NCBI GenBank assembly: GCA_030583845.1 | Contig: CP129478.1 | Coordinates: 279,175-343,174 of the forward strand | Length of the DNA: 64,000 bases | Direction of reading: 5' to 3' | DNA from: Candidatus Dojkabacteria bacterium | GTDB lineage: Bacteria; Patescibacteriota; Dojkabacteria; SC72; JAHDCA01 | Position numbers and translations under genes: made by a program | Shown: positions 1 through 64,000 of the stretch, piece by piece | Layout of the letters: each line of letters opens with the position of its first letter | How positions within the stretch are numbered: position 1 is the first letter of the stretch | The notes under the pieces: model-generated | Seen by the model: only the letters and a program-made list of their open reading frames with translations | Told to the model about the DNA's origin: nothing | The model's database searches: none

Positions 1-16
1 CTTGCCTTCGGCAAGA

Positions 17-250
17 GGGTTCTCAGATACTCTCCTCCGTCCGACCACTAACCTTTGGTTAGTGGTCGGACGGAGGGACAGGGATATCTACGTGTGCCAC
101 TTCGTGGCAACTTCGCTGTCCGTCATGCTTGCCGCTCACGTTGCTCGCGGAGCATGTCCGCTCGAACCCCTGCTTTGCAGTGGGTTCTCAGATACTCTCC
201 TCCGTCCGACCACTAACCTTTGGTTAGTGGTCGGACGGAGGGACAGGGAT
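17..250. repeat. 69-bp perfect direct repeat (17-85 and 182-250). The second copy contains the last 15 nt of tRNA-Ser plus the downstream hairpin CTCCTCCGTCCGACCACTAACC/GGTTAGTGGTCGGACGGAGG.
   Basis: Seen directly: identical 69-mer GGGTTCTCAGATACTCTCCTCCGTCCGACCACTAACCTTTGGTTAGTGGTCGGACGGAGGGACAGGGAT at both positions. Copy B ends in the tRNA 3' acceptor/T-stem. Confidence 0.8.
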
Positions 251-322
251 TCGAACCCTGGGTACGGTTGCCCGCACAACGGTTTTCAAGACCGTCCCTT
301 TCGACCGCTCAGGCATCCCTCC
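236..322 (-). tRNA. tRNA-Ser (anticodon TGA), long variable arm, no encoded CCA
   Basis: Reverse complement reads GGAGGGATGCCTGAGCGGTCGAAAGGGACGGTCTTGAAAACCGTTGTGCGGGCAACCGTACCCAGGGTTCGAATCCCTGTCCCTCCG. It has an acceptor stem, a GGTTCGAATCC T-arm, anticodon loop CTTGAAA and an extra arm. The six-frame ORF 2..334 across it is spurious. Confidence 0.8.
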
Positions 323-371
323 AATCTGACGTGAGAATTATATCATAGCTACACCGATTTAGCTCTCGCGG

Positions 372-1355
372 CTACCGTTCCTCGTAGATAGTACGCACGA
401 TATCATCTAGCTCAGGCTCGCGAATATCGAGATCCTCTACATCAAACTCTTTCAAAATCCTCGCCGCCACCTGTGGCACATCTTTGCGTGGGACCTTTAC
501 TGCAATCAGGTTACGGCTCAAATTTTCAACCTCGCCATATTTCTCTAGACCACTCTTATTACTACTTTTACCAAGGGAAATTGTGACTGTTTTATACTCG
601 GCATATTTTCGAGCCAGCTCGCTGATCGAGCCGTCATACAGCTTCTCACCTGAGCTAAGCAGAATAACCCGCCTACACATCTCCTTTACATCGTCCATAT
701 AGTGACTGCTCATTATTATTGTCGCCCTGGTCTTTTTATTGTAATCGAGAAGGAAATCTCTCAGCTTCTTCTGGACTATCAGATCTAGCCCCAAAGTTGG
801 CTCATCAAGGAAAATAAGCTTTGGTGAATGAAGCAACGCCAGAGCCAATTCGCACCGCATCCTTTGACCCAGTGAGAGCTTACGCACTGGTGAGTCTAAA
901 TATTCTGAGATATTGAGCATATCAACCAATTGATCATAATTTTCTTTATACTGATCCGCACCTATTTGATAGATCTCTTTCTGCAGCTCAAACGAGTCGA
1001 CCACAGGAAGGTCCCACCATAGCTGACCACGGTTACCCATCACAAATGATATCTGCTTCAGATATGCTCGTTTGCGCTCCCAAGGGCTATAGCCGAGGAC
1101 TTTCGCACTTCCAGAGGTTGGCTTTAGGATACCAGATAGCATCTTCAAAAAGGTGCTTTTGCCAGCTCCATTTTCACCTATCAGTCCGACCACCTCGCCC
1201 TCATCGATATTCAATGATAGCGATTTAATTGCATGCACAGAGTGCCTCTCCCTGCTAAGCAGCGAACGAACTGAGCCTTTGACACCAGGCTTCTTTCTAT
1301 ACTTTTGAAACTCTTTGCTTAATTTGATTGCCTCGACGGCTAAAACTCTCCCCAT
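372..1355 (-). CDS. ABC transporter ATP-binding protein
   Basis: Walker A GENGAGKST, ABC signature LSLGQRMR, Walker B LIFLDEPTLGLD. Confidence 0.85.
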   Translation of the reverse strand: MGRVLAVEAIKLSKEFQKYRKKPGVKGSVRSLLSRERHSVHAIKSLSLNIDEGEVVGLIGENGAGKSTFLKMLSGILKPTSGSAKVLGYSPWERKRAYLKQISFVMGNRGQLWWDLPVVDSFELQKEIYQIGADQYKENYDQLVDMLNISEYLDSPVRKLSLGQRMRCELALALLHSPKLIFLDEPTLGLDLIVQKKLRDFLLDYNKKTRATIIMSSHYMDDVKEMCRRVILLSSGEKLYDGSISELARKYAEYKTVTISLGKSSNKSGLEKYGEVENLSRNLIAVKVPRKDVPQVAARILKEFDVEDLDIREPELDDIVRTIYEER

Positions 1356-1360
1356 TCTGC

Positions 1361-2248
1361 CTACTGATTCAAAACCTTAGCGGTTATTGAGAAACTTACC
1401 TTTGCCACTTCTCTTAGCTTATCCTCACCATACATGAGCACGAAGCGTCGCGCCGCCTCAATGACATTGCTTGAGCCCTTGGGGAATTCAAACTCATACT
1501 CCTTCTCCATCACCTCCCACTCGGATAGAAAGACCGCCCTCGCTATCATCGACGCCGCAGCTACGGCGATATCACTCTCACCTTTATGGAACTGCACAAT
1601 TTTGACATTCTCACTTCTAAGGAATTTTTTCCCTGCAGTCTCGAGTCGATCTTTTCTAGTTGAGAACTGGTCAATTACGACGGTATCGCACTCTATACCC
1701 TCGTCTGCGAGTTCTAGCATTAGCTGATTTACGTTTTGCATATGCACATCTGAAAGCATGATATTAATATTTCCTGTGCTATTAATGTTTTCTGCATACT
1801 CGAGAGGCTTCACAACTTTCGAGCTATACTTGCAAAGCTCGGCTAGCTTTGGGAAATCATTCAAAATCCGTTCATCTGAAAGCTTCTTTGAATCCGATAC
1901 CGTGATCTCTTTCAATGCCTGAATATTCTCTGCGGGAATATATGCCGCAGCTACAACCAATGGGCCAAAGTAGTCTCCCTTCCCTACCTCGTCTGCTCCT
2001 ATATGGGGAGTATATGGGCTATTTTCGGATATAGCACCATCATTTAAGCGATTAGCAAACTGCGTGACATCCTTACCTTGTAGCAGGATTTTGCCGGAGC
2101 TATAGATGATTGCAGTCACTCCCATGCCTCGATATCGGTGAGTTTCATACTCGCTCTTGGTTGTCTCTGGCTGCAGGCCCTGGTCTTGGATAATTTGGGC
2201 ATACTTATTGATTTCAGTTTTATTGATCTCTTTGGTGTAGCTTGTCAT
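1361..2248 (-). CDS. rnhC: Ribonuclease HIII-like
   Basis: Catalytic motif GADEVGKGDYFGPLVV typical of RNase HIII, with an N-terminal extra domain. Length 295 aa. Confidence 0.65.
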   Translation of the reverse strand: MTSYTKEINKTEINKYAQIIQDQGLQPETTKSEYETHRYRGMGVTAIIYSSGKILLQGKDVTQFANRLNDGAISENSPYTPHIGADEVGKGDYFGPLVVAAAYIPAENIQALKEITVSDSKKLSDERILNDFPKLAELCKYSSKVVKPLEYAENINSTGNINIMLSDVHMQNVNQLMLELADEGIECDTVVIDQFSTRKDRLETAGKKFLRSENVKIVQFHKGESDIAVAAASMIARAVFLSEWEVMEKEYEFEFPKGSSNVIEAARRFVLMYGEDKLREVAKVSFSITAKVLNQ

Positions 2249-2254
2249 TGCTTG

Positions 2255-3721
2255 CTAGATTTTCCTTAATTCTTGTGATCCATCAGGTTTGTCCAAGACC
2301 TCATATCCCATAGATTTTAGCTTATCGCGCACCTCATCCGACTTAGAGTAATCTTTATTAGCTCTGGCGGCTTCTCGCTCAGACATCAATGATTGCAGCT
2401 CTTCAGTAATCTCGACTTTAGAGAAGGCATTTTCTATAAGCCTTAGCCCGAGCACCTCATCCATATGCCTTACTGTGGCTAACAGGTCGGCACTTTCGGC
2501 ATCAATTTTCAGAAGGTCACTCAGTACTGCTAGCGCGACTGGTTTATTGAGGTCGTCATTCAACGCAGCTTTGAACCTATCTAAATACTCGTCCAATGGT
2601 CGGCCTGCGTCTAACTCCGCCACATTAATAGTCGAAGCGAGATGAGTTATCTTATTTTGAAGGCTGATCCTCGAATCTTTAGCACTATCCAATCCCTCCA
2701 AGCTAAAGTACAAAGGCTGGTTATACTTAACGGTAAGATAGTAGTAACGGAGATCTAGCGGGTCATATCCGAGCTCAACTAACTCAGGAATCGTGTAGAT
2801 ATTCCCTAAGCTCTTGCTCATCTTGGCACCCTTCTTCCCTACCAGGTGCTCGTTGTGTACCCACATATCAACTACATCATGGCCAAACGCGCCGAAATTT
2901 TGCGCCCTCTCATTGGTATGGTGTACTGGGATATGCTCGATACCACCAGTATGAATGTCGATAGCATCGCCAAGCTCAGCACAGCCCATGGCTGTACACT
3001 CGATATGCCAGCCAGGAAATCCCTCTCCCCAAGGCGATGGCCAATGCATTATATGGTTGGCATACTTCCCTGTGAGTTTCATCCATAGCACGAAATCAGC
3101 TGGGTGCTTCTTATTCGTGTCTACTGCAACCTCATCCCGCACCCCAATTTCTTTCTCGTCTAATTTCTGTCTGGAAAGCTCTGTATATTTATCGTATTTG
3201 GTCACATCAAAGTACACAGCCTGCTCGGTCTCGTAGGTCAATCCGGCCTCTTCAATCTTTTTCACACTGTCGACCATCGCCTCAATGTAGTCAGTCGCTC
3301 GAGTCCAGCTGTGATCTGCGACATTTGTATGATTGTCTTTGCTCAGGTCAATCTCGGTGCCATCTGGGTGTCGGATATTCAGCTTGCTAAGATCCTCGAG
3401 AAAAGTATCTATTACTTCATTTGCGATGTCGATCGGCTGCTTGCCCGATTTTGCGGCAGCCTTATCCATCTTATCCTCACCGAAATCCTCATCGGTGGTC
3501 ATATGACCCACATCGGTGATATTTGTGACTCGTTCAACGCAATATCCCAAGTATAGTAGCGACCTATGGAGCACGTCCCACTCTGCGAAAGCGCGGTAAT
3601 TTCCAATATGCTGCCTCGAATACACTGTTGGTCCACAGTTGTACATTTTCAAACAATCGCCGTGGCGCGGCTTAACTAATTCTTTCTGGCGCGTGAGGGT
3701 GTTGTACAGCTGCAGCTCCAT
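2255..3721 (-). CDS. cysS: Cysteinyl-tRNA synthetase
   Basis: MYNCGPTVY...HIGN and KMSKSLGN class I motifs. The ORF extends to 3751, but the alignment-like start MELQLYNTLTRQ at 3721 is preferred. Confidence 0.9.
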   Translation of the reverse strand: MELQLYNTLTRQKELVKPRHGDCLKMYNCGPTVYSRQHIGNYRAFAEWDVLHRSLLYLGYCVERVTNITDVGHMTTDEDFGEDKMDKAAAKSGKQPIDIANEVIDTFLEDLSKLNIRHPDGTEIDLSKDNHTNVADHSWTRATDYIEAMVDSVKKIEEAGLTYETEQAVYFDVTKYDKYTELSRQKLDEKEIGVRDEVAVDTNKKHPADFVLWMKLTGKYANHIMHWPSPWGEGFPGWHIECTAMGCAELGDAIDIHTGGIEHIPVHHTNERAQNFGAFGHDVVDMWVHNEHLVGKKGAKMSKSLGNIYTIPELVELGYDPLDLRYYYLTVKYNQPLYFSLEGLDSAKDSRISLQNKITHLASTINVAELDAGRPLDEYLDRFKAALNDDLNKPVALAVLSDLLKIDAESADLLATVRHMDEVLGLRLIENAFSKVEITEELQSLMSEREAARANKDYSKSDEVRDKLKSMGYEVLDKPDGSQELRKI

Positions 3722-3760
3722 GCTATTAGAAATAAATATTAGTTGAGTCAATTATATCAT

Positions 3761-3977
3761 GCCGCTAACCTATAAGCCGTCAAGAGAAAGGCGGATTTAG
3801 CTTGGCGGTACAGTCTTTGCAAATTTAATGAAAATCACGGTGAAATAGCTATTGAGGTGAGTATCGAGCTACTTTACGGATATTTAGCCATCTAACATAC
3901 ACAGGGCCGCGGGCTATACTTGCTCATTAATGATGCGTAGCGAGCCGTGAAATGCTTCGCATTATAGGTTAGCGGCC
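3761..3977. repeat. REP-like element: inverted arms GCCGCTAACCTATAA (3761-3776) and TTATAGGTTAGCGGC (3962-3977) flanking about 185 bp
   Basis: Seen directly. Arms share the CCGCTAAC(Y)TATAG core of an 8-copy family. It lies in the divergent cysS/ybaB intergenic region. Confidence 0.7.
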
Positions 3978-4046
3978 TAGTTAATTGCTAGTTAAGCCAT
4001 ACCAGTGATACAATCAGCAAGTTTCTAATTTAATGAAATTTACAAA

Positions 4047-4352
4047 ATGGCAAACTCATTTGGACAGATGAAGGATCTATACAAGATGCAGCGAGAGGCA
4101 AAGAAGATGCAGGCAAAGCTTCGCGAGAAGATAATTAGCGGAGAATCAAAGCAGGGAGATGTTAAAATTTTCATGAATGCAGCCCAAGAATTCGAAGATA
4201 TCAATATTGACGACGCGCTCCTCTCACCCGACATGTATGACCAGCTGAAGAGGTCGATGAAGGAAGCATTCAAAGATTACCAGAAGAAGCTGCAGAAGGA
4301 GATGATGAAAGAGTTCGACATGGACTCGCTCAAGGGTATGCTTGGAAACTAG
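4047..4352 (+). CDS. ybaB: Nucleoid-associated protein YbaB/EbfC
   Basis: About 100 aa coiled-coil protein (KMQREAKKMQAKLRE...) directly upstream of recR, the conserved dnaX-ybaB-recR neighbourhood. Confidence 0.8.
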   Translation: MANSFGQMKDLYKMQREAKKMQAKLREKIISGESKQGDVKIFMNAAQEFEDINIDDALLSPDMYDQLKRSMKEAFKDYQKKLQKEMMKEFDMDSLKGMLGN

Positions 4353-4392
4353 CCCTGCTCTAGAGCCACAACTAAATTAGCACACAATCATT

Positions 4393-5016
4393 GTGTCCTA
4401 TCTTCCGAAATCAGTACAAAAGGTGATTGAAGAGTTTGAGCGCCTACCAGGTGTAGGTGCCAAGTCTGCCGCACGGATGGCCTACCACTACATCCGATCA
4501 AGCAACCAAGACGCCGTACGGCTGGCAGATGCATTGAAAGAGATGGATGAGAAGGTGGTTAATTGCTCAAAGTGCTACAACGTGGCGGAGAAAGAGGTGT
4601 GCGACATCTGCTCAAATAGCCTAAGAGAGCAGAATAAGCTTTGCATTGTTGAGGAGCCGCTAGATGTGGTCGCCTTTGAAAGCTCAGCCATATTTAACGG
4701 CCTATATTTCGTAATTGGTGGTGTAATCTCCCCGGCTGACGGTATTGGACCAGACGAGCTACGCTTCAAAGAGCTACAGCAGCGCGTCAATCAGCTAGTC
4801 AGTGAAAACGAGAGTATCGAGATCATCGTGGCTACGAACCCAAGCCTTGAGGGCGAAGCAACGGCAAACCATATACAAGAGGTACTGCAGAAGCTTATCT
4901 CTGAGGAGAAGGTGAAGATTACCAGACTTGCGACTGGGCTTCCTACCGGTGCTGACTTGGAGTATGCGGATAGGTTAACACTCAAGAGAGCCCTCGAGGG
5001 CAGGAGAAACATGTAG
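4393..5016 (+). CDS. recR: Recombination protein RecR
   Basis: HhH motif RLPGVGAKSAARMA, C4 zinc finger CSKCYN...CDIC, Toprim region. Likely GTG start. Confidence 0.9.
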   Translation: MSYLPKSVQKVIEEFERLPGVGAKSAARMAYHYIRSSNQDAVRLADALKEMDEKVVNCSKCYNVAEKEVCDICSNSLREQNKLCIVEEPLDVVAFESSAIFNGLYFVIGGVISPADGIGPDELRFKELQQRVNQLVSENESIEIIVATNPSLEGEATANHIQEVLQKLISEEKVKITRLATGLPTGADLEYADRLTLKRALEGRRNM

Positions 5017-5045
5017 CTTTGCTCACAGCGTAGCGCCCCACACCT

Positions 5046-6848
5046 CTATAGGCCAGCAAATATTGCCTCTATCTTCTTATTCATCTTCCTTGGTTTCTGG
5101 TCACCATTACCACCTTCAGACTTTGCTCCATCTGCCTTCTTCGCATCCTTTGGCTCTGGCTTTGGGATGCTCTTCAGGATCACATCAGCTGCAACCGGTC
5201 GCTTTGTCTGTGCCGACTCGTTTACCACGCACCTATATGCCAATACTCCACCAAATACATCAGCGAATACCGAAGAGATGATCTCTCGGCTCTTTGGTGA
5301 CTCAATTCTATCTTTGTGAAACTCAAAAGGCACCTCGATATTTACCGTGCCCTTCTCCAATCCCTGCAGCTTGCTCGCTTTCAAGAATGCATATAGGTGG
5401 CCGTTGTGCTGCTGTAGTCGGTTGATAATCTCGCCCCACTTTGATTCGACATCTTTCATGGAGAGATCAGCATTGCCTCCCTTCGTTTCTGCCTGTGAAA
5501 CTGGATCGACTACTGCGGTTTCACTCTTTTTTGCTGCCTTTGACTCGGCATTATCCTTACCACTGTCCTTGCTTACGACCTTCTCGCCTTCCTTCGACTG
5601 ACTCACCTCTGCGACTTCGCTCTTACTTTCTGCAACTGCTTTCGCCTTCTTCTCACCCGACTTGGCCGCAGGCTTTTCTACAGGCTTCTCACTATCCTTG
5701 CTAGAGCTGGATTCTTTCTTAGGGCTAGCGGAGTTGCCACCACCCTGCCTATCGCTGCCAGAAACCGCACCACTTCCATCATCGAAACAGATCTCTGCAA
5801 CTACAACCTCGATGATCAGCTTTGGCAAATGAGCTGAGCGCAGTTTACGATCGGCATCAAGGAAGAGATTGATCATCTTTATCACATCTCGCTTGCTCAT
5901 CTGCTTGATGAAACCGTACTCGCTCTGCTCTTCACGGCTGCGCATCTTATCGACCAAGATCTGCCTCAGGGAATTAAGCACGTAGCGGACAAATTGCTGT
6001 AGATCAACACCTTTAACATCTAGCTCGTCGATCAGGTTTAGTGCCTTCTCCGGGTCGCGATTGACCAGATTTTCAAGCAGGTAGTAGACCATAGTAGAAT
6101 CTGGAACACCAAGAATGAGGCGTACCTCATTCTCACTCACCTCGTCGGGCTTATCGCTTGCCGCTTGTCCGCTTACAACCACGTCAAGCAGTGAGAGGGC
6201 ATCTCTATAGCTTCCCCTAGAATTCTCAATTAGCAGCCTAAGCGCACCCTCTGAGAGTGTGACACCCTCATCGCCAGCCACATTTAGGATAAGCTGCTCA
6301 ACATCTTTCTCTGTGCCCAAGCGGAAATCATATCGCTGACACCTCGAAAGAATTGTCGCTGGAAGCTTATGAACATCGGTAGTAGCCAGCATAAAGATCA
6401 CATGCTCTGGCGGCTCCTCAAGCGTTTTCAGAAGTGCGTTGAACGCCTCAGTAGTAAGCATATGAACCTCATCGATGATGTAGATCTTGTACTTTCCCTC
6501 GGTTGGGGAGAATTCGATCTTCTCTTTGAGATCGCGAATCTGGTCAATACCTCGATTAGATGCGGCATCTACTTCTATCAGATCAAGAAATGTGCCAGAG
6601 GTGATTGACTTGCAGGCATTACACTCATTGCATGGATTGCCCTCTTTGGTGAGCTTTTCACAATTAATTGCCTTGGCAAGTATGCGAGCGGTGCTTGTTT
6701 TTCCCGTGCCACGTGACCCAACAAAGAGATAGGCATGCGACAAACTATCTGTCAGCACAGCATTTTTCAATATTCGGGTAATATGTTCTTGACCCAGAAG
6801 GCTGTCGAAGGTTTGTGATCTATATTTTCGGTAAAGGACGTCTGCCAT
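5046..6848 (-). CDS. dnaX: DNA polymerase III subunit tau/gamma
   Basis: AAA+ Walker A GSRGTGKTSTARILA, zinc module CNECNAC, acidic Lys-rich C-terminal region. Confidence 0.9.
   Translation of the reverse strand: MADVLYRKYRSQTFDSLLGQEHITRILKNAVLTDSLSHAYLFVGSRGTGKTSTARILAKAINCEKLTKEGNPCNECNACKSITSGTFLDLIEVDAASNRGIDQIRDLKEKIEFSPTEGKYKIYIIDEVHMLTTEAFNALLKTLEEPPEHVIFMLATTDVHKLPATILSRCQRYDFRLGTEKDVEQLILNVAGDEGVTLSEGALRLLIENSRGSYRDALSLLDVVVSGQAASDKPDEVSENEVRLILGVPDSTMVYYLLENLVNRDPEKALNLIDELDVKGVDLQQFVRYVLNSLRQILVDKMRSREEQSEYGFIKQMSKRDVIKMINLFLDADRKLRSAHLPKLIIEVVVAEICFDDGSGAVSGSDRQGGGNSASPKKESSSSKDSEKPVEKPAAKSGEKKAKAVAESKSEVAEVSQSKEGEKVVSKDSGKDNAESKAAKKSETAVVDPVSQAETKGGNADLSMKDVESKWGEIINRLQQHNGHLYAFLKASKLQGLEKGTVNIEVPFEFHKDRIESPKSREIISSVFADVFGGVLAYRCVVNESAQTKRPVAADVILKSIPKPEPKDAKKADGAKSEGGNGDQKPRKMNKKIEAIFAGL
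5495..5537 (-). promoter_or_regulatory. Putative dnaX programmed -1 ribosomal frameshift cassette (A_AAA_AAG then UGA in the -1 frame, followed by a hairpin)
   Basis: Minus-strand RNA is GCA GCA AAA AAG AGU GAA ACC, in frame with dnaX (…AAKKSET…). The -1 frame reads GAG UGA. Hairpin GUGAAAC(N16)GUUUCAC follows at 5495-5524. The heptamer and post-slip stop are identical to the E. coli dnaX signal. Confidence 0.55.
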
Positions 6849-7174
6849 ATGGCCATCATAGTTTCAAATATTTCAGAGAGCAAACAAATGTAGTGAGGTG
6901 ATATAGTTGCCCTTCCCTAGGGGTATATTCGCATTTAACAAAGCTCTAATTAAAACAGCCCCCACTCTACAGCTGATTAATGCTTTCTCAGAGGGATTTT
7001 AAACAAGAGCATTGGAATAGTTGAAGGCAAATTCACAGAGATCGCGGCCACAGCACACTAGAGGCTAATAGTTACTTCCACCTGCCTGAACAAACTGTTC
7101 TGATAATACGCCAGCTGCCATCGTGCAAATAATTTGAACATGGATTTGTGAAACCCACTTCCATGTTCCACAGC

Positions 7175-9682
7175 TTAAGCTGGCTTAGCGCGCATCTCTT
7201 CGATCTTGTCCTCAAGCATTTTCATGAACAATCCATACCCAACAGTATCGATTGAGCCCGACTGTTCTCGTCCGAGCACATTTCCAGCGCCTCGTATTTC
7301 GAGATCTCGATTTGCGAGAAGCAACCCAGAGCCCAGCTCTTCAGATTCAGACAAAGCATCGAGGCGATTGCCTGCATCACCACGGAGATTCTTATATGTG
7401 AAATAAGCGTAAGCTTGCTTATCGGAGCGCCCTATTCGACCACGGATCTGATAGAGCTGTGAGAGTCCGAAGTTCTCGGCGTCGTTGACGATGAGACAAT
7501 TTACATTAGGGAGGTCGATACCGTTCTCAATAATCGTACTGCAAACCAGCACATCTATATCTCCTGCCGCAAACTCTCGCATCACCATTCCCAGCATATC
7601 GTCATCCATCTGCCCATGCGCCATCTCAATCTTTATCTTCGGTCCAAGCTTCTCAGCCATCTGAGCTTTGATAGAAGCCATATTTTTCACATTGTTGTGC
7701 AGAAAGTATACCTGACCACCTCTATCTACCTCGCCCTTTACAGCTTTCTCCACTAGACTCCATGAAAATTTGGCAAAGTGATTACGAATTGGCTTCCTAC
7801 CTGATGGTGGTGTTGAGATTACGCTAATATCACGAATACCGGAGAGAGCCATATTGAGCGTGCGCGGTATCGGAGTAGCGCTCATTGAGAGCACATGTAC
7901 ATCTACTCTATGCGCTTTTAGCTTCTCCTTATGCTTAACACCAAATTTCTGTTCCTCATCGATCACTACAAGCCCAAGTTTATTAAATTTCACCTGGTCG
8001 CTCAGGAGAGAATGAGTACCCACAACAATTTGCACCTCACCCTTTGCCACTCCATCTATAACCTCCTGCACCTCTCCTTTCCCAAGGAAGCGCGATATAG
8101 AGGCAATGCTAACGTCAAAATCTTTAAATCGTTCCCTTAGCACGGCAAGATGCTGCTCAACGAGTATCGTCGTAGGTGCCAGGAATGCTACTTGGTGTCC
8201 CGAGTCTACTGCAGCAAACATTGCCCTCATTGCCACCTCTGTCTTGCCGAAGCCGACATCCCCTACGATTAGCCTATCCATCGGTACACCACTATATAGG
8301 TCACTCATTATCTCTTCTGTAGCCGCACTTTGATCATCTGTATCCGTAAACTGAAATGCGTCGATAAACTTCTCGACATCCCTGCTACCACTGTCTACTA
8401 TTATTCCCTTATCCTTATTCATCTTCCTCAGTGCATAGATTCTGAGCAGGTGCCTTGCCAATTTCTCGGCATCCTCCTCAACCTTATGTTTCACCCTTCT
8501 CCAGGCTCCACTGTTAAGAGTCGTAAGCTTAGGTACTCGCCTACCTGTCCCTAGATATCGTGTGAGCCGGGAGATTTGATCTAGCGGCACATAGAGCCTA
8601 TCCTTCCCTGCATATTTAACCAGCACAAACAGCTCCTCGCCCCTATCAACGATTCCCACATACTCACCGATTCCATGATCCTCATGCACCACAAAATCTC
8701 CAGGCAGCAAGTTGCGCAAAAACTCATCACTCGTATTCACGCTGCTCTTAGATCGCCCAGCCAGCTTAGCAAATTTCTGCGTATCGATGCTCCCAAATAG
8801 CTCAAAAGGTGTCACATATAGCTCTTTGTTGAGAGAAGATATAAACCCTTTCGATGTGGTGAAAGGCAATGTGCGGCTATATACTACATTGCCGACTTTC
8901 TTCAGCTCTTCAGGCAGCCTGCCCTCTTCCGACTTTCCATTAACTATGAGATCCACCTTATACCCGTCAGCAATATATTTGTTTAATAATTTCCCAATTA
9001 CCTCTGCGTTGTTCTTGTAGATCTCCTTAATTGGCAGCTGCCTAAATCCTATATCGATCGAAGGTAGTCGTATCTCTCCCCTCTCAATATTCGAGAGGCT
9101 CTCAATCACGACAAATATAGGCGGCTGGATATTTGCCTTTTCTTTGTCCGATACCAAAGACTCCCCGATAATTACAGAAGCAAACGACAGCCCACTCTCA
9201 TTATTTATCAGTTCGAAGCTCTTCAACTCCTCGCTCTTCTTCCGGGTCACAGGATCGAGCAACGATATCGACTCGACCTCATTGCCGAAATAACTCACCC
9301 TCACTGGATGAGATCCATCTTTGGGCCAGCATATAACCACATCGCCAAATAGTGAGAATTCTCCAGGCTCCCAGACTCGACTGACTCGCATATAGTTGTA
9401 AGATACCAGTCTCTCGGCTAACTGTAGCTCTTTTCCAACAGCTATCTTAACCGAATCGACCTTTAGCTTATCGATATTCTCCATAAGCTCCTCGAGTGAC
9501 TCTTTGTCGGCAATTTGGACTAGTTCAACTCGCTGACCATAATGTGAGGCAAGTAGATTTGCACCTACCTGGTTGAGAAATTTAGGCAAGCCAGTGACCA
9601 GCACGAGCTGCTTATCATTGGCTCGGCCCTCTACAGGCTGGATATTATCAAGCTCGTTTTTGAAAATTGAATGGTCAAGCAT
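7175..9682 (-). CDS. mfd: Transcription-repair coupling factor Mfd (short form)
   Basis: Superfamily-2 helicase motifs GDVGFGKTEVA, DEEQKFGV and helicase-C, plus a CarD/TRCF-like RNAP-interacting region. 835 aa. Confidence 0.85.
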   Translation of the reverse strand: MLDHSIFKNELDNIQPVEGRANDKQLVLVTGLPKFLNQVGANLLASHYGQRVELVQIADKESLEELMENIDKLKVDSVKIAVGKELQLAERLVSYNYMRVSRVWEPGEFSLFGDVVICWPKDGSHPVRVSYFGNEVESISLLDPVTRKKSEELKSFELINNESGLSFASVIIGESLVSDKEKANIQPPIFVVIESLSNIERGEIRLPSIDIGFRQLPIKEIYKNNAEVIGKLLNKYIADGYKVDLIVNGKSEEGRLPEELKKVGNVVYSRTLPFTTSKGFISSLNKELYVTPFELFGSIDTQKFAKLAGRSKSSVNTSDEFLRNLLPGDFVVHEDHGIGEYVGIVDRGEELFVLVKYAGKDRLYVPLDQISRLTRYLGTGRRVPKLTTLNSGAWRRVKHKVEEDAEKLARHLLRIYALRKMNKDKGIIVDSGSRDVEKFIDAFQFTDTDDQSAATEEIMSDLYSGVPMDRLIVGDVGFGKTEVAMRAMFAAVDSGHQVAFLAPTTILVEQHLAVLRERFKDFDVSIASISRFLGKGEVQEVIDGVAKGEVQIVVGTHSLLSDQVKFNKLGLVVIDEEQKFGVKHKEKLKAHRVDVHVLSMSATPIPRTLNMALSGIRDISVISTPPSGRKPIRNHFAKFSWSLVEKAVKGEVDRGGQVYFLHNNVKNMASIKAQMAEKLGPKIKIEMAHGQMDDDMLGMVMREFAAGDIDVLVCSTIIENGIDLPNVNCLIVNDAENFGLSQLYQIRGRIGRSDKQAYAYFTYKNLRGDAGNRLDALSESEELGSGLLLANRDLEIRGAGNVLGREQSGSIDTVGYGLFMKMLEDKIEEMRAKPA

Positions 9683-9696
9683 ATGTGAAAAGGAAG

Positions 9697-10266
9697 CTAG
9701 AATTCAACGAGGGTTCTTAGACTCTTCGTGGCGTCAGTGCCGATCTCTTTCAGGGTGTCGAGCTCTTCCTGGCTCATCTTGTTAAGTACATAATCTTCGC
9801 CGGGGATCCGATTGTTTTCACTACGGTTTTCGACACCGATTCTGAGTCGGAGGAAGTCGTTTGTGCCGAGAGATAGCTCGACGCTTGTGATTCCGTTATG
9901 AGCTTTGGGGCTTTTTGCCCTTTGGAGCTTATACTGTCCGAGCTTGATATCTAGGTCATCATGTACAACCACCAAGCCGCTTGAGACTCTCACCTCAAAT
10001 TTCTTAACTATCTTGCTCACTGCTCGCCCAGACGCATTCATGAATGTAAGAGGCTTTACCAGCATCACCTTTGTCTCTCCGCCGACACGTGCCTTACAGA
10101 TCTGGCTCTCAAACATCTTATCTTCTTCCCAATCTCCTACAGAATAGAGTGTGTCCCACCCGAGGAATTCCCTCAGCTGATCCAAGAAAAGATAGCCGGC
10201 GTTGTGCGGCGTATTTTCATATTTAGATCCTGGGTTGCCCAATCCTACAATTAGAAGCATGCTCAA
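9697..10266 (-). CDS. pth: Peptidyl-tRNA hydrolase
   Basis: N-terminal LIVGLGNPGSKYENTPHNAGY signature. Confidence 0.9.
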   Translation of the reverse strand: MSMLLIVGLGNPGSKYENTPHNAGYLFLDQLREFLGWDTLYSVGDWEEDKMFESQICKARVGGETKVMLVKPLTFMNASGRAVSKIVKKFEVRVSSGLVVVHDDLDIKLGQYKLQRAKSPKAHNGITSVELSLGTNDFLRLRIGVENRSENNRIPGEDYVLNKMSQEELDTLKEIGTDATKSLRTLVEF

Positions 10267-10305
10267 TAATCAACAACTTATTTCAGGCAGCAAAGCCACT
10301 TTATA

Positions 10306-10770
10306 CTATTTGGGTAATTTCTCCATGAACTCACCCAACATATCTTCCTGCATTCTATACATTATTTCAAGATCGTCGCGATTCTCGTCAAAATAATCCT
10401 CATGCTGATATCCAAAAAGATGCAGGATGCCATGCATAATCATCCTGATACACTCCTCCTTCACCGAAGAGACACCATTATCAACTACATTTTTCCTTAC
10501 ATCCTCAAGCGAGATATACACTTCGCCAAAGACATCGCTTCCCTCTGGCATATTGAACGCAAGCACATCAGTGCTACTGTCCGTGTCTCTGTTCTCCCTA
10601 TTTATCCGCTGCATCTCCTCTTCATCTACGAAGACAATATTTACCAAATTTTTCTGTTTGGCGAATTTGCTCTCAACTACTTCAGAGAGCATTTTAGCGA
10701 ACTGCTCTTCTTTCACTCCGAAGCTACTTTCAAGCTGATCTTTTGCCAATCCAAGTATCTCAAATTTCAT
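10306..10770 (-). CDS. ybeY: Endoribonuclease YbeY
   Basis: HGILHLFGYQHED zinc-binding motif. 154 aa. Confidence 0.85.
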   Translation of the reverse strand: MKFEILGLAKDQLESSFGVKEEQFAKMLSEVVESKFAKQKNLVNIVFVDEEEMQRINRENRDTDSSTDVLAFNMPEGSDVFGEVYISLEDVRKNVVDNGVSSVKEECIRMIMHGILHLFGYQHEDYFDENRDDLEIMYRMQEDMLGEFMEKLPK

Positions 10771-11222
10771 AATGCTGCCAATTTCTGCTCAACTACACTT
10801 TTTACTACACCACCATCGGCCTGACCTTTCAGCCTGCCCATTGCCTGACCCATCACCCTCCCCATATCTTGAGGCCCAGCGGCTCCGCTCTCTTTGATAA
10901 CAGCATCAACAACCGCACCGACCTCCTCTTCGCTCATCATTGCTGGCAAGAAACTATTCAGATAATCAAGCTGACCCTGGGTCGCTGAGACTAACTCCTC
11001 CCGCCCAGCGGCATTAAACTGCTCAATCGAATCCGAGAGCTTCTTTGCCTCTTTCCGCAGGACATTCTGCACCTCTTCATCGGTGAACTCCGAGCCTTTC
11101 TCAATCTCCGCATTCTTAACTGCCGCCATAGCGAGACGGGCAATTCCTGCCTTCATCTCATCTCCATCCTTCACTGCTTGAAATGTATCTGTCCTTAACT
11201 GGTCGATTATCCCTGAAGCCAT
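10767..11222 (-). CDS. yqeY: GatB/YqeY domain protein
   Basis: YqeY-like sequence (…AVKNAEIEKG…DEEVQNVLRKEAKK…) adjacent to rpsU, as in many Gram-positives. Confidence 0.65.
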   Translation of the reverse strand: MASGIIDQLRTDTFQAVKDGDEMKAGIARLAMAAVKNAEIEKGSEFTDEEVQNVLRKEAKKLSDSIEQFNAAGREELVSATQGQLDYLNSFLPAMMSEEEVGAVVDAVIKESGAAGPQDMGRVMGQAMGRLKGQADGGVVKSVVEQKLAAL

Positions 11223-11328
11223 GTTTGGAACCTGCTCAATTTAGCTCGCACTCAATAAATAGTAATCCTACACCCTGAAAAAGGCAAATTCACAGCTCTC
11301 AAAATTACAAAATCCAGCCAAAATCGGC

Positions 11329-11538
11329 CTATCTCTTTGACCTAGCTCGGCGGGCTGCGCTTCTTCTTCGGCGCTTCATCTTAGCCCATTCTCGCCTCTT
11401 ATCTGCTGCAAGCTGAGACTTCTTTACGAAGTATACGCGGTCACGGTAGGTCTCGAGAATCTTCTCTCGCAATACCTCTCTGTGCAATCTTTTCAGTGCG
11501 CTATCAACATTTTCGTTTGAGTGTACGATAACAGCCAT
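11329..11538 (-). CDS. rpsU: 30S ribosomal protein S21
   Basis: MAVIVHSNENVDSALKRLHREV…KRRRRSAARRARSKR, a basic C-terminus typical of bS21. The ORF's first five codons are probably not translated. Confidence 0.8.
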   Translation of the reverse strand: MAVIVHSNENVDSALKRLHREVLREKILETYRDRVYFVKKSQLAADKRREWAKMKRRRRSAARRARSKR

Positions 11539-11617
11539 TCTGCTTTCCAACAAGCTTATATCTTAAAACGGTGTGATTATAACACCCGGTTACCAGGGAA
11601 ACAAGTGACCAAGGGCT

Positions 11618-14257
11618 TTATTTGCCACCCTTTCGCTTCTTTTCTACACCCTTCTCAAATTTCTCCTTGGTGTAGTCAAGTCTCTCATCCTTGCTCATTA
11701 ATCTCAGGAACCACACATCATATCTATCTGACCTAAGGTAAGCCACACTACCTACCACAATTACCAATCCGATAAGTACTTTCACTGCAGCACTTGGGCT
11801 AATGATTGCTGTATCAGGTAGATCTGGGTCTGTAGGCGTGCCTGTCTCAGGACAGAATATACCAGTAACATCCACTGTATCCTCTGCTGTGAACACGGTA
11901 TCATCACCGCCACCACCATCTCCAGGGAATGCCTCTACATTATTATCGTAAGTTGCATAGTACTGCTCAGGGAATACAACTGTATAGGTAAATTCTCGGG
12001 TCTCACCTGGATCAAAGGTCTGCTCAGCCAATGGGATCTCCCACACAATTGTCTGACCTACTATAGTACCGTAGCTTGGGGTAATCGAGCTAGCGTCTAC
12101 CCATGACATATCTACATCAGGATCAAGTGTGTCAATTACCTGCTCCAATACTCCCTCACCATCGCCTGTATTGCTTACCGTGATAGTATAGTTCACAACT
12201 GCTGATGAAGCTGTCCCGTCTGCTTCACATGTGATATCGTGGTTCTTGGCCATATTCCAGTCTGGATTCTCTGTCTCACATAGACACTGTTCATCCTGGT
12301 CATCAACACTACATGCGTCGTTGACACACATTCCGCCAGAGCAGATCAGATCACCAGCACAGTCATTATCAGTCGAGCATTCCTCCATACACTCGTTCTG
12401 TGTTGGGGCTGCACAGTTAGTAAATCTAAAGTCTAGACCGCCTACCTCGGTACCAGCAGCAACACCGCAGCTAGAGTAAGTACCGCTACCACCGACTGAA
12501 TCATTTGGACCACACACCTCACCTGTATCTGTACATTCAGTGCCACTGTTACAATTTACGGCGAAATTGTCACCAGTTGCAGGGGTAGTTGAATTTGGGT
12601 TCATACTTGAGAACGGCTGTCCTGTGGAGAGAGTTCCTGTTGGTAGATTTGTTATCGAGGCATCTACGTTAAACTCCTCATCCTCAGCAGTTGGTACATC
12701 AATTGTATAGTTACCGTTGGCATCAGTTGTTACATTTACGTTTGTACATGCTTCATCGGGAGGACATACACGTGCCCTGACTGTGACCCCAGCTACAGGA
12801 TATGTAGTCGACGATCCTGTATCCTGACAATATACTCGTCCTGTTGCGGTTGCCTCATCCTCTTGTGGTGTACCCTGGCCACAGGTAAAGTTACCAACAT
12901 CTACTCGACATCCATTCGCCTGATCCTGGATTGACCATTGATAGGTCTCACCTGGCTGTATTGTGACTGTATGGCTTCTTGTTGCTGGATTTGAGCCCAC
13001 CTGAGTACCCTGAGATACCAGATATTGGTCGTACAGCTCACATGAGGTATTTGCTAGACAGTACCTATTGGCTACACAAGCCCATCCGACAGGACAGCCA
13101 ACTACACAGCTGGTGTTGCCGTTTGGACATACTGAGACACCCTGGCATGTATAGCCGTTAGGGGCGCTTGAGTTTGCGATTGCCGCTGCTTCCTGGTCAG
13201 TACTTGGGTTGTAACACATAACTGTCTGACAACCTACATATCTTGGGAGACTTGGATCGGCTAGATGCTCTGGACCAACACCCATGCACTGGAATTCATT
13301 TGTAGGATCGCTATTTAGTCTCAAGATCTGGCTAACCGGAGTGGTCGTTGGATTTGTCCAGTTGAATCGCACCTGGTTTGTACCTACACAGCTTGCTGTA
13401 AGGCTACTTGCACACTCAGGAGGATCGTTATCACAATCCCAATCTAGCTCGTCTGGGTCACATGGGTTGCCCTGGTCATCTCTATGTGTCCTTCCACCAT
13501 TGCCATCATCCACCTCTGCACAGATCTCGCCGTTATCACCAATATATACAATTGAATAAGCACCGTTAGGAGCATTGCTGTCCGCCTGTACCGTTGAGCA
13601 CCAGGTCGAAGTGGTTACATTGATCGTTGAACCGCCCTCTGGTGTATAGCTTAGGTCAACGCTTTCGCCAACCTCAACATTGCTGCCACCATTGCCGATA
13701 AACGGTCCGTCTGGATCAAGGGTTGGGAATACTTCTGGGTCGAAGCCCATTGCTGAGTTGCAACCGTCACCACGCTGTCCGCGGCAGTAATCTGTTCCTG
13801 AGAAAAATCCACATTCATGAGGGTCTATTCCATCACACTGTACATTACAGCCAGTATGACCACAGCTTCCTACACATGTGTTGCATTGCTGCTGATTGCC
13901 ACCACCTGATGGGCATTGATTTTCCGGGATACAGCTACCTGTGTTTGAGCAGTGGAAGAGACTATCTTCACAACCACCATTCGTTGGGACATTGCCGTTA
14001 CAAGGTGCACCTTCTGGGTATGGCTCTCCATCATCTCCTCTACAAGCCGCATTCTGAGTACAAGCGTTCTCATCACACCAGCCCTCATTATATCCACCAC
14101 AAGGACAATCTTCTGAACTTGCACTAGACCCACCAAGACCGATCTGCTCTTCTAGATCAGTGAGCATGACTAAAGCAACAATTACAGCTGTAGTTACAAG
14201 CAGAAATCCTACAATCCCTGTTATTATCTTTGCACCTCTGGACATTCGTACAGCCAT
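11618..14257 (-). CDS. Large Cys-rich secreted/surface protein with N-terminal signal anchor, C-terminal DUF11-like domain and C-terminal TM anchor
   Basis: N-terminal TM IITGIVGFLLVTTAVIVALVML and more than 60 Cys in repeated CxxxC/CNxxC modules. The C-terminal domain VNYTITVSNTGDG…VWEI…TYTVVF resembles the DUF11 conserved repeat. A terminal TM LIGLVIVVGSVAYL is followed by a basic tail. Confidence 0.6.
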   Translation of the reverse strand: MAVRMSRGAKIITGIVGFLLVTTAVIVALVMLTDLEEQIGLGGSSASSEDCPCGGYNEGWCDENACTQNAACRGDDGEPYPEGAPCNGNVPTNGGCEDSLFHCSNTGSCIPENQCPSGGGNQQQCNTCVGSCGHTGCNVQCDGIDPHECGFFSGTDYCRGQRGDGCNSAMGFDPEVFPTLDPDGPFIGNGGSNVEVGESVDLSYTPEGGSTINVTTSTWCSTVQADSNAPNGAYSIVYIGDNGEICAEVDDGNGGRTHRDDQGNPCDPDELDWDCDNDPPECASSLTASCVGTNQVRFNWTNPTTTPVSQILRLNSDPTNEFQCMGVGPEHLADPSLPRYVGCQTVMCYNPSTDQEAAAIANSSAPNGYTCQGVSVCPNGNTSCVVGCPVGWACVANRYCLANTSCELYDQYLVSQGTQVGSNPATRSHTVTIQPGETYQWSIQDQANGCRVDVGNFTCGQGTPQEDEATATGRVYCQDTGSSTTYPVAGVTVRARVCPPDEACTNVNVTTDANGNYTIDVPTAEDEEFNVDASITNLPTGTLSTGQPFSSMNPNSTTPATGDNFAVNCNSGTECTDTGEVCGPNDSVGGSGTYSSCGVAAGTEVGGLDFRFTNCAAPTQNECMEECSTDNDCAGDLICSGGMCVNDACSVDDQDEQCLCETENPDWNMAKNHDITCEADGTASSAVVNYTITVSNTGDGEGVLEQVIDTLDPDVDMSWVDASSITPSYGTIVGQTIVWEIPLAEQTFDPGETREFTYTVVFPEQYYATYDNNVEAFPGDGGGGDDTVFTAEDTVDVTGIFCPETGTPTDPDLPDTAIISPSAAVKVLIGLVIVVGSVAYLRSDRYDVWFLRLMSKDERLDYTKEKFEKGVEKKRKGGK

Positions 14258-14337
14258 ATCTAGTTCTGTAAAACAGTTAATGAGAAATTAAGATTTCCTT
14301 ATATCAAATTACATGATCTATACGAAATAATCAAACT

Positions 14338-14437
14338 GTTGCGCTGACCTATAGATCCGCCCACGTCCGGTTAGGCAAACATTCGATGCAGCAAGTCTGA
14401 AACCACCAAGTAGTCGGCTTATAGGTCAGCGCAACAA
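14338..14437. repeat. REP-like element: arms TTGCGCTGACCTATAG and CTTATAGGTCAGCGCAA flanking about 65 bp
   Basis: Seen directly. It is a variant (GCTGACCTATAG) of the family core and lies between the two Cys-rich surface-protein genes. Confidence 0.6.
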
Positions 14438-14453
14438 AAGGTGCGTTGTGGTT

Positions 14454-16095
14454 CTACCAGTCTCGCTCAAATCTCTTTCGAGACTTGCTTACCTTCGCCT
14501 CTTTGCCATATCTCTTATTGATTCCACCCTTTGCCGAGTGCAATGCATTGACAGAGATGATGTCGAATTTCTCAAAGGCTAGGTATGCACCGCTGATTAT
14601 GATCATCAGCACTCCAGCGACAACCTTTGACCTTGTCGAGTCGAAGATTCCTGTCACAGGAGTTGTGCATGAGACCATTACAGTACTCTCATCTGTGAAA
14701 GGCTCACCCTCCTCTGGAGTTGCAGTTACCAAGTTCTCAATCTGTCCGAAGGCTGACCTAGGCACACGCAATGTATAACTCAAAGTCATAGAATCACCTG
14801 GCTCAAACACCTCATTTATCTCCCAAGTGATGGTATTACCATCGACTACTCCAGGAGGAATGATGCTGCTCTGTATAATCCAATCTGGCTGCACAGCTTC
14901 ATCTAAGCTGATCAACTACTGTCTCAAGCGTACCCTGTGTCGTACCGTTATTACTTACTTCAATTACATACTCGACGTCTGCATATGGATCACCTGTAGT
15001 GGAACAGCTTGGCGTACCGACTTTCTCAATCTCCCATCCAGGATTTGGATCTGGGCAGAGACAATCAGACTGACAAGCACCATATGTACATGAGCCTGCA
15101 TTCATATCACACTCTTCACCCTCATCTTCATCGACTACTCCATCTCCACAGCTTGGAGGTGGCTCTTGAGGGCAGGTACAGTTCGTATTGCAAGCTCCAA
15201 ACTCACATGTATTTGCAGCTTCAGGGTCACAAGCCTCCCCTGGATCTACTGTCCCATCACCACAGTATGGATCTGGCTCAGGGACACAAGCTGATACGTC
15301 AAAATCATCTCTTGCGAGACACCATGCCAAGTAGTCACTCGCGCCAGCCTGGCTGGCATCGTTTGAGCTACAGCGAGTCCCATCAGCATCAATCCACACC
15401 ACATTAGCGTTTGTACCTCGACAGCCGGTCACATCATACTGCATAGTCACACAATATCCACGACCGCTACCTGAGCTGCCGTTTGCGTCGTTGCATGACA
15501 CAGGGATCTGCCCCTGGACATCTGTATCAAACGGGCAGTTAAATTCAGCTGTTTGGTATGAACAATTTTCGCTATTTTCACAGCTGAGCAGCCGTTATTG
15601 TTACAGGTTGGGGTTCCTTGACACTCCGTACCACCGATATGAGCCACATGTACCCTGCTCGTTCGGTGCTGCCTGATTGTTACCAGAGGCGTCTAGACAT
15701 TGTAACGGCGGTGTTACATCCGTGATCCCAGGAGCCGATTGTGGCCTTGGCCATCTGCATCACAACAAGGCTCTCCGAGGCGCCACCAGCGAATCTCCGG
15801 GATCTGCATCACACTCGTTGCCATTGCTGAAACCGGAGGAGTTATCCATGCCACAAAACTCCCTCCATCTGTCATTCACAATCTCCCGTGTAGCCTGCTG
15901 GACAATTCACACCAGGCGTACAGGGATTGTAAGAGTCAGTCCTGCACCAGCCGCATCGACCATCAGGACAGGTAAATGAGTTACAACATATCGAAGCCGC
16001 ACTATCATCTGGAGCGACCTGCTCGGTTCTATTAATAAGCCAAATAGCCACACCCGCAACAGCTGCCAGAAGAAAAAGCCCTCCTAGAGGAGATA
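14454..16095 (-). pseudogene. Second Cys-rich/DUF11 surface-protein gene broken into at least three reading frames (frameshifts near 14899-14915 and 15501-15650); pseudogene or sequence errors
   Basis: ORFs 14454..14915 (DUF11 plus C-terminal TM anchor), 14899..15501 and 15447..15647 are collinear pieces. The VVDQL|ISLDEAVQPDW junction aligns to VIDTLDPDVDMSW of the neighbouring intact gene. A signal-peptide-like segment (LGGLFLLAAVAGVAIWLI) is encoded near 16030-16090 in yet another frame. Confidence 0.45.
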
Positions 16096-16213
16096 AACAT
16101 ACCTTTCTTGCTCAGACGGAAACGGACAGCCACTTTGCATTCCCCAGCTTCAAGTTAATGCGGTATTCATACCGAATGTACGACAAATATGCCGCACCTT
16201 CATCTAATCTACA

Positions 16214-17386
16214 TTAACCGAAAAGATTCTGCAAATTTTCTATATAAATAATGTCTTTAAGGATGATGGCAAGCATCAGAAGCATCATCATCACAAAGCT
16301 TATCCTGATCAGCCACGCCTCCACTCTCTTGCTGAAGTATCGTCCCATTGTCGATTCTGCAACCGCCAAGACAATCCTTCCCCCATCAAGCGCAGGGATC
16401 GGCAGCAGGTTAATTACAAACAGGGTCAAGCTCAGGTTAGCAATAAGATCAAGAACCCCCATCCAGCCGAGCCCTTTAATGAAATCAATCACATAGTAAA
16501 GTCCGAGAGGGCCAGATACCACATTCAGTGCAGTCGAGTAATCGCCGGTGGCCGCAGACTGTGAGAAGATTTTCCCCATCTGGGCTATGCTGACATAGAT
16601 CACATTTATCGAGTGCACAAACCCACCAAGGTACACCTCTAACCCGTAATACTGGATATATTGGAGCGAGTTGAAGCCGAGCAGTATGCCTACCCTACCT
16701 TCATCACTCACCAGTGTTGGGTAAAGCTCACAGCTGTCATCCTCTTCTATCGATTCGCAAATCTCTACAACTATCTCTTCCCCTGCATTGTCAGCAATCA
16801 CTTCTCGGAATTCAAAGTCGTACTCGATTGGACTCATATCATGGCCATCGCCAACAGCGATAATATAGCCGCTCTCAGGCCACCCAGCCTCCTCCGCAGC
16901 ACCATCTTCAATCAGCTCGCTATATGAGAGATCACCTAGCTTCTCTACCTGCGCCTCACCAAATGGTGGTGTAATGCCTAGCTCTGCCGCTGGGAATGGG
17001 AATCGAAAACCTGACATGCCAAGGAAAGCGTAGTAGATCACCACCGCAGTCATTAAGTTCATGAAAACACCCGCAAAAAGTATCACAATCTTCTGCCACA
17101 ACTTCTTGCTCTGGAAGCTGCTTGGATCTTTCTTTAAGGCTGTATAGCTCTTGCCCGGCTCATCACCCTCACCATAGATTCGGACGAAACCACCGATTGG
17201 GAGCATGCGGATCGCATACAGGACACCTCTGAACTCTTTGCCTATCACCTTTGGCCCCATACCGAGCGCAAATTCATCAACTCGCACCTTCATGATCTTT
17301 GCGGCGATGAAATGCCCCAGCTCATGCAGGAAAATCAGCAGGTTTAATACAACAATTGTTAATACGATGTTTATAAAAATTTCCAT
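16214..17386 (-). CDS. rseP: RIP zinc metalloprotease RseP (site-2 protease)
   Basis: HELGHFIAA HExxH motif, LNLLPIPALDGGRIV motif, multiple TM segments and a PDZ-like middle. Confidence 0.85.
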   Translation of the reverse strand: MEIFINIVLTIVVLNLLIFLHELGHFIAAKIMKVRVDEFALGMGPKVIGKEFRGVLYAIRMLPIGGFVRIYGEGDEPGKSYTALKKDPSSFQSKKLWQKIVILFAGVFMNLMTAVVIYYAFLGMSGFRFPFPAAELGITPPFGEAQVEKLGDLSYSELIEDGAAEEAGWPESGYIIAVGDGHDMSPIEYDFEFREVIADNAGEEIVVEICESIEEDDSCELYPTLVSDEGRVGILLGFNSLQYIQYYGLEVYLGGFVHSINVIYVSIAQMGKIFSQSAATGDYSTALNVVSGPLGLYYVIDFIKGLGWMGVLDLIANLSLTLFVINLLPIPALDGGRIVLAVAESTMGRYFSKRVEAWLIRISFVMMMLLMLAIILKDIIYIENLQNLFG

Positions 17387-17428
17387 ATTGATGAATTCTT
17401 TACTCGAGACAATCTATCAGAATCAAAG

Positions 17429-17974
17429 TTACACTTCCATTAAGGAGGCCTCTTTCTGCTCCCTAACTTGCTCAATCTCGTCATTGCACTTCTTTGCGGC
17501 CTTCTCGACGCTCTCTTTCTGCCTCTTCCCTTCATCCTCTGACATGCCGTTCTTGACGGCATCCTCGATCGCCTCCATATATTCATGCCTTACACTCCTT
17601 ACTGCTACTCTCGAGGCCTCTACCCGTTCCTTCATTACTTTGACCAAGTCCTTTCTCCGCTCCTCTGTGAGATCAGGAAGGCTAACCCTTACAAAATCAC
17701 CCTCTTCTACTACTGAGAAGCCGAGGTTAGCGGCGCTGATTCCTTTGGCTATCTCTGCCACTATGGACTTATCCCACGGCTGAACGACCAAGGTCTTCGA
17801 ATCTGCCACCGCTACATTTGCGATGCTTTTGATCGGGTTTTCAGCTCCGTATGCCATTACTTTGACTGGCTCAAGCAACTCAACAGTTGCCCGTCCTGTC
17901 CTTAGCTGTGCCAAATCATCCCTTAAGTGATCGACACATTTACCCATATCAGCAGTTAGCTTCGCTTCATCCAT
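17429..17974 (-). CDS. frr: Ribosome recycling factor
   Basis: 181 aa. Characteristic RRF sequence VSLPDLTEERRKDLVK…, at the end of the rpsB-tsf-frr cluster. Confidence 0.9.
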   Translation of the reverse strand: MDEAKLTADMGKCVDHLRDDLAQLRTGRATVELLEPVKVMAYGAENPIKSIANVAVADSKTLVVQPWDKSIVAEIAKGISAANLGFSVVEEGDFVRVSLPDLTEERRKDLVKVMKERVEASRVAVRSVRHEYMEAIEDAVKNGMSEDEGKRQKESVEKAAKKCNDEIEQVREQKEASLMEV

Positions 17975-18083
17975 TTATTAGATATTGCTAGAGATTAGTT
18001 TGCAAATTCATTAATCCCACAGGCATTATCTCAATAATGCACTCCTAACGAATTCGCTTCTCTAGTATATCAGATCCAACAAG

Positions 18084-18258
18084 TCACCCCGCTAACTTAT
18101 AGTGTGCGGCATTTCACAACACCTTAACCATGATTAGACTGCCAGTTTAACGAGAACCTCACAGATCAATATCCCAACCATGAACTCGAGATTTAACGGA
18201 GCTTTACAACCAGTATTGCATGAGCATCGAGGACCACACTATAAGTTAGCGGGGTGAC
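18084..18258. repeat. REP-like element: perfect 24-bp inverted arms GTCACCCCGCTAACTTATAGTGTG / CACACTATAAGTTAGCGGGGTGAC flanking 127 bp
   Basis: Seen directly. The right arm abuts the tsf stop codon. The element fills the tsf-frr gap where pyrH is usually found. Confidence 0.8.
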
Positions 18259-18995
18259 TATTTGCCAAATTCCCAGAGGAGAATCCTCTTTATGACGAGA
18301 GCCTCGCCCATCTGTGAGATCGCTTCGTCGAAAAGATTCTGCATCGTCTTTGAGTCATCCTTGAACCATTTCTGCTGCATTAGACAATTCTCTTCGAAAT
18401 ACTTTGCCATCTTACCCTCAATAATTTTCTCAAGGATATTCTCCGGCTTGCCCTCTTCCTTAGCCTCTCTGGTGAAAAGCTCGCGAAGCTCGGCTACCTT
18501 ATCTTCAGGGATAGACTCCTTCGATACAAACTTCGGCTTCATTGCTGCCACCTGCTTAGCAAGCTCATTTGTAAGCTCGATAAATTTCTCGTTTCGGGCT
18601 ACGAAATCTGTGATGCACTGCACCTCAACCAGAGCTACAGTCTTGCGGTCTGTACCGTGGTGGTATACACCGATTGCACCCTCGCCTACTTTCTCGTTGC
18701 TGTCGTCGACTGGATCAGACTCCCAACCTCGCTCCTTGATAATCTGCAAAGCCTTCTCAAAATCTTGCTCTGCGTCTTGCAATGCGATCTTACAAAGACC
18801 GATCTTTGCGCCAGTCATATTGTGGAGCCTGCTAACTGCATCACTTTTCTCGTTGATATAGGCGATTGCCTTTTCTATATCTCCACCAGTGACTTCTAAT
18901 GCCTCTCTACAAAGCCCGATTCCAGCCGATGTCTTATTACGCAGAAACATAATATCTTTTGCATCAATCTTTACTTTCGTATCTGCTTTTGCCAT
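18258..18995 (-). CDS. tsf: Elongation factor Ts
   Basis: Duplicated UBA-like N-terminal motifs (TSAGIGLCREALE / TGAKIGLCKIALQ) and position downstream of rpsB. Confidence 0.85.
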   Translation of the reverse strand: MAKADTKVKIDAKDIMFLRNKTSAGIGLCREALEVTGGDIEKAIAYINEKSDAVSRLHNMTGAKIGLCKIALQDAEQDFEKALQIIKERGWESDPVDDSNEKVGEGAIGVYHHGTDRKTVALVEVQCITDFVARNEKFIELTNELAKQVAAMKPKFVSKESIPEDKVAELRELFTREAKEEGKPENILEKIIEGKMAKYFEENCLMQQKWFKDDSKTMQNLFDEAISQMGEALVIKRILLWEFGK

Positions 18996-19054
18996 TTCTT
19001 TTAATTATTTAGCTTAATTTAGGAAATGCCAGACCGGATCGGGCATTTATTTGG

Positions 19055-20263
19055 CTATTTAACAGCCTTTAATATATCTTTTGCAGCTTTCTCGCCGATA
19101 CCCTTGATATCCATGAGCTGCTCAGCAGAGAGCTTCTTGATCTTTGCTGCGGTGCTGTAACCTGCTGCTTCGAGGGCTTTAACTGTCCTTGCTGGCAGTC
19201 CGAGGTCACCAAGTGCCGAAGCTTTCTCTGTCTCCTTCTTCACAGCTGCCTTCTTTGGCTTTGCTGCTTTTGGTGATACCTTTGGCTTCTCTGCCTTAGC
19301 TACCTCTGCCTTTGGAGCTTCTTTCTTCACTACTCTCACAACTGAAGCCTTTGTTACTTCTGGAACTGCTTCACCTGTTCGCATTCGTTTCAATTTCTCG
19401 CGATCCTGCTCCTCCATTGCAGCTTTTCTCTCCGTCTCCCGCTCGAACTCTGTAGACAATGCATGCAATTTTGCCTCATGCGACTGCCTGAGTGAGATTA
19501 CTGCTTCCGATCGCTTACCACCCTTTAGAGCCTTACCAAAGAGCTCAATAAATAGTCGGATGCTCTTGATCGAGTCATCGTTGGCTGGGATCGGGTAAGT
19601 TACGAGCTCTGGATCACAGTTGGTGTCAATCAATGCGACTACAGGGATCTTCATGTTTGCTGCCTCACGGATGGTGTTCATCTCGACCTTGCTGTCGATT
19701 ACAACAACCAATTCTGGGAGACGGTCCATAAACTTGATACCACTGTAAAGCTTGTTCAATCTTTCAACATCACGTGCGAGCATTAGCTGCTCTTTCTTTA
19801 CTAGACCCTGTGCGCCGGCTGCAAGCTGCTCTTCCATAGATACAAGCTTGTCGACACTCTTCTTAATCATTGAGAAATTTGTGAAAAGACCACCTGGCCA
19901 TCTGTTATTGATGTAAAACGCACCATTCTCTATCGCGATATTCTGCACCAAAGTAGCTGCCTGACCCTTTGTACCTACAAAGAGCACTGAGCCCTTTTCT
20001 ACTGCATCTTGAATCTTCTCGAGTGCGGTATCAAGCATCTGCATCGTCTTTACGAGGTCGATGATATGCACTCCGTTTCGCGAAGTATAGATATACTGCT
20101 GCATCTTTGGATGCCAGCGGCTGGTCCTATGACCAAAATGAACACCCGCATTCAGAAATTCGTCGAGTGATGGAATTTGCACCTTAGCTTTCTTAGGTGC
20201 TGCAGCCTCTGTCTGGACTGCCTGCGCTCCTTTAACTGGAGCTGCTTTCTTAGCTTCTGCCAT
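19055..20263 (-). CDS. rpsB: 30S ribosomal protein S2 with about 150-aa Lys/Ala-rich C-terminal extension ending in an HhH-like module
   Basis: uS2 core VHFGHRTSRWHPKMQQYIY…. The extension ends in …LGLPARTVKALEAAGYSTAAKIKKLSAEQLMDIKGIGEKAAKDILKAVK, a helix-hairpin-helix resembling the RNAP alpha C-terminal domain. Confidence 0.9.
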   Translation of the reverse strand: MAEAKKAAPVKGAQAVQTEAAAPKKAKVQIPSLDEFLNAGVHFGHRTSRWHPKMQQYIYTSRNGVHIIDLVKTMQMLDTALEKIQDAVEKGSVLFVGTKGQAATLVQNIAIENGAFYINNRWPGGLFTNFSMIKKSVDKLVSMEEQLAAGAQGLVKKEQLMLARDVERLNKLYSGIKFMDRLPELVVVIDSKVEMNTIREAANMKIPVVALIDTNCDPELVTYPIPANDDSIKSIRLFIELFGKALKGGKRSEAVISLRQSHEAKLHALSTEFERETERKAAMEEQDREKLKRMRTGEAVPEVTKASVVRVVKKEAPKAEVAKAEKPKVSPKAAKPKKAAVKKETEKASALGDLGLPARTVKALEAAGYSTAAKIKKLSAEQLMDIKGIGEKAAKDILKAVK

Positions 20264-20466
20264 AAAATATTTCCTTACTATAATTTATCTACCTCTCCGA
20301 GCTTTCTAGCTTCGGGTTGAGGCCACCTACTCCGAAGGGCAATGCCCAGGAAACTTTCGAAGTATGCGAGATTTACGTCGGGATGATAACAAATTTATTA
20401 TCTCGGCGCAAGCCGAGGGTGCTGCTATACAGAAGGATATTACTTAGGCACGTGGGAAGATTAAAA

Positions 20467-20790
20467 CTAATCTAGCACCGCTAGCGTCTTCATTTCAATA
20501 ACATCAACTGCTGGAGTTTCATATGGATGTGAATTCTTTATTGCCTCTAGTACAGCACCCAATCTATCCTCCGGACACACCATTTCGATTTTATTCTCAG
20601 GCTCTCTGCTCATCTTTCCGACTTCACCGATCGCTGGCTTTGCACCAGCCTTACTTAGCCAATTTCCATGTCCAGAAGTAATGAATGCGCAATGAGAATA
20701 GTTGCCAATAACTCCAGCTCCAGCTTCTGCCATTGCTTGAATTACTTTATCAGTGCTATCTTGTGGAACGAATACGTATATCTTATACAT
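20467..20790 (-). CDS. CutA-like / PII-superfamily small protein (tentative)
   Basis: 107 aa. C-terminal SHPYETPAVDVIEM resembles the CutA HHPYxxPE motif. Assignment is weak. Confidence 0.4.
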   Translation of the reverse strand: MYKIYVFVPQDSTDKVIQAMAEAGAGVIGNYSHCAFITSGHGNWLSKAGAKPAIGEVGKMSREPENKIEMVCPEDRLGAVLEAIKNSHPYETPAVDVIEMKTLAVLD

Positions 20791-20813
20791 CCGAATATTT
20801 ACTTACTTATACT

Positions 20814-21920
20814 TTACGCTCGAATCTTCTCCCAAGGGAAATCTTCTCTCCCGAAATGCCCGTATGCCGCTGTAGCTAGATAGATTGGGTTTCTCAGCTC
20901 AAGAAAGTCAATCACCTCAGAGACCGAAAGATTGCCCACTAAACTCTTTACAAAATCTACAATCACATTATTAGGTGACTTGCTTGTCCCAAAAGTATCA
21001 AAATCACTCATAAGAGGATAATGCCCTCCAAAAGTAAACGCAAGCCTAGTCTCAACCTTGTCGGCCAATCCATGAGCTACAATATTCTTGGCTATGTACC
21101 TTGCAAAATAAGCCATCGAACGATCAACTTTGGTTGGATCTTTGCCGCTAAAAGCGCCACCTCCAACTCGTGCAAACGAGCCGTAAGAATCAACAATTAT
21201 CTTGCGCCCCGTTACACCTGTGTCTGAAGCTGGACCACCGATATACCATGGACCACCATTCACGTAAACATTCTCTCTAGAGATTAATGCAAACCCGAAT
21301 TTATCACTCATCGGGACAATAATATTTTCATAGAAGTCCTCTTTTACCTGGTCGGGAGTTACATTTTCTTTGTGCGGCGCTGCTAAAACAATGTTTAAGA
21401 TTTTGTATGGTTTTCCATCTTTATACTGAATAGTCACTTGTGTTTTTCCATCAGGTCTCAAATATGGGATCTTTTTGGATTCCCTGAGCCTGTCAATTTC
21501 ATGTGCAAAGGTGTGTGATAATACAATGGGGGTTGGCATGAATTCTGCTGTTTCATTAGTCGCATATCCATACATAATACCCTGATCCCCTGCACCAGCC
21601 TTATCTACTACATCCGAAATTGTCTGAGATTGTTTATGGATGAATACTGATATTGGGGATCGATCCGAATACCCCAGTTTATCGTCAGTGTACCCAAGCT
21701 TACGGATTACTCCTTTAGCAACATTCTCATAATCAATTTCACCTGCAAGTGTGACCTCACCTGCAAGAATTGTCTTATCTCTAGTGACGAGTGTCTCAAC
21801 TGCAACCCGAGCGTACTTGTCTTGCGATAAGGCGGAATCAACTATCGCATCGCTTATCTGATCACAGATCTTATCTGGATGCCCTGCACAAACCGATTCC
21901 GAAGTGAATGTCTGATTCAT
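20814..21920 (-). CDS. metK: S-adenosylmethionine synthetase
   Basis: FTSESVCAGHPDKICDQISD and GGGAFSGKDPTKVDRS motifs. ATG at 21920 is preferred over the TTG-extended ORF to 21938. Confidence 0.9.
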   Translation of the reverse strand: MNQTFTSESVCAGHPDKICDQISDAIVDSALSQDKYARVAVETLVTRDKTILAGEVTLAGEIDYENVAKGVIRKLGYTDDKLGYSDRSPISVFIHKQSQTISDVVDKAGAGDQGIMYGYATNETAEFMPTPIVLSHTFAHEIDRLRESKKIPYLRPDGKTQVTIQYKDGKPYKILNIVLAAPHKENVTPDQVKEDFYENIIVPMSDKFGFALISRENVYVNGGPWYIGGPASDTGVTGRKIIVDSYGSFARVGGGAFSGKDPTKVDRSMAYFARYIAKNIVAHGLADKVETRLAFTFGGHYPLMSDFDTFGTSKSPNNVIVDFVKSLVGNLSVSEVIDFLELRNPIYLATAAYGHFGREDFPWEKIRA

Positions 21921-22139
21921 TACAATTTGGTAATTCAAATTATTAGGGTGTTATAGCTAGATTCGAACTAGGTACAAGCCCGACTACATACAAAATCACA
22001 CTCTTTAAATATGGGTGCGATGATACTATAAGTCCACCTTGGTGTGAAGTGTTAGCCGTTAAATATTACATAGTCACGTAACACATCAATCCGAAGTTGC
22101 TCATAGATCTATACGCAGAATCAGACTGATGTGTCTGGC

Positions 22140-22862
22140 TTATTTGCTTGCAATGCCCAACTCTGTGAGTAGCTCAGGATAATCTTTTATCGTGAAATCT
22201 GCCTGTACGCCTGCATCCTTCCCCTCTACATTACCGTCGGTTGCTGGGTCGTAAATTCCTGCTCTGATCCCGATTAGCTGCGCACCACGGATATCGTTCT
22301 TATAGTTGTTCCCAATCATCACAGCCTCATTTGGCTCAATCTTGAGTCGCGAGAGAGCCAGGGTAAATATTGCACTAAACGGCTTCTCAAAGATCACCTC
22401 TTCCGAGGCGATTATCTGGTCGACATAATGCAATAGCCCCGCAGCCTTCACCTTACGGATGCGCAGGCTCAGGCTACCATCTGATACGATTGCCACTTTC
22501 ATCCCGGTATCACGGATCCGCATAAGTACATACTCTACATTTGGGAATAGCTCAATATTGTTCATGAAAAATTCCCAGTACATATCCTCAACATCTGGAA
22601 GCAGCGAGAGATCATACTTCCCAACCATCTCATCTAGCGCCATCCTGAATACAAGTATCCTGCTGTGTCGCGTGTGCACCGTCGGGAAATTGCGCTGAAC
22701 GATCAGATGCTTCTCTGCAACCAGGCTATAGAATTCATCTGTATCAAGTGAATACTTCCTCGCCAAGAAATTGGATGCAAACCTGAGTGCACGGTCATAT
22801 ATCTTGCCAGATTTGGTCAATGTATCGTCCAGGTCAAAGAGGACGGCTTTATATTTCAGCAT
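22140..22862 (-). CDS. HAD-superfamily hydrolase
   Basis: Motif I VLFDLDDTL, motif III K…, motif IV GNNYKNDIRGA. Confidence 0.7.
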   Translation of the reverse strand: MLKYKAVLFDLDDTLTKSGKIYDRALRFASNFLARKYSLDTDEFYSLVAEKHLIVQRNFPTVHTRHSRILVFRMALDEMVGKYDLSLLPDVEDMYWEFFMNNIELFPNVEYVLMRIRDTGMKVAIVSDGSLSLRIRKVKAAGLLHYVDQIIASEEVIFEKPFSAIFTLALSRLKIEPNEAVMIGNNYKNDIRGAQLIGIRAGIYDPATDGNVEGKDAGVQADFTIKDYPELLTELGIASK

Positions 22863-22914
22863 GGGCAGCCACAAAACTATCTAAATCAGAATCATTGTAG
22901 CACCTCACTCGGAT

Positions 22915-23565
22915 CTATACGAGATCTGAACCCTTCTGTACTATCCTGCGCCATCCATTCTTGGCAACTATTAAATGGTCGAGCAACACAAAGCCGAGCT
23001 CTTTTGCTACCCTACCCACCCTATCGGTAAGCTCAATATCTTGCCTGCTTGGATCAAGTACTCCTGACGGATGGTTATGTGCCATCACTATATAGAGTGC
23101 GTTCTTCTCTAGCGCCGGCAATAATATATCGCGCGGCTGAATAAAAAGTGAATCTATATTCCCAACCCCGATCACCTCCTTATGGAGCAGCTCAAATCTG
23201 GCGTTCAAGTAGATCGCCTTCAGATATTCGCGCTTTTTATATTTAATATCTTCAAATTGAGCGACTGATTCTTTCGTCGATGAGATGCGAGGCTTCTCGC
23301 TGCTATATAGCTGGTAAAGACGCCTACCAAGCTCTATCCCAGCTAGAACCTGCATTGATTTCACACGGCCAAGCCCGCGGACTTGCGAAAGAGTTTCAAG
23401 ATCTACGGGTCGATCTGGGGAGCCTTTCCTTAGCTCTGTGACTAGATTATTGGCTATATCACGATAGTGCACACCACGACTACCGCTAGAGATCACGATT
23501 GCAGCAAGCTCTCTATCGGAGAGAGACTCTAATCCGCGGGATTCATATTTTTCACGAGGCTTCAT
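22915..23565 (-). CDS. radC: RadC-like JAB/MPN domain protein
   Basis: HhH N-terminal region and JAMM motif HNHPSG…D. Confidence 0.85.
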   Translation of the reverse strand: MKPREKYESRGLESLSDRELAAIVISSGSRGVHYRDIANNLVTELRKGSPDRPVDLETLSQVRGLGRVKSMQVLAGIELGRRLYQLYSSEKPRISSTKESVAQFEDIKYKKREYLKAIYLNARFELLHKEVIGVGNIDSLFIQPRDILLPALEKNALYIVMAHNHPSGVLDPSRQDIELTDRVGRVAKELGFVLLDHLIVAKNGWRRIVQKGSDLV

Positions 23566-23639
23566 TGCTTAATTATAATGAAGGAATGTGAAAAATATCT
23601 TAAACAGTTACAGGCTAAGGGTCTTCGGTTTGCTAACGA

Positions 23640-25763
23640 CTACTCATCATCACCATCTTCATCTTCCGACTTCTTCTCTGCTTTGACCTTCTTAATAAAT
23701 TTGCACTCCGGATAGCCGCTACAACCGATGAAGTTCTTGCCCCACTTGCCTCGGCGTTCGACTAGATGATGTCCAGATTCAGGACACTTCTCGTGTAGAA
23801 GCATCGGGACGATCCCCTTGCACTCTGGATAGCGCTCGCACGCCCAAAATTGCCCATATTTACCGTTCTTGAGCAGCATCTTTGCACCGCATTCTGGGCA
23901 TTTTTCTGGCTTTTTATACTTCTTAAGGTCGATGCTCTCCTCACCGCCGTCGATGCTCTTCATCCCTTTGCACTCTGGGAATTTCGAGCAGCTTAGGAAT
24001 TTTCCATACCGACCTAGCCTAATTACCATCTTTGAACCGCACTTGTCACACTTCTCGTCTGATTTGCCTAGAATGACGACGTCGTTTTTCTCAACGCTCT
24101 TGTCAGCAGCTTTGATATCCTTTACGAGAGGCTTGTACTCTTTATCGAGGAAAGGTGCATACTCGACCTTGCCTTCTGATATTAGGTCAAGCTTCTCCTC
24201 TACCTCGGCTGTATACTCGTAGTCAACTAGGCTCGCGAAGTTCTTCATCAAAAATTCATTTACTACCCTGCCGACGTCGAGCGGGTGAAGGAAACGCGCC
24301 TTCTTCTCTACATAGCCACGACTCTGAACTGTGCTGATGATGGTTGCATAGGTTGAAGGTCGACCAATTCCGTAATGCTCGAGTGCTTTGACCAAGGATG
24401 CGTCTGTGTATCTTGGCTTCGGCTTGGTAAAGTGCTGCTCAGCATCTAGCTTCTTGTTCTCCAATTTCTCTCCTTTCTGGACCTCGCTGATCTGCTGTAG
24501 CTGCTCCTCATCCTTCTCACTTGAGGCCTTCCACACCTTGCGGAAGCCATCAAAGAGCACCTTCTCACCACCCATTCTGAATTCATACTTTGCCTTTGAC
24601 TTGCCAACCACCTCACAGGTCACGGTTAGCACCTCGGTCTGCTGGTTCTTCATCTGACATGCCAATGTGCGGTCATAGATCAATTTGTACAGCTTCGCCT
24701 CCGCTGGGCCTAGATCTGCTTTCACCTGTATATCTGAAGTGTTGAAATCGGTTGGACGGATCGCCTCGTGCGCCTCTTGGGCATTTCGGCTTCGGCTCTT
24801 GTAGTAGTTTGGCTGCTCTGGGAGATATTTCTCGCCGTACTGCTCTACGATCTTGTCTCGTGCTGCATCTATCGCCTGCTGGGCGAGATTAAATGAGTCA
24901 GTTCTCATATAGGTGATGTAACCGGCCTGGTATAACGCCTGAGCCAATCCCATTGTGCGCTTGGCAGTAAATCCAAAAAGATTGTTGGCTGCCTGCTGTA
25001 GAAGCGAGGTCGAGAATGGCGGATATGGCTTCTTCGACTTGGCAGTTGTCTGCACGTCGATAACTTCTAAATCGTTTTTGCCGATATCTTTCTTGATTTT
25101 CTCTACGTCATCCTTGCTGCCAGGTATATTTTTCTTCCCATCTTTCTTGGTGAATTTCGCCTTTAGCTCGTTCTTCTTGTGCTGAACGATTGCATACAGA
25201 TCCCAATACTCATCAGGCACAAATGCCTCGATCTCCTTCTCTCTTTCAACAATTAGCCTGAGAGCTACTGATTGCACACGACCTGCGGATAGTCCGTACC
25301 AGATCTTCTTCCACACAAGCTCAGACACTTTGTATCCGACCAACCTGTCTAGAGCACGACGCGCCAGCTGTGCCTCGACGAGGTTGTCGTCGATCTTCCG
25401 CGGTGCCAATATTGCTTCGTTTACTGCCCCTTTGGTAATTTCGTAGAAAACAACACGCTGCGGCTTCTTTAATTTCAATGCTTTCGCTACATGCCATGCG
25501 ATAGCCTCCCCCTCACGATCCGGGTCCATTGCCAGAAACACTTTCTTCCCTTTAGCTGCTGTACCGAGCTTCTTGATGATGTCGGCTTTGCCTTTAATCG
25601 TGGTAAATTCAGGCTCATACTTGTTGTCAACGTCGATGCCCAGCTTGCTTTTTGGTAGGTCAATTATATGACCAACCGTGGCCATCACCTTGTAATCTTT
25701 TCCTAGATACTTGCTTATTGTCTTCGCCTTAGACGGAGACTCTACGATCACTAAGTTCTTCAT
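23640..25763 (-). CDS. topA: DNA topoisomerase I
   Basis: Toprim N-terminus LVIVESPSKAKTI, active-site Tyr region, three C-terminal C4 zinc ribbons. Confidence 0.9.
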   Translation of the reverse strand: MKNLVIVESPSKAKTISKYLGKDYKVMATVGHIIDLPKSKLGIDVDNKYEPEFTTIKGKADIIKKLGTAAKGKKVFLAMDPDREGEAIAWHVAKALKLKKPQRVVFYEITKGAVNEAILAPRKIDDNLVEAQLARRALDRLVGYKVSELVWKKIWYGLSAGRVQSVALRLIVEREKEIEAFVPDEYWDLYAIVQHKKNELKAKFTKKDGKKNIPGSKDDVEKIKKDIGKNDLEVIDVQTTAKSKKPYPPFSTSLLQQAANNLFGFTAKRTMGLAQALYQAGYITYMRTDSFNLAQQAIDAARDKIVEQYGEKYLPEQPNYYKSRSRNAQEAHEAIRPTDFNTSDIQVKADLGPAEAKLYKLIYDRTLACQMKNQQTEVLTVTCEVVGKSKAKYEFRMGGEKVLFDGFRKVWKASSEKDEEQLQQISEVQKGEKLENKKLDAEQHFTKPKPRYTDASLVKALEHYGIGRPSTYATIISTVQSRGYVEKKARFLHPLDVGRVVNEFLMKNFASLVDYEYTAEVEEKLDLISEGKVEYAPFLDKEYKPLVKDIKAADKSVEKNDVVILGKSDEKCDKCGSKMVIRLGRYGKFLSCSKFPECKGMKSIDGGEESIDLKKYKKPEKCPECGAKMLLKNGKYGQFWACERYPECKGIVPMLLHEKCPESGHHLVERRGKWGKNFIGCSGYPECKFIKKVKAEKKSEDEDGDDE

Positions 25764-25779
25764 ACTTCCCCCACTTCAG

Positions 25780-26955
25780 TCATCTGATTAGATAGTAATT
25801 ACCGTTGTCATAACGCCCCAAAATACCTGTCATTTCATTCCTTGTCAACATAGCGGCCGTCTCGCCGATGCTTTGCATTGTTAATTTTTGGACATCCAAA
25901 AGGCTGAACCCATGAGGATAATTTTGGAGCAGCTTAGCCGCTATCTGCGCAAGCTCTGGTGGGTAGTTTCGGCCATTTTCTGCTTGCACTTCGATGCCAA
26001 GGGCATCTATTAAGTCTTCTAACGAAGCAGCATGTGTAGCACCCTCACTAATTAGCTTGTTGCAACCCTCTGACTGCTTTGAAAATACCGAGCCCGGGAA
26101 AGCGATCACCTCCCGCCCATACTCGGCTGCCAATCTTGCCGTAATCATTGACCCACCATGGATTGCCGACTCCACCACTATTGTGTGGCTCGATAATCCT
26201 GCCATTATTCGGTTGCGCATCGGAAACATCCCCTTAACTATTGGCCTACCTGGCGGGAATTCCGCTACAATAAGCCCCTTTGTCCCTAGATCGCCGTAAA
26301 TCCTCCTCGACGAGGCAGGGTAGCCCTGCCCTAGCCCACCCGCCACCACACCTACCGAAGCGATCCCAACCTCGAGGCATATACGATGCACAGTGGCATC
26401 TACACCATATGCCAATCCACTCACAATTGCATGTGTATTTTTGATCTTCTCGAACAGCTTTGCCAGTACCTCGTGGCATATACGTCTGCCATATTCGCTC
26501 ATCCTCCGTGTGCCAACCACAGTGATCAGCTTCTTATTTAGTATCCCTGGCTCACCTTCGTAGAAAAGGAAGGCTGGGCAATCTGTGAGCTCTTTGAGCT
26601 GAGGCGGGTACTCTTTCTCCCAGAAAGCTATGCTTGGCTGGCCGGGCTCTGTAGTGGGATATTTAGATGAATGGTATCTAGGGTGGGAGGTTGAGATCCT
26701 CGCAGTGGGATATTTAGCCAAATGGTAAGTGTTCGAGATCCTCGCATACTCAAGCTTAGCAGCCTGGCTGCCATAACCTGGCTTGAGTAGCTTTGAGATC
26801 AGGTAGCTCTTAAAATCTTTGTGATCGGGCATACTCCGATTGTAGCGCCCAATCATTAAATATTTCTGAAATTCTCCGTCAATGTGTACTGGCAGATGCA
26901 CCGGCCGAGTGCGATCACCGGGAAAGGCTATTTGAATAGGACAAACCCAATTCAT
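25780..26955 (-). CDS. dprA: DNA processing protein DprA/Smf (start uncertain)
   Basis: Rossmann-like DprA core …FLFYEGEP…VVGTRRMSEYG…IVSGLAYGVDA…IAVLGGGL-like, and conserved dprA-topA order. The ORF extends to 27036, but its first 27 codons run through the 25-bp palindrome and are unlikely to be real. Candidate starts are at 26955, 26850 or 26826. Confidence 0.75.
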   Translation of the reverse strand: MNWVCPIQIAFPGDRTRPVHLPVHIDGEFQKYLMIGRYNRSMPDHKDFKSYLISKLLKPGYGSQAAKLEYARISNTYHLAKYPTARISTSHPRYHSSKYPTTEPGQPSIAFWEKEYPPQLKELTDCPAFLFYEGEPGILNKKLITVVGTRRMSEYGRRICHEVLAKLFEKIKNTHAIVSGLAYGVDATVHRICLEVGIASVGVVAGGLGQGYPASSRRIYGDLGTKGLIVAEFPPGRPIVKGMFPMRNRIMAGLSSHTIVVESAIHGGSMITARLAAEYGREVIAFPGSVFSKQSEGCNKLISEGATHAASLEDLIDALGIEVQAENGRNYPPELAQIAAKLLQNYPHGFSLLDVQKLTMQSIGETAAMLTRNEMTGILGRYDNGNYYLIR

Positions 26956-26988
26956 GACTGCTCTCGTGAAACCAACTCCGCCTTCCCC

Positions 26989-27013
26989 AAGTCGCACTTT
27001 GCAAGTGCGACTT
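26989..27013. repeat. 25-bp palindrome AAGTCGCACTTTGCAAGTGCGACTT, copy 1, overlapping the PBP2 stop
   Basis: Seen directly: 11-bp arms and a 3-nt centre, identical at 30387-30411 and 53921-53945. Confidence 0.9.
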
Positions 27014-28964
27014 AGTAGCCCTCGCTTACCATCCAATCGATATACTCGCGCGCCATCTGCGCAGCATAGAAGCTCTCCCCACCATCCTCGAGTAGTATGA
27101 CAAAGGCATATTTCGGATCATCATACGGGAAGAAGCCAGTTACCCACCCGTGAGCATGCTCATATTGCCCCTTCGAGTTAATTGCACCGAACTCGGCTGT
27201 ACCAGTCTTGGCGGCAACCGCAACTTTCGCATCAGTCAAAGCCGAGATGCTCTTCTTTGGACCAGCTACTGCCTGGCGCATCGCATAGCGGGTTGTTTCT
27301 AAAGCCTCATCGGATATAAAATCGGCTCGAATTGGTTTGAACTCCAGCATCTCCTCACTTCCATCAGCATCCTTGAATTTCATACCAACATGCGGAGTAG
27401 TCAAAGTACCTCCATTGGCAATTGCCGCGATCCAGTTTGACATCTGAAGAGGGGTAACCAAACCAATACCCTGCCCTATGACCGTGTTGCAGCTGTCTCC
27501 CTCCGGATACCAGATCTCATCGAGCCATGTGACGCCTGGAGTATTGGCAAGCTCCTTCTTATGAGCAGGAGATGGTAATCGTCCTGGCTGCTCGCCATAC
27601 AGATCAACCCCTGTATAATCACCAATTCCGAATTTCTCATAATATGGCACCAGCTCATTGATACTCCAGTCTCGGATCGTCTCGCAGAAGAAAATGTTAG
27701 ACGACCGAGCAATAGCGTCTATGATATTAAGCGAACCGTATGAGTTGTTGCGGTACTCCTGAAATGGCGCGCCGTTAGAGAAAGTATAGCCAGTGCGGCT
27801 TACATAGATTGTATCCAGGTCGATCACACCAGCATCAAGTGCGGCTGCCGCAGCGATAGTCTTAAATGTCGATCCGGGCGGAAACTGCGCACCGATCGGC
27901 CTATCCAGCAGTGGCAAGCGCTTATCATTAAGCAATTTATCATAATCCGCTTGAGAGATTCCGCCAATAAACTGATTGTTGTCGTAGGTCGGGAATGTTG
28001 AGAGGACAAGCAGCTCACCTGTCTTGATATCTTGGATGATCCCCGCACCACCAGTAGCGTTATATTTCTCAACTCCGGCATCAATGACCTCCACCATCTT
28101 TTTCTGCGCCTTACTGTCGATCGTGAGATACAGGTTCTTGCCACTGTTAACCGGCTGTAGCTCATGGCTTGTGTCAGTCACTACATTGCCGTAGCCGTCG
28201 ATTTCAAGCGCAATAAGGCCTCGCTCGCCTATCAACTGCTCGTCATATACTTTTTCCACACCTAGCCTTCCAACAATATCGTTATAGCCATTTCGTGCTA
28301 CAAATTCATCGTAATCAAGATAGTCAAGCTCGTCGAGATCTTCAGCAGTTACAATACTTGTGTAGCCAAGAATATGTGTGAACTCATGACCGCCTGGGTA
28401 ATTTCGCTTGCTCCCTTCTCTTACAGCGAGACCTTCGACGGTGTCACTTAGAGATTTCAGCTTAATTGTCGTCTCATTATCTACATCCTCAGAGATCAAT
28501 ACCTCACTTAGTAGCTCCACAGTCATATCTTCCTCCCTCTTATCGAGAGATTTCTGCATCTGATCTACTAGCCAAGCAGCTAGGCTTTCCGTGTCCTGAT
28601 CCTCGATTTGGGTGCGCCACTGGTCGCCTATCACGGCAACAATCTGCTCTGCCGCTTCGCTCACCTTCTCCTTATCTACCCCCTCCTTTGTGTAGTAATC
28701 ATCAAGCACTAGGTAGAGGTTATTTGCTGCAACATTTTCGGCCAAAATCTCACCGTTTCGATCTAAGATCACTCCACGGTTTGGATATTTATAGCTTAGC
28801 ACTACACTATTTGCTGCAGAGGTTTGTGAATACTCCCCACCCTCTACTATCTGAAGCCCTACTAGCGCGACTGCTAGCCAGACAAAAAGCACTATCATAA
28901 TTATGAATAGATAGGTGAAGTTCCAAGAGGAGGTTTTGATTTTTTCTTCTTCGTGCCAGACCAA
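27012..28964 (-). CDS. mrdA: Penicillin-binding protein 2 (peptidoglycan D,D-transpeptidase)
   Basis: N-terminal TM, SxxK (STFKT), SSN and KTGT (AKTGTAE) motifs. Lies downstream of mreBCD. Confidence 0.85.
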   Translation of the reverse strand: MVWHEEEKIKTSSWNFTYLFIIMIVLFVWLAVALVGLQIVEGGEYSQTSAANSVVLSYKYPNRGVILDRNGEILAENVAANNLYLVLDDYYTKEGVDKEKVSEAAEQIVAVIGDQWRTQIEDQDTESLAAWLVDQMQKSLDKREEDMTVELLSEVLISEDVDNETTIKLKSLSDTVEGLAVREGSKRNYPGGHEFTHILGYTSIVTAEDLDELDYLDYDEFVARNGYNDIVGRLGVEKVYDEQLIGERGLIALEIDGYGNVVTDTSHELQPVNSGKNLYLTIDSKAQKKMVEVIDAGVEKYNATGGAGIIQDIKTGELLVLSTFPTYDNNQFIGGISQADYDKLLNDKRLPLLDRPIGAQFPPGSTFKTIAAAAALDAGVIDLDTIYVSRTGYTFSNGAPFQEYRNNSYGSLNIIDAIARSSNIFFCETIRDWSINELVPYYEKFGIGDYTGVDLYGEQPGRLPSPAHKKELANTPGVTWLDEIWYPEGDSCNTVIGQGIGLVTPLQMSNWIAAIANGGTLTTPHVGMKFKDADGSEEMLEFKPIRADFISDEALETTRYAMRQAVAGPKKSISALTDAKVAVAAKTGTAEFGAINSKGQYEHAHGWVTGFFPYDDPKYAFVILLEDGGESFYAAQMAREYIDWMVSEGY

Positions 28965-28975
28965 GAAAGCTCTAT

Positions 28976-29464
28976 TTATAGTTTAATCGTAGAATGACTA
29001 CTTTCCGATATCTTAGAAACAACAGTCTTAAGAGCGAAATAAATTGCCACCTCAATCAAGGAGAACTTAACCGCCGAAAATAGCTCTCTCCAACTCAAGC
29101 CTATCTGGCCCTGCTCCAGCACACCAGCAGCCATAAAGAAGAGGAGGTGAAATCCAATGAATAGAAAAATTAATGTAATTATTTCTACTGGGATATTGCT
29201 CATAGGGAGAAAGCGACACACCAATTTGAAGAGTAAGCAAGCAATAATAAGTAACAAAAATGTAAACCCGATCGGGTATGAGAAATATATGTCATTTAAC
29301 AAGGTTGCAGGCAGGATTAAGCCTAAAAACGCAACCAGCCTCATCCTGCTATAGGCGAAAACAGCCACTACCAGTAGCAAACTAAAGACACTTAATGTGT
29401 TCAATATTGCCTGGATAAAGACAAGCAGCAGGGAGCCTATTATTACAGCAATGATCAATCCCAT
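28976..29464 (-). CDS. mreD: Rod shape-determining protein MreD (by position and hydrophobicity)
   Basis: 162-aa polytopic membrane protein between mreC and PBP2. Its start overlaps the mreC stop. Confidence 0.55.
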   Translation of the reverse strand: MGLIIAVIIGSLLLVFIQAILNTLSVFSLLLVVAVFAYSRMRLVAFLGLILPATLLNDIYFSYPIGFTFLLLIIACLLFKLVCRFLPMSNIPVEIITLIFLFIGFHLLFFMAAGVLEQGQIGLSWRELFSAVKFSLIEVAIYFALKTVVSKISESSHSTIKL

Positions 29465-30324
29465 TATTCAATAACCACAAATAAGTAATTTATATTGTCA
29501 TACACAAAAGCTGGTCTAACTTTGGCACGCTTCACCGGTGCAGCCGGATCATCGATCACCTCACTTACGCTTCCGATGTAGAGCAGCTCCTGAATCTCGG
29601 GGTCATTCACTACAACAGCATATCCAGCCTGCACCGTATCGTTCCTGGATATATTGTCGACCTTGATAGCTGAATTTTCGCCTAGGGCGAGACCATTTGC
29701 TAAATCGTCGCGGTTGCTAAACTCCTCTTTTAGTTGCTCAATTCCCTTGTCAAGATCAGGATTATCGATTAGCAACACCTCGAGGGTGCTTGTCTCGTTA
29801 TTTGGCAAGATCACCTTTGAGGTAAGCTCGCTCACGGCGCCTATGTAGCCAATATATATGCTCCCAATCCGTACAATATCGCCCTCTTCTACTCCATCCT
29901 TCTTGCCGGCATCAATTATCATCGAGTCATCTACTCCTATATCTGAAGCCAATACATTGGCCTCCAACAACTTATCCTCTCGCTTGCCTAAATCTATCTC
30001 CTTGCGCAATGCAGCATTCTCTTCTAATAGTAGCTGTAGCTTACGATTTTCAGCCTCTAACTCTGCCGATGTTATCTGCAAGACTGCATTTTCAGAGCGG
30101 ATGTATGGGATTGAGAAGAATGCTTCAACTGAGTCGTCAATTGCCTTGCCTACAGCCACACCACCCTTCATCAAAGGCGACCCGGCATATGCAATCGGCT
30201 TTCTCAGGCTCTCTGCGGGCAATATATAGTTGGCCGAAAGCAGCAGCACCGCCACCGCCAGGGCAATAAACTCTTTGGGAACTTTTGAGCTTTTCTCATT
30301 GAGAGAGAGGTCAGTAACTTTCAT
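29464..30324 (-). CDS. mreC: Rod shape-determining protein MreC
   Basis: N-terminal TM, coiled coil LQITSAELEAENRKLQLLLEENAALRKEI, beta-rich C-terminal domain. Confidence 0.8.
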   Translation of the reverse strand: MKVTDLSLNEKSSKVPKEFIALAVAVLLLSANYILPAESLRKPIAYAGSPLMKGGVAVGKAIDDSVEAFFSIPYIRSENAVLQITSAELEAENRKLQLLLEENAALRKEIDLGKREDKLLEANVLASDIGVDDSMIIDAGKKDGVEEGDIVRIGSIYIGYIGAVSELTSKVILPNNETSTLEVLLIDNPDLDKGIEQLKEEFSNRDDLANGLALGENSAIKVDNISRNDTVQAGYAVVVNDPEIQELLYIGSVSEVIDDPAAPVKRAKVRPAFVYDNINYLFVVIE

Positions 30325-30383
30325 CGGTTGATTGTAGCAATTTTCCCGATTTCTGTCTTAAGAGGGTCTTATGGCGAGCGGGA

Positions 30384-30414
30384 GAAACGCCACGCCAAGT
30401 CGCACTTTGCAAGT
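30384..30414. repeat. 25-bp palindrome copy 2 (extended to 14-bp arms: CGCCAAGTCGCACTT TGC AAGTGCGACTTGGCG) between mreB stop and mreC start
   Basis: Seen directly. Confidence 0.9.
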
Positions 30415-30477
30415 GCGACTTGGCGAAGTCCGACTTCGTGAAGGCGGAGTTTGTGAAACGGTTTGTGCAACTTGCAA

Positions 30478-31527
30478 TTAGGCCAGCTCCTCCCAGGACT
30501 TCTGTACTCTCTCGAGCAGCTCGATGTGGTCGAGCATAGCTGAGGTTCCGCGCGCTACAGCAGAGAGTGGCTCGTCTACGATATTTATCGGAAGCTTTAG
30601 CTCCTGCTCCCAAAGCTTATCGAGCCCTCGAATCAGGGCGCCACCACCTGCAATATATGCACCTGAGGTCACCAAGTCTGAGAGTAGCTCCGGAGGCGTC
30701 TCTTCGATGGCGTCCTTCACAGCATCGGTGATCTTGTCCAGCGAATTCATGATAGCCTCACGACATTCGATGCTTGAAAATTCAACTGATTTTGGGAGGC
30801 CAGTCAGCAGGTTGCGACCCTGGATGATCACCTTCTTTTCTTCTTCCTGCGGCACAGCTGAGCCGATCGCTATCTTCACATCTTCGGCGGTTCTCTCCCC
30901 TATCAGCAGGTTATATTTCTGACGCACATAATTGATGATATCCTGATCCATTTCATCACCAGCTACTCTCAAGGTCTTGTCTACGACAATATCGCCAAGC
31001 GAGAGCACTGCAATGTCAGAGGTTCCACCACCAATATCTATAATCATGCTACCCGACGCCTGCTCGATTGGCAGCTCGGCACCGATCGCGGCGGCCATTG
31101 CCTCTTCTACGATGAATACTTGGCGCGCTCCTGCGCTCTTAGCAGCGTCCATGACGGCTTGGCGCTCTACTTCGGTCACCGATGAGGGTACGCCCACAAT
31201 CACACGTGGACGAGGGATTTTGAAGCTTCCAGAGCTGTACCGATGCACCTTACTGATAAAGTAATGAATCATCGCCTGGGTCATATCGAAGTCTGAGATC
31301 ACACCATCTTGCAGGGGCTTAGCGGCAACTACCCGGGCTGGAGTCCTACCGATCATCTGGCGAGCCTCAGCTCCTACGGCAAGCACTCGCTTCGTCTTCT
31401 TATCTATCGCAACCACTGAAGGTTCTGAGATTACGATACCCTTCCCTCTGAGGTACACCAAAGTATTCGCGGTACCGAGATCAATTCCGATATCGTATGT
31501 GACTAGATTCCAAAGTTTGTCGAACAT
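30478..31527 (-). CDS. mreB: Rod shape-determining protein MreB
   Basis: Actin-fold motifs IGIDLGTANTLVY, DIGGGTSD. Confidence 0.9.
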   Translation of the reverse strand: MFDKLWNLVTYDIGIDLGTANTLVYLRGKGIVISEPSVVAIDKKTKRVLAVGAEARQMIGRTPARVVAAKPLQDGVISDFDMTQAMIHYFISKVHRYSSGSFKIPRPRVIVGVPSSVTEVERQAVMDAAKSAGARQVFIVEEAMAAAIGAELPIEQASGSMIIDIGGGTSDIAVLSLGDIVVDKTLRVAGDEMDQDIINYVRQKYNLLIGERTAEDVKIAIGSAVPQEEEKKVIIQGRNLLTGLPKSVEFSSIECREAIMNSLDKITDAVKDAIEETPPELLSDLVTSGAYIAGGGALIRGLDKLWEQELKLPINIVDEPLSAVARGTSAMLDHIELLERVQKSWEELA

Positions 31528-31597
31528 TTCTTCAATATGATAATTACACTTTCAGGGTGATTATACTCTACAGGACTGTAACTGTGGAACAAAATAG

Positions 31598-31721
31598 CTC
31601 CCGCTAACTTATAGTATGTACTCAACCCTTAGTACTGCACTGTTTTCTCAAGATTCATTAAATCCGGGCTGGGCAATTGGTCACAGTGGACAGTGATGCA
31701 CGAACTATAAGTTAGCGGGAG
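31598..31721. repeat. REP-like element: arms CTCCCGCTAACTTATAGT / ACTATAAGTTAGCGGGAG flanking 88 bp
   Basis: Seen directly. Lies between the mreB start and rpmB stop. Confidence 0.8.
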
Positions 31722-31727
31722 GGATAA

Positions 31728-31979
31728 TTAGTTTGCTGAAGCTGCTTTGGCTGCAGGAGCTACTACTGCTGCATCTTCTTTGCGAAGTCGCTTGTAGCAC
31801 TTCATACATACCGAGATAGACTGCACTTTGCCATCAACGCTGGCCTTAATTTTGCGGACATTTGGCTTAAAGACGCGATTCTTGCGAGGAGCTTTAAACC
31901 TCCAACCGATGGAGTGATGGTGCTGAATTCGCTTGCCTGCGACTGTTGATTTTCCACAAATTTCACATTGACGTGCCAT
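31728..31979 (-). CDS. rpmB: 50S ribosomal protein L28
   Basis: MARQCEICGK…H…C…C pattern of bL28. 83 aa. Confidence 0.75.
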   Translation of the reverse strand: MARQCEICGKSTVAGKRIQHHHSIGWRFKAPRKNRVFKPNVRKIKASVDGKVQSISVCMKCYKRLRKEDAAVVAPAAKAASAN

Positions 31980-32112
31980 TTCGATGACTCAATAAATTTT
32001 CTTAAGCGATTAAAGGGTTCATTAACTTCTCTTGTGTTAACAACCTTCAATGTTTAAAATTACAAGCGTGATATTATCAGAAAGTAAATTATTTGACAAG
32101 GATTAACAAGGC

Positions 32113-32757
32113 ATGGTTCCCGACCTCCAATGGATTTTAGTAGGACTCCCAGCATTCATATTAGCCGGTACAGTTCACGAGTATATGCACGCCTGGACAG
32201 CCAAGAAACTGGGAGATTACACCGCCACTATAGAAGGCAGGCTCACACTGAATCCCTTAGCCCATCTCGACCCGTTCGGCCTGCTACTTATGATAATTGC
32301 CAAGTTCGGCTGGATGAAGCCCGTTCCGGTGAATTCATACAATTTTAAGAATCCTGTTGTAGGAATGGCGATCACAGCACTTGCTGGTCCTGCTTCCAAC
32401 CTGGTAATGGCAACAGCTGCTGCGATTGTATACAACGCTCTCTTTGCACAGCAATTTCTCGCACTACTACCATCATCTAGCCCTGTCCTTGGAGTGCTCA
32501 ACTCTGCACTGATATCATTTATATATGTAAATATTGTGCTGATGCTTTTCAACCTTATTCCAATCCCACCGCTCGATGGTTCAAGGATTGTGAAAGTGAT
32601 AATGCCAAAGAGCCTCCAGTACTACTGGGATCTAATGGAGAACTACTCAGGGATACTGCTGCTATTAATTCTGCTTCCTTTCTCCCCTTTGAGCCAGGTA
32701 ATCGGGACATTTCTGACAAGTGGAATTCTCTACTTTATGAACCTTTTAATCCTGTAA
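32113..32757 (+). CDS. M50-family (site-2 protease-like) zinc metallopeptidase
   Basis: HEYMH HExxH motif in a TM segment and LFNLIPIPPLDGSRIV motif. Confidence 0.7.
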   Translation: MVPDLQWILVGLPAFILAGTVHEYMHAWTAKKLGDYTATIEGRLTLNPLAHLDPFGLLLMIIAKFGWMKPVPVNSYNFKNPVVGMAITALAGPASNLVMATAAAIVYNALFAQQFLALLPSSSPVLGVLNSALISFIYVNIVLMLFNLIPIPPLDGSRIVKVIMPKSLQYYWDLMENYSGILLLLILLPFSPLSQVIGTFLTSGILYFMNLLIL

Positions 32758-32845
32758 ATCTGTTCGCTTTTCAAGGGCGGGAAAAGTAACGTCACTAGGC
32801 GCTTTTCAACCTATTTAAGGATTTATTAACAGTCGCTTGAAATTG

Positions 32846-33104
32846 TTGTACAACAGTTTTGGCAATTGTATAATAGGTTACCCTAGCACGTTACAAGAGG
32901 AATTCTTAAGCCCCTTAGTTTAAGAATGGGACTCCGAGATCGCACTTGCCCTTGGGCTTGTGTTGAGGAGGTGACCCACCCTAAATATTCTTTAGGGCTC
33001 TTAAGTTTCTCTGGTGCTAGGGTACTTTATCCCCGTGTGTAATGAGTGCTCTATAAGATCGATTCTTTCACGAGCCGGTATCTTGTAACTAGACTACATC
33101 TGCC
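32846..33104 (+). promoter_or_regulatory. Sigma70-like promoter (TTGTAC-17-TATAAT, 32846-32874) followed by about 225-nt structured leader with an enclosing helix TACCCTAGCAC (32879-32889) / GTGCTAGGGTA (33014-33024)
   Basis: Seen directly: promoter hexamers with 17-bp spacing, an 11-bp long-range helix enclosing about 125 nt with nested helices (CTTAAGCCCC/GGGCTCTTAAG, CCCTAAA/TTTAGGG), then the ORF at 33105. No match to a riboswitch class I can recognise. Confidence 0.4.
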
Positions 33105-33635
33105 ATGCACGATGAGTTCTCTTATGACACTCGAACAAAATCAAAGATCTCTACTAAGATAGCCGACGCAGTGGATGGTTTCTTGGACCAAAGCTCACCT
33201 CTCACTGATGTGATTAGCTGCATACATCAAGCCGCCGGAGTAGATTCATTTCGATCAGCCTATCTTGAATCCATGCATTCAGACGCACCAGATCTTGAAA
33301 AGCTCGGTGCCGCAATAGCGCTACTTATATCCTACAAACCAGATTATTATGAGTATGACACGGGCGAATTGAATGCAATTAGAGCACTTCAACATTACGT
33401 TATCTGGAACTATGCAGTGTACTCGAACAGTGACAGCAAGATAGTCCCACTTGAGGCTATTCGAGCAGTTATCGAACCCTCGTTCAACCCAGCAAGATCA
33501 ATACCTAATGAGCTCTACAAACAGGTTCGAAAAGAGCATTTTATAGCATTGCAAAACTATGAGCAGCTCCTCTACCTAATCGGTTGCATACAAAAGTCTT
33601 TATGGCACTTCCTCTACGAGGAGCCTACCAAATAG
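33105..33635 (+). CDS. Hypothetical protein
   Basis: 176-aa ORF with no motif I recognise, preceded by the structured leader. Confidence 0.4.
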   Translation: MHDEFSYDTRTKSKISTKIADAVDGFLDQSSPLTDVISCIHQAAGVDSFRSAYLESMHSDAPDLEKLGAAIALLISYKPDYYEYDTGELNAIRALQHYVIWNYAVYSNSDSKIVPLEAIRAVIEPSFNPARSIPNELYKQVRKEHFIALQNYEQLLYLIGCIQKSLWHFLYEEPTK

Positions 33636-33749
33636 AAATAGAATCCCCACTAGCAGACATTTGACTATCCTATTACTCTATATTAAACTCTCAACCGATT
33701 TCGGATTGTGGCGATTTTGTGTAGAATAATAGTGCTCTTTTAAATAATC

Positions 33750-33826
33750 GCTGGAGTAGCTCAGTTGGTCAGAGCAACGGTTTTGTAAACCGTGGGTCGA
33801 GGGTTCGAATCCCTCCTCCAGCTCCA
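33750..33826 (+). tRNA. tRNA-Thr (anticodon TGT), CCA encoded
   Basis: GCTGGAGTAGCTCAGTTGGTCAGAGCAACGGTTTTGTAAACCGTGGGTCGAGGGTTCGAATCCCTCCTCCAGCTCCA. Confidence 0.85.
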
Positions 33827-34029
33827 TGTTTTAGGAATCTCTCGAACTCAGTCCTCGCTGCGCTGCGGAAGAATACTCCAAATGGCCGCAAAAGCATGCT
33901 TATGGTGAGGCGAGTTCTCAAACTCCCTAAAACATGGCATGATATGAATCACAACCATGAGGTGATGTTAAATAAAGCTTCGCACGCAGCGTAGCGAGTA
34001 TTAGAAGCTTTATTTAACATCACCGAGAA

Positions 34030-34115
34030 GCAGGGGTGGCAGAGCGGTCAAATGCATTGGACTGTAAATCCAACGTCTTCGGACTACACAGGTTCAAATC
34101 CTGTCCCCTGCACCA
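34030..34115 (+). tRNA. tRNA-Tyr (anticodon GTA), long variable arm, CCA encoded
   Basis: GCAGGGGTGGCAGAGCGGTCAAATGCATTGGACTGTAAATCCAACGTCTTCGGACTACACAGGTTCAAATCCTGTCCCCTGCACCA. Confidence 0.85.
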
Positions 34116-34176
34116 TTTCAAAATTTAATAGCTGTAGTTGAAACCAGTCCCAAACTTAAGATTTCAATTTACAGTC

Positions 34177-34737
34177 ATGATTCTTTCAGACAAAACTATC
34201 CGCGACCGCGTCAAGAGCGGCCAATTAGTCCTCGAGCCATTTAATGAGGATCATCTTCAGCCTGCCTCATATGATCTTACTTTGGGAAACAAATTTCTGA
34301 TTTTCGACACTCCGAACAACTTGGTAATTGATGTGAAAGAAGACTCAAGCGCCCTGATGCGCGAGGTGGTCGTAAATGACGGTGATTTCTTCGTGCTGCA
34401 CCCAGGAGAATTTGCCCTCGCAAACATTGCCGAAGTTACAGGTGTAGACGATAAGCATGTTGGTCGACTTGAAGGCAAAAGCTCACTCGGCCGCATCGGG
34501 ATAATTATCCATGCGACCGCAGGCTTCCTCGACCCAGGCAATAAGCTTCGCATGACTCTCGAATTCAGTAATATCGGCACTCTGCCGGTCAAGCTGTATC
34601 CAGGGATGAAAATTGCCCAGATGGCATTTGAGGAGCTCGATCAGCCATGTGAGAAGCCTTATGGCCACAAGTCATTAAACAGCAAATATTATGGCGACAT
34701 GGATGTACAGGCGAGCAAGATGCACAAGAATTTCTAG
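34177..34737 (+). CDS. dcd: dCTP deaminase
   Basis: MILSDKTIRDRVKSGQLVLEPF… and dUTPase-fold motifs. The ORF begins at 34138, but the conserved start is MILSDK. Confidence 0.85.
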   Translation: MILSDKTIRDRVKSGQLVLEPFNEDHLQPASYDLTLGNKFLIFDTPNNLVIDVKEDSSALMREVVVNDGDFFVLHPGEFALANIAEVTGVDDKHVGRLEGKSSLGRIGIIIHATAGFLDPGNKLRMTLEFSNIGTLPVKLYPGMKIAQMAFEELDQPCEKPYGHKSLNSKYYGDMDVQASKMHKNF

Positions 34738-34814
34738 GCCTCTCCTATAGCGGCGTTGACTGAGCACCCTTGCTATATTAAACTCTCGTGCACTGCTGTA
34801 TCATTTGGATATAG

Positions 34815-34891
34815 GCTGGATTAGCTCAGTTGGCCAGAGCGCATCCATGGTAAGGATGAGGTCCCGGGTTCGACCCCCGGATCCAGCTCCA
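34815..34891 (+). tRNA. tRNA-Thr (anticodon GGT), CCA encoded
   Basis: GCTGGATTAGCTCAGTTGGCCAGAGCGCATCCATGGTAAGGATGAGGTCCCGGGTTCGACCCCCGGATCCAGCTCCA. The 3' end lies 4 bp from the stop of the giant minus-strand gene. Confidence 0.8.
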
Positions 34892-34895
34892 TTTA

Positions 34896-37800
34896 TTAAG
34901 CGGTAATTTGTGTTGGAGAAACCGATTGCGGACTATCAACTCTCCTCATCACTCCACTCTCAGTACTCCCGGTCCAATTATCCTCGGGAGGCTGCAGCTT
35001 GAAATTACCCGTTATCAGATCCAATTTCTTATTAATTGTGTACTTTACCTTCCCTTTGACCACTTTATGCTCACCGTTGAATTCCAATCTGTAAATCCCG
35101 GCGAATGAGACAATCCTATACCTTCCCTGCTCGTCAGTAATCACCTTCTGAACAGTTTTATCCGTCCCCTCTTCGATTAAAGTAATCTCCACACCGGCCA
35201 ACCTATTCCCTTTAACAGACCTTACCACACCATATGTATAGCCACTCTTAAGCATGCTCTGAATGATTAAAAGGCTTACAGGTATTAGATATAGCAGGAA
35301 GAATGTGAAGTTCAACCACGATGGAGAGGTAATAAGTACAAGGCCAGAGAGCACCATGCCTAGAACTAATAGTATCCTCAAAACAATAAATAGTGCATTC
35401 ACAAAACCGCTCTGTGCGACATTTACTAATACTGTGCTCCACCCGCTCTCAGCTCTATCTAGCGGCACTGCTCTATCTACCGAGTAATCCTTTTTGTGAC
35501 TAAATACTCCACCAAGGTAAAGGCTTTGATAGATCCCATCTGTAGAGGTCTTGATCGTCCTTGCAGGGAATCGGTAGCCAGTCTTAACTGCATCGATCCT
35601 ATATCTACCATTATCAAGGTATAGGTTATACACACCGTTATATCTGGTCACATCTGTATCAACCAACCTGCCAAAATCGTCGTAAACACGTACTATCACA
35701 TTATTTAGTGGGGCTTTGTCTTGAGCATCGTAGACGATACCGAACGACTCACGTTTGCGCGATTTCAAGAAGTTCAGCAGTGCGATCCAGAACCGCAAGG
35801 CCATGCCAGGGATCTCTGGTATGAAGAGTAATATGTAGCCCGCAGAAGCGGCTGTAGCCACTCCAGAAGTTACCAGATCGTACTCTCCCTCCTCCCACTC
35901 CTCCACCACCCGTCCAGTGGTCTCAACGATAGCTTCCCCAGCCCTACCTATTATCGACTGTGGTTGCGAGGTAGTCTGCCTTCCGCTACCATTATTTGCT
36001 GGTGCGGCTGGCTCCTCTCCGTCGTCTGGTTCTGCGCCTGGTACAGGCTCAGGTTCTGGTTCGGGTTCAGGATCCTGTTCTGGTTCAGGCGGTAAAGGTT
36101 CACTATTAGATATCAGCACCGTCTCTGAATAAACCTCCGAAAGGTTACCAACGGCGTCTCTAAGCCTCACATTTATTGTTACCGAGCCAGTTGCCGTAGT
36201 CCTGTATTCAAGATTTGCTTCGTACTGCTCCCACTCAGTTTCAATAAATTCTTCGCCTTCCGATATCATAATCTCGGCAACGCCAGAACCAGTATCGATC
36301 GCAGGTATCAAAATTACTATATCTCGAATATTACTACTGCCCGAATTGTCTGTAATAAATAGTTCGCCCACAGGAGGGATAGTGTCAACTCCGAAGGCAA
36401 CCTCTCCTTCGTTTGCAGTACTATAAACGACTGGGTAAAGGGTTGGATCATAGCCACCAACGCGCCAGTAGTAAGTAGAATCACCTAGAACTTGCCCTTC
36501 GTTACCTACAGCATATGTGCCGCCTGAAGGAGCCTGACCAACGGTGAAGGTATAACTACCTTGTGCTAGTGGTGCCGATGTGAAATCAACGACAGGGGTT
36601 GAGAAATCTTCGCTGTCATCAATCTGAATTCGATACTGGACTGTGTCCGTACTGTCCTCATCAGATATAGCAAATGCAAATACAGGGGCTGTATTAACGC
36701 TAAACTCTCCATCTATTACGGCACCCTCACCAAGATCGGTCGTCACCGGAATTCCGAAGTTCCAACCAACATTATTACCTAGGTTAGACCCAGTACCAAG
36801 TAGCTGAATAGCAGTCGGACTATTATTTACGCTATCGCTAACATCCACATACTGTATATTCCTTGAACCTTGAGGATCAATGTACCAAGGCTGACCTGGA
36901 GTTACAGAGACCAAATCAATATGATTGTTTTCTGTCCCCGCAATCGTAGTCATACCTTCTACTGTTATCACACTTCCTTCTAACACCTGGAAAGTAGCGA
37001 TGTTTGGCAATACCTCAATATTATTAAACTGATAGTTTCCTGTAAGGATCGTTGCACCACCGTCGAAGATCACTGTACCGTTATTATGATTAAAAATACC
37101 ACTATTGGTTAAGTCACCTGTGACAATAAGCTCATCAGATGGTGCGGTTAATGTACCGTTATAGTTAATGACCAATTGCGAAACCGTTGAAGTAGCAGGT
37201 AGCATCAGGTGACTCGAGACTTCAACCATAACATCACTATTAAAGCTCGTTGACCCACTTAGGTCAGTAACAGTTGTAGTTGAAACAGTAAGGTTGTCAA
37301 TGTTAAGAGAGTCAAATCCTGAGAAAAAGCCACCAGGATCCTGGGATAACTCAGCTAGGTAAAGTGTATCTCCTCCCTTCGTGAGCGTTCCCGTGCCAGT
37401 CAAACTGGCACCGCCCAGGTCATACCTGTACAGATTTATTGCTCCATTTGGAAGTACTGGATCGTTACCGACTGGAAGGCTACAGTTATTTGCGATTCCT
37501 AGAATAGAGTCTAGGCCGAATGTCACATGGTTAAACACGAAGTTTTCACAGTCTATTGGCTCATATGCGGTATTATCAAAGTGGATTGTTCCATTGTTAT
37601 GATCAAATGTTGTCGTGCCAGTCACCTGCATCTGGCCACGTAATGTAGTTGTGCCGGCGGAAGCGATCAGGTTTCCGCCAGAAAAGGTGAAGTCGCCAAA
37701 AGCGGAGTTCTCAGCAAGTGTGAGTGTGCCCGAACTAAAGGTCAGAGTTCCTGCAATGTCCAAACCGCTGTATCCAGATAGGTTTAATGTTGGACCTGAG

Positions 37801-40685
37801 ACTATCATATCCTCCAGTATATATAGACTCTCAAAGCCGCTAAGAACGCCTGTGCTATTTACAGTCAAATCACCCTGAATGGTCAGATCACCACTGCCCG
37901 AGAGAGTCCCCTGCAGTGATATTGCTGCTGTGACGACTGCATCGCCCCCGAGTGGTAATGAACAGCTAGACGCTACGGTTTTCGTACTCGTGTGATTAAA
38001 GCTCACGAGATTGAAAGTTGAATTATTACAATTAATACTGCCTGAGATTCCGTCAAAGGTAAGTACCCCTCCGTTATGATTAAATGATCCAGACCCACTT
38101 ATGGTGAAAGAACCGGAGACGGACATTGTATTTGAAGATGCTGTCATACTCCCACCACTGACTGATACCGAGGTAAGATCAGCAATCGGCGGCAAGGTTA
38201 TGCTTCCAGAGCTTACTGCAACAGTAGTCGCTGCTATACCTGTCATTATCGATGTGTTAAACGTCCCACCTGCGATGGTAATAGAGTTCATCGAACCATT
38301 ACTGAAACCGCTTACCACTCCACCACTATTCACTGTGAGTATCCCCATTGCTGTAAGCGTACCACTCCCACTCACATTACCGTTGACTGTCAAACCGCCG
38401 GAGTTGTTTACCCCAACGGTGGGATTATTTCCTAATGCAATAGTGCAGGTGGAGGATATAGTCTTAACCCCTGTATTGCTAAAAATTACCTGATTAAATG
38501 ACACACTGTTACAGTTGAGTGTTGCAGTGCTGCCATCAAATATTATCGTCCCACTATTGTGGTTGAATACAGCACTACCTGAGATGGTAAGCGCGCCTGC
38601 TAAGTTAAGTGTCGAGGATGAGGCTGTAAAGGTTCCGGCGCTCATGGAAAGAGTTCCATTTATATCTGCAACTGGGGGTAAAGTTACGCTACCTGAAGTC
38701 ATAAGCAGCTGACCTGAGAGGGTCAAACTACTTATCCCGCTGAGATTCAGAGTGGCACCAGATACAGTCAAGCCGCCACCTGAGATGCTAGAGAATCCAC
38801 TAAAACTAGCGCCACTGTTGAGAGTAAATAGTGAACCAGTAGGAAAGGTCAAAGTACCAGTTCCACTTAAGGTACCTGCCACCGTTAGCCCTCCGTTTCC
38901 GAGTAGAGTTGGGTTGTTCCCAAGTGGTATTGTGCAACTTGATGAAATAGTCTTACTGCCACTATTGTTAAACGTCACAAGGTTAAACAGTTTCCCTCCG
39001 CAGGTTACTGTCCCAGAGCTACCCGTAAAGCTTACTGTACCGTTATTGTGATTAAAGGTTGAGCTAGCGTTAAAGTTTATACCTCCAGTAATAGTCATAG
39101 TCCCAGATGGGGCGGTAACATTTGCAGCTGCATTTAGGTTCAGTGTACCGAAACTCGTCCCAGACGGTGGTAACACGATTGTCCCATTAACTATTAGCGA
39201 CGAGGTGGAAACAAACGATGTGTAGCTACTAAAATCGCCGTCTACAACAATTAACGATGCTATGGCAAGTCCACTAAAGCCACTGAAAACTGAACCTGCA
39301 GAAGCAGTCATACTCCCATTGTTTTTAGTAAAAGTTCCAGTGCCACTCAAAGTACCATACAACTGGATAAATCCAGATGCTGTGGTTGTGTAATTGTTTC
39401 CTACTGGTAGGGTACAATCACTGTTGAAAGTCCGGCTTGAGCTACTTGTGATTTGCACAGTGTTGAAGGTTACATTTCCACACGCAATCACAGCTGATGA
39501 CGACCCATCAAAAATTACAATTCCACTGTTGTTATTAAATGTTGCAGCGCTGTCGATTGTTACCGCATTGCCTAGGTTCGTATTACCGGACGAGGCAGTA
39601 AAAATTGCGCCACTATTAAGCGTAACCGTACTATTTGCATCAAAGTTGAAACTGTTCGCACTATATGTACCTGCGGACTGAGTATAGGCACCATTCATAA
39701 TCAGGGCTCGTCCCTGGGTTACTACTCCGCTATACCCAGCATTAATACTTACAGCCGTTATAGTACCACCAAAAGAGCTGTCTACCGTAGAATTTTTACT
39801 GCTTGTACCATCAAATATTACTGAGTCCGCTGAGGTAGGACACACATCGGTGCTCCAGTTAGTACACTCGCTCCAGTTCTCCGTAGCTCCACCACCATCC
39901 CAGGTGTAGGTAGCCGCTTTCGCCGGAGATCTAAAAAAATTAAAAAACTCATACGAGGATAACGATACTAGAACAACCTGCGCACAGAGGAAAAGAGTGA
40001 AGGTGAGGGTGACAGCTAACGCCGGATAGGCTCGAACTCTGGATAGCCTTAGATCGTCTTTGCGCTGAGGGACATTGAGATCCTTGTCGCCCCGGGAGAT
40101 CAGAAAGTAGAGTATCGAGAGAAAGAAGGTCGTTATTACCTGGTAGAAAATCCAATTCGCTCGCAGGATAGCTTTGGAGATAGGACCGTTACCCTTCTGC
40201 GCCATGTCAGCGGACTGATTTGAGAGGTGAGCATACCTGTATGCTTGCGAAGCAATATACTTAACAAATCGGAACCATCTCGAGCCATCCTCCACTCTGC
40301 CCTCTACTAGTGAAGAGATCTCATTGATAAGCCTGTCGAGAAAATCGGAGTCGTCTTTATCCAGTACTACATAATCGCTGGGAAGATCACCCAGTTTCTG
40401 ATTTGCCGCGGTCAGTACTACCACCTTTTTTGATGACTCGTTAAGTACCTTGTTGGTTCTCACATACTCTATTATTTCTAATCCACCATACTGAGGGAGT
40501 GTCGCATCGATTACTATGATCTCTGGATGGACTACATATAGATAGCCGAGACCGTCCATGCCGTTAGAGCATGTATAGATATTTAACTTCTCCTTGCGAA
40601 ATGAGGAGTAGAGCAGGTTTTTCAGTACAAGCCGTATGACAGAATCGTCTTCTATTAATACTATATTTACGGAATCCCTTCCCAT
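34896..40685 (-). CDS. Giant 1929-aa protein: N-terminal CheY-like receiver domain, TM segments, about 1300-aa tandem beta-helix-like repeat region, Pro/Glu linker, further TM segments and two PEGA/CarboxypepD_reg-like domains
   Basis: REC residues in place (IEDD, VIDATLP, VVLTAAN, LDKDD). TM candidates ILRANWIFYQVITTFFLSILYFLI and AYPALAVTLTFTLFLCAQVVLVSL. Six or more repeats of about 150 aa around FNHNNGT[VI]xFDG…C…N…C…LP[LV]GN. EPEPEPEPEP linker. Later TM helices and domains such as VRVYDDFGRLV…GVYNLYL…GRYRIDAVKTGYRF and GVEITLIEEGTDKTVQKVITDEQGRYRI. Confidence 0.6.
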   Translation of the reverse strand: MGRDSVNIVLIEDDSVIRLVLKNLLYSSFRKEKLNIYTCSNGMDGLGYLYVVHPEIIVIDATLPQYGGLEIIEYVRTNKVLNESSKKVVVLTAANQKLGDLPSDYVVLDKDDSDFLDRLINEISSLVEGRVEDGSRWFRFVKYIASQAYRYAHLSNQSADMAQKGNGPISKAILRANWIFYQVITTFFLSILYFLISRGDKDLNVPQRKDDLRLSRVRAYPALAVTLTFTLFLCAQVVLVSLSSYEFFNFFRSPAKAATYTWDGGGATENWSECTNWSTDVCPTSADSVIFDGTSSKNSTVDSSFGGTITAVSINAGYSGVVTQGRALIMNGAYTQSAGTYSANSFNFDANSTVTLNSGAIFTASSGNTNLGNAVTIDSAATFNNNSGIVIFDGSSSAVIACGNVTFNTVQITSSSSRTFNSDCTLPVGNNYTTTASGFIQLYGTLSGTGTFTKNNGSMTASAGSVFSGFSGLAIASLIVVDGDFSSYTSFVSTSSLIVNGTIVLPPSGTSFGTLNLNAAANVTAPSGTMTITGGINFNASSTFNHNNGTVSFTGSSGTVTCGGKLFNLVTFNNSGSKTISSSCTIPLGNNPTLLGNGGLTVAGTLSGTGTLTFPTGSLFTLNSGASFSGFSSISGGGLTVSGATLNLSGISSLTLSGQLLMTSGSVTLPPVADINGTLSMSAGTFTASSSTLNLAGALTISGSAVFNHNSGTIIFDGSTATLNCNSVSFNQVIFSNTGVKTISSTCTIALGNNPTVGVNNSGGLTVNGNVSGSGTLTAMGILTVNSGGVVSGFSNGSMNSITIAGGTFNTSIMTGIAATTVAVSSGSITLPPIADLTSVSVSGGSMTASSNTMSVSGSFTISGSGSFNHNGGVLTFDGISGSINCNNSTFNLVSFNHTSTKTVASSCSLPLGGDAVVTAAISLQGTLSGSGDLTIQGDLTVNSTGVLSGFESLYILEDMIVSGPTLNLSGYSGLDIAGTLTFSSGTLTLAENSAFGDFTFSGGNLIASAGTTTLRGQMQVTGTTTFDHNNGTIHFDNTAYEPIDCENFVFNHVTFGLDSILGIANNCSLPVGNDPVLPNGAINLYRYDLGGASLTGTGTLTKGGDTLYLAELSQDPGGFFSGFDSLNIDNLTVSTTTVTDLSGSTSFNSDVMVEVSSHLMLPATSTVSQLVINYNGTLTAPSDELIVTGDLTNSGIFNHNNGTVIFDGGATILTGNYQFNNIEVLPNIATFQVLEGSVITVEGMTTIAGTENNHIDLVSVTPGQPWYIDPQGSRNIQYVDVSDSVNNSPTAIQLLGTGSNLGNNVGWNFGIPVTTDLGEGAVIDGEFSVNTAPVFAFAISDEDSTDTVQYRIQIDDSEDFSTPVVDFTSAPLAQGSYTFTVGQAPSGGTYAVGNEGQVLGDSTYYWRVGGYDPTLYPVVYSTANEGEVAFGVDTIPPVGELFITDNSGSSNIRDIVILIPAIDTGSGVAEIMISEGEEFIETEWEQYEANLEYRTTATGSVTINVRLRDAVGNLSEVYSETVLISNSEPLPPEPEQDPEPEPEPEPVPGAEPDDGEEPAAPANNGSGRQTTSQPQSIIGRAGEAIVETTGRVVEEWEEGEYDLVTSGVATAASAGYILLFIPEIPGMALRFWIALLNFLKSRKRESFGIVYDAQDKAPLNNVIVRVYDDFGRLVDTDVTRYNGVYNLYLDNGRYRIDAVKTGYRFPARTIKTSTDGIYQSLYLGGVFSHKKDYSVDRAVPLDRAESGWSTVLVNVAQSGFVNALFIVLRILLVLGMVLSGLVLITSPSWLNFTFFLLYLIPVSLLIIQSMLKSGYTYGVVRSVKGNRLAGVEITLIEEGTDKTVQKVITDEQGRYRIVSFAGIYRLEFNGEHKVVKGKVKYTINKKLDLITGNFKLQPPEDNWTGSTESGVMRRVDSPQSVSPTQITA

Positions 40686-40826
40686 TGCATTGTAGGCAGA
40701 TTATTTTGGTTATACAGGATAATGTATTTCCTTGATGAATTCAACGAATCATACAGTATGATCTTGGGCATATTCGCGTACACGACAACCAACTTTATCA
40801 CCACAGATTAAAGCAGAAAAAATTGT

Positions 40827-40855
40827 TTGACCAGCGCCGAAATATCACCTATAAT
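40827..40855 (+). promoter_or_regulatory. Sigma70-like promoter TTGACC-17-TATAAT upstream of rpmG
   Basis: Seen directly. Confidence 0.5.
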
Positions 40856-40886
40856 CACTCACGAATCATTTTTCACGATATTCCCA

Positions 40887-41060
40887 ATGGCTAAGAAAAC
40901 AAAAAAGACCGTTCTCGGCTTGAAATGTGAGGGTTGCGGGAAGAGACATTACACTATCTACAAGCCGAACAACCAGGAAAACAACGAAAAGTTGAAGATT
41001 AAAAAGTATTGTCCTGAAAGCCAGAAACACGAGTGGCAGACAGAGACAAAGCTTAGTTAG
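40887..41060 (+). CDS. rpmG: 50S ribosomal protein L33
   Basis: MAKKTKKTVLGLKCEGCGKRHYTIYKPNN…KYCPESQKH, the bL33 zinc-ribbon pattern. Start at MAKK is preferred over the extended ORF. Confidence 0.8.
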   Translation: MAKKTKKTVLGLKCEGCGKRHYTIYKPNNQENNEKLKIKKYCPESQKHEWQTETKLS

Positions 41061-41155
41061 TCAGTTTGCTCTTTAATTTAAGAACCTAAGCCCCCCCGAC
41101 CACTTGACGGTAATGGTTACACCGTATTTGGTAGAGATTGGGTCAAGTGGTCGGG

Positions 41156-41229
41156 GGGCCCATAGTTTCAATCGGTTAAAACAGCGGTCTCCAAAACCGT
41201 AGTTCTCCGTTCGAGTCGGAGTGGGCCTG
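41156..41229 (+). tRNA. tRNA-Trp (anticodon CCA), discriminator G, no encoded CCA
   Basis: GGGCCCATAGTTTCAATCGGTTAAAACAGCGGTCTCCAAAACCGTAGTTCTCCGTTCGAGTCGGAGTGGGCCTG, preceded by a 17-bp-stem hairpin. Classic position upstream of secE-nusG. Confidence 0.8.
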
Positions 41230-41339
41230 TATTTTAGTAGGCTCAATCGATGAGAGCTGGGCGTACTAGAGGTTTTTGGAGTTAGATTGCTAAGCCGGAG
41301 TTAACAATAAGTCAGTTACAGTTAATTAAGAGTCTAATT

Positions 41340-41516
41340 ATGTTACAGAGAATTAAAAATGTAGTTGCAGAGTTGAGAAAGGTAACCTGGCCTACGAGGC
41401 GAGAGACATTCTTCCTACTCGTGTACACAATGATACTCTGTGGTATAGTTGCACTCATAATCTTGGGTCTGGACGTGGTATTTTTTAACATCAGAGAGAC
41501 CTTACTAAAGTTATAA
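41340..41516 (+). CDS. secE: Preprotein translocase subunit SecE (58 aa, below the ORF-track cutoff)
   Basis: Own translation: MLQRIKNVVAELRKVTWPTRRETFFLLVYTMILCGIVALIILGLDVVFFNIRETLLKL. It has the SecE consensus (E…KVxWP…E) plus one TM and lies between tRNA-Trp and nusG. Confidence 0.65.
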   Translation: MLQRIKNVVAELRKVTWPTRRETFFLLVYTMILCGIVALIILGLDVVFFNIRETLLKL

Positions 41517-41525
41517 TTGAGAGAG

Positions 41526-42188
41526 ATGGCAAATAAGAAAGTGAAAAACGAAGTAGAAATGGAAAATGCAGGTGATCTGCAGATTGTAGATAATTCTGCA
41601 GCAGTCGATCAGGCAGTTGAAGCACCTGCAGCTGAGGCAGAGCCAGCAGCCAAGAAAACAAATCCAAAGTGCAAATGGTATGTATTGAGCACAAGGACAG
41701 GCTATGAGAATAGCGTGTCAGAGGCTCTAAAGCAGCGTGTCGAGGCTTCTGGCCTTGACGACATGGTTGAGCAGATCCTAGTACCAGTACAGAAGAAGAT
41801 CGTCGTAAAGAAGGGCAAGCAGACAGTTAAAGAAGAGAAGATCTTCCCAGGCTATGTGCTTATCAAGATGGAGTTGAACCAGAATACATGGAGCATCCTT
41901 TCAAATACTGAAGGTGTACGCGGCTTCGTAAAGACTGACAAGCACCCTCGCCCACTCCCAGAGAAAGAAGTCGAAGCAATCATGAAATTCATGGAGGTTG
42001 AGCAGCCTGCTTACCAGGCATCGTTCAGCGTCGGTGAGGCCGTTAAGATTGTGGATGGAGAATTCACAGACTTTATCGGTAGCGTGAAGGAGATCGACGA
42101 GTCGAAGGGTAAGGTGAAGATAATGATCACATTCTTCGGCCGCGAGGTGCCAATTGAATTAGAATTCTCGCAGGTAAGCAAACTTTAA
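41526..42188 (+). CDS. nusG: Transcription termination/antitermination factor NusG
   Basis: NGN domain (WYVLSTRTGYENSV, FPGYVLIKM) and C-terminal KOW (KIVDGEFTDFIGSVKEID). Confidence 0.9.
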   Translation: MANKKVKNEVEMENAGDLQIVDNSAAVDQAVEAPAAEAEPAAKKTNPKCKWYVLSTRTGYENSVSEALKQRVEASGLDDMVEQILVPVQKKIVVKKGKQTVKEEKIFPGYVLIKMELNQNTWSILSNTEGVRGFVKTDKHPRPLPEKEVEAIMKFMEVEQPAYQASFSVGEAVKIVDGEFTDFIGSVKEIDESKGKVKIMITFFGREVPIELEFSQVSKL

Positions 42189-42193
42189 GCTCT

Positions 42194-42236
42194 ACCGCTA
42201 ACTTATAGTGCGCTTCGCACTATAAGTTAGCGGTAA
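42194..42236. repeat. REP-like tight hairpin ACCGCTAACTTATAGTGCG ctt CGCACTATAAGTTAGCGGT just after the nusG stop
   Basis: Seen directly. No U-tract follows. Confidence 0.8.
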
Positions 42237-42275
42237 GCGATTGTAGTAGTTAAATATTTTATACATAAAACAGAA

Positions 42276-42710
42276 ATGGCAAAAGAAATAGTAAACAAAA
42301 TGAAGTTCACGATCCCAGCCGGACAGGCCACTATGGCTCCTCCGCTCGGACCTGCGCTTGCTCCTACAGGTATCAACACCCAGGAGTTCATCACCAAATT
42401 TAATGAAGCAACTCGCGAGGGTCAGGGAGTCCTCACACCAGTAATCATCACAATCTACGATGACAGGACATTCACACTCGAGTATAAGACACCTCCTGTA
42501 TCTGAGCTGATCAGACGAGAATTGAAGCTTAAGAGTGGCTCAGCCACACCAAACTTGAAGAAGGTTGGTAAATTGAGCAAAGAACAGGTTCTCAAGATCA
42601 TCGAGATAAAGAAGCCCGACCTGAACAGCATTAGCGAAGAGAGCGCCTACAATATTATTGCGGGAACAGCTAAGCAGATGGGCGTAGAAGTAGCACCATA
42701 CTCGAATTAA
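42276..42710 (+). CDS. rplK: 50S ribosomal protein L11
   Basis: MAKEIVNKMKFTIPAGQATMAPPLGPALAPTGIN…. Confidence 0.9.
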   Translation: MAKEIVNKMKFTIPAGQATMAPPLGPALAPTGINTQEFITKFNEATREGQGVLTPVIITIYDDRTFTLEYKTPPVSELIRRELKLKSGSATPNLKKVGKLSKEQVLKIIEIKKPDLNSISEESAYNIIAGTAKQMGVEVAPYSN

Positions 42711-42781
42711 TACTCCTTCGCTAAAGCTACGGAGTATTGTTAACATAATTAGCGGCATAAATTTTAGACAGATTTACAAAA

Positions 42782-43477
42782 ATGGCAACAAGAAGCAAAC
42801 AGTACCAGAAAATGAAGAAGGCAGCCCCAGCTCCAGACCAGGAGTTTGCACTTAAGGATGCAGTGGCAGCAGTAAAGAAGCTTTCATACTCAAAGTTTGA
42901 CGGCACAGTAGAGCTGCACATCACCCTTAAGCTCCCTAAGGATACAGACATGAAGTCGCTTAAGGGCTCAGTCTCACTCCCCCACTCTACAGGCACCAAG
43001 GATGTTAAGGTCGCAGTTTTCTGCACACCAGATAACGAAGCAGCCGCAAAAGAGGCAGGTGCGGACATGTACAACATGGAGCAGCTGATCAAGGATGTAA
43101 AGGGTGGAAAAGTTGATTTTGATGTTGCAATCGCAACTCCAGATGTAATGCCTCAGATCGCTATGCTCGGTAAGGAGCTTGGACCTCGAGGATTGATGCC
43201 AAACCCTAAGACAGGCACAGTAACCGACGATGTCGCAACAGCAGTATCAGAGTATAAGAAGGGTAAGCTAACATTCAAATGCGACGACAGCGGCAACATG
43301 CATTTCCCAGTCGGCAAGATCTCGATGGAGGACGAGCAGATTGTGGAGAATATAATGGCAGCAGTCGCAGCAGCCTCCGATGTGGTTGGTCGCCGACCAG
43401 CCCAGCTCGTATCGAAAGCTCACCTCGCCCCTACCATGGGAGCAAGTGTGAAGGTTCGATTTGAGTTTGAGGATTAG
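42782..43477 (+). CDS. rplA: 50S ribosomal protein L1
   Basis: uL1 motifs …GSVSLPHSTGTKDVKVAVF…. Confidence 0.9.
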   Translation: MATRSKQYQKMKKAAPAPDQEFALKDAVAAVKKLSYSKFDGTVELHITLKLPKDTDMKSLKGSVSLPHSTGTKDVKVAVFCTPDNEAAAKEAGADMYNMEQLIKDVKGGKVDFDVAIATPDVMPQIAMLGKELGPRGLMPNPKTGTVTDDVATAVSEYKKGKLTFKCDDSGNMHFPVGKISMEDEQIVENIMAAVAAASDVVGRRPAQLVSKAHLAPTMGASVKVRFEFED

Positions 43478-43664
43478 TTAGCCCGATTCCGCTGAATTAA
43501 CACTTTACGATTAGGCAGATCAGTGCTATACTCCCTTCAGCCAAAGACGTAAGGTATTTCGCAGCTGGCAGCTAGACTCCAGCCCGAATATAAAACCATA
43601 CCAGGCTAACGCAGTACCCTACTCGGGAGCTGCACAAAGATTCAAATTTACAAAATAAATAATA
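43478..43664 (+). promoter_or_regulatory. rplJ leader region (possible L10 autoregulatory leader)
   Basis: 187-nt non-coding gap between rplA and rplJ, the position of the L10(L12) leader in other bacteria. Structure not verified. Confidence 0.3.
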
Positions 43665-44195
43665 ATGGCAAAGAGTAAAGACCAGAAAACGGCTCTTTTA
43701 GAGCAGTACAAATCACTCCTTACAGAGAATAAGGGATATATCGCCGTCGACACCGAGGGTGTAGATACAACAGCTGTAACTGAGCTCAAGAAGAAGCTCA
43801 GAGAGATCGGCTCAACCGTAACTGTTGTTAAGAACAATATCTTCAAGATCGCACTTGATGAGACCAAATCACCTGTTGAGACAAAGGATTTCGACTTCCA
43901 GACAGCTGTCATCACCTACGATGCCGACCCTACCGTTGTTGCCAAGCTTATCAAGGATGTCCAGAAGGACACTGAGAAGTTTGAGGCACGATTTGGTGTG
44001 GTTGAGGGCAAATTTGTTGAGAAATCAAAGGTCATGGGTCTTGCAGAGATCCCTTCGAGAGAAGAACTACTCGCAAAGATGCTTGGTTCTATGATTGCAC
44101 CTGTATCTGGCGTGATGAATGCAGTGACTGGTAATGTTCGAGGGTTTGCTCAGGTATTGAGCCAGCTCGGTGAGAAGGGCGAGCAGAAAGCGTAG
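43665..44195 (+). CDS. rplJ: 50S ribosomal protein L10
   Basis: uL10 N-terminus MAKSKDQKTALLEQYKSLL…. Confidence 0.9.
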   Translation: MAKSKDQKTALLEQYKSLLTENKGYIAVDTEGVDTTAVTELKKKLREIGSTVTVVKNNIFKIALDETKSPVETKDFDFQTAVITYDADPTVVAKLIKDVQKDTEKFEARFGVVEGKFVEKSKVMGLAEIPSREELLAKMLGSMIAPVSGVMNAVTGNVRGFAQVLSQLGEKGEQKA

Positions 44196-44205
44196 CATTT
44201 AACAC

Positions 44206-44250
44206 TGTCCGCTAACTCATAGTGAGATACTCGCTATGAGTTAGCGGACA
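44206..44250. repeat. REP-like tight hairpin (GTCCGCTAACTCATAGTGAG / CTCGCTATGAGTTAGCGGAC) after rplJ
   Basis: Seen directly. One mismatch in the stem. Confidence 0.75.
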
Positions 44251-44283
44251 AAAGCTAATAATTTAATTTATTTACACATTAAT

Positions 44284-44685
44284 ATGGCAGACGAAGTAAA
44301 GAATCTTCCAGAGCTTTCAGAGAATGGCCAGAAAGTGCTCGAAATGGTTGAGAAAATGACCGTTCTTGAGCTTGCTGACCTCGTGAAGGTTATGGAGGAC
44401 AAATTCGGTGTAAGCGCAGCAGCTCCAGTAGCAGTTGCAGCAGCTCCAGCAGCAGCTGGTGAGGCAGCCGAGGAGAAGTCTATCTTCAATGTTGTCCTCA
44501 AGGATGCAGGTGCCAATAAGATTGAGGTTATCAAGGTTGTGAAAGATGCAACCGGCCAGGGTCTTATGGAGGCAAAGCAGCTTGTTGAGGCTGGTGGTAC
44601 CATCAAAGAGGGTGCACCAAAGGAAGAGGCTGAAGCTCTCAAAGCATCTCTGGAAGCAGCAGGTGCAACAGTTGAGCTTGCTTAA
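44284..44685 (+). CDS. rplL: 50S ribosomal protein L7/L12
   Basis: Ala-rich hinge and C-terminal domain …[27 protein letters not shown]…. Confidence 0.9.
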
Positions 44686-44699
44686 TAGCACAATACTAG

Positions 44700-44750
44700 A
44701 TCACCCCGCTAACCTATAAGTCGATGCGACTTATAGGTTAGCGGGGTGAT
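44700..44750. repeat. REP-like tight hairpin ATCACCCCGCTAACCTATAAGTCG atgc GACTTATAGGTTAGCGGGGTGAT after rplL
   Basis: Seen directly. Confidence 0.8.
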
Positions 44751-44826
44751 TCCTTAGTTGCAACCTCTACCCTTCTATCCTACAATGCATTTAGCTATTT
44801 ATTAATTTCCTTACACATAGCCGTAA

Positions 44827-45486
44827 ATGATGGATTTCACACAGTGGGTTACAGACATTGGAATGACAGAGCAGATGCTACTTATGCTGCTCTATATTCC
44901 TGTGATCGTCACTCTTATTAACTTCACCAGGTATGTGGTTGGATTTAAGACTTTGGGAATCTATGCCCCAATGGTTCTAGCATATGCCTATATCTTCACC
45001 GGGATACGTTTCGGTTTACTTATCACCGCTGCGGTAATCGCTGGAACTCTCATCACCTACTCTATCTTCAAGAAGGTGAGAATGCACTATATCTCCAGAA
45101 TCTCTGTCAACTATATATTGGTAACCTTTTTCATTATCTTCGTGATTGCTTTTAATGAAATTTCGCCATTCCCCATCACTACTGAGAACCATAACGTTGC
45201 TACAATTCCACCACTTGGTGTGATCTTGATCGTAACTCTTTCTGACTTCTTCATTAAACAGTATGTTAAGAAGGACCTGGGTAGCTCACTTAGAGCTGTG
45301 GCCGAGACTGTAGTCATCGGTATTGCTGGCTGGGCACTCCTAAGACTCCCATTTCTACAGGTATTTATCCTAGATAACCTATGGCTGCAGCCGATCCTCT
45401 TAGGGGTAAATATTGCACTTGGTAAATATACAGGGGTAAGATTTAAAGAGCTCTTCAGATTTCAACGGGTTATTAAAGACGAGTAA
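44827..45486 (+). CDS. Seven-TM integral membrane protein (no catalytic motif), first gene of the ATP-grasp locus
   Basis: 219 aa with about seven hydrophobic helices. Its position immediately upstream of a RimK-like ATP-grasp mirrors the 7TM partner of RLAN-type amidoligase systems (family assignment unverified). Confidence 0.5.
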   Translation: MMDFTQWVTDIGMTEQMLLMLLYIPVIVTLINFTRYVVGFKTLGIYAPMVLAYAYIFTGIRFGLLITAAVIAGTLITYSIFKKVRMHYISRISVNYILVTFFIIFVIAFNEISPFPITTENHNVATIPPLGVILIVTLSDFFIKQYVKKDLGSSLRAVAETVVIGIAGWALLRLPFLQVFILDNLWLQPILLGVNIALGKYTGVRFKELFRFQRVIKDE

Positions 45487-45536
45487 GCGTCTAAAGCATA
45501 TTTAACCTTTTCACTTAATCATTTCCATCTACAAGC

Positions 45537-46997
45537 ATGATAGCCACAGCCATTTTTGGGCAGAAAGAAAAAGAGGTGTTGGGGATCAACAGGCGCAACC
45601 AGAACTATATCCGTGCCTTCAATCCCCCATCAGCTCGTGGTAAGGCCGACAACAAGCTCACGACCAAGAAGATTCTCAATCAGGTTGGCATCAAGACACC
45701 TGAACTGTACAAAGTAATCCGCAGCAAGCAGCAGCTCAAATTCTTCGACTGGAACTCATTGCCCAAGAGCTACGTCATCAAGCCAAACCGCGGCTCTCAA
45801 GGAAGCGGCATCATAGTCTTCTACGGCCAGAAGAAGAATAGCCTCGAATGGATCCGACCGAGCGGCCAGACCATGGATCCACACGAGATCTCCCTGCACA
45901 TGGAGAAGATTCTGGACGGCCGTCTATCTATGGGTAACCGCAAAGATATTGTGATAATAGAGGATAGAATTCGAACCCATAGTGAATTGAAGCGCTACTC
46001 ATACAAGGGTGTTCCCGACATTCGCCTCATCGTCTTCAACAGAGTGCCTATCATGGCCATGGTACGCCTGCCCACCCGTCGCTCCGACGGTAAAGCCAAC
46101 CTACACGCTGGTGCGATCTGTGCTGGTATCGACATAGCATCAGGCGTCACTACAAATGCAATGCACCTTCGCAAGCAGCCGCTGATTGAGGACACATATG
46201 AAGACCTCGAATTTACCCTAGACCAGAATCCTCCCCTACCCCTGAGAGGTATCAAGATCCCATTTTGGGAAGAGATCCTACAGATAGCAGTAAAATGCCA
46301 AGAGGTTAGCGGCCTAGGCTATCTAGGCGTCGACATCGTAATCGACCAAGAGCATGGCCCAATGGTGCTTGAGCTGAACGCACGTCCCGGGCTAGGCATC
46401 CAGACAGCAAACAAGACAGGTCTACGGGCTCGATTAGAGCGAGTCGCTGGGCTGCAAATCAAGAGCAATAAGCATGGAATCCGCGTGGCTAAGAGCCTAT
46501 TCGGTGGTGAGGTCGAGGAAGAGATCGAGGTGATCAGCGGTAAGCGGGTAGTCAATCTTGTAGAGAAGGTAAATGTATACCACTCCGAGCATGCAGACAA
46601 GAAGGAGCTGGTGAGTGCAATGTTGGACACAGGAATTACTACATCTCGAATCGACGAGGGGCTCGCCTCTCGGCTTGGTTTCACAGACGCTCTGAAAAGC
46701 TTTTCCGAGCATAAACCACCCCGTGAGTTCGGTAGTTTCACAGAAGCCCAACAGTACATAGATGCCCATGAGGAAGAGATTACCTCACACCCACAGATTT
46801 TACGTCTCGCTAAGATATCAGAAGATGGCAAAATCAATGTAAAGCCTGTTATTAGCCTTGAAATCAAGGTCGCAGGTGAAAGACGCGCGATGGACTTTGT
46901 TGTAAGCACTCAAAGTGATATGCTCTATCCAGTGCTGATCGGTCGCGCAGAGCTGAAGAGCTACCTGATAGACGCCAGCAAGACCTTCACACGCTAA
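45537..46997 (+). CDS. RimK-like ATP-grasp amidoligase with N-terminal INRRN region and C-terminal retropepsin-like (PF05618-type) peptidase domain
   Basis: N-terminal GINRRNQNYI (the motif of alpha-L-glutamate-ligase-related proteins). Central ATP-grasp elements (…IIEDRI…RLIVFNRVPIMAMVRLP…DGKANLHAGA…LGVDIVID…VLELNARPG). C-terminal …MDFVVSTQSDMLYPVLIGRAELKSYLIDASKTF matches the LLGRraL…VDps signature of the ATP-dependent-zinc-protease/retropepsin-like family. Confidence 0.6.
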   Translation: MIATAIFGQKEKEVLGINRRNQNYIRAFNPPSARGKADNKLTTKKILNQVGIKTPELYKVIRSKQQLKFFDWNSLPKSYVIKPNRGSQGSGIIVFYGQKKNSLEWIRPSGQTMDPHEISLHMEKILDGRLSMGNRKDIVIIEDRIRTHSELKRYSYKGVPDIRLIVFNRVPIMAMVRLPTRRSDGKANLHAGAICAGIDIASGVTTNAMHLRKQPLIEDTYEDLEFTLDQNPPLPLRGIKIPFWEEILQIAVKCQEVSGLGYLGVDIVIDQEHGPMVLELNARPGLGIQTANKTGLRARLERVAGLQIKSNKHGIRVAKSLFGGEVEEEIEVISGKRVVNLVEKVNVYHSEHADKKELVSAMLDTGITTSRIDEGLASRLGFTDALKSFSEHKPPREFGSFTEAQQYIDAHEEEITSHPQILRLAKISEDGKINVKPVISLEIKVAGERRAMDFVVSTQSDMLYPVLIGRAELKSYLIDASKTFTR

Positions 46998-47016
46998 CCT
47001 AACTCTTCATTTGAAT

Positions 47017-48006
47017 ATGAGCCAGTACAATATGGATCCCAAATATCTAGAGCAAGGCGGCAATGTCCACCTCGCTTACTATCTAGAAGCAGCCGACCAG
47101 CTTGGCATCAAATATGATGTCATCATCCGCTCGCTCACAGCCCGCATGGAGAAAGATGGGAAGATCTGGTTTATGATGAACGCCTCGGTTCCTATTAACG
47201 GCGAGCCCAGCTCTACACTATCCCGCATCAAGAGCTATACATACAAAGTTTTCCAGCACGCTGGTATCCCAGTGGCTGAGCAGGCTGAGTTATTCAGTGA
47301 GCAAGATGCATTAGGATTCTTCAACCAGTATAAGAATATCGTCATAAAGCCTGTCCGCAATATCGGAGGCACCGGCATCACTATCCTGCCACAAAGCGAA
47401 GATGAGGTGCGTCAGGCATATGTCCTCGCCCGCGACAAGAATATGGCAAGCACAAAGGTCGAGGCTTTGGCCGAACGATTCGCTATCGGCTCTAATTATA
47501 GACTGTTAGTACTTGGTGATGAGGTAATTGGTGCCGTACATAGAAGGCCAGCCCATGTCACAGGTGATGGAGTCTCGACAGTTGCACAGCTGGTCGAAGC
47601 AAAAAATGCAGCACGCAAGGCAGAGCTGATGAAACCGATCAAGCTTGATGCCCAGAGCATGCTGAAGCTGAGGTCCAACGGATTTACCGAGGGCTATGTG
47701 CCTCAAGCGGGCGAAGAGGTCGAGCTGAGATTCAACTCGAATCTCTCAACTGGAGGCACGACTGAGGAGTGCATGTCGAGAATTCACCCTAGCTATCTGG
47801 ATCTAGCCATACGCGCTACTAAGGAGCTCGGCTTAAAACTAGGCGGCGTAGATCTGATTGCCGAGGATGTGACCACTCCTGGTGCTGCTGCAGTTATTAA
47901 CGAGATAAACACAAATCCAGGGCTAAGGGTGCATTATAAGGTGGATAAGGGCGAGGTTGTGCCAGTTGCTACGAAGATTCTCTCCTACATAGTGGCCAAT
48001 ATATAG
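47017..48006 (+). CDS. Cyanophycin-synthetase-like ATP-grasp domain protein (short, 329 aa)
   Basis: …IVIKPVRNIGGTGITIL…NYRLLVLGDEVIGAVHRRPAHVTGDGVSTVAQLVEAKN…STGGT…GVDLI… resembles the CphA central ATP-grasp block. Confidence 0.6.
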   Translation: MSQYNMDPKYLEQGGNVHLAYYLEAADQLGIKYDVIIRSLTARMEKDGKIWFMMNASVPINGEPSSTLSRIKSYTYKVFQHAGIPVAEQAELFSEQDALGFFNQYKNIVIKPVRNIGGTGITILPQSEDEVRQAYVLARDKNMASTKVEALAERFAIGSNYRLLVLGDEVIGAVHRRPAHVTGDGVSTVAQLVEAKNAARKAELMKPIKLDAQSMLKLRSNGFTEGYVPQAGEEVELRFNSNLSTGGTTEECMSRIHPSYLDLAIRATKELGLKLGGVDLIAEDVTTPGAAAVINEINTNPGLRVHYKVDKGEVVPVATKILSYIVANI

Positions 48007-48028
48007 TTTGAGCTCACAGAAGGGATCC

Positions 48029-48223
48029 TTAGCGTACCCAGAGCTGCCACACTACTACTGAGCTGAGGACTGCAATAACTGCAATTAGCATGAACACAAG
48101 GTATGTATTTGCCCTCATAAGCCTTCGTGATTTAGCGAGCTGGAGCTTCTGGTTTACAGTGCTACCACTCTTCTTTGCAGTTGTAATCTTCATCTCTTTT
48201 GCCATATCGCCAGTATACCACAA
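48029..48223 (-). CDS. Small hypothetical tail-anchored membrane protein (doubtful)
   Basis: 64-aa ORF with a C-terminal hydrophobic helix YLVFMLIAVIAVLSSVVVWQLW. It overlaps the glyQS promoter region. Confidence 0.2.
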   Translation of the reverse strand: MWYTGDMAKEMKITTAKKSGSTVNQKLQLAKSRRLMRANTYLVFMLIAVIAVLSSVVVWQLWVR

Positions 48224-48226
48224 GCA

Positions 48227-48557
48227 AAAGCGAAATTTGCATTGCCTGCCTGCTTAGAGCTATAATACCAGCAGAAAGAGATCTTTGAAGCAAACACAGA
48301 GAGTCGACCCAAGGCATGAATTGCCGGATTTGAGAGGTTGGCGAGCTTACAAATTGGCACTCTTTTCGCTTGAGAAAGCAGCGTGATAAAAGAATATCGA
48401 GAGATTATCGCAGCTTATATGGCGCGGTAATAATGCGGGTGGAACCGCGGTAGTACATTTTTGAAATATACCGTCCCGCTAACTTATAGTCCATAGCCTC
48501 GGCGACGGAGTATAAGTTAGCGGGACGGTTTTTATTTATATATAATCATTTAAGAAT
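48227..48557 (+). promoter_or_regulatory. glyQS T-box riboswitch leader: promoter TTGCAT-18-TATAAT (48227-48256), AGAGA and GGC specifier region, T-box sequence AATGCGGGTGGAACCGCGG (48432-48450), terminator hairpin (48470-48529) plus U-tract (48530-48540)
   Basis: Seen directly: 17/19 match to the AAUUAGGGUGGNACCGCGG consensus, with UGGA (N=A, matching the tRNA-Gly discriminator U). Antiterminator pairing GCGGG/CCCGC and CGGUA/UACCG around a UGGAACC bulge. The terminator is a REP-family hairpin followed by TTTTTATTTAT immediately before the glyQS start. Confidence 0.7.
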
Positions 48558-48575
48558 ATGGAAAAAGAGAAAAGC

Positions 48576-49973
48576 ATGACAATAGAGACGCTTGCGGCAT
48601 TTGCAAAAAGGCGCGGCTTCGTATTTCAATCATCAGAGATCTATGGTGGATTTGCCGCTGTATACGACTACGCACATTACGGTGCGCTTATGCGCGAGAA
48701 TATCAAGCAGGCGTGGGTCAAAGAGATGATCCGCCGAGATGATGTGAAGCTTCTCGATTCAGCAGTATTTATGCACCCAACCACCTGGAAGGCCAGCGGA
48801 CATGTTGATTCATTCGCCGATCCTGAGATCGATTGCAAAAGCTGTAAGAACCGATTTAAAGCCGACCACCTCTTGGAGCCACTTGGATATACCGATGTCG
48901 ACCGCATGGAGATTTCAGAAGCAAACAAGATCGTAGAGCAGGTCAAAGCAGAAGGGAAATTGAAGTGTCCAGTATGCGGAGGCAAAGATCTCACAGATAT
49001 TAAGCGATTTGACCTGCTGGTTAAATCAAACTTAGGCTCCCCTACTTCAGAGCTTTCAGAAGAGAATGTTGTCTACCTACGAGGTGAGACCTGCCAAGGT
49101 ATCTATCTCAACTATAAGAATTACCTGCAGAATATGCGGGTGAAGGTTCCGTTTGGTATAGCTCAGGTTGGTAAAGCTTTCCGAAACGAGGTGGTCGCAC
49201 GACAGTACACTTTCCGTATGCGCGAATTTGAACAGTGCGAGATGCAATATTTCGTTCACCCAACTGACGAGCAGCCGAAATATGACTATTGGAAAAAGGA
49301 GCGAATGAGGTGGTGGAAAGAGGAGTTGGGCGTGCCTGCAGAGATGCTTAGATTTAAAGATCACGAAAAGCTTGCCCACTACGCGAAAGCAGCATGTGAT
49401 GTAGAGTACGACTTCAATGTACTTGGGAAATTTGCCGAGGTTGAGGGTATCCATCAGCGAGGTGATTGGGATCTCTCACAGCATCAGAAATTCTCAGGCG
49501 AGAATCTCGAGTATTTCGACCAGGATAAGAACGAAAAGTATATCCCACACATAGTAGAGACTTCGGGTGGACTCGACCGAATGTTCCTTGCCGTACTCGA
49601 TAGCGGCTATACAGAAGAGACGCTTGAAGATGGTAGCGAAAGAGTTGTGTTGAAGGTGAAGCCATCATTGGCACCAATAAAGGTGGCAGTATTCCCACTT
49701 ATCAAGAAGCCCGAGCTCACAAAATTGGCTAAAGATATCTATCAATACTTGCTTTCACAGCACATGGTCGAATATGATGAAACAGGATCAATCGGTAAGC
49801 GATATAGAAGACAGGATGAGATCGGTACACCTTTCTGCATCACTGTCGACTTCGAATCACTCGAGGACAACATGGTGACATTGCGCAACAGAGATACGCT
49901 AGAGCAGGAAAGGATCAAGATCGACGATATGCCACAGATTATTAACTCAAGGTTGTATCCGGAGAAGGCTTAA
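48576..49973 (+). CDS. glyQS: Glycyl-tRNA synthetase (single-chain alpha2 type)
   Basis: Class II motifs (…FRNE…, …GGLDR…) and N-terminal …FVFQSSEIYGG…. An alternative ATG lies at 48558. Confidence 0.9.
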   Translation: MTIETLAAFAKRRGFVFQSSEIYGGFAAVYDYAHYGALMRENIKQAWVKEMIRRDDVKLLDSAVFMHPTTWKASGHVDSFADPEIDCKSCKNRFKADHLLEPLGYTDVDRMEISEANKIVEQVKAEGKLKCPVCGGKDLTDIKRFDLLVKSNLGSPTSELSEENVVYLRGETCQGIYLNYKNYLQNMRVKVPFGIAQVGKAFRNEVVARQYTFRMREFEQCEMQYFVHPTDEQPKYDYWKKERMRWWKEELGVPAEMLRFKDHEKLAHYAKAACDVEYDFNVLGKFAEVEGIHQRGDWDLSQHQKFSGENLEYFDQDKNEKYIPHIVETSGGLDRMFLAVLDSGYTEETLEDGSERVVLKVKPSLAPIKVAVFPLIKKPELTKLAKDIYQYLLSQHMVEYDETGSIGKRYRRQDEIGTPFCITVDFESLEDNMVTLRNRDTLEQERIKIDDMPQIINSRLYPEKA

Positions 49974-50011
49974 AACCAGGGTAATTGTTAAATTTATTGC
50001 CAGCTGCCAAT

Positions 50012-51694
50012 ATGGAAATCAAAGTATTACAGGGTGTGAACTTTGAAGCACCGCACACGCTTATTAAGATCAGCCTAGATGGTGATGCTGGTAAAGTAAC
50101 TCCCCTACTCGACCTAGTTAAATCTTTCCACCATGTCTTGTTAAAGGAGTATGTGGTGGACGGCTCGACGGTGATATTGAATTCGAAGCTAACGCACTTG
50201 TGGAAGAGTTCAGCAGAGCATCTGAACAAACTATCTTTAGGCGAACTCTCACAAGAAGAGGTTGAAGAATACGTTATAGGATATACTATCAAGAATCAGA
50301 TCTACTCGATGTCGACACTGTTTATGCTGGAAGGCGCGATCGAGTTAGGTGAAGAAGTCACCCAGTCTCTCTTTAACGGCCCTGTATTCGATGACCCTTC
50401 TTATGAGAAGCCTGGTGGTGCATGGAATCGTGTCTATACGATCGGAGCCGGCTCGGCCGCAATGCTTACAAAATCAACTGGCTCTACTGGTGACCCGATC
50501 ATGGCTTTGAATATCCAGCGAGACAAGTGGGTAACCAACACATATGCCGATCGATTGAAGCTCCCTGTAGCCAAATGGGACTTACTTCGATCCGAAGAAG
50601 AGGTTGAGCGACTTTTTGAGGAGTATGAGAAGCCCGTGGTTATAAAACCGACAGGATTGGTAGGTGGCAATGGGGTCACCACCAATATTAATACTCTCGA
50701 GCAAGCTAAAAAGGCATACAATTATGCCTACGACATCGTCCATGAGAAAAACCGATCGGCGTGGCAGCAGAAGATTATGATCCAGCAGCAGGTCGCAGGT
50801 GAAGATTATCGACTACTGGTCGTTGGTGGAATCTTGGAGATTGCTACCAAGCGCATCCCAGCCTTTGTGACTGGCGATGGGAAATCCACTCTGGAGCAGT
50901 TGATCGAAGAGACAAACAGAGATCCACGCCGAGACATGCGCAACCCCGCCCATATCTTGAAGCCGATAGCTTTCGATGAGAAACTGGACGAGTATCTTGC
51001 TGAGCAGAATCTATCGCTCGACCATATCCCAGGTGAGGGTGAGAAGATCTTCGTGCGCAAGGTTGCAAGCATGAGCCAGGGTGGGATCACAGAAGATTTC
51101 ACAGATAAAGTACACCCACAGATTAAGTATCTTGCAGAATCAATGGCCAGCTCGATCCACGCACATGTGGTTGGCATCGACGTGATCTGCAAAGATATCT
51201 CGAAGCCTTTGACCGCAGACAACGGTAGCTTTATCGAGATGAACACAATGCCCGAAGCATACCTCAACACCTTCCCGGTGATCGGCAAGCAGTATCCCGA
51301 GACAGGTCAGGTAATCATTAAGCGACTGCTGGAGAAGATGAAGCCAGTAACCCGTATCGTGGCTATAGGGTTGGGATTACCAGAGCTGTTTGAGAAGTTG
51401 GAGAACGAGGGTGTGATTGTCGATGATGCAATTGTAGGTACAGTGTCGGGTGGTAGCATCTATATCGACAGCGAGATTATGCATGAGGATGTAGAGACCT
51501 GGGAGGCAGTAGAGGCACTCAAATTGAATGCCCTACCCTCGGTGCTAGTGCTGCACTATAAAGATGCTGACGAAGTTGAGGAAGTGGGACTTGGGTTTGA
51601 TAAGGTAGACTATCTAATCGCCAATGATGAGGTAAGTGAGAAGCTGAGTGGCGAGGGATATAAGAGTAAGGTGTTGAATTTCATTAAAATCTAA
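50012..51694 (+). CDS. Cyanophycin-synthetase-like ATP-grasp protein lacking the Mur-ligase half (561 aa), with about 120-aa unknown C-terminal region
   Basis: …VVIKPTGLVGGNGVTTNI…DYRLLVVGGILEIATKRIPAFVTGDGKSTLEQLIEETNRDPRR…SMSQGGITEDFTDKVHPQ…HVVGIDVICKDISKPL…FIEMNTMPEAY closely follows the CphA ATP-grasp block (…HRVLVV…AVAERVPAHVIG.GKSTI.ELIE.VN.DPRRG…). No MurE-like domain follows. Confidence 0.65.
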   Translation: MEIKVLQGVNFEAPHTLIKISLDGDAGKVTPLLDLVKSFHHVLLKEYVVDGSTVILNSKLTHLWKSSAEHLNKLSLGELSQEEVEEYVIGYTIKNQIYSMSTLFMLEGAIELGEEVTQSLFNGPVFDDPSYEKPGGAWNRVYTIGAGSAAMLTKSTGSTGDPIMALNIQRDKWVTNTYADRLKLPVAKWDLLRSEEEVERLFEEYEKPVVIKPTGLVGGNGVTTNINTLEQAKKAYNYAYDIVHEKNRSAWQQKIMIQQQVAGEDYRLLVVGGILEIATKRIPAFVTGDGKSTLEQLIEETNRDPRRDMRNPAHILKPIAFDEKLDEYLAEQNLSLDHIPGEGEKIFVRKVASMSQGGITEDFTDKVHPQIKYLAESMASSIHAHVVGIDVICKDISKPLTADNGSFIEMNTMPEAYLNTFPVIGKQYPETGQVIIKRLLEKMKPVTRIVAIGLGLPELFEKLENEGVIVDDAIVGTVSGGSIYIDSEIMHEDVETWEAVEALKLNALPSVLVLHYKDADEVEEVGLGFDKVDYLIANDEVSEKLSGEGYKSKVLNFIKI

Positions 51695-51701
51695 GGATGT
51701 A

Positions 51702-52661
51702 ATGCAGATGCGATACCTATACATAGAAAAGCCCCAAAGAGTCAAAATGTCCGGTGAATACCCGAAGCGTGCTATACGCATAATGGAGGAGCTTGAGAAG
51801 GCCGGTCTTCCTTATGATTTCGCATACAACGATCAGATATCAATTTCATTAAATAAAAGCGAGCTCCAGATTAAAGTTAATGGAAAAGATGTTAGAGAGT
51901 ACACACATATTATCTTTGGTGGTCACCACCTCCATAGCCAACGAGATTACGAGATAAAGAGACTGATCGTCGACGTTGTCGATGAGCATAACCAGGATAG
52001 CGGTAACTCAGAGCCCATAAGAGTTCAGAACTCTCGATTCATTAAACGAATGACATTCTACTCAAAGCTGCACATGGCAAAGATCTGCGCAGACTATGGC
52101 CTACCGTTCCTCGCAACATATTACGACCGCTCGGGTAAGTATCAGCAGTCCAACCTACCCTTCCCCTACCCTCTGATTGCAAAACATGTCGATGGTCGCA
52201 ATGATCTGGTGATGATCGACGGTGAGAAGAAAGTTAAAAAGAATGTATACAAGCTTGATAATGAGAACGGTTGGAAGCAGGACAGGCTGGCCACCAAGAG
52301 CCCAGCGCTCTTCTTCATACAGGAATTCGCCGACTCAGGAGAAGATTTCCGATATTTTGTATCCAAGGGCGAAGTGATAGGAGGCTGGAAGCGTGTCGCG
52401 GGCGACAGCTTTATGACCGTGAACCGCAAAGAGGGTGCCAGATATTTCTATGCCAACGAGCCAGACAAGAAGATTCGAGATATCTGTAAAGCCGCCGCGG
52501 ATGGCTGGGGAGTCGACTTTATGGCATTGGACTTCATGTATAAGGATGGTGAGCCTCACATTTTGGAGTTCAGCATGAACCCTGGCTTCGATGCCTATGA
52601 GAAGAAGTGCGAAGATGGCGAGCCAACAAATATCGCCGAGGCGATCGTTAAATCTTTTTAA
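51702..52661 (+). CDS. RimK-like ATP-grasp ligase (alpha-L-glutamate ligase family)
   Basis: …FFIQEFADSGEDFRYFVSKGEVIGGWKRV…MALDFMYKDGEPHILEFSMNPGF… parallels RimK (…DIRCFVVGD.VVAAMKR…EVNSSPGL). Confidence 0.6.
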   Translation: MQMRYLYIEKPQRVKMSGEYPKRAIRIMEELEKAGLPYDFAYNDQISISLNKSELQIKVNGKDVREYTHIIFGGHHLHSQRDYEIKRLIVDVVDEHNQDSGNSEPIRVQNSRFIKRMTFYSKLHMAKICADYGLPFLATYYDRSGKYQQSNLPFPYPLIAKHVDGRNDLVMIDGEKKVKKNVYKLDNENGWKQDRLATKSPALFFIQEFADSGEDFRYFVSKGEVIGGWKRVAGDSFMTVNRKEGARYFYANEPDKKIRDICKAAADGWGVDFMALDFMYKDGEPHILEFSMNPGFDAYEKKCEDGEPTNIAEAIVKSF

Positions 52662-52709
52662 TGAAATTCAGATAAGCCTGCGAGGTGTCTAGGTGACTAC
52701 AGGATGCGA

Positions 52710-53870
52710 TTATAGCCCTGCTACCTTGAAAGCATCATCAAACATCTTCTTGCTGTAAACAAGCTTTGGCTTAGGGATGAGCCCTTCATCCACCCACTTT
52801 ATCTGGCTAAATCCGATCTTGCCAGCATATAGCTTCTCATAGATTGTAGGATCCTTCTCTACTTTATTCCTGACCCTTCTAAAGCCTTTAAAGTAGTTAT
52901 AGTCCCGCGAGTATATACCCGGCATATTTGTATCCCCTAGCCCACGCTTGACTCGATATACGATGTGGAATGCCTCGATCCTAGGAGCAAAAGCCTGTGT
53001 AGCATTATAAAGCTCACGGAACGACATCTGCTCACCAACCCGGATAGCCCACACCTTGACTGCTCGGCCTACCAGATCTTTCTTCTTCAATACGCCAACC
53101 ATCTCCTCATTATATGTAGCTAATCCCTCCTCTGCCTCAAGATATGAAGGGAGGTTTGAATTTGCCAAGGCAGGCACTTTAGTCTGCTCTCCATTATAGG
53201 CCCTGGCTATATGCGTGAATTCATGCACAATTGTCTTCCGTAGATCTACGGCACTCTTCTCAATCTCTGGATCCATCAATATCTCCTTCTTCTTGATACC
53301 AACCTTCACCCCGTTCTTGTCGATGTTCTTTGACTTGCCTGCTTTCCAATCACTCAGTCCAAGCTCCTCAAGGACGATTGCCATAGTTTCTGCAATCTCT
53401 TCGTACCTCAGCTTTCTCTCAACTTTCTTACTCCCCTCATCCATCAGTTTGTAATTTTTCACCTTGCCCCGTAGCACTCTTGTGGCATTCCTAAAAAGGA
53501 TATCGCCAGGCATTCCAAATCTCTCCTGCGAGAGTCTTGTGAATCTAAAATTCTGGCCGACTGAATGTAGAAGCTCATTGAGCTGGTGCTTCGAATCGAT
53601 CAGTTCTAGGTAGAATTCTGAAATTCGAGGATCTACATCGGTGACAACTTTTACACTACTCAGCTTTGCTAAGATGTCGGCATTTTTATTTTTTACAACT
53701 GTATAAGTGAAAAGCGGGTTGTAGCTGCTGGACTCAAAGAATCTCTTGCGCTCTTCTTTTAGGTTGGTTGGGGTGAACACTAGGGATGTAGGGGCGCGGA
53801 ATTCTTGCAGCAGCTCTGTTAGTTCCTTGAGCTTAATTTCGCTCTTTCCTTTTTTGGCGAATATCGTCAT
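52710..53870 (-). CDS. DUF1704 / QEGLA-motif zincin-like protein
   Basis: HExxH IVHEFTHI and EEGLATY (QEGLA-like) motifs. The ORF's first 23 codons (to 53939) run through the 25-bp palindrome, so the ATG at 53870 is preferred. Confidence 0.5.
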   Translation of the reverse strand: MTIFAKKGKSEIKLKELTELLQEFRAPTSLVFTPTNLKEERKRFFESSSYNPLFTYTVVKNKNADILAKLSSVKVVTDVDPRISEFYLELIDSKHQLNELLHSVGQNFRFTRLSQERFGMPGDILFRNATRVLRGKVKNYKLMDEGSKKVERKLRYEEIAETMAIVLEELGLSDWKAGKSKNIDKNGVKVGIKKKEILMDPEIEKSAVDLRKTIVHEFTHIARAYNGEQTKVPALANSNLPSYLEAEEGLATYNEEMVGVLKKKDLVGRAVKVWAIRVGEQMSFRELYNATQAFAPRIEAFHIVYRVKRGLGDTNMPGIYSRDYNYFKGFRRVRNKVEKDPTIYEKLYAGKIGFSQIKWVDEGLIPKPKLVYSKKMFDDAFKVAGL

Positions 53871-53920
53871 ATGGTTACCATATTCAATCTTACCGCCGAT
53901 TCTAACAGAAATATTAGCCT

Positions 53921-53945
53921 TAACCAAGGGAAGTCGCACTTTGCA
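53921..53945. repeat. 25-bp palindrome copy 3 between the mreB-paralogue stop and the DUF1704 gene start
   Basis: Seen directly. Confidence 0.9.
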
Positions 53946-53971
53946 AGTGCGACTTGGTTCGCGCTTCGCGC

Positions 53972-54982
53972 TTATTCTTTCGCGATGCTAGTCACGCCTG
54001 CTGCGAGCAGCTCCAAGGCTGCACCAGTACCCTTTGCCACACAGTACATCGGCTCATCAGCAACGTATGCAGGCACGCCGGTCGCCTTCGTGAATAGCTT
54101 GTCCAGATTCCGAAGCATTGCTGTACCCCCACTCATCGCCATGCCACGATCAATAATATCGGCCGATAGTTCAGGCGGTGTCTTTTCTAACACAGACTTG
54201 ATAGCCTGAATAATTTGCGCCAGCGGCACTCGCAAAGCCTCTGCGACCTCATTCGAATTTATCTCCATCGAGCGAGGCATTCCGCCTGCTGCATCACGAC
54301 CACGAATCTCCATCGATTGTGGATTCTCCACCTTCATCGCTGAGCCAATCTTAATCTTGATCATCTCGGCTGTTTGCTCACCAACCAGCAACCCATGTCG
54401 CTTACGCAGGTATGACACAATAGCATCATTAAGCGCATCTCCTGCGACACGCAAGGATGAGTACTCTACAATTCCACGGAGCGAGATCACGGCAATTTCA
54501 GAGGTACCACCACCCATATTTACGATCATGCTTCCGGTCGAGGTCTCAATTGGCAAGCCGGCGCCAATCGCTGCGAGCAACGGCTCGGGCACCAGATAGA
54601 TCTTACGGGCTCCAGCAGCCGTAGCCGCCTTGAGCACAGCACGCTTCTCTACAGAGGTGATTCCGGCAGGCACGCTAATCATCACATCCGGTTTGAAAAA
54701 TCGAGAAGGACCTCCAAGTGCTTTGTTGAAGAAATACTTAAGCAGAGCTTCGGTCACGCGTGAGTCTGCAATAACACCGCTTCGCATTGGCCTGCGAGCT
54801 ACGATGTCATCGGGAGTCTTGCCGATCATCTCCTTTGCCTCCATCCCTACGGCTAGGACCGACATATTGTTTACATCAAGGGCGACAACTGTGGGCTCTG
54901 TTAGCACCACACCCTTGCCCTCGAGAAATACTATTGAATTGGCTGTTCCTAGGTCGATGCCTAGCTTCTTTCCTCCTATCAT
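53972..54982 (-). CDS. MreB/Mbl-like actin homologue (second copy)
   Basis: LGIDLGTANSIVF…, NMGGGTSE… actin-fold motifs. About 50% identical by eye to the mreB at 30478..31527. Confidence 0.8.
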   Translation of the reverse strand: MIGGKKLGIDLGTANSIVFLEGKGVVLTEPTVVALDVNNMSVLAVGMEAKEMIGKTPDDIVARRPMRSGVIADSRVTEALLKYFFNKALGGPSRFFKPDVMISVPAGITSVEKRAVLKAATAAGARKIYLVPEPLLAAIGAGLPIETSTGSMIVNMGGGTSEIAVISLRGIVEYSSLRVAGDALNDAIVSYLRKRHGLLVGEQTAEMIKIKIGSAMKVENPQSMEIRGRDAAGGMPRSMEINSNEVAEALRVPLAQIIQAIKSVLEKTPPELSADIIDRGMAMSGGTAMLRNLDKLFTKATGVPAYVADEPMYCVAKGTGAALELLAAGVTSIAKE

Positions 54983-55122
54983 TGGTCTGATTATACTTGT
55001 GGGCTGGTAAATTTCAAAGCTTATGGGCTCAATTAATTAATGAATCGGCAATATTAAGCGGCCGGGCGACTTCATGAAAGCTGCTTATAGTAATTTCCCT
55101 CGCTATTCGCTATTATGAATTC

Positions 55123-56004
55123 ATGAAAGCACTCTTCTATTTTCATGAAAATAGCCGAAAGGCACCTTGGCAGCCTGCTGAAGACAGGTCTATGATCGAC
55201 CTTGAGAATAACTTGCTCGCACTAGCCGACGGCGCTACCAGAAACATCGTCAAAGAGAAGCACAACTACCCTAAAGATTTCTATGCGGCTGCAACTGCTG
55301 AGCTATTCGTGAAAAGCGCTCAGGAGCTACAGGAGCAGTTTGATTTCGCAAGTGGTGAAATGGATGACATGCTTCATGAAATTAATAAGAGAATATATGA
55401 AAACAACCAGACTCTAGGCTTCGATTATGAGAAGCTGGAACAGTATTGGAAGCCAGAATGCGTAGGTGCTGTTGTAAAAGTAGTTGAGGGGGTCCTCTAC
55501 TACGGCGTGATGGAGGATGTCTATCTGAATGTGCTTCGTGGCGAGGAGCTATCCGACCAGGTTAATATGAGCTACACATTGATGAAGGCATTTCAATATG
55601 CCCAGCACGAGAAGGAGAAAGATCCTACTCTAGACTTCGAGAAATTTTGGTGCACCAAGCTGCGCAACAACCCCGATGCGAAAGACGCCGAGGGCAATAA
55701 AACTGGATGGGGCTCATTTAACGGCGAGCAAGGCGCGTCGGCTTTCTGGCAAACAGGCAAAGTAGAGCTAAAGCCAGGCGATATTATCCTGCTACTGACC
55801 GATGGTGCACTGGATCTGTTTAATGATTCTCCGTTTAATAAGCAAGCTGAGGAGATCATCTTCAAGAGCGGAGTCACTGAAGGGGTGAAAAGCCAAGAAG
55901 AGCTATCTGGCCTAATTACCCAGATGGTTAATGCTGGCAACGAAAGGCTGCTCAAAGAGAAAAGCATCATCCGCACTCTTTGGAATCTGCCACCTATTGG
56001 CTAG
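55123..56004 (+). CDS. Hypothetical protein, possibly a divergent PP2C-like fold
   Basis: Weak resemblance only: …LLALADGATRN… and …GDIILLLTDGALDLFND… echo PP2C motifs (ADGMGG, GDrlLLcSDGL.D). Confidence 0.3.
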   Translation: MKALFYFHENSRKAPWQPAEDRSMIDLENNLLALADGATRNIVKEKHNYPKDFYAAATAELFVKSAQELQEQFDFASGEMDDMLHEINKRIYENNQTLGFDYEKLEQYWKPECVGAVVKVVEGVLYYGVMEDVYLNVLRGEELSDQVNMSYTLMKAFQYAQHEKEKDPTLDFEKFWCTKLRNNPDAKDAEGNKTGWGSFNGEQGASAFWQTGKVELKPGDIILLLTDGALDLFNDSPFNKQAEEIIFKSGVTEGVKSQEELSGLITQMVNAGNERLLKEKSIIRTLWNLPPIG

Positions 56005-56041
56005 CTCCCAATCATCTACCTGACCCACGTCAGACACTTCA

Positions 56042-57025
56042 TTAGATCTTCATTGCATCCATCACTCGTCCTATAACATCATCTGCAACCTTATTTGCAC
56101 TTTTCTCACCCTCCTCTAATAGCTCAACTATATACTTGTCTCCAAGCTTATCTACCTCAGCCCTCTTCTCTCGTACAGGCTGAAGCATCTTCTCAATTGC
56201 TGCGTATAGTTTCTCCTTCACCTCTACATCGCCTACAGTTCCCTTAACATATCTTTCTTTCAGATCGTTAATTTCATCTTTATCTTCATTAAAGTAGTCA
56301 TGATAGATGAACACAGGATTACCCTCTACGCGACCAGGGTCGGTAGCACGGATTCGGTTAGGATCTGTATACATGCCCATTACTTTCTTACGCACATCTT
56401 CTGGCGAGTCACTAAAGAAGATTCCACCCGTCGATTTCCCTGCCTTCCCTTGTCCATCCAGTCCTACCAGTATCTCCCCTATCAAACCTGCAGGAACTTT
56501 CAAAGCCTTTCCATAAGTCTTATTAAATTTGTTCGCCAAGTCGCGTGTGATCTCAATATGCGCCTCCTGATCCTTACCAACTGGGACTACGTCGGAATCT
56601 ACAATCAATATATCGGATGCCATCAGAACTGGATATCCCAAAAGACCATATGTTAGGTCATGCCCACCCTGCAGCTTCTCCTTCAGTGCAGGCTGCCTCT
56701 CGAGCTCAACCATTGGAGTCAGCATAGAGAGAATTAGATGCAATCTAAATGTCTGAGCCAACCTAGACTGCCTGTAGAACGTAACTTTCTCCGGGTCCAT
56801 TCCGAGGCTGATCTGCGTCTTTATCAAATCGATCGCGTTTTGATGAATTATATCGGCCTGATTATAATGAGTAGTCAAGGTATGATAGTCTGCAGAGAAG
56901 ATAAAGGTATCGTACTCATCTTGCCTTGCGATTCTGTTTTTGAGCGTGCCAATATAAGCACCGATTACATATGAATTTCCAGATGCCCTATCCCCTGTCA
57001 GTAGCCTTTTCTTTTTTTCCATCAC
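56042..57025 (-). CDS. trpS: Tryptophanyl-tRNA synthetase
   Basis: Class I HIGH-region …SGNSYVIGAY… and KMSKS-variant …GQGKAGKSTGG…, size 327 aa. Confidence 0.9.
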   Translation of the reverse strand: MMEKKKRLLTGDRASGNSYVIGAYIGTLKNRIARQDEYDTFIFSADYHTLTTHYNQADIIHQNAIDLIKTQISLGMDPEKVTFYRQSRLAQTFRLHLILSMLTPMVELERQPALKEKLQGGHDLTYGLLGYPVLMASDILIVDSDVVPVGKDQEAHIEITRDLANKFNKTYGKALKVPAGLIGEILVGLDGQGKAGKSTGGIFFSDSPEDVRKKVMGMYTDPNRIRATDPGRVEGNPVFIYHDYFNEDKDEINDLKERYVKGTVGDVEVKEKLYAAIEKMLQPVREKRAEVDKLGDKYIVELLEEGEKSANKVADDVIGRVMDAMKI

Positions 57026-57413
57026 TTTTCTTCATTAAATTTAATCTATCTTACTTGGGGACCTCGTTTACAGCCTAAGCCATAAAACAAAAATCCCCGA
57101 ACAAGAATGAACCAAAATTCACTCTTGCCCGGGGACGTTACTCACGTGTTGCCACCCCTTCTTTGCGAGTACATCGCTGCACCCACCTTGTCGACTGACT
57201 TCCGGTGTAGAAACTAACTTCCACCACTTATCTCATCAGTCCGAATCTATTACGTGATTCGCTACGTCGCACATACTCAATCATGCCTTCGTGTGACAGA
57301 CCTTTCTGATTGCTGCTCCCTGGCCCATTCTCCAGATCACGGCATTTCATACCTTCGCAAAATCATTTACAAGGGTATGATTACATTATACTACAGCCTT
57401 ATTGATTTGTTAA
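57026..57413 (-). promoter_or_regulatory. trpS T-box riboswitch leader: promoter TTAACA-17-TATAAT (plus coordinates 57385-57413), candidate T-box GGGGUGGCAACACG with UGGC bulge (57146-57166), terminator hairpin (57096-57135) plus U-tract (57085-57095)
   Basis: Minus-strand RNA: …AAGAAGGGGUGGCAACACGUGAGUAACGUCCCCGGGCAAGAGUGAAUUUUGGUUCAUUCUUGUUCGGGGAUUUUUGUUUU…. Antiterminator architecture A1 GGGG/CCCC, 7-nt bulge UGGCAAC (UGGC complementary to the G-CCA end of the tRNA-Trp found in this window), A2 ACGU(GAGUA)ACGU. A strong terminator lies about 30 nt upstream of the start. Several UGG triplets are candidate specifiers. Confidence 0.55.
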
Positions 57414-57437
57414 TTGCACTCTGATATCTTCAGATTG

Positions 57438-59072
57438 ATGAAAAAGCAATTCAGAACGAAAATCCTTCCGGTCATTACAAGCATATTCGGAGCGCTAATA
57501 ATTATATCGGGTACTCTTATTGTCTTCCTCTACGCTAACGGCTATAGATTTAATAGAGAGGAAGGGACACTAGACAAGACTGGTGTCATAAGTATAAGTG
57601 CAAGCCCATATAGAAGTGAGATCTATCTCGATGGCAAACCAATCGGTAGGACCCCGAAGACGGTCTCCTCCCTTAAAGCAGGTGTCCACACAGTGAGGAT
57701 TACCAATGATGGGTTCCATGATTGGTACAAAGAGGTTGATGTAAAAGTTGAAAAGTCTACACCTATCAGTGCCATTCTTTTGAGGTCTGAGCTCAAAGCA
57801 GAAGAGGTATTTAAGGTCGACGATGAGATAGTAAATGTGAGCCATGACCAGCTGTACAACTATGTCTTCATCACCACCAAGAAAGAGCTGACCACCTCAC
57901 CCACACCAACAGCTCCATTGGCTCAAGATCAGGCACTCTATAAAATATGGCGGTACAACATAAATCCTAATTTTTGGGAGCTAGCCCAGAACCCAGTGCT
58001 CATCTACGAAGAGGAGATAGCAGCAGTAGAGGAATTTGAATTGCTCGTATCACCAAACGGCCAGAAGGCGCTCCTGACGCTAACCACACCTGTCGCCGGC
58101 CCAGAAGAGCAAACCAAAGCCTACTCACTGCTCAACACTGGCAGCAAGAATGATACCCCGACCCCATTAAATCTCGAGGCCTTTACGGAGGGCTACGAGA
58201 TCGAATGGGCAATGGACAGTCAGTTCCTTATGCTTCAATCTGACACCGAGCTGGTCACCCTTAACACCAGAGACGAGACCAAGTACATCATCCGCAGAGA
58301 CAATCTACCAGCCGCATGGAGCACCAACACCGACGGCCATCTATACCTAATTGATGAGGTTAGCGAGGCAGCTGAGGACGAGCAGGTTCAGCAATCGAAA
58401 TTTCAGATCGCAAGATCAAGCATGGAAGGAAATGACAGCACTGTCTTTATCGATGATATTTTCACTCTGCCTGAGTCGGAGATATTGGTAGAGCAGTTCC
58501 AGGATCCTGTCACCAAGAGTGAGCTACAGACACCATTTGAGGTTAGTGAAGTTGGAGATAAATTGGCAGGAGATATTACTGGGATCTTAGAGATGGAGGA
58601 TTTCCCTGGCTTTGTTATATTCACCACTCTTTCGACCTATTTCTATGACCCTGAGGATAACAGGTACACGCTCATGCTACCGGAAGCTGCTACAGTTGTC
58701 GGCTCAGACAGTGGCAACACCGAGCTAGGACTTTATGGGACTACCGTTACAGCAGTCTATACATATGATAAGGAGGAAGCGGACCATACGGTAGAGATCG
58801 GCACACTGGTGCTAACTCACCATTCTGAGGGATCAAAGAATGAGCAATTCAGATGGGTCCCTTCGACAGATTATCTTTCAACATTGGTCGACAGTAGCCT
58901 CTATGTGATCGATGATGAGGGTGATAATTATCTAAAGATTCTTGATGATAAGGCAGCTCTAGATTTCTACATGATAAACAGATCAGGCGAATACTTATAT
59001 ACATTCGCTCCTGAATCTGACAGCGAGGGCGAATCAGGCAGCTACAGCCTAGTACGTTACGAGCTAAGATAA
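57438..59072 (+). CDS. PEGA domain-containing membrane protein
   Basis: N-terminal TM ILPVITSIFGALIIISGTLIVFLY, then a PEGA-like segment …SASPYRSEIYLDGKPIGRTPKTV…GVHTVRITNDGFHDWYKEVDVKV. The rest is unassigned. Confidence 0.55.
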   Translation: MKKQFRTKILPVITSIFGALIIISGTLIVFLYANGYRFNREEGTLDKTGVISISASPYRSEIYLDGKPIGRTPKTVSSLKAGVHTVRITNDGFHDWYKEVDVKVEKSTPISAILLRSELKAEEVFKVDDEIVNVSHDQLYNYVFITTKKELTTSPTPTAPLAQDQALYKIWRYNINPNFWELAQNPVLIYEEEIAAVEEFELLVSPNGQKALLTLTTPVAGPEEQTKAYSLLNTGSKNDTPTPLNLEAFTEGYEIEWAMDSQFLMLQSDTELVTLNTRDETKYIIRRDNLPAAWSTNTDGHLYLIDEVSEAAEDEQVQQSKFQIARSSMEGNDSTVFIDDIFTLPESEILVEQFQDPVTKSELQTPFEVSEVGDKLAGDITGILEMEDFPGFVIFTTLSTYFYDPEDNRYTLMLPEAATVVGSDSGNTELGLYGTTVTAVYTYDKEEADHTVEIGTLVLTHHSEGSKNEQFRWVPSTDYLSTLVDSSLYVIDDEGDNYLKILDDKAALDFYMINRSGEYLYTFAPESDSEGESGSYSLVRYELR

Positions 59073-59150
59073 GGCCACGATTGGGTATTTACCATCTGCT
59101 CACTCCTCATTGGGGAAATCATTAGCTCACGCATTCCAACCCTACTAAAT

Positions 59151-59224
59151 CGCACCCGACCGGAATCGAACCAGTAACCTACTCGTTAGGAGTGAGTTGC
59201 TCTATCCAATTGAGCTACGGGTGC
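59151..59224 (-). tRNA. tRNA-Arg (anticodon CCT), no encoded CCA
   Basis: Reverse complement GCACCCGTAGCTCAATTGGATAGAGCAACTCACTCCTAACGAGTAGGTTACTGGTTCGATTCCGGTCGGGTGCG. One mismatch at the base of the anticodon stem. Confidence 0.7.
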
Positions 59225-59389
59225 AAATTGCTTACGGAGACAATTGTATCTTAAATAGTGTCGCTTGAAAACCTCTCATAACTGCGAGTGAAACAGTGTC
59301 GAAATCAAGTGAAACATTGAAATTTTGCGATGGAGGCCAGGTTCACAATAATTACCCGAATACTGAGAATTCCGCTCTATGAGAGGCTT

Positions 59390-60205
59390 CTAGCTCTTGC
59401 CTAGGTAGCTAACCTCTTTCAGGTTGCCTCCGAAGCTCCTCTTCCGAGTCGCATACTCCAAGACAAGCTCCTCAAATCGATCAGGAGTAAGCTCGGGGAA
59501 TTTTTCATCGACGAAGAACAGTTCTGCATACGCACTCTGCCATAGGAGGAATCCACTCAGCCTTTGCTCCCCACCAGTTCGTATAATCATATCCGGGTAA
59601 ATGAGTCCGGCTGTGTCCAGATGTGAGGAAATAAGGTCGGTGTCGATTTCATCGGCTGGGATACCCTTTTCCACTATCTGTTTCACAGCCCGGACGATCT
59701 CATCTTGTGACCCGTAGTCGAGCGCGATTGAAAAAGTAGTCGCAGTATTGTTCTTTGTTCTTTCCTCTAGGTCATGAAATATATCAAGCAACTTCTTAGG
59801 CAGTCGATCTTTCCTACCAATATGCCTAAACTTCACATTGTTATCTAAGAATTTGCGCTTAAATCGTCTCGAGACCTGGATGAACAGCTGCATAATGAAC
59901 TTCACCTCATCCTTGCCGCGCTGCCAGTTCTCGGTTGACCACCCCCACAGGGTGACATCCTCTATACCAAGCTCAATACCTCGCTCGGCTAGCATCAGGA
60001 CGTTCTCTGCCCCTGCCTTATGGCCCTCAAAGGCTGTCAGGCCGCGTTCCTCGGCCCATCGCCTGTTTCCATCGCAAATAATTGCAACGTGCCTTGGACC
60101 TCCTTCAATCTTCCGAGCGCCAAACTGTATTTTCTTCCCATTTTCGCCAGTAAACAGCTTCTTTTTGGTTTGTTTCTTGCTACTTGTCTTGCTCATAGTT
60201 GCCAA
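59390..60205 (-). CDS. uppS: Undecaprenyl pyrophosphate synthase
   Basis: HVAIICDGNRRWA…, …RTGGEQRLSGFLLWQSAYAELFF… cis-prenyltransferase motifs. Confidence 0.9.
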   Translation of the reverse strand: MATMSKTSSKKQTKKKLFTGENGKKIQFGARKIEGGPRHVAIICDGNRRWAEERGLTAFEGHKAGAENVLMLAERGIELGIEDVTLWGWSTENWQRGKDEVKFIMQLFIQVSRRFKRKFLDNNVKFRHIGRKDRLPKKLLDIFHDLEERTKNNTATTFSIALDYGSQDEIVRAVKQIVEKGIPADEIDTDLISSHLDTAGLIYPDMIIRTGGEQRLSGFLLWQSAYAELFFVDEKFPELTPDRFEELVLEYATRKRSFGGNLKEVSYLGKS

Positions 60206-60313
60206 ATTTTATAAGGTATGTGCTCGTAATTATACGCAAATAGAACACAAATGGAACCCCGACAATACCATACGGTTAAGAGAGATTCCAGTTGTATCTA
60301 AGAGATTAATTAG

Positions 60314-62071
60314 CTACTCTGCGGTCAGCTCAGACTCTAGGTTCTTTTTTATCTCCTGCAATCGACCCAAAAGCTTATCAAGTGCAACCACCTCACTACT
60401 ATCTTCTCTGCGCTGCTTTACCTCTGCCCCGCCATTCTCTAGGCTCCTCTTACTGATCACTACACGAATTGGATTGCCTATCAGGTCTGCGTCGGCGAAT
60501 TTCACTCCAGGCGATGCATCCTCTCGGTCATCCCACAACACCTGAAGTCCTGCACCTATCAGCTCGTCGTATGCTGCCTCTGCTTTCTTCAAAATCTGCT
60601 CATCCTTATCTAGCGTGATCAGCTGCATATGATATGGCGCAACGCTTATAGGCCAAATTACCCCATTCTCGTCATTAAATAGCTCCGCAATTATGCCCAT
60701 CATTCTGCTAATACCGATGCCATAGCTCCCCATATATATAGGCTTGCTCTTTCCTGCCTCATCTACCACTTCATATTTGAATGCCGAGGTAAATTTAGTC
60801 TCGAGCGGGAAGATATTACCTGCCTCGGATGACTTGAACAGCTCATACACCTCACCGCTCTCAGGGTGGATATCACCCTCTTTGGCAAGCTTGATGTCGT
60901 AGAACTGCTCAGGCTTATCGATATCGCGCCCCCAGTTCACATTTATAGTGTGATAGTTAGTCTTATTTGTACCGCACTCGAAGTTTCTCATCGGCTCGAT
61001 CGAGTCATCAAGATACAGCTCCACACTATCGGGCAGATTTATAATCCCTGCGTACCCGATTTCTGCTCCTGTGACCTCTTTGACTGTGGCTTCATCAGCC
61101 AGCTCCAACTGCTTTGCACCGACGACCTTCTTCAGCTTTATCTCGTTCACGTCGTAGTCGCCACGAACAGCTGCGACGATTACTCGATCGTCAGCCTTAT
61201 ATATCAATGTCTTTACGCACTTCTGTGCTGGCACATCTAAGAATTTCACAAGCTCCTCCATCCCTGTGATCTCCTCACCATACACATCCTCAAGCTTTCG
61301 TTCTGACTCCTCTGCGTTGCCCTCAAATTCAGGCGCTTTGCTAGGCGCAACCTCTCTATTATATGTAACCCCAGTGCTCTCAACGTGGAAAAGCCAATCC
61401 TCACCTGTCTCGAGCCTCACCTGGAACTCATGCGAGAAGTTCTCAGTGAAGTCACCGCCTGATGCGAGCGCTAAATATGTATAATTACCGATACCAACCC
61501 TCTTCATCACATTCATATAATATTTCTTCGATTCTTCGTAATACTGCTCAAAGTCCTCCTTCGATGCATGGAAACTATACAGATCTTTCATCCTGAACTC
61601 TCTCATGCGGAGCAGTCCCGATTTGGCCCTCGGCTCATTTCTAAATTTGGTCTGGATCTGGTACAACGCTATGGGTAAGTTCTTATAGCTATTCCCGTAC
61701 TGTTTTACGATCGAGGTTGTCACATCCTCGTGGGTCGGGTTTAGGATATATTCGGAGCTATTCTTGGCCTTAGACACCTCATTTGCAGGAGATGTCTTCA
61801 TCAGTACGTCTACTGTATTGAGTCGGTTGGTAGTCTGCCAGGTCTCTTTCGGAGCGAGTGCGGGCATCTGCATCTCCTCACCTATCTTATCCATCTCGTC
61901 TCGTACAATTGTCTCGATATTTCTAATCACCCTTAACCCTAGTGGCAGGTATGCATACACGCCTGACATTACCTGGCTTACGAAGCCCCCTCTTACTAGG
62001 TATGTTGCATTCTTAGAGTCGTACTCTTTTGATCCTTTACTGGTTTTGAAAAGCGTATTTGAATATTTCAT
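60314..62071 (-). CDS. proS: Prolyl-tRNA synthetase
   Basis: Class II bacterial-type ProRS with insertion domain. N-terminal …YLVRGGFVSQVMSGVYAYLPLGLRV…. Confidence 0.9.
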   Translation of the reverse strand: MKYSNTLFKTSKGSKEYDSKNATYLVRGGFVSQVMSGVYAYLPLGLRVIRNIETIVRDEMDKIGEEMQMPALAPKETWQTTNRLNTVDVLMKTSPANEVSKAKNSSEYILNPTHEDVTTSIVKQYGNSYKNLPIALYQIQTKFRNEPRAKSGLLRMREFRMKDLYSFHASKEDFEQYYEESKKYYMNVMKRVGIGNYTYLALASGGDFTENFSHEFQVRLETGEDWLFHVESTGVTYNREVAPSKAPEFEGNAEESERKLEDVYGEEITGMEELVKFLDVPAQKCVKTLIYKADDRVIVAAVRGDYDVNEIKLKKVVGAKQLELADEATVKEVTGAEIGYAGIINLPDSVELYLDDSIEPMRNFECGTNKTNYHTINVNWGRDIDKPEQFYDIKLAKEGDIHPESGEVYELFKSSEAGNIFPLETKFTSAFKYEVVDEAGKSKPIYMGSYGIGISRMMGIIAELFNDENGVIWPISVAPYHMQLITLDKDEQILKKAEAAYDELIGAGLQVLWDDREDASPGVKFADADLIGNPIRVVISKRSLENGGAEVKQRREDSSEVVALDKLLGRLQEIKKNLESELTAE

Positions 62072-62297
62072 ATCTTATAAGCTCAAATTATATTTACTAG
62101 TTCAGCTATTCTATAAAATTTTACCCCTAACGGGGTGGCATCAACTGCCATGTGGGATTCTTGAAGCAATAAGAGTCGGAGGATTGTAAAAACAAACCTA
62201 AGTTATCTGTGAACGATTTTTCTGTCTTCCACGATGAAATATCCATCTCAAAACAATTCTATCACCTTTATTCATAAATTCTACCCCTGATACCGAG

Positions 62298-63941
62298 CTA
62301 CATCTGCTCTAGTGGCTTCATGCCGAGCAGCTTCATACCGTCTGCGAGCACCTGAGTTACCAGATCTACTGCGAGAAGCCTTACAGCCTTTTCGCTCTCA
62401 TTTGCGTTCTGTATGGACTCTCTTTCATAAAAGTTGTTGAATAGCTTGGCCAGATCATAGATATACTCTGCGACGATGCTTGGTGCATAATTATTTGCTG
62501 CCGATACAAACCTCTCCTGATACTCTAACGCCTTCATTAGCAATTGGTGGTCTAGCTCTGTCATCGAGTCACTAATATTGCCCATATCGACAGGTATAGT
62601 GCCCGGCTCATAGTTCTGACCTCTCAGAATGCTCTTGCCTCTTGCATATGCATACATTATATATGGGCCGCTCTTACCGGTGAATGAGACAGCCTTCTCA
62701 ATATCAAATCGCATATCCTTGAACGGGTCGGTCACCAAGAATGCAAACTTCAATGCATTCACAGCAACTACTTCAGCGATCTCCTCCTCACTCATGCTGG
62801 ACTCCATCTGCACATTGCGCTCCTGCACTGCCTTCACTGCGGCCTCGTGCATCTTATCCAGCAAACCATCGCCCGATAGAGCCTGGCCATCTCGCGAAGA
62901 CATCTTCTTTCCATCCTTGCCATACACATAACCGTAGGCATAATGGTAAAGATTATCGATCGGGATAAGCTCAAGCATGTCGAGCAGAGAGAACAGCCTC
63001 TGGAAATGCATGATCTGCTCATTGCCCACAACCCACATCGCTCTCCACGGTTTGAATTTCTCGATCTTCAGCGTAGTCAGGTGAATATCTTGGGTGTGAT
63101 ATAGAGATGTTCCATCCGACTTAAGCAGCACAACATCTGGAACACCATACTCATCCTCTATACGACCGACAATAGCACCGTCCTCTAGTTTCTCAATCTT
63201 GGTGCCGTCGAGGTAGTTCATAATAGTATCTCGACCGCTTGTATAGATCTCGCTTTCATACCACCTATGTCCGAAATCTTCCCACACTCTGCCTGCTGTA
63301 GCTAACTGACCTTCAAGTACCCAGTCGATCATCTTTCTCCAGGTCGCTCTTATTTCTGGATCTCCCTGCTCCCACTTGGCCAGCATGCCCTTGATCTGCT
63401 CTTTTACATCGTTGTCATCTTTATATTTCTGAGATCCTAACACATAGTATTTACCGACAAACTGGTCAGGCTTCAGCCCTTCACTATCGGGCGTGCCTCC
63501 TTGGGCTAGATTATCGAGTGCCCAGATCGTCTTAACGATCGGCATGCCGCGGTCATTGATGATGCTGTCTTGCTCTCCCACAAACCCAACCTTATCAAAC
63601 ATCCTCAATAGTGAAGTGCCTAAGAACAGGTTGAGAAGGTGTCCTATATGAAGTGGCTTGTTTGGGTTGGGTGATGGAGATTCAACAAGTATCACACGCT
63701 CCTGGCCTGCTGTTGCTGTTGAGAATTTTGCAAAATTGAGCCCAGCTTTGGCTGCATTCTCTATAAGCCATGCGTTATTTACTTTCAGATTAATGAAATT
63801 GTTAGGAGCAACTGTAAGTTCTGATATCCAATCGAGGTTGGCATCGTTAATTATGCGTGCCAGCTCTTCGGCAATCTCTTTAGGGCTTTTCTTCAATTCG
63901 CCCGCTAGCCTCATAGCCGCAGTGCTTGAGAAATCTCCCAT
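62298..63941 (-). CDS. argS: Arginyl-tRNA synthetase (the reading frame stays open to the window edge, so the true start may lie beyond 64000)
   Basis: HIGH motif PNPNKPLHIGHL, KMSK-variant KMSSRDG, DALR anticodon-binding C-terminus. Confidence 0.9.
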   Translation of the reverse strand: MGDFSSTAAMRLAGELKKSPKEIAEELARIINDANLDWISELTVAPNNFINLKVNNAWLIENAAKAGLNFAKFSTATAGQERVILVESPSPNPNKPLHIGHLLNLFLGTSLLRMFDKVGFVGEQDSIINDRGMPIVKTIWALDNLAQGGTPDSEGLKPDQFVGKYYVLGSQKYKDDNDVKEQIKGMLAKWEQGDPEIRATWRKMIDWVLEGQLATAGRVWEDFGHRWYESEIYTSGRDTIMNYLDGTKIEKLEDGAIVGRIEDEYGVPDVVLLKSDGTSLYHTQDIHLTTLKIEKFKPWRAMWVVGNEQIMHFQRLFSLLDMLELIPIDNLYHYAYGYVYGKDGKKMSSRDGQALSGDGLLDKMHEAAVKAVQERNVQMESSMSEEEIAEVVAVNALKFAFLVTDPFKDMRFDIEKAVSFTGKSGPYIMYAYARGKSILRGQNYEPGTIPVDMGNISDSMTELDHQLLMKALEYQERFVSAANNYAPSIVAEYIYDLAKLFNNFYERESIQNANESEKAVRLLAVDLVTQVLADGMKLLGMKPLEQM

Positions 63942-64000
63942 CTCAGAGTTCGCACAGTATTGGAAATATAGACTCTCGGCTGCCAGCCCTGCTTCACTAA

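What the first reader, a model, noticed from the sequence alone, without database searches (positions are those of the whole stretch)
18084..18258. Eight-copy REP-like hairpin family (core CCGCTAAC(Y)TATAG) occurring as tight hairpins and as inverted arms around variable inserts
Tight-hairpin copies are at 42194-42236, 44206-44250, 44700-44750 and 48470-48529. Arm-pair copies enclosing 65-187 bp of unrelated sequence are at 3761-3977, 14338-14437, 18084-18258 and 31598-31721. Arms are up to 24 bp and perfect. All copies are intergenic, several abut stop codons (tsf, nusG, rplJ, rplL), and most lack U-tracts, so they look like REP/BIME-type elements (mRNA 3' stabilisers or recombination sites) rather than simple terminators. 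One copy acts as the glyQS T-box terminator. The arm-pair copies could be miniature inverted-repeat elements.
Basis: seen in the sequence. Interest (0 to 1): 0.6.

Follow-up and report, generated by a model that had tools for sequence, protein, structure and literature searches.

The report
Dispersed hairpin repeat shared with rRNA
A tiny-genome (Dojkabacteria, CPR) bacterium carries a family of near-perfect hairpin repeats just after its genes. The same hairpin module also caps ribosomal RNA helices in related bacteria, so it is a REP-like repeat with an unusual link to rRNA insertions.

Summary
The core CCGCTAACYTATAG gives 16 hits against 0.48 expected, forming eight inverted pairs at the stated coordinates, all intergenic. 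Four are tight 20-25 bp hairpins. Four have arms around 66-186 nt of unique sequence.

The window comes from a Candidatus Dojkabacteria MAG. Across 25 copies from several genomes the 14-nt core is almost invariant, while the outer and inner stem positions covary (18 of 24 pairs; 0 of 500 shuffles reach this).

Close relatives gain, lose, decay and swap copies site by site. More distant relatives have none.

Unexpectedly, the same module caps peripheral rRNA helices in related Patescibacteria: 23S H25, H45 and H98, and 16S h44 and h6. These are the classical intervening-sequence and expansion sites. There the G·U pairs lie on the rRNA sense strand.

My reading is a REP/IVS-like dispersed palindromic module. 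It is tolerated or used as a 3'-end hairpin, and one copy has been recruited as the glyS T-box terminator. The spreading mechanism and any RNase III processing are inferred, not shown. The inserts match nothing known and there are no target-site duplications, so the MITE reading is weak. I rate it a new variant of a known kind, of moderate interest.

The parts
18077..18264 (-). Arm-pair copy between tsf and frr (the focal finding). The 25-26 bp perfect stem AGTCACCCCGCTAACTTATAGTGTG / CACACTATAAGTTAGCGGGGTGACT encloses about 124-128 nt of unique sequence. The stem starts directly after the tsf TAG stop.
   Evidence: RNA fold -77 kcal/mol, z = -7.4. No Rfam match. Insert unique by BLAST.
3761..3977 (.). 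Arm-pair copy (15-nt perfect arms, 186-nt unique insert) in the divergent region between cysS (minus strand) and ybaB-recR (plus strand). It lies upstream of the promoter-like sites for both genes.
14337..14436 (-). Arm-pair copy with variant core GCGCTGACCTATA (17-nt perfect arms, 66 nt between them), lying between two genes for secreted proteins.
   Evidence: Covariance-model hit of 27.5 bits.
31598..31721 (-). Arm-pair copy (18-nt perfect arms, 88 nt between them) between rpmB and mreB, 6 nt after the rpmB stop. It is absent from the same spacer in relative L010.
42193..42236 (+). Tight hairpin (20 bp, 3-nt loop, -33 kcal/mol) between nusG and rplK. An orthologous copy is present in L010/L011, with compensatory changes in the outer and inner stem.
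44206..44250 (+). Tight hairpin (21 bp, -37 kcal/mol) between rplJ and rplL. The core variant AACTCATAG / CTATGAGTT is changed on both arms. An orthologous copy is present in L010.
44700..44750 (+). Tight hairpin (24-25 bp perfect, -45 kcal/mol) after rplL. L010 has a hairpin at the same site with the same outer stem (AATCACCCC/GGGGTGATT) but a different interior.
48470..48538 (+). Copy with an internal bulged extension, followed by TTTTTATTT. This is the terminator hairpin of the glyS leader.
48276..48481 (+). T-box-like leader of glyS. It has a promoter-like TTGCAT-17-TATAAT at 48237-48265, an AGAGA motif, a GGC-A specifier candidate and the T-box sequence GGGUGGAACCGCGG at 48437. The antiterminator 3' strand overlaps the repeat's 5' arm.
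   Evidence: Rfam RF00230 at 30.1 bits, E = 7e-5 in a local search, below the gathering score of 93. Sequence.
42711..42755 (+). Decayed copy in the rplK|rplA spacer. The right-arm remnant CATAA-TTAGCGGCATAAATTTTAGA aligns with the intact copy of relative L018. The left side has been remodelled into a small hairpin.

Best explanation
The eight loci are copies of one lineage-restricted dispersed palindromic repeat in a Candidatus Dojkabacteria (Patescibacteria/CPR) genome.

Anatomy (shown). The conserved unit is a 14-17 bp duplex, (T)CCCGCTAACYTATAG paired with CTATARGTTAGCGGG(A). It always occurs as an inverted pair and forms the middle of an 18-25 bp stem. The outer stem, the inner stem and the interior (3 nt to 186 nt) are copy-specific, but the stem parts stay complementary.

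Dynamics (shown). Copies are born, lost, decayed and exchanged between close relatives.

rRNA link (shown). The same module caps peripheral rRNA helices in related Patescibacteria: 23S H25, H45 and H98, and 16S h44 and h6. These are the classical intervening-sequence and expansion-segment sites.

What it is (inferred). It behaves like a REP/IVS-type selfish-but-tolerated hairpin module. It spreads at the DNA level into places where a very stable hairpin is harmless or useful.

How it works (inferred). Seven of the eight window copies lie on the transcribed strand directly 3' of a gene or in a leader. When transcribed, such a copy folds into a perfect duplex of -33 to -45 kcal/mol. That should block 3' exonucleases and delimit transcripts, and it is long enough to be an RNase III substrate, as in rRNA intervening sequences and Neisseria nemis/Correia elements. 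With a U tract it acts as an intrinsic terminator; this is the copy recruited into the glyS T-box.

Unknown. The copying mechanism has not been identified.
For: Enrichment and strict pairing: (16 hits against 0.48 expected).

Location: all copies are intergenic, in 11.7% of the sequence.

Covariation: in 25 copies from 8 loci, 88% of cells are paired and 18 of 24 pairs change on both sides. None of 500 shuffles reaches these values, and the slid controls give 29-39% pairing. Columns 7-20 are nearly invariant in sequence.

Stems: 20-25 bp, z-scores -9 to -14.

Taxon: NusG and EF-Ts are 100% identical to proteins of a Candidatus Dojkabacteria MAG with a 1,036,382-bp contig.

Turnover between relatives at 80-84% protein identity:
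- nusG|rplK and rplJ|rplL copies are shared with L010.
- The tsf copy is a tight hairpin of another subtype in L013.
- The mreB|rpmB copy is absent from L010.
- L010 has copies at mreC|mreB, after dcd, and after rpmG where the window has none.
- L018 has a copy that overlaps the rplK stop codon, where the window keeps only a decayed remnant.
- At rpmG|tRNA-Trp the window carries a different palindrome in place of the family copy.

Absence elsewhere: no copies in L015 (17.5 kb), L016, L019 or L021, by a 14-mer scan allowing up to 3 mismatches and by the covariance model.

rRNA copies:
- L005: 16S h44 tip and 23S H25, H45, H98.
- L002: 23S H98, at the same position as in L005 although that region is only 80.6% identical.
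- L003 (Saccharibacteria): 16S h6 and a variant in the V2 region.
- In rRNA copies G·U outnumbers A·C 27 to 5 on the sense strand, p = 1e-4.

Literature:
- Short ORF-less insertions at the 23S IVS sites are common in CPR and are presumed to be RNase III-type intervening sequences (PMC11270868).
- H98 is generally missing in CPR (PMC9297842), so these are insertions.
- RNase III processes the nemis hairpins of Neisseria and needs stems longer than about 20 bp (as cited in PMC4524435).
Against: - No mobilising enzyme is visible. There is no transposase, RAYT or RNase III gene in the window or in the loci held when one search was run (window plus L001-L017).
- No target-site duplication or clean filled/empty boundary could be defined.
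- Intergenic copies are almost perfectly Watson-Crick. In an unbiased fixed-window count they show no strand asymmetry (G·U 17, A·C 17). RNA-level selection is therefore demonstrated only for the rRNA copies.
- The 3761-3977 copy sits between divergent promoter-like sites and may not be transcribed as a whole.
- Only 64 kb of the source genome could be read. The rRNA loci come from other organisms, and this genome's own rRNA operon was not seen.
- The origin of the unique 66-186 nt interiors is unexplained.
Confidence: 0.55

Rival explanations
1. A dedicated, sequence-specific RNA processing signal. A double-strand-specific endonuclease (RNase III or a Mini-III-like enzyme) or an RNA-binding protein recognises the CCGCUAACUUAUAG duplex. 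The cell uses it as common punctuation, to excise rRNA insertions and to cut polycistronic mRNAs and tRNA leaders.
For: - The core sequence is invariant while flanking stem positions covary freely. This points to constraint on the sequence itself and not only on pairing.
- The identical core occurs in rRNA of distant lineages (Dojkabacteria and Saccharibacteria).
- Copies abut stop codons and the 5' ends of tRNA genes (L010 8994 and 9657, L018 118).
- The rRNA positions are the classical RNase III intervening-sequence sites H25 and H45 (PMC11270868).
- Stems reach the two helical turns or more that RNase III needs.
Against: - Copies are dispensable. Close relatives lack them at the same sites, more distant relatives have none, and one copy has decayed.
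- One copy lies between divergent promoters.
- No cognate enzyme was identified.
- Bacterial RNase III is not known to need a 14-bp sequence (background knowledge).
- Core invariance can equally reflect recent copying or gene conversion.
Confidence: 0.2
2. Miniature inverted-repeat transposable elements. The 14-24 nt arms are terminal inverted repeats bound by a transposase acting in trans. The arm-pair copies are the primary form, and the tight hairpins are internally deleted derivatives.
For: - The motif always occurs in inverted pairs, and interior length runs as a continuum from 3 to 186 nt.
- Presence and absence differ between relatives.
- The motif carries stop codons, and in L004 and L018 it supplies the stop codon of the upstream ORF.
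Against: - No target-site duplications.
- Interiors are unrelated to each other and to anything held.
- Complementarity continues beyond the conserved core into copy-specific outer sequence. This is not expected if the core ends were the element termini.
- A 43-nt element is very short for transposition.
- No transposase gene in 64 kb.
Confidence: 0.12
3. Ordinary transcription terminators or attenuators that look alike only through common descent or convergence. On this view they are not a repeat family with its own dynamics.
For: - Copies sit after genes.
- The glyS copy has a U tract and sits in a T-box.
- Distant relatives have canonical terminators after rplL.
Against: - Seven of eight copies lack a U tract.
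- Several lie inside operons (nusG|rplK, rplJ|rplL).
- 28 nt of identical core at non-orthologous sites, and inside rRNA, cannot be convergence.
Confidence: 0.06
4. A DNA-level protein-binding or uptake sequence, similar to the Neisseria DUS or Haemophilus USS motifs that often occur as inverted pairs in terminators. Such a motif could be used by a naturally competent CPR cell.
For: - A short conserved motif in inverted pairs at gene ends.
- dprA is present in the window.
- Intergenic copies show no RNA strand asymmetry.
Against: - No single (unpaired) copies and none in coding sequence at 1 mismatch or fewer. Uptake sequences are frequent as singletons and inside genes (background knowledge).
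- The density of 1 per 8 kb is low for an uptake sequence.
- rRNA copies show sense-strand G·U pairs.
Confidence: 0.04

Closest known systems
REP / BIME / REPIN elements of Proteobacteria
   Same: Short dispersed intergenic palindromes placed 3' of genes and transcribed into stable hairpins. They turn over rapidly between relatives and are sometimes recruited for host functions.
   Different: No conserved flanking tetranucleotide and no RAYT gene seen. The stems are nearly perfect and longer (20-25 bp). The interior can expand to 186 nt of unique sequence. The same module also occurs inside rRNA helices. The host is a CPR bacterium with a genome of about 1 Mb.
rRNA intervening sequences (IVS) in 23S helices 25 and 45 (Salmonella, Campylobacter, Coxiella and others), and the short ORF-less rRNA insertions of CPR bacteria (PMC11270868)
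   Same: In L005 the module sits exactly at H25 and H45, and also at H98 and the 16S h44 tip. It has a conserved basal stem and a variable interior, which is the IVS architecture.
   Different: Classical intervening sequences are not known to have many sibling copies between protein-coding genes. Excision by RNase III is untested here. The window itself contains no rRNA.
Correia / nemis elements of Neisseria
   Same: Inverted arms form long hairpins in mRNAs that RNase III cleaves. They are intergenic and polymorphic.
   Different: Correia elements have a conserved interior, defined size classes and TA target duplications. None of these is found here.
Rickettsia palindromic elements and organelle palindromic repeats (yeast mitochondrial GC clusters, Volvox and Lobosphaera palindromes; PMC4524435)
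   Same: Selfish hairpin repeats in reduced genomes that settle in intergenic DNA and in tolerant parts of RNA genes. They have been proposed as RNA processing sites.
   Different: Unrelated sequences and hosts. Rickettsia elements insert in frame within ORFs, which is not seen here. The most that happens here is that a copy supplies the stop codon.
T-box riboswitch terminators
   Same: The 48470 copy forms the terminator helix that competes with the antiterminator of a glyS T-box leader.
   Different: The terminator stem is built from a genome-wide repeat module. The Rfam score is well below the gathering threshold.

Membership tests
REP/REPIN (RAYT-mobilised) | Short intergenic palindromes able to fold as a hairpin, dispersed in many copies | tested here: met
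   8 paired copies in 64 kb against 0.48 single hits expected. 6-7 copies in about 31 kb of relative L010/L013. Genome-wide number not obtainable.
REP/REPIN (RAYT-mobilised) | Conserved 5' flanking tetranucleotide (GTAG-like) at the foot of the hairpin | tested here: not met
   The bases flanking the core differ from copy to copy and covary with the opposite arm.
REP/REPIN (RAYT-mobilised) | A RAYT (IS200/IS605-like Y1 transposase) gene in the genome, usually flanked by the repeats | not testable with these tools
   None among the window's proteins scanned with Pfam. The remaining ~0.97 Mb of the genome could not be fetched.
MITE / Correia-like | Terminal inverted repeats | tested here: met
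   15-30 nt complementary arms.
MITE / Correia-like | Target-site duplication flanking the element | tested here: not met
   No direct repeats at the flanks. Sites filled in one genome and empty in another give no defined boundaries.
MITE / Correia-like | Shared internal sequence and size classes | tested here: not met
   The interiors of 66, 88, 128 and 186 nt, and the two L010 interiors, share no similarity.
rRNA intervening sequence (IVS) | Extra stem-loop inserted at the tip of 23S helix 25 or 45 (or 16S helix 6) | tested here: met
   L005 H25 and H45. L003 16S h6. Also H98 in L005 and L002. These are related loci, not the window.
rRNA intervening sequence (IVS) | Excised from the precursor by RNase III without re-ligation, giving fragmented rRNA | not testable with these tools
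   Requires RNA data.
Intrinsic (Rho-independent) terminator | G+C-rich hairpin immediately followed by a U tract | tested here: not met
   Met only by the 48470 copy. The other seven lack a T run.
T-box leader (RF00230), for the 48276-48538 region only | Conserved T-box sequence, a specifier loop, and mutually exclusive antiterminator and terminator helices upstream of an aminoacyl-tRNA synthetase gene | tested here: inconclusive
   GGGUGGAACCGCGG, a GGC-A candidate, overlapping helices and a downstream glyS are all present. The covariance score is 30.1 bits against a gathering score of 93.
DNA uptake sequence (DUS/USS) | Very frequent single copies, many inside coding regions | tested here: not met
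   No unpaired copy with 1 mismatch or fewer, and none in ORFs.

The most novel reading that the evidence does not exclude
The CCGCUAACUUAUAG duplex is a sequence-specific RNA punctuation signal of Dojkabacteria and some other Patescibacteria. One double-strand-specific nuclease or binding protein would recognise it both in rRNA precursors, where it excises or marks the insertions at H25, H45, H98, h44 and h6, and in polycistronic mRNAs and tRNA leaders. A reduced genome would then use a single hairpin to define many RNA ends. The closest analogies are mitochondrial tRNA punctuation and the archaeal bulge-helix-bulge motif.
Probability: 0.15. Interest if true: 0.8.

Novelty: new variant of a known kind. 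Interest (0 to 1): 0.5.

Why it matters
CPR/Patescibacteria are known for odd rRNA insertions and tiny genomes, but their non-coding repeats and RNA 3'-end biology are essentially undescribed.

If this is right, the short ORF-less rRNA insertions of these bacteria and their intergenic hairpins are one and the same element. That would give a concrete origin for the rRNA insertions: a spreading palindromic module. It would also supply a testable candidate for a common RNA-processing or stabilising signal. The recruitment of a repeat copy as a riboswitch terminator would be a clear example of a repeat taken over for a host function.

There is a practical point too. These palindromes break short-read assemblies: several Logan contigs end inside them. 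They could also serve as lineage markers.

Tried and rejected
- Rfam on the whole window (gathering threshold) and on four sub-regions (E-value mode). Only tRNAs and a weak T-box were found. Of the three inserts scanned, none matches a family.
- BLAST of the four window inserts and two L010 inserts against the window and all loci. No similarity, so a shared cargo or a conserved small RNA is rejected.
- I asked whether the cysS-proximal copy was a second T-box. There is no T-box match, and the element lies upstream of the promoter-like sites.
- Viral contig scan for the hairpin: 0 hits.
- Attempts to extend the window with end genes failed. argS is not on record, and the contigs carrying the ABC ATPase gene stop at the tRNA-Ser palindromes.
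- A strand-asymmetry test for RNA-level selection in intergenic copies. A first count (G·U 13, A·C 1) was biased by my stem-extension rule and is discarded. The unbiased fixed-window count is 17 to 17.
- I considered that the tsf arm-pair arose by insertion into the loop of the tight hairpin seen in L013. The two copies differ in subtype and in distance from the stop codon, so they look like independent events.
- A DUS-like uptake sequence, a dimeric operator and chance convergence of terminators were each considered and rated low. See the rival explanations.

Full report
**Observation.** The motif CCGCTAACYTATAG (up to 2 mismatches) occurs 16 times in the window, against 0.48 expected from dinucleotide-preserving shuffles. 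Every hit with 1 mismatch or fewer is one arm of an inverted pair.

- Four are tight hairpins: 42193-42236, 44206-44250, 44700-44750 and 48470-48529.
- Four are arm pairs, at 3761-3977, 14337-14436, 18077-18264 and 31598-31721, with 186, 66, 128 and 88 nt between the arms.
- The tight copies fold into 20-25 bp, almost perfectly Watson-Crick stems of -33 to -45 kcal/mol, with z-scores of -9 to -14. The arm-pair copies fold with the arms as the closing stem.
- All eight lie in the 11.7% of the window that is not gene.
- Identical sequences appear in independent assemblies from other sequencing runs, so this is not an assembly artefact.

**Context.** The window is from a Candidatus Dojkabacteria (Patescibacteria/CPR) MAG. 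Its NusG and EF-Ts are 100% identical to proteins annotated in an NCBI MAG with a 1,036,382-bp contig. Gene assignments come from translations and Pfam.

| Copy | Position |
|---|---|
| 18077-18264 | starts directly after the tsf stop, upstream of frr (rpsB-tsf-[copy]-frr, minus strand) |
| 31598-31721 | between rpmB and mreB |
| 42193-42236 | nusG\|rplK |
| 44206-44250 | rplJ\|rplL |
| 44700-44750 | after rplL |
| 14337-14436 | between two secreted-protein genes |
| 48470-48529 | in the leader of glyS |
| 3761-3977 | between the divergently transcribed cysS and ybaB-recR, upstream of promoter-like sites for both |

So seven copies are expected to be transcribed with a neighbouring gene, and one may not be. 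Only the glyS copy is followed by a U tract. No transposase, RAYT or RNase III gene is in the window. A ybeY gene is present.

**The T-box copy.** A local Rfam search gives a T-box match at 48276-48481. It scores only 30 bits (E = 7e-5 locally), against a gathering score of 93. However, several canonical features are present:

- the box GGGUGGAACCGCGG at 48437;
- an AGAGA motif;
- a GGC-A specifier candidate;
- a promoter-like site upstream;
- glyS immediately downstream.

The 3' strand of the antiterminator (CCGUCCCGC) overlaps the 5' arm of the repeat copy, which is followed by TTTTTATTT. It is a repeat copy recruited as a terminator.

**Family structure.** I collected 25 copies from the window and from related loci. 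Each was oriented on the sense strand, and the two arms were joined by an artificial GAAA loop.

- 88% of cells form standard pairs, against 29-39% when the partner column is slid.
- 18 of 24 pairs show changes on both sides.
- None of 500 shuffles reaches the observed values.
- Columns 7-20, the core, are almost invariant in sequence.
- The six outer and four inner stem positions covary freely.
- Position 15/38 is U-A in 12 copies, C-G in 7 and U·G in 6, and never A·C.

The unit is therefore a conserved duplex embedded in a longer, copy-specific stem. That pattern is not what one expects if the core ends were the termini of a transposon.

**Relatives.** NusG and EF-Ts homologues led to syntenic contigs.

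Organism L010/L013 (NusG 81%, EF-Ts 84% identical) has the family:

- at the orthologous nusG|rplK and rplJ|rplL sites, with an identical core and compensatory differences in the outer and inner stem and the loop;
- at mreC|mreB and after dcd, both as arm pairs;
- before a tRNA gene;
- between rpmG and tRNA-Trp;
- after tsf, where it is a tight hairpin of another subtype placed 25 nt after the stop.

It lacks the mreB|rpmB copy. After rplL it has a hairpin with the same outer stem but a different interior.

L018 (NusG 80%) differs again:

- It has a copy before tRNA-Trp.
- It has a second copy whose TAA is the rplK stop codon.
- It has none at nusG|rplK.
- At the rplK|rplA site the window keeps only a decayed remnant, 42711-42755.

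At rpmG|tRNA-Trp the window carries a different palindrome (CCGACCACTTGAC...) where L010 and L018 carry the family copy.

L015 (EF-Ts 84%; 17.5 kb), L016, L019 and L021 have no copy. This holds for the 14-mer scan allowing up to 3 mismatches and for a covariance model built from ten tight copies. L019 and L021 have ordinary U-tract terminators after rplL.

The family is therefore lineage-restricted, with birth, death, decay and replacement on a short evolutionary scale. This is the behaviour of a dispersed repeat, not of a fixed regulatory site.

**The rRNA link.** Exact-pattern scans of the species-representative genomes and of the JGI metagenomes returned only five loci. Four of them are rRNA.

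- L005 and L006 are the same rRNA operon, 46% G+C. The module caps the tip of 16S helix 44 and 23S helix 25, helix 45 and helix 98.
- L002, a Dojkabacteria MAG, has it at 23S helix 98, at exactly the same position, although that 23S region is only 80.6% identical to L005.
- L003, a Saccharibacteria MAG, has it at 16S helix 6, and a variant (CAGCTATCCTATAG / CTATAGGTTAGCTG) closes a 57-nt insertion in the V2 region.
- L004, another Dojkabacteria MAG, has an intergenic copy between convergent genes. Its TAG is the stop codon of the upstream ORF.

In the rRNA copies, G·U pairs on the sense strand outnumber A·C 27 to 5 (p = 1e-4). The covariance model also scores the sense strand consistently higher. 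These copies are therefore maintained as RNA helices.

H25 and H45 are the classical sites of RNase III-excised intervening sequences. A survey of CPR rRNA genes found many short ORF-less insertions exactly there and presumed them to be of that type (PMC11270868). H98 is generally missing in CPR (PMC9297842). The hairpin at that site is therefore better seen as an insertion than as the native helix. I found no paper that links such insertions to intergenic repeats. Those searches cover only the held library.

**Interpretation.** The best-supported reading is a REP/IVS-like dispersed palindromic module.

Shown:
- the anatomy;
- the covariation;
- the turnover between relatives;
- the occurrence in rRNA, and RNA-level maintenance there.

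Inferred:
- It spreads at the DNA level by an unidentified route. Candidates are a trans-acting enzyme encoded elsewhere, or gene conversion or template switching between hairpins.
- The intergenic copies act as 3'-end hairpins when transcribed, either as barriers to 3' exonucleases or as RNase III substrates. Their perfect 20-25 bp stems meet the length that RNase III requires. The precedents are rRNA intervening sequences and Neisseria nemis elements.

The evidence does not show RNA-level selection for the intergenic copies. They are nearly perfect palindromes, and an unbiased count of G·U against A·C on the sense strand is 17 to 17. An earlier count of 13 to 1 was biased by my stem-extension rule and is discarded.

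The origin of the unique 66-186 nt interiors is unexplained. They match no Rfam family (three of the four were scanned in E-value mode), and none of the four matches any other or anything else held.

**Rivals.**
- A dedicated sequence-specific processing signal (0.2) would explain the invariant core and its presence in distant rRNAs. It sits badly with the dispensability and decay of copies.
- A MITE with terminal inverted repeats (0.12) lacks target duplications, shared interiors and defined termini.
- Plain terminators (0.06) are excluded for seven of the eight copies by the missing U tract and by 28 nt of identity at non-orthologous sites.
- An uptake-sequence or DNA-site model (0.04) is contradicted by the complete absence of single copies.

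**Verdict.** This is a new variant of a known kind (REP-like dispersed palindromes). Three features set it apart: a CPR host, a conserved duplex embedded in copy-specific stems, and siblings in rRNA at the intervening-sequence and expansion sites. Interest is moderate (0.5). It would be high if the common-processing-signal reading proved true.

Noticed in passing
window 17-85 and 182-250 (tRNA-Ser at 233-323, minus strand): A perfect 69-nt direct repeat. Each copy holds the last 18 nt of tRNA-Ser and a 43-nt palindrome (CCTCCGTCCGACCACTAACC ttt GGTTAGTGGTCGGACGGAGG) that pairs with the tRNA's 3' acceptor strand. It looks like an att-type or partial tRNA duplication. Logan contigs L023 and L024 end here.
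   Followed up: partly
window 41092-41158: A second palindrome family (core CCGACCACT(A/T)(A/G)AC, also present in the tRNA-Ser palindromes). It has 17-nt perfect arms and a 33-nt interior and abuts the 5' end of tRNA-Trp. Relatives L010 and L018 carry the CCGCTAAC family hairpin at this exact site, so the hairpin has been swapped at one locus.
   Followed up: partly
window 30393-30425 and 33961-34024: Two further perfect hairpins that do not belong to the family. One is 15 bp, between mreC and mreB. The other is 21-nt arms between tRNA-Thr and tRNA-Tyr. This genome seems generally rich in long perfect intergenic hairpins. Relatives L015 and L016 have almost none.
   Followed up: partly
window 34896-40685 (minus strand): A 1929-aa ORF whose only clear domain is an N-terminal response-regulator receiver. 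It sits between tRNA-Thr and rpmG. It is absent from the syntenic region of relative L010, where dcd, tRNA and rpmG are adjacent.
   Followed up: no
window 44827-53939: A cluster directly after rplL in place of rpoBC. It contains a 7TM-transglutaminase-like protein, four ATP-grasp/RimK-like proteins (two of them after glyS) and a MATCAP-like (tyrosine carboxypeptidase family) protein. The first part is conserved in relatives L010, L019 and L021.
   Followed up: no
window 14454-15501 (minus strand): Two overlapping ORFs (14454-14915 and 14899-15501) look like one secreted, Cys-rich protein split by a frameshift. The orthologous gene in L015 is a single 547-aa CLIPPER-domain protein.
   Followed up: no
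L013 and L014 at 10744-10777; L024 start: Independent short-read assemblies end inside the tsf hairpin of the relative, or start inside the 3761-3977 element. The palindromes appear to break assemblies.
   Followed up: partly
L015 14331-14359 and L021 around 15100-15140: In relatives that lack the family, small terminator-like hairpins carry GCTAACTTTTAGC or GTAACTTTAGTG in the stem or loop. This resembles one arm of the core. They could be chance matches, remnants or precursors.
   Followed up: no
L005 around 1245-1320 and 1330-1360: The same 23S rRNA has further insertions relative to the bacterial model, of 72 nt and about 24 nt in domain I. They do not carry the motif.
   Followed up: no

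Follow-up and report, generated by a model that had tools for sequence, protein, structure and literature searches.

A perfect palindrome repeated behind three cell-shape genes of a Candidatus Dojkabacteria bacterium resembles REP elements

In a 64,000 nt stretch of a Candidatus Dojkabacteria genome (hereafter the window), the 25 nt palindrome AAGTCGCACTTTGCAAGTGCGACTT occurs in three exact copies, which lie behind mrdA, mreB and an mreB paralogue (mreB2). We consider it probable that this sequence is a young, species-specific extragenic palindrome of the REP-like kind, acting as an RNA hairpin that punctuates the 3′ ends of the genes upstream of it, and we place it, as a new member, among the extragenic palindromic repeats in their loose sense. 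A further copy elsewhere in the genome, mobility of the repeat and a function at the RNA level are parts of this reading that we infer from the evidence described below.

The palindrome is composed of 11 nt arms and a 3 nt loop, AAGTCGCACTT-TGC-AAGTGCGACTT, and all exact copies are found on the plus strand. By chance none would be expected, as judged from dinucleotide-preserving shuffles, and shuffled sequence contained no match to the 25-mer even when up to three mismatches were allowed. With the same tolerance of three mismatches, no degenerate copies of the 25-mer exist elsewhere in the window. Across the three copies the consensus widens to a 13-3-13 arrangement, CCAAGTCGCACTT TGC AAGTGCGACTTGG. 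The asymmetric loop is identical in every copy and always reads in the same direction with respect to transcription. A preliminary description of this DNA had reported an identical palindrome in triplicate with 11-3-11 geometry, and both the exact count and the shuffles bear this out, as does the stable hairpin formed by every copy. Its coordinates hold for the first copy (26989-27013), while those given for the second and third (30387-30411 and 53921-53945) were 10 nt too low, and the arms of copy 2, reported as 14 bp, actually form a 15-3-15 palindrome (30393-30425). The copies, their accessory sequences and the adjoining genes, which were assigned with Pfam, are as follows.

26989..27013, minus strand: copy 1, 11-3-11 palindrome, overlapping by 2 nt the TAA stop codon of mrdA (27012-27014)
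26965..27013, minus strand: 49 nt unit, palindrome plus tail GGGGAAGGCGGAGTTGGTTTCACG, the candidate exact repeat elsewhere in the genome
26974-26985, plus strand: 12 nt tail of copy 1, AACTCCGCCTTC, common to copies 1 and 2
30393..30425, minus strand: copy 2, perfect 15-3-15 palindrome with its core at 30397-30421, 52 nt after the mreB stop codon and 68 nt before the mreC start codon
30424-30438, plus strand: 15 nt mini-palindrome of copy 2, CGAAGTCCGACTTCG, with outer arms identical to the outermost 5 bp of the main palindrome
30440-30451, plus strand: tail of copy 2, GAAGGCGGAGTT, the copy 1 tail on the opposite strand
53927..53959, minus strand: copy 3, core at 53931-53955, outer AACC/GGTT pairing across a bulge, beginning 16 nt after the mreB2 stop codon
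27012..28964, minus strand: mrdA (PBP2), upstream of copy 1
25780..26955, minus strand: dprA, downstream of copy 1
30478..31527, minus strand: mreB, upstream of copy 2
29464..30324, minus strand: mreC, downstream of copy 2
53972..54982, minus strand: mreB2, upstream of copy 3
52710..53870, minus strand: MATCAP/DUF1704 gene, downstream of copy 3

All genes that neighbour the palindromes are encoded on the minus strand (topA, dprA, mrdA, mreD, mreC and mreB at one locus, mreB2 and the MATCAP gene at the other). Each of the three copies occupies a spacer between co-directional genes, 0-52 nt past a stop codon. The Pfam assignments agree with the earlier statement that the copies follow PBP2 and both MreB paralogues. 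The artificial N-terminal extensions previously noted for two open reading frames also proved to be real (ORFs 25780-27036 and 52710-53939). In public gene calls the MATCAP protein is 409 amino acids long owing to a spurious N-terminal extension that reads through the palindrome, whereas gene calls from the sister species back a start that yields 386 amino acids. The six-frame dprA frame can likewise be extended through the palindrome. The longest plausible dprA reading frame encodes 391 amino acids, and the sister-species DprA (333 amino acids) aligns with it from Met34 (26856), which may be the true start; the first 33 codons and the 418 amino acid six-frame version are probably non-coding.

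When transcribed from the minus strand, the minimal hairpins have predicted folding energies of −19.5 (copy 1), −27.4 (copy 2) and −14.9 kcal/mol (copy 3), with folding z-scores of −6 to −7. The flanking sequences differ among the copies, but they lengthen the stem in each of the three. A U·G and a C-G pair bring copy 1 to 13 pairs in the minus-strand RNA, CGCC/GGCG extends copy 2, and AACC/GGUU extends copy 3 across a bulge. The stems are followed by GGGGAAGG, UGGCGUUUCUCCC and CCCUUGGUU, none of which contains a U-tract, in keeping with what the preliminary description had said on this point. A canonical intrinsic terminator is rejected on this ground. The hairpins resemble such terminators in being stable stem-loops right after a stop codon, and differ from them in this missing U-tract. 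A terminator scan of the 22-36 kb region did not pick up the palindrome sites, and consensus terminators there are fewer than in shuffled sequence (7 versus 12.1). Among the convergent gene pairs of the window whose spacer is long enough to fold, none of five carries a strong hairpin, which leaves a general role in termination undemonstrated. Searches against Rfam matched only tRNAs at the gathering threshold, and when relaxed to E values of up to 5 they returned chance-level matches only, away from the palindrome sites. A known RNA family was consequently rejected as the identity of the element.

The properties of the palindrome compare well with those of REP elements, which lie mostly downstream of open reading frames between unidirectional genes (Di Nocera et al. 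2013, PMC3733652). Like REPs, it is a repeated intergenic palindrome of 25-33 nt located downstream of open reading frames between genes of the same direction, it is predicted to give a stable transcribed hairpin that lacks a U-tract, it is species-specific, and it coexists with other families in the same genome. A REP unit is expected to be a stem-loop of 20-40 bp, and the copies range from 11-3-11 to 15-3-15 with energies of −14.9 to −27.4 kcal/mol. The expected extragenic position, downstream of open reading frames between unidirectional or convergent genes, is seen for all three. The effect to be expected of such an element is stabilization of the upstream mRNA combined with partial termination, and E. 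coli REP325 has been described as both terminator and stabilizer (bioRxiv 10.64898/2026.03.23.713779). We infer a comparable role as stabilizer and/or partial terminator for the Dojkabacteria hairpins.

Several features set the palindrome apart from classic REPs and weaken this reading. The GTAG/CGTC tag of the REP super-families (PMC3733652) is absent from the conserved 29 nt unit and from the shared tail, and GTAG occurs only in the flank of copy 1, inside mrdA codons; for this reason we file the element as working like a REP rather than as a REP sensu stricto. All of its copies are perfect and alike in sequence, and decayed versions are missing from the window, whereas classic REPs are imperfect. 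Three copies were seen and at least one more is predicted, and no transposase, Y1_Tnp or RAYT domain was detected among the approximately 40 window open reading frames scanned. The constant loop orientation relative to transcription and the location of all three copies found in 69 kb beside shape genes also detract from a REP-like origin. A literature search on REPs and CPR bacteria together returned a compost-mobilome preprint as its sole match.

Copies 1 and 2 share their 12 nt tail on opposite strands, which implies that the repeat unit is longer than the palindrome and is present in both orientations. In copy 2, the 15 nt mini-palindrome sits between the tail and the main palindrome. Additional evidence for a dispersed repeat comes from Logan contigs, which are built from a de Bruijn graph with k=31. 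In four independent short-read assemblies, the contig on the mrdA side ends at 26984 and the contig on the dprA side starts at 26994, whereas the same assemblies run uninterrupted through copies 2 and 3. The k-mers missing at the break are exactly those internal to 27013..26965, and this k=31 signature points to an exact repeat of 49 nt (AAGTCGCACTTGCAAAGTGCGACTTGGGGAAGGCGGAGTTGGTTTCACG) that has other flanks elsewhere. Loss of coverage or fold-back caused by the hairpin was rejected as the source of the breaks, since the upstream contig holds the whole hairpin. At least one further identical 49 nt copy thus probably resides outside the 69 kb examined. This 69 kb includes a right-hand extension of approximately 5 kb (Logan contig L088) in which no additional palindrome copy was found, leaving the count at three. 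The left extension by Logan contigs ends in repeats of another type (family B).

Wider searches gave few candidates. The exact 25-mer had no match in the genome contig collection, and a pattern with a relaxed loop had none in viral contigs. The relaxed pattern matched two metagenome contigs, with other loops (TTT and TGG) and in unrelated contexts; these were judged coincidental hairpins and rejected as family members. Six-frame translation of the 49 nt unit against a protein database yielded two word-sharing candidates, none of which scored. This outcome hints that the family could be small, which again sits less comfortably with a REP-like reading. Sequence differences among samples were observed as well. 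A co-occurring strain (contig L092, DRR779146) is 97.2% identical to positions 13608-26994 of the window, with 42 gaps, and other samples are 99.6-100% identical. This difference indicates that within-species variation exists. The organism occurs in samples SRR24881069, DRR779145, DRR779146 and DRR859400.

The palindrome shares this DNA with others of its kind: at least two further extragenic palindrome families are present in the window and adjoin unrelated genes. The more abundant of these (family A) is made of inverted CCGCTAACYTATAG arms, which either form tight hairpins of 17-24 bp or flank 100-210 nt in a layout like that of REPINs or MITEs; overall the arms are spaced by 3-210 nt. Family A fills seven other spacers of the window (after tsf, rpmB, nusG, rplJ, rplL and others), and its units often begin 0-15 nt past a stop codon. 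The third family is a 20-3-20 palindrome, CCTCCGTCCGACCACTAACC, within a 72 nt direct repeat. The two direct repeats are 99% identical, and the 3′ end of tRNA-Ser (233-323, minus strand) lies inside the second. The members of both families are listed here.

42193-42235: family A, tight hairpin, nusG/rplK spacer
44206-44249: family A, tight hairpin, rplJ/rplL spacer
44700-44750: family A, tight hairpin, after rplL
48470-48529: family A, tight hairpin
3761-3975: family A, long-range pair
18077-18264: family A, long-range pair, tsf/frr spacer
31588-31723: family A, long-range pair, rpmB/mreB spacer
4240-4278, 5254-5292, 5917-5955, 6014-6142 and 9799-9964 of contig L096: family A
16546-16593 and 18167-18315 of contig L103: family A
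14-85 and 179-250: 72 nt direct repeats with the 20-3-20 palindrome, beside tRNA-Ser

Family A is conserved between the sister species in sequence and partly in position, while other sites are occupied in only one of the two. When contigs L096 and L099 are compared, the arms are kept and the internal sequence is strongly divergent. Logan contigs also break at the 72 nt direct repeats (14-85 and 179-250). A perfect 21 nt inverted repeat with a 22 nt spacer (33961-34024) lies between tRNA-Thr and tRNA-Tyr; shortly past it, at 34066 within tRNA-Tyr, Logan contig L002 begins.

REPINs and small MITEs (Bertels and Rainey 2011, PMC3116915) are a related class of short non-coding palindromic repeats that differ in presence or absence between close relatives. 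This variability is shared by the elements described here, and family A, with its two inverted CCGCTAACYTATAG arms around 3-210 nt, also shares the layout. The palindrome behind the shape genes is instead a single tight hairpin with a 3 nt loop, not two REPs around a spacer, and its half-sites are confined to the three palindromes. Target-site duplications and a transposase were not identified for it.

MreB relatives place the source of this DNA in Candidatus Dojkabacteria (WS6, CPR), and proteins identical to its MreC and MreB2 belong to a Dojkabacteria MAG at NCBI with a contig of 1,036,382 bp. By MreB, the closest species representatives are 85% and 82% identical, and the gene order mreB-mreC-mreD-mrdA-(dprA)-topA is kept in approximately 40 Dojkabacteria loci. 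The palindrome was present in none of these approximately 40 syntenic mreB-mreC-mreD-mrdA loci, nor was any perfect hairpin of at least 9 bp found after mreB or mrdA in them. Contigs of closer relatives were obtained via MreC (68-76% identity) and MreB2 (95% identity), and among them those of a sister species (MreC 75%, MreB2 95% identical) contain neither the palindrome, with up to six substitutions allowed, nor a half-site. In this sister species the mrdA/dprA spacer is 75 nt long with no notable structure, and the mreB2/MATCAP spacer of 188 nt holds only a small 6 bp GC hairpin. Its mreB/mreC spacer, however, carries two inverted CCGCTAACCTATAG arms of family A around approximately 140 nt, starting from the mreB stop codon. 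Any role of the mreB/mreC slot should therefore be independent of the palindrome sequence, because a different repeat family is found there in the sister species.

These comparisons leave the previously suggested shared control of the shape machinery unsupported, given that absence from relatives had been named beforehand as evidence against it and the palindrome is missing from the approximately 40 loci and from the sister-species contigs alike. A regulon motif should be conserved in orthologous regulatory regions, and this one is found neither at the three sister-species junctions nor at the approximately 40 further loci. We also rejected the idea that the palindromes behind mreB and mreB2 were inherited through duplication of the gene, as the paralogues are approximately 45% identical and relatives are without the palindrome.

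The region between copy 2 and mreC contains a promoter-like site.

30331..30359, minus strand: mreC promoter-like site, AAGACA and a TG-extended TACAAT separated by 17 nt, with its end 7 nt ahead of the ATG

From the −10 box, TG(C/T)TA(C/G)AAT, through the ATG this site is invariant in the window, L096, L099 (sister species) and L102 (third relative). The −35-like AAGACA is common to L096 and L099 and is not found in L102, and the remainder of the mreB/mreC spacer is not conserved and cannot be aligned among the relatives. On this evidence mreC probably has its own promoter, which is possibly leaderless. Since the mreC ATG is preceded at 7 nt by this conserved extended −10 box, mreB can be a transcription unit of its own, and the strong hairpin of copy 2 upstream of this box would then mark the end of the mreB unit. 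In Legionella pneumophila, mreB is expressed as a monocistronic mRNA, with a terminator before mreC (PMC4630621). The hairpin behind mreB would similarly permit a monocistronic mreB mRNA separate from mreCD in this Dojkabacteria species. Unlike the Legionella terminator, it is repeated after mrdA and mreB2 and has no U-tract. Shine-Dalgarno sequences are not seen upstream of genes in this DNA, and TATAAT-like boxes end approximately 7 nt before several ATGs, for example at 54983-55007 (mreB2) and 30325-30359 (mreC). This pattern suggests that initiation in this organism is leaderless or does not depend on SD sequences.

The REP-like reading would combine these observations in the following manner. 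A short repeat with a 13-3-13 consensus, accompanied in two copies by the adjacent 12 nt tail, may have expanded recently in one species, whose genome of approximately 1 Mb belongs to the Candidatus Dojkabacteria (CPR/Patescibacteria) and whose spacers also harbour two or more further families of palindromic repeats. Copies would have landed, or been retained, in spacers located at gene 3′ ends. Transcription of the minus strand would then close the mrdA, mreB or mreB2 message with a very stable hairpin, which might block 3′ exonucleases, partly stop read-through, or both. In this way an abundant upstream gene could be separated from the next unit, as occurs with the stabilizing and attenuating REPs of E. 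coli. The most likely effect would be generic rather than specific to cell shape, namely 3′-end punctuation that dispenses with a U-tract.

The strongest competitor, to which we assign a minor but real share of the probability, is that the palindrome is purely selfish or neutral, be it small mobile DNA or the outcome of gene conversion; it would leave expression unaffected and reside in spacers that tolerate insertion. Species-specific and identical copies suggest recent spread, the tail occurs in both orientations, family A has been gained and lost between the species, and the sister species manages without a comparable structure at two of the three junctions. Nevertheless, a hairpin of −15 to −27 kcal/mol in the transcript, which in one case overlaps a stop codon, would hardly be without effect. 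The extension of pairing into the flanks of all three copies and the presence of a strong palindrome in the mreB/mreC slot of both species also speak for some function.

Less probable still is a dedicated cis-element that co-ordinates mrdA, mreB and mreB2, either as an RNA hairpin with a specific RNA-binding protein or RNase or as a DNA operator, and that would make up a shape regulon peculiar to this species, which a spreading small repeat may have wired together. Its chief attraction is that every copy adjoins a shape gene. With five shape genes among approximately 58 gene 3′ ends, this has a nominal p of ~3e-4, computed post hoc, or ~4e-3 when limited to the 27-kb neighbourhood, before correction for the post-hoc choice of category, and the association remains a nominally unlikely, post-hoc coincidence. 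The identical sequence and asymmetric loop in one orientation relative to transcription, the lack of decayed copies in the window and the slight hint from the peptide search of a small family point the same way. These features are outweighed by the absence of the palindrome from every relative examined, including the three sister-species junctions, and by the occupation of the mreB/mreC slot in that species by another repeat family. The two orientations of the tail, the prediction of at least one more copy elsewhere and the location of other palindrome families beside unrelated genes are further arguments against it. A related and similarly doubtful idea is that the small repeat was co-opted as a sequence-specific 3′-UTR element or operator tying together mreB, its paralogue, PBP2 and perhaps a fourth envelope gene beside the predicted further copy, as a newborn regulon, or that a few families of identical hairpins, among them family A with its conservation in sequence and position between species, serve this CPR lineage as factor-recognized, U-tract-independent terminators.

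We regard it as quite improbable that the palindrome is an operator through which a dimeric transcription factor controls the genes that follow it (dprA, mreC and MATCAP) rather than those before it. The perfect dyads do precede the next start codons by 46-132, 85 and 73 nt, with the promoter-like box situated between copy 2 and mreC. However, arms of 11-15 bp with flank-specific stem extensions are atypical of operators, the distance to promoter or start codon differs among the copies, and the dyad is not conserved in relatives whereas the mreC promoter box is. Moreover, no functional connection is evident among the genes downstream. Finally, inverted pairs of DNA uptake sequences, brought to mind by the adjacent dprA and by the resemblance of the half-site AAGTGCGAC to the Haemophilus USS (AAGTGCGGT), are effectively refuted: exact half-sites occur solely within the three palindromes and never inside genes, and of the 27 matches with up to two mismatches (16 expected) 12 are simply the six exact palindrome arms and their reverse-strand matches, so that the half-site is not over-represented outside the palindromes.

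If the REP-like reading is true, an ordinary class of element is found in an unusual host, a CPR genome of approximately 1 Mb that keeps several palindromic families and swaps them at the same junction between sister species. The mreB/mreC junction thereby offers a natural experiment on structure-based versus sequence-based 3′-end elements. There are also practical consequences, in that palindromic repeats of this kind mislead gene callers (as for the MATCAP and dprA reading frames) and break short-read assemblies. The palindrome would gain greater importance if its family proved to be confined to envelope and shape genes.

Some additional features of the window were recorded. Beside mreB2, the segment 44827-53870 encodes a 7TM_transglut protein, an ATPgrasp_ST protein with a Zn_protease-like C-terminus, three to four RimK/ATP-grasp proteins and the MATCAP/DUF1704 carboxypeptidase homologue. 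This cluster, whose arrangement is conserved in the sister species (contig L103), may be a system for ligation and removal of peptide tails beside an actin homologue. Ribosomal protein S2 (19055-20263, 402 amino acids; 393 in the sister copy) has a C-terminal domain resembling the RNA polymerase alpha-CTD/HhH fold. An open reading frame of 1929 amino acids (34896-40685), whose only Pfam match is a response-regulator receiver domain, has the tRNA/dcd region on one side and the secE-nusG region on the other, and is absent between dcd and nusG in L096. Strongly structured long intergenic regions upstream of metK (21939-22139), upstream of rpsB (20264-20466) and between a TrpRS-like gene and a PEGA gene (57026-57413) matched nothing in Rfam at gathering score; they may represent small RNAs or leaders that lack annotation. 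The arginyl-tRNA synthetase gene (62298-64000) runs past the end of the window and continues in L088 (4117-6744), and the full gene encodes 875 amino acids with an N-terminal B3_4 domain.

Follow-up and report, generated by a model that had tools for sequence, protein, structure and literature searches.

Receiver domains are familiar as the switches of transcription factors, enzymes, and motor-binding proteins. Dojkabacteria, like other CPR bacteria, have very small genomes and presumably live attached to host cells. In the 64-kb stretch of Candidatus Dojkabacteria DNA analyzed here (the window), the list of open reading frames (ORFs) includes a 1929-residue ORF with an ATG start (34896..40685, minus strand; WKZ31414.1) in which a receiver precedes a large beta-helix ectodomain. 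Databases label the protein only a "response regulator" (the NCBI label). What, then, does a receiver do at the head of an adhesin-like protein, and do the two stay joined? In the reading favored here, to which we assign a probability of roughly 0.55, the gene product is a beta-helix adhesin-like surface protein that is exported via Sec and anchored in the membrane at its C-terminus, and its export signal comes at the end of a conserved leader of 257 residues.

A conserved leader module

Residues 1–257 (39915..40685, minus strand) form a self-contained module that is conserved across the family and consists of the receiver (REC) domain, an amphipathic helix, hydrophobic segment 1, a basic loop, a second hydrophobic segment (TM2), and an A-K-A junction. 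A HMMER search with a profile of 21 such modules retrieved 180 protein clusters at E ≤ 1e-30, and the originally predicted single gene—joining receiver, membrane segments, beta-helix ectodomain, and CarboxypepD_reg/PEGA-type domains—is thus borne out by a fusion kept throughout these clusters. Among the best 150 of the 180, the match begins no later than about residue 60, and the proteins range from 143 to 4258 aa in length. The leader is joined to at least 10 unrelated classes of ectodomain, including beta-helix, DUF2341/LamG, and CSLREA-like ones, and the leader family is otherwise only ~30% identical. A contig profile search with a five-sequence alignment finds only members with the "IDATLPKY" motif, and its seven loci are not a census. 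The occurrence of the leader in at least 180 clusters and on at least 10 kinds of exported giant proteins suggests a lineage-wide link from intracellular phospho-signaling, or from a docking step mediated by the receiver, to adhesin export.

The junction after Ala257

The leader ends at A255-K256-A257/A258 (39912..39923, minus strand), which has the features of a signal-peptidase-I-type site, namely a basic n-region (7 K+R), the TM2 core, and the sequence A255-K256-A257|A258. Ala257 is invariant in the 21-sequence leader alignment. A site was located in 126 of 127 members, with Ala at −1 in 117 and Val, Ile, or Ala at −3 in 101, and it lies a median of 36 aa (IQR 36–37) after the conserved P221, whatever ectodomain comes next; since the small-x-small site finder would return a chance hit in most sequences, what counts as evidence is solely the fixed spacing together with the 93% frequency of Ala at −1. 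In addition, 73 homologues that have no REC domain begin with an ordinary signal peptide ending in [A/V]-x-A right before "A[ST]xTWDGGG", and in the same register 66 of these 73 have Ala at −1. Because the Sec signal peptide of these REC-less paralogues ends at the same residue, residues 1–257 are read as an export leader that bears a receiver and that signal peptidase I probably removes by cutting after Ala257. Against cleavage, TM2 has an uncharged run of ~29 residues, longer than the typical signal-peptide core, and in other systems an uncharged core of such length favors an uncleaved signal anchor. The idea of one permanent polypeptide that ties a phosphorelay to a surface structure calls for revision: REC and adhesin, though encoded by a single gene, may be separated after export, since the modular leader ends at a peptidase-type site and is common to unrelated exported proteins.

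Hydrophobic segments and topology

The two hydrophobic segments that had been expected after the REC domain were located by hydropathy at residues 175–197 (segment 1; 40095..40163, minus strand; KD 1.88) and 221–250 (TM2; 39936..40025, minus strand; KD 2.30). Between them lies a basic loop (residues 198–220; 40026..40094, minus strand), which would be cytoplasmic and which ends in R216-x3-Y220-P221. This arrangement poses a parity problem: were both hydrophobic segments to cross the membrane behind a cytoplasmic REC, the ectodomain would end up inside the cell, so that either segment 1 does not span the membrane or the REC domain is outside. Judged from charge and hydrophobicity statistics only, segment 1 is probably membrane-embedded and non-spanning, and the REC domain thereby cytoplasmic. 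Of 127 members, 28% have a segment 1 below the TM threshold of 1.6, and 56% have a charged residue in its core; the Eisenberg scale places the segment at the borderline of a TM (H 0.64, muH 0.22), and position 182 within it is Gln or Glu in 121 of 144 members. Both of its flanks are net positive, with means of 3.06 K+R versus 0.86 D+E in the 15 residues before it and 5.8 K+R in the loop after it (n = 87 each), the loop of this protein having 7 K+R.

TM2, which would serve as a signal-anchor or signal-peptide core, is below 1.6 in none of 127 members, has a median uncharged run of 29 aa, and is followed over 25 residues by 1.64 K+R versus 2.41 D+E (n = 87); its position is that of the Sec signal peptide in the REC-less homologues. 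R216 (136/144), Y220 (132/144), P221 (135/144), and the mid-membrane Q236 of TM2 (111/144) show conservation well above that of any ordinary signal peptide, which implies that TM2 has a function beyond targeting.

The linker helix between the REC domain and segment 1 (AF2 helix H136–164; 40194..40280, minus strand) was considered as a third TM helix, which would have settled the parity problem. It was rejected as too polar, having a mean hydrophobicity of 0.01 (hydrophobic moment 0.33) and several Lys, Arg, Gln, and His residues.

The passenger and its C-terminal anchor

The ectodomain (residues 258–1318; 36732..39914, minus strand) is a right-handed beta-helix, as structure prediction bears out, with a fold resembling that of secreted beta-helix adhesins. 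An N-cap with the motif TWDGGG...NWS..C..NW...CP is followed by repeats R1 (residues 343–503), R2 (504–666), R3 (667–827), R4 (828–986), R5 (987–1157), and R6 (1158–1318), the anchors of which lie at residues 383, 544, 707, 868, 1027, and 1198. A Cys pair is invariant in every complete repeat (402/424, 562/584, 725/747, 886/908, and 1046/1068). Six or more repeats of ~150 aa had been predicted; the repeats are indeed in tandem, but five are complete and one is degenerate, without the Cys pair, and the period is ~160 aa. The passenger is read as extracytoplasmic because of the signal peptides of the REC-less homologues, the Cys pairs, the resemblance of the beta-helix to secreted adhesins, and the single TM followed by a K/R tail in which homologues end.

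Two presumed Ig/FN3-like beta-sandwich domains follow (residues 1319–1530; 36096..36731, minus strand), a weak assignment in which the second domain (residues 1460–1523) is OmpL47-type-like; the NCBIfam model NF047446 reached 26.4 bits, under its cut-off of 40. The EPEPEPEP linker of the original prediction was recovered as an E/P-rich (PEPEPEPEP) stretch starting at residue 1531 (residues 1531–1600; 35886..36095, minus strand; 21% Glu, 19% Pro). The further membrane segments expected after it are also present. TM3 (residues 1604–1636; 35778..35876, minus strand), seen as KD peaks, comprises one hydrophobic helix plus a short hydrophobic stretch, after which comes KSRKRE, and the same pattern, "TM...KK(R)KYWG", is found in 10 homologues. 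TM4 (residues 1755–1785) and TM5 (residues 1790–1812), together at 35250..35423 on the minus strand and within residues 1755–1812, have KD values of 2.77 and 2.11, respectively, and are kept in the alignment of homologous C-termini.

Two CarboxypepD_reg-like domains flank TM4 and TM5, the first at residues ~1645–1735 (35481..35753, minus strand; Pfam SdrD_B and CarboxypepD_reg stretches at residues 1655–1706) and the second at residues ~1815–1895 (35001..35243, minus strand; PF13620, best stretch at residues 1819–1870). Scanned alone, the last 345 aa match PF13620 in two stretches at 49.5 bits against a cut-off of 32.3; the full-length Pfam scan gave only weak hits related to CarboxypepD_reg. 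Of the predicted CarboxypepD_reg/PEGA-like pair, both domains therefore stand, but PEGA proper is not listed for this protein in the scan, and CarboxypepD_reg is the better label; among five homologous C-termini, CarboxypepD_reg occurs in all five and PEGA in three. A C-terminal anchor with an E/P-rich stalk would match how wall-spanning surface proteins of monoderms that have a free distal N-terminus are usually laid out.

Proposed export and fate of the receiver

In the mechanism proposed, segment 1 would dip into the membrane without crossing it, leaving the REC domain in the cytoplasm, and TM2 would insert N-in/C-out and thereby translocate a passenger of ~1340 residues. Signal peptidase I would then probably cut after Ala257, leaving a membrane-tethered receiver stub inside and the adhesin outside, where its C-terminal membrane segments would hold it behind the E/P-rich stalk. 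Because the phosphorylation pocket is kept, phosphorylation of the receiver may plausibly control when or where the passenger is exported, or report its export; the phosphoryl group would come from an unlinked kinase or a small molecule. More tentatively, and with the odds rather against it, the module may be a new kind of cleavable leader that doubles as a signaling device specific to episymbiotic CPR bacteria: every exported giant adhesin would, once cut, leave one tethered receiver at the cytoplasmic face of the membrane, the stubs letting the cell count, position, or gate the deployment of its adhesins via phosphorylation or further intramembrane proteolysis. If true, this would define a class of response regulators whose "output domain" is the secretion of their own cargo. 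Being short and self-contained, the leader lends itself to transfer onto reporter cargo in a heterologous host.

The strongest competing explanation, and the model of the original prediction, is an uncleaved, two-ended transmembrane signaling protein in which the receiver stays covalently joined to the ectodomain through TM2. Signaling could run inside-out, with phosphorylation-driven dimerization of the REC domain clustering or re-orienting the adhesin, or outside-in, with host binding by the adhesin altering REC phosphorylation. The length of TM2 (~29 uncharged residues) together with the conserved Q236 and Y220-P221 would fit a functional TM helix; the C-terminal membrane segments and CarboxypepD_reg following K/R clusters, in this protein and nine relatives, could adjoin the REC domain in the cytoplasm; and the ~70-residue E/P linker would be long enough for both ends to reach the membrane. 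However, the [V/I/A]-x-A register of the junction is that of the predicted cleavage site of the REC-less paralogues, and specific conformational coupling of one leader to each of 10 unrelated ectodomain classes is hard to imagine. Moreover, some members (P0029, P0032, and P0059) have no C-terminal anchor at all, and conformational changes are poorly transmitted through a rigid beta-helix. We thus consider the uncleaved protein unlikely, though a serious competitor to the export leader.

The receiver domain

The REC domain (residues 6–125; 40311..40670, minus strand) shows the (beta-alpha)5 CheY-like fold and contains every hallmark residue claimed for the N-terminal part: E12-D13-D14, the phospho-acceptor D60 in VIDATLP, T92 in VVLTAAN, and K110 in VLDKDD. 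PF00072 matches residues 8–96 at 33.3 bits, against a gathering score of 30.2. Across 144 members, D60 is conserved in 99%, K110 in 95%, an acidic residue at position 12 in 96%, and one at position 13 in 83%. The Thr/Ser switch position, occupied by T92 in this protein, is Thr or Ser in only 37 of 144 relatives (26%), and canonical phospho-switching across the leader family is for this reason doubtful.

The domain might instead be a pseudo-receiver, that is, a REC fold that is not phosphorylated in vivo and serves cytoplasmic dimerization, docking, or localization; it might, for example, retain the nascent giant chain at the Sec machinery or at the pole that contacts the host, much as the FrzS receiver functions without phosphotransfer. 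Consistent with this, the switch residue is replaced by His, Tyr, Asn, Val, or Gln in 74% of the 144 members, the aromatic switch position (three residues before the REC Lys) is Val in the alignment and thus not aromatic, and the Pfam score barely exceeds its threshold. Nor was a kinase found in any of six neighborhoods: the scanned ORFs of the window include no HisKA, HATPase_c, or Hpt protein, and a histidine kinase or Hpt gene is absent from five other neighborhoods (L003, L004, L012, L013, and L014). Orphan receivers with distant kinases are, however, common, and the retention of the acidic positions 12/13, the Asp, and the Lys in a family of such low overall identity argues for selection on Mg2+ and phosphoryl binding. 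A receiver that has lost phosphorylation altogether is accordingly judged improbable.

Relation to known systems

No description of a receiver built into a surface-protein export leader was found in the literature searched; one preprint mentions CheY-like domains in giant actinobacterial proteins, without this architecture. CheY, DivK, and the receiver of FrzS are single-domain or stand-alone receivers, whereas the receiver here is attached to the membrane through one hydrophobic helix and one TM helix and placed ahead of an export signal; most of the family has lost the Thr/Ser and aromatic switch residues, and no partner kinase is linked. PorX, of type IX secretion, is soluble, carries a PglZ/phosphodiesterase output domain, and acts in trans; here, in contrast, each cargo has its receiver fused to it in cis.

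The passenger fold is similar to that of beta-helix adhesins such as EtpA, FHA, Hap, pertactin, and Ag43, and of the monoderm tapirins. Despite this similarity, the protein is not a member of the autotransporter or two-partner secretion systems, neither a TPS domain nor a C-terminal beta-barrel translocator being found in it with Pfam and NCBIfam. It differs, too, in its ~160-aa super-repeat with a conserved Cys pair and in its anchoring via C-terminal TM helices. CPR bacteria presumably lack an outer membrane.

RsgI-type and other membrane anti-sigma factors are type II proteins with a cytoplasmic signaling domain, an N-in/C-out TM, and a large extracellular binding domain, and are subject to regulated proteolysis. 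The present protein may be likened to them in its cytoplasmic N-terminal signaling domain, one N-in/C-out TM, large outside domain, and proteolytic site just outside the membrane. Unlike in these factors, the signaling domain is a receiver instead of an anti-sigma domain, signal peptidase would make the outer cut, an extra hydrophobic helix would hold the stub at the membrane, and M50 genes are unlinked in other genomes.

The ESPR of autotransporters and the leaders of serine-rich repeat adhesins are unstructured N-terminal extensions of ~25–90 residues. Like the present leader, these extensions precede the hydrophobic export core of very large surface proteins and form a unit conserved across passengers; the extension here, by contrast, has ~220 residues and includes a folded signaling domain and a second hydrophobic helix.

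Gene integrity and genomic context

The gene had been suspected of being assembly-sensitive on account of 450-bp-periodic DNA repeats, which were not found. Tandem Repeats Finder (TRF) detected no ~450-bp tandem array in the ORF, there are no exact DNA repeats of ≥16 nt within it, and the repeat units, which are 20–47% identical in protein, are only 38–51% identical in DNA and for that reason not assembly-sensitive. The only TRF hit is a 6/18/24-nt microrepeat at 36038–36089, in the DNA of the E/P linker, and a tandem DNA repeat or assembly collapse is rejected. Three contigs assembled independently of one another encode an identical protein: the NCBI MAG contig of 1,036,382 bp and two Logan assemblies. 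That separate REC and adhesin ORFs were joined by mis-assembly or a collapsed repeat, or that the real start is internal, has in its favor the a priori oddity of the architecture and an interrupted reading frame at one related locus (L009), but this is refuted for practical purposes, with a negligible residual chance, by the same intact ORF in three assemblies, the fused architecture common to 180 diverged clusters, the divergence of the repeats, and the lack of a Met in residues 198–222 to start a conventional signal peptide.

The window also encodes M50 site-2-type proteases, which are unlinked to homologues of the gene in other genomes. The nearby M50 protease was considered as a dedicated partner and, not being conserved beside homologues in other neighborhoods, is taken as a coincidence.

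The gene lies, as originally described, between a tRNA cluster and rpmG. Before the ORF are tRNA-Thr(TGT), tRNA-Tyr, dcd, and, on the plus strand, tRNA-Thr(GGT) (34815–34891), which is 4 bp from the ORF stop; after it are rpmG (40827–41060), tRNA-Trp, secE, nusG, and rplKAJL.

Gene Context and Domain Architecture

The ORF at 34896–40685 (−) begins with ATG, encodes 1929 aa, and lies, within 33750–41229, in the slot between tRNA-Thr(GGT) (34815–34891, +), which lies 4 bp from its stop codon, and rpmG–tRNA-Trp–secE–nusG–rplKAJL on the other flank; its place between a tRNA cluster and rpmG, and the 4-bp distance, are as described in the original prediction. An identical protein (NCBI WKZ31414.1, [quoted passage not shown]) is encoded on a 1,036,382-bp contig, and two Logan contigs from independent assemblies carry the same protein intact; the suggestion that the fused architecture is an artefact and not a true gene is rejected. 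The predicted 450-bp DNA repeats, said to make the gene sensitive to assembly, were not borne out: TRF found no long-period tandem array in the ORF DNA, the repeat units share 38–51% DNA identity, and no exact repeat of at least 16 nt occurs within the ORF. The gene dcd sits inside the tRNA cluster beside the giant gene. On another Dojkabacteria-type contig (L004, 1–17906), three tandem paralogues, one lacking REC and two containing it, are located directly upstream of rplJ–rplL.

The domain anatomy is essentially that predicted. The REC domain (aa 6–125; PF00072, 33.3 bits versus a Pfam cut-off of 30.2) was modeled by AF2 from 21 homologues as a (βα)5 domain (pLDDT 83.7, pTM 0.76), with the receiver residues E12/D13, D60, T92, and K110 all in place. 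It is followed in the model by three long helices, namely an amphipathic helix (aa 136–164), a helix including hydrophobic segment 1 (aa 168–195), and a helix running from a basic juxtamembrane stretch on through TM2 (aa 205–252). The leader ends at A255-K256-A257, ahead of A258, with TYTWDGGG directly after. The β-helix (aa 258–1318) was modeled over its first 415 residues with a pLDDT of 96.3 and pTM of 0.90, and with ~44 short strands. Tandem repeats are indeed present, although "six or more of about 150 aa" should read as an N-cap, five complete ~160-aa super-repeats, and a sixth, degenerate unit. Each complete super-repeat contains one Cys pair, spaced 22 residues, and these pairs are invariant across 26 homologues. 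Two probable β-sandwich domains (aa 1319–1530; sole match a sub-threshold OmpL47-type one) precede an E/P-rich linker (from aa 1531) and a C-terminal membrane region in which TM3 and a first CarboxypepD_reg domain precede TM4, TM5, and another CarboxypepD_reg domain. For these domains, PF13620 scored 49.5 bits versus 32.3 when the last 345 aa were scanned alone. This C-terminal part is the region most conserved relative to the closest orthologue, P0002 (84% identity, versus 65% for the leader and 52% for the β-helix). Judging from the K/R clusters that follow TM3 (KSRKRE in the window protein, KKRKYWG in relatives), both CarboxypepD_reg domains may be cytoplasmic.

A Modular Leader Family

A full-length search returned 127 relatives at E ≤ 0.001. 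Precomputed Pfam annotation assigned REC to 17 of the best 120, and N-terminal alignment showed that 21 relatives carry the leader. A profile of these 21 N-terminal modules, searched against 1.84 billion representative proteins, matched 180 clusters at E ≤ 1e-30; among the best 150 of these, all matches are N-terminal and nearly all run from REC through TM2, in proteins of 143–4258 aa, most of the short ones ending at a contig edge. When the 300 residues past the junction were grouped by BLAST single linkage, the 118 members with enough sequence fell into 10 unrelated passenger classes (56, 29, 13, 7, 3, 3, 3, 2, 1, and 1 members), the second largest being the TWDGGG class of the window protein and further ones bearing Beta_helix, DUF2341 with LamG, Big_1, or CSLREA-like sequences. 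The leader therefore forms a unit of its own that has been joined to many different exported passengers. The window protein belongs to a sizeable, so far undescribed family whose receiver domain is part of a modular and probably cleavable leader for the export of giant surface proteins of Dojkabacteria.

The loci found in species-representative genomes are labelled Dojkabacteria (three) and "uncultured Candidatus Saccharibacteria" (two, one with an interrupted frame), and tandem paralogues are frequent at leader loci. The interrupted leader-type ORF, in a Saccharibacteria-labelled MAG (L009, 3722–4260), runs into stops after 179 codons and may reflect a pseudogene or a sequencing error. Giant DUF2341/LamG proteins, with the same domain types as passengers elsewhere, adjoin REC-leader genes in other genomes (L003, 7476–9737; L004, 18767–24007). 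One complete stand-alone leader was found (P0123, 276 aa; L015, 79–909), with an extra TM helix in place of the A-x-A site. It comprises REC, segment 1, loop, TM2, and the extra TM, and its tail reads KRRNYE; downstream lie a gene for a polytopic membrane protein and then a MurJ-like one.

Proposed Membrane Topology and Processing of the Leader

With a cytoplasmic REC and two full spans, the passenger would end up in the cytoplasm, against which stand the signal peptides of REC-less paralogues, the conserved Cys pairs, and the C-terminal anchors of relatives, consisting of a TM and then a K/R tail. Thus, either segment 1 is non-spanning or REC lies outside, and family statistics favor the former. 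Segment 1 is below the Kyte–Doolittle TM threshold in 35 of 127 members (TM2 never is) and carries a charged core residue in 71 of 127. Across 87 members, the 15 residues ahead of segment 1 average 3.06 K+R versus 0.86 D+E, the loop past it 5.8 K+R, and the 25 residues past TM2 1.64 K+R versus 2.41 D+E. The arrangement inferred from these charge and hydrophobicity statistics has REC, the amphipathic helix, and the basic loop on the cytoplasmic side, with segment 1 re-entrant or interfacial and TM2 oriented N-in/C-out, although segment 1 is a borderline TM segment on the Eisenberg scale.

A small-x-small motif ends the module in 126 of 127 members, with Ala at −1 in 117 and V, I, or A at −3 in 101 of those 126. 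Such a motif would be expected by chance in most sequences given the search window used, so that the weight rests on the fixed spacing from the conserved Pro (median 36 residues, IQR 36–37, whatever the passenger), the 93% Ala, and the match to the module boundary. REC-less homologues begin with an ordinary Sec signal peptide, having [A/V/T]-x-A directly ahead of A[ST]xTWDGGG; their predicted site has the same register and residues (Ala at −1 in 66 of 73), and this signal-peptide position is exactly where TM2 and the AKA site lie in the window protein. In addition, the C-terminal anchor and its E/P stalk suggest the typical layout of a monoderm surface protein whose distal N-terminus is free. 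Together with the junction data, this layout favors cleavage by signal peptidase I after A257, with odds that are roughly even or better.

The long uncharged run of TM2 (~29 residues) counts against cleavage. A rival reading, in line with the original prediction of a phosphorelay coupled to a surface structure, is an uncleaved adhesin signaling inside-out or outside-in. The fusion behind the original prediction is real; its interpretation needs revising to a modular, probably cleavable export leader.

Receiver Conservation and Possible Function

The receiver is membrane-tethered and conserved, with an intact phosphorylation pocket; it shares a module with the export signal of numerous giant surface proteins and directly precedes that signal. 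Among 144 members, D60 is kept in 99%, K110 in 95%, D/E at position 12 in 96%, D at position 13 in 83%, and P64 in 100%, whereas the switch position (T92 in the window protein) is T/S in 26% and otherwise H, Y, N, V, or Q. The Mg2+/phosphoryl-binding pocket thus appears to be under selection, but the canonical switch does not. Beyond REC, R216 (94%), Y220 (92%), P221 (94%), the mid-TM2 glutamine Q236 (Q in 77%; Q/N/E in 87%), and position 182 in segment 1 (Q or E in 84%) are conserved far above what a disposable signal peptide would show.

In the preferred reading, that of a cleavable leader, the module would target the passenger to Sec and then be cut off, and the receiver, phosphorylated either by a kinase encoded elsewhere or from a small-molecule donor, could then control or report the timing, place, or number of export events. 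Neither the 64-kb window nor five further neighborhoods yielded a linked kinase. Alternatively, a pseudo-receiver might serve docking or localization only; the variable switch speaks for this role and the retained pocket against it.

By sequence, fold, and pocket, the domain is a member of the PF00072 receivers, although atypical at switch residues. In the way it works, the passenger resembles the β-helix adhesins of TPS/autotransporter systems and tapirins, but is not a member of the TPS/autotransporter secretion families, having neither a TPS domain nor a β-barrel in Pfam or NCBIfam. The overall layout may be likened to type II membrane signaling proteins processed by proteolysis and to the extended signal peptides of large adhesins. 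A literature search found no description of a receiver-in-export-leader architecture, and a cleavable signaling leader would, if true, be categorically new.

Other Features of the Window

Two Peptidase_M50 (site-2-protease type) genes are present, one full-length (16214–17386, −; 390 aa) and one short (32113–32757, +; 214 aa); they were considered as processors of the leader stub, but showed no linkage to homologues elsewhere. A separate 552-aa protein (57414–59072, +) has a genuine PEGA domain (57.8 bits). Two MreB paralogues occur within the 64 kb (30478–31527, −, and 53972–54982, −), the first accompanied by mreC, a 162-aa ORF, and a PBP2-type transpeptidase. Ribosomal protein S2 (19055–20263, −; 402 aa) has a C-terminal extension (aa 343–401) matching the RNA polymerase α CTD and helix-hairpin-helix, an unusual fusion. 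An 879-aa ORF (11618–14257, −) among housekeeping genes matches no Pfam family at E ≤ 1e-4. Finally, 7TM_transglut, ATPgrasp_ST, and RimK-like ATP-grasp genes form a cluster (44827–48006, +; 51702–52661, +; 52710–53939, −) close to a MATCAP-like carboxypeptidase gene, suggestive of a system for peptide ligation or modification.
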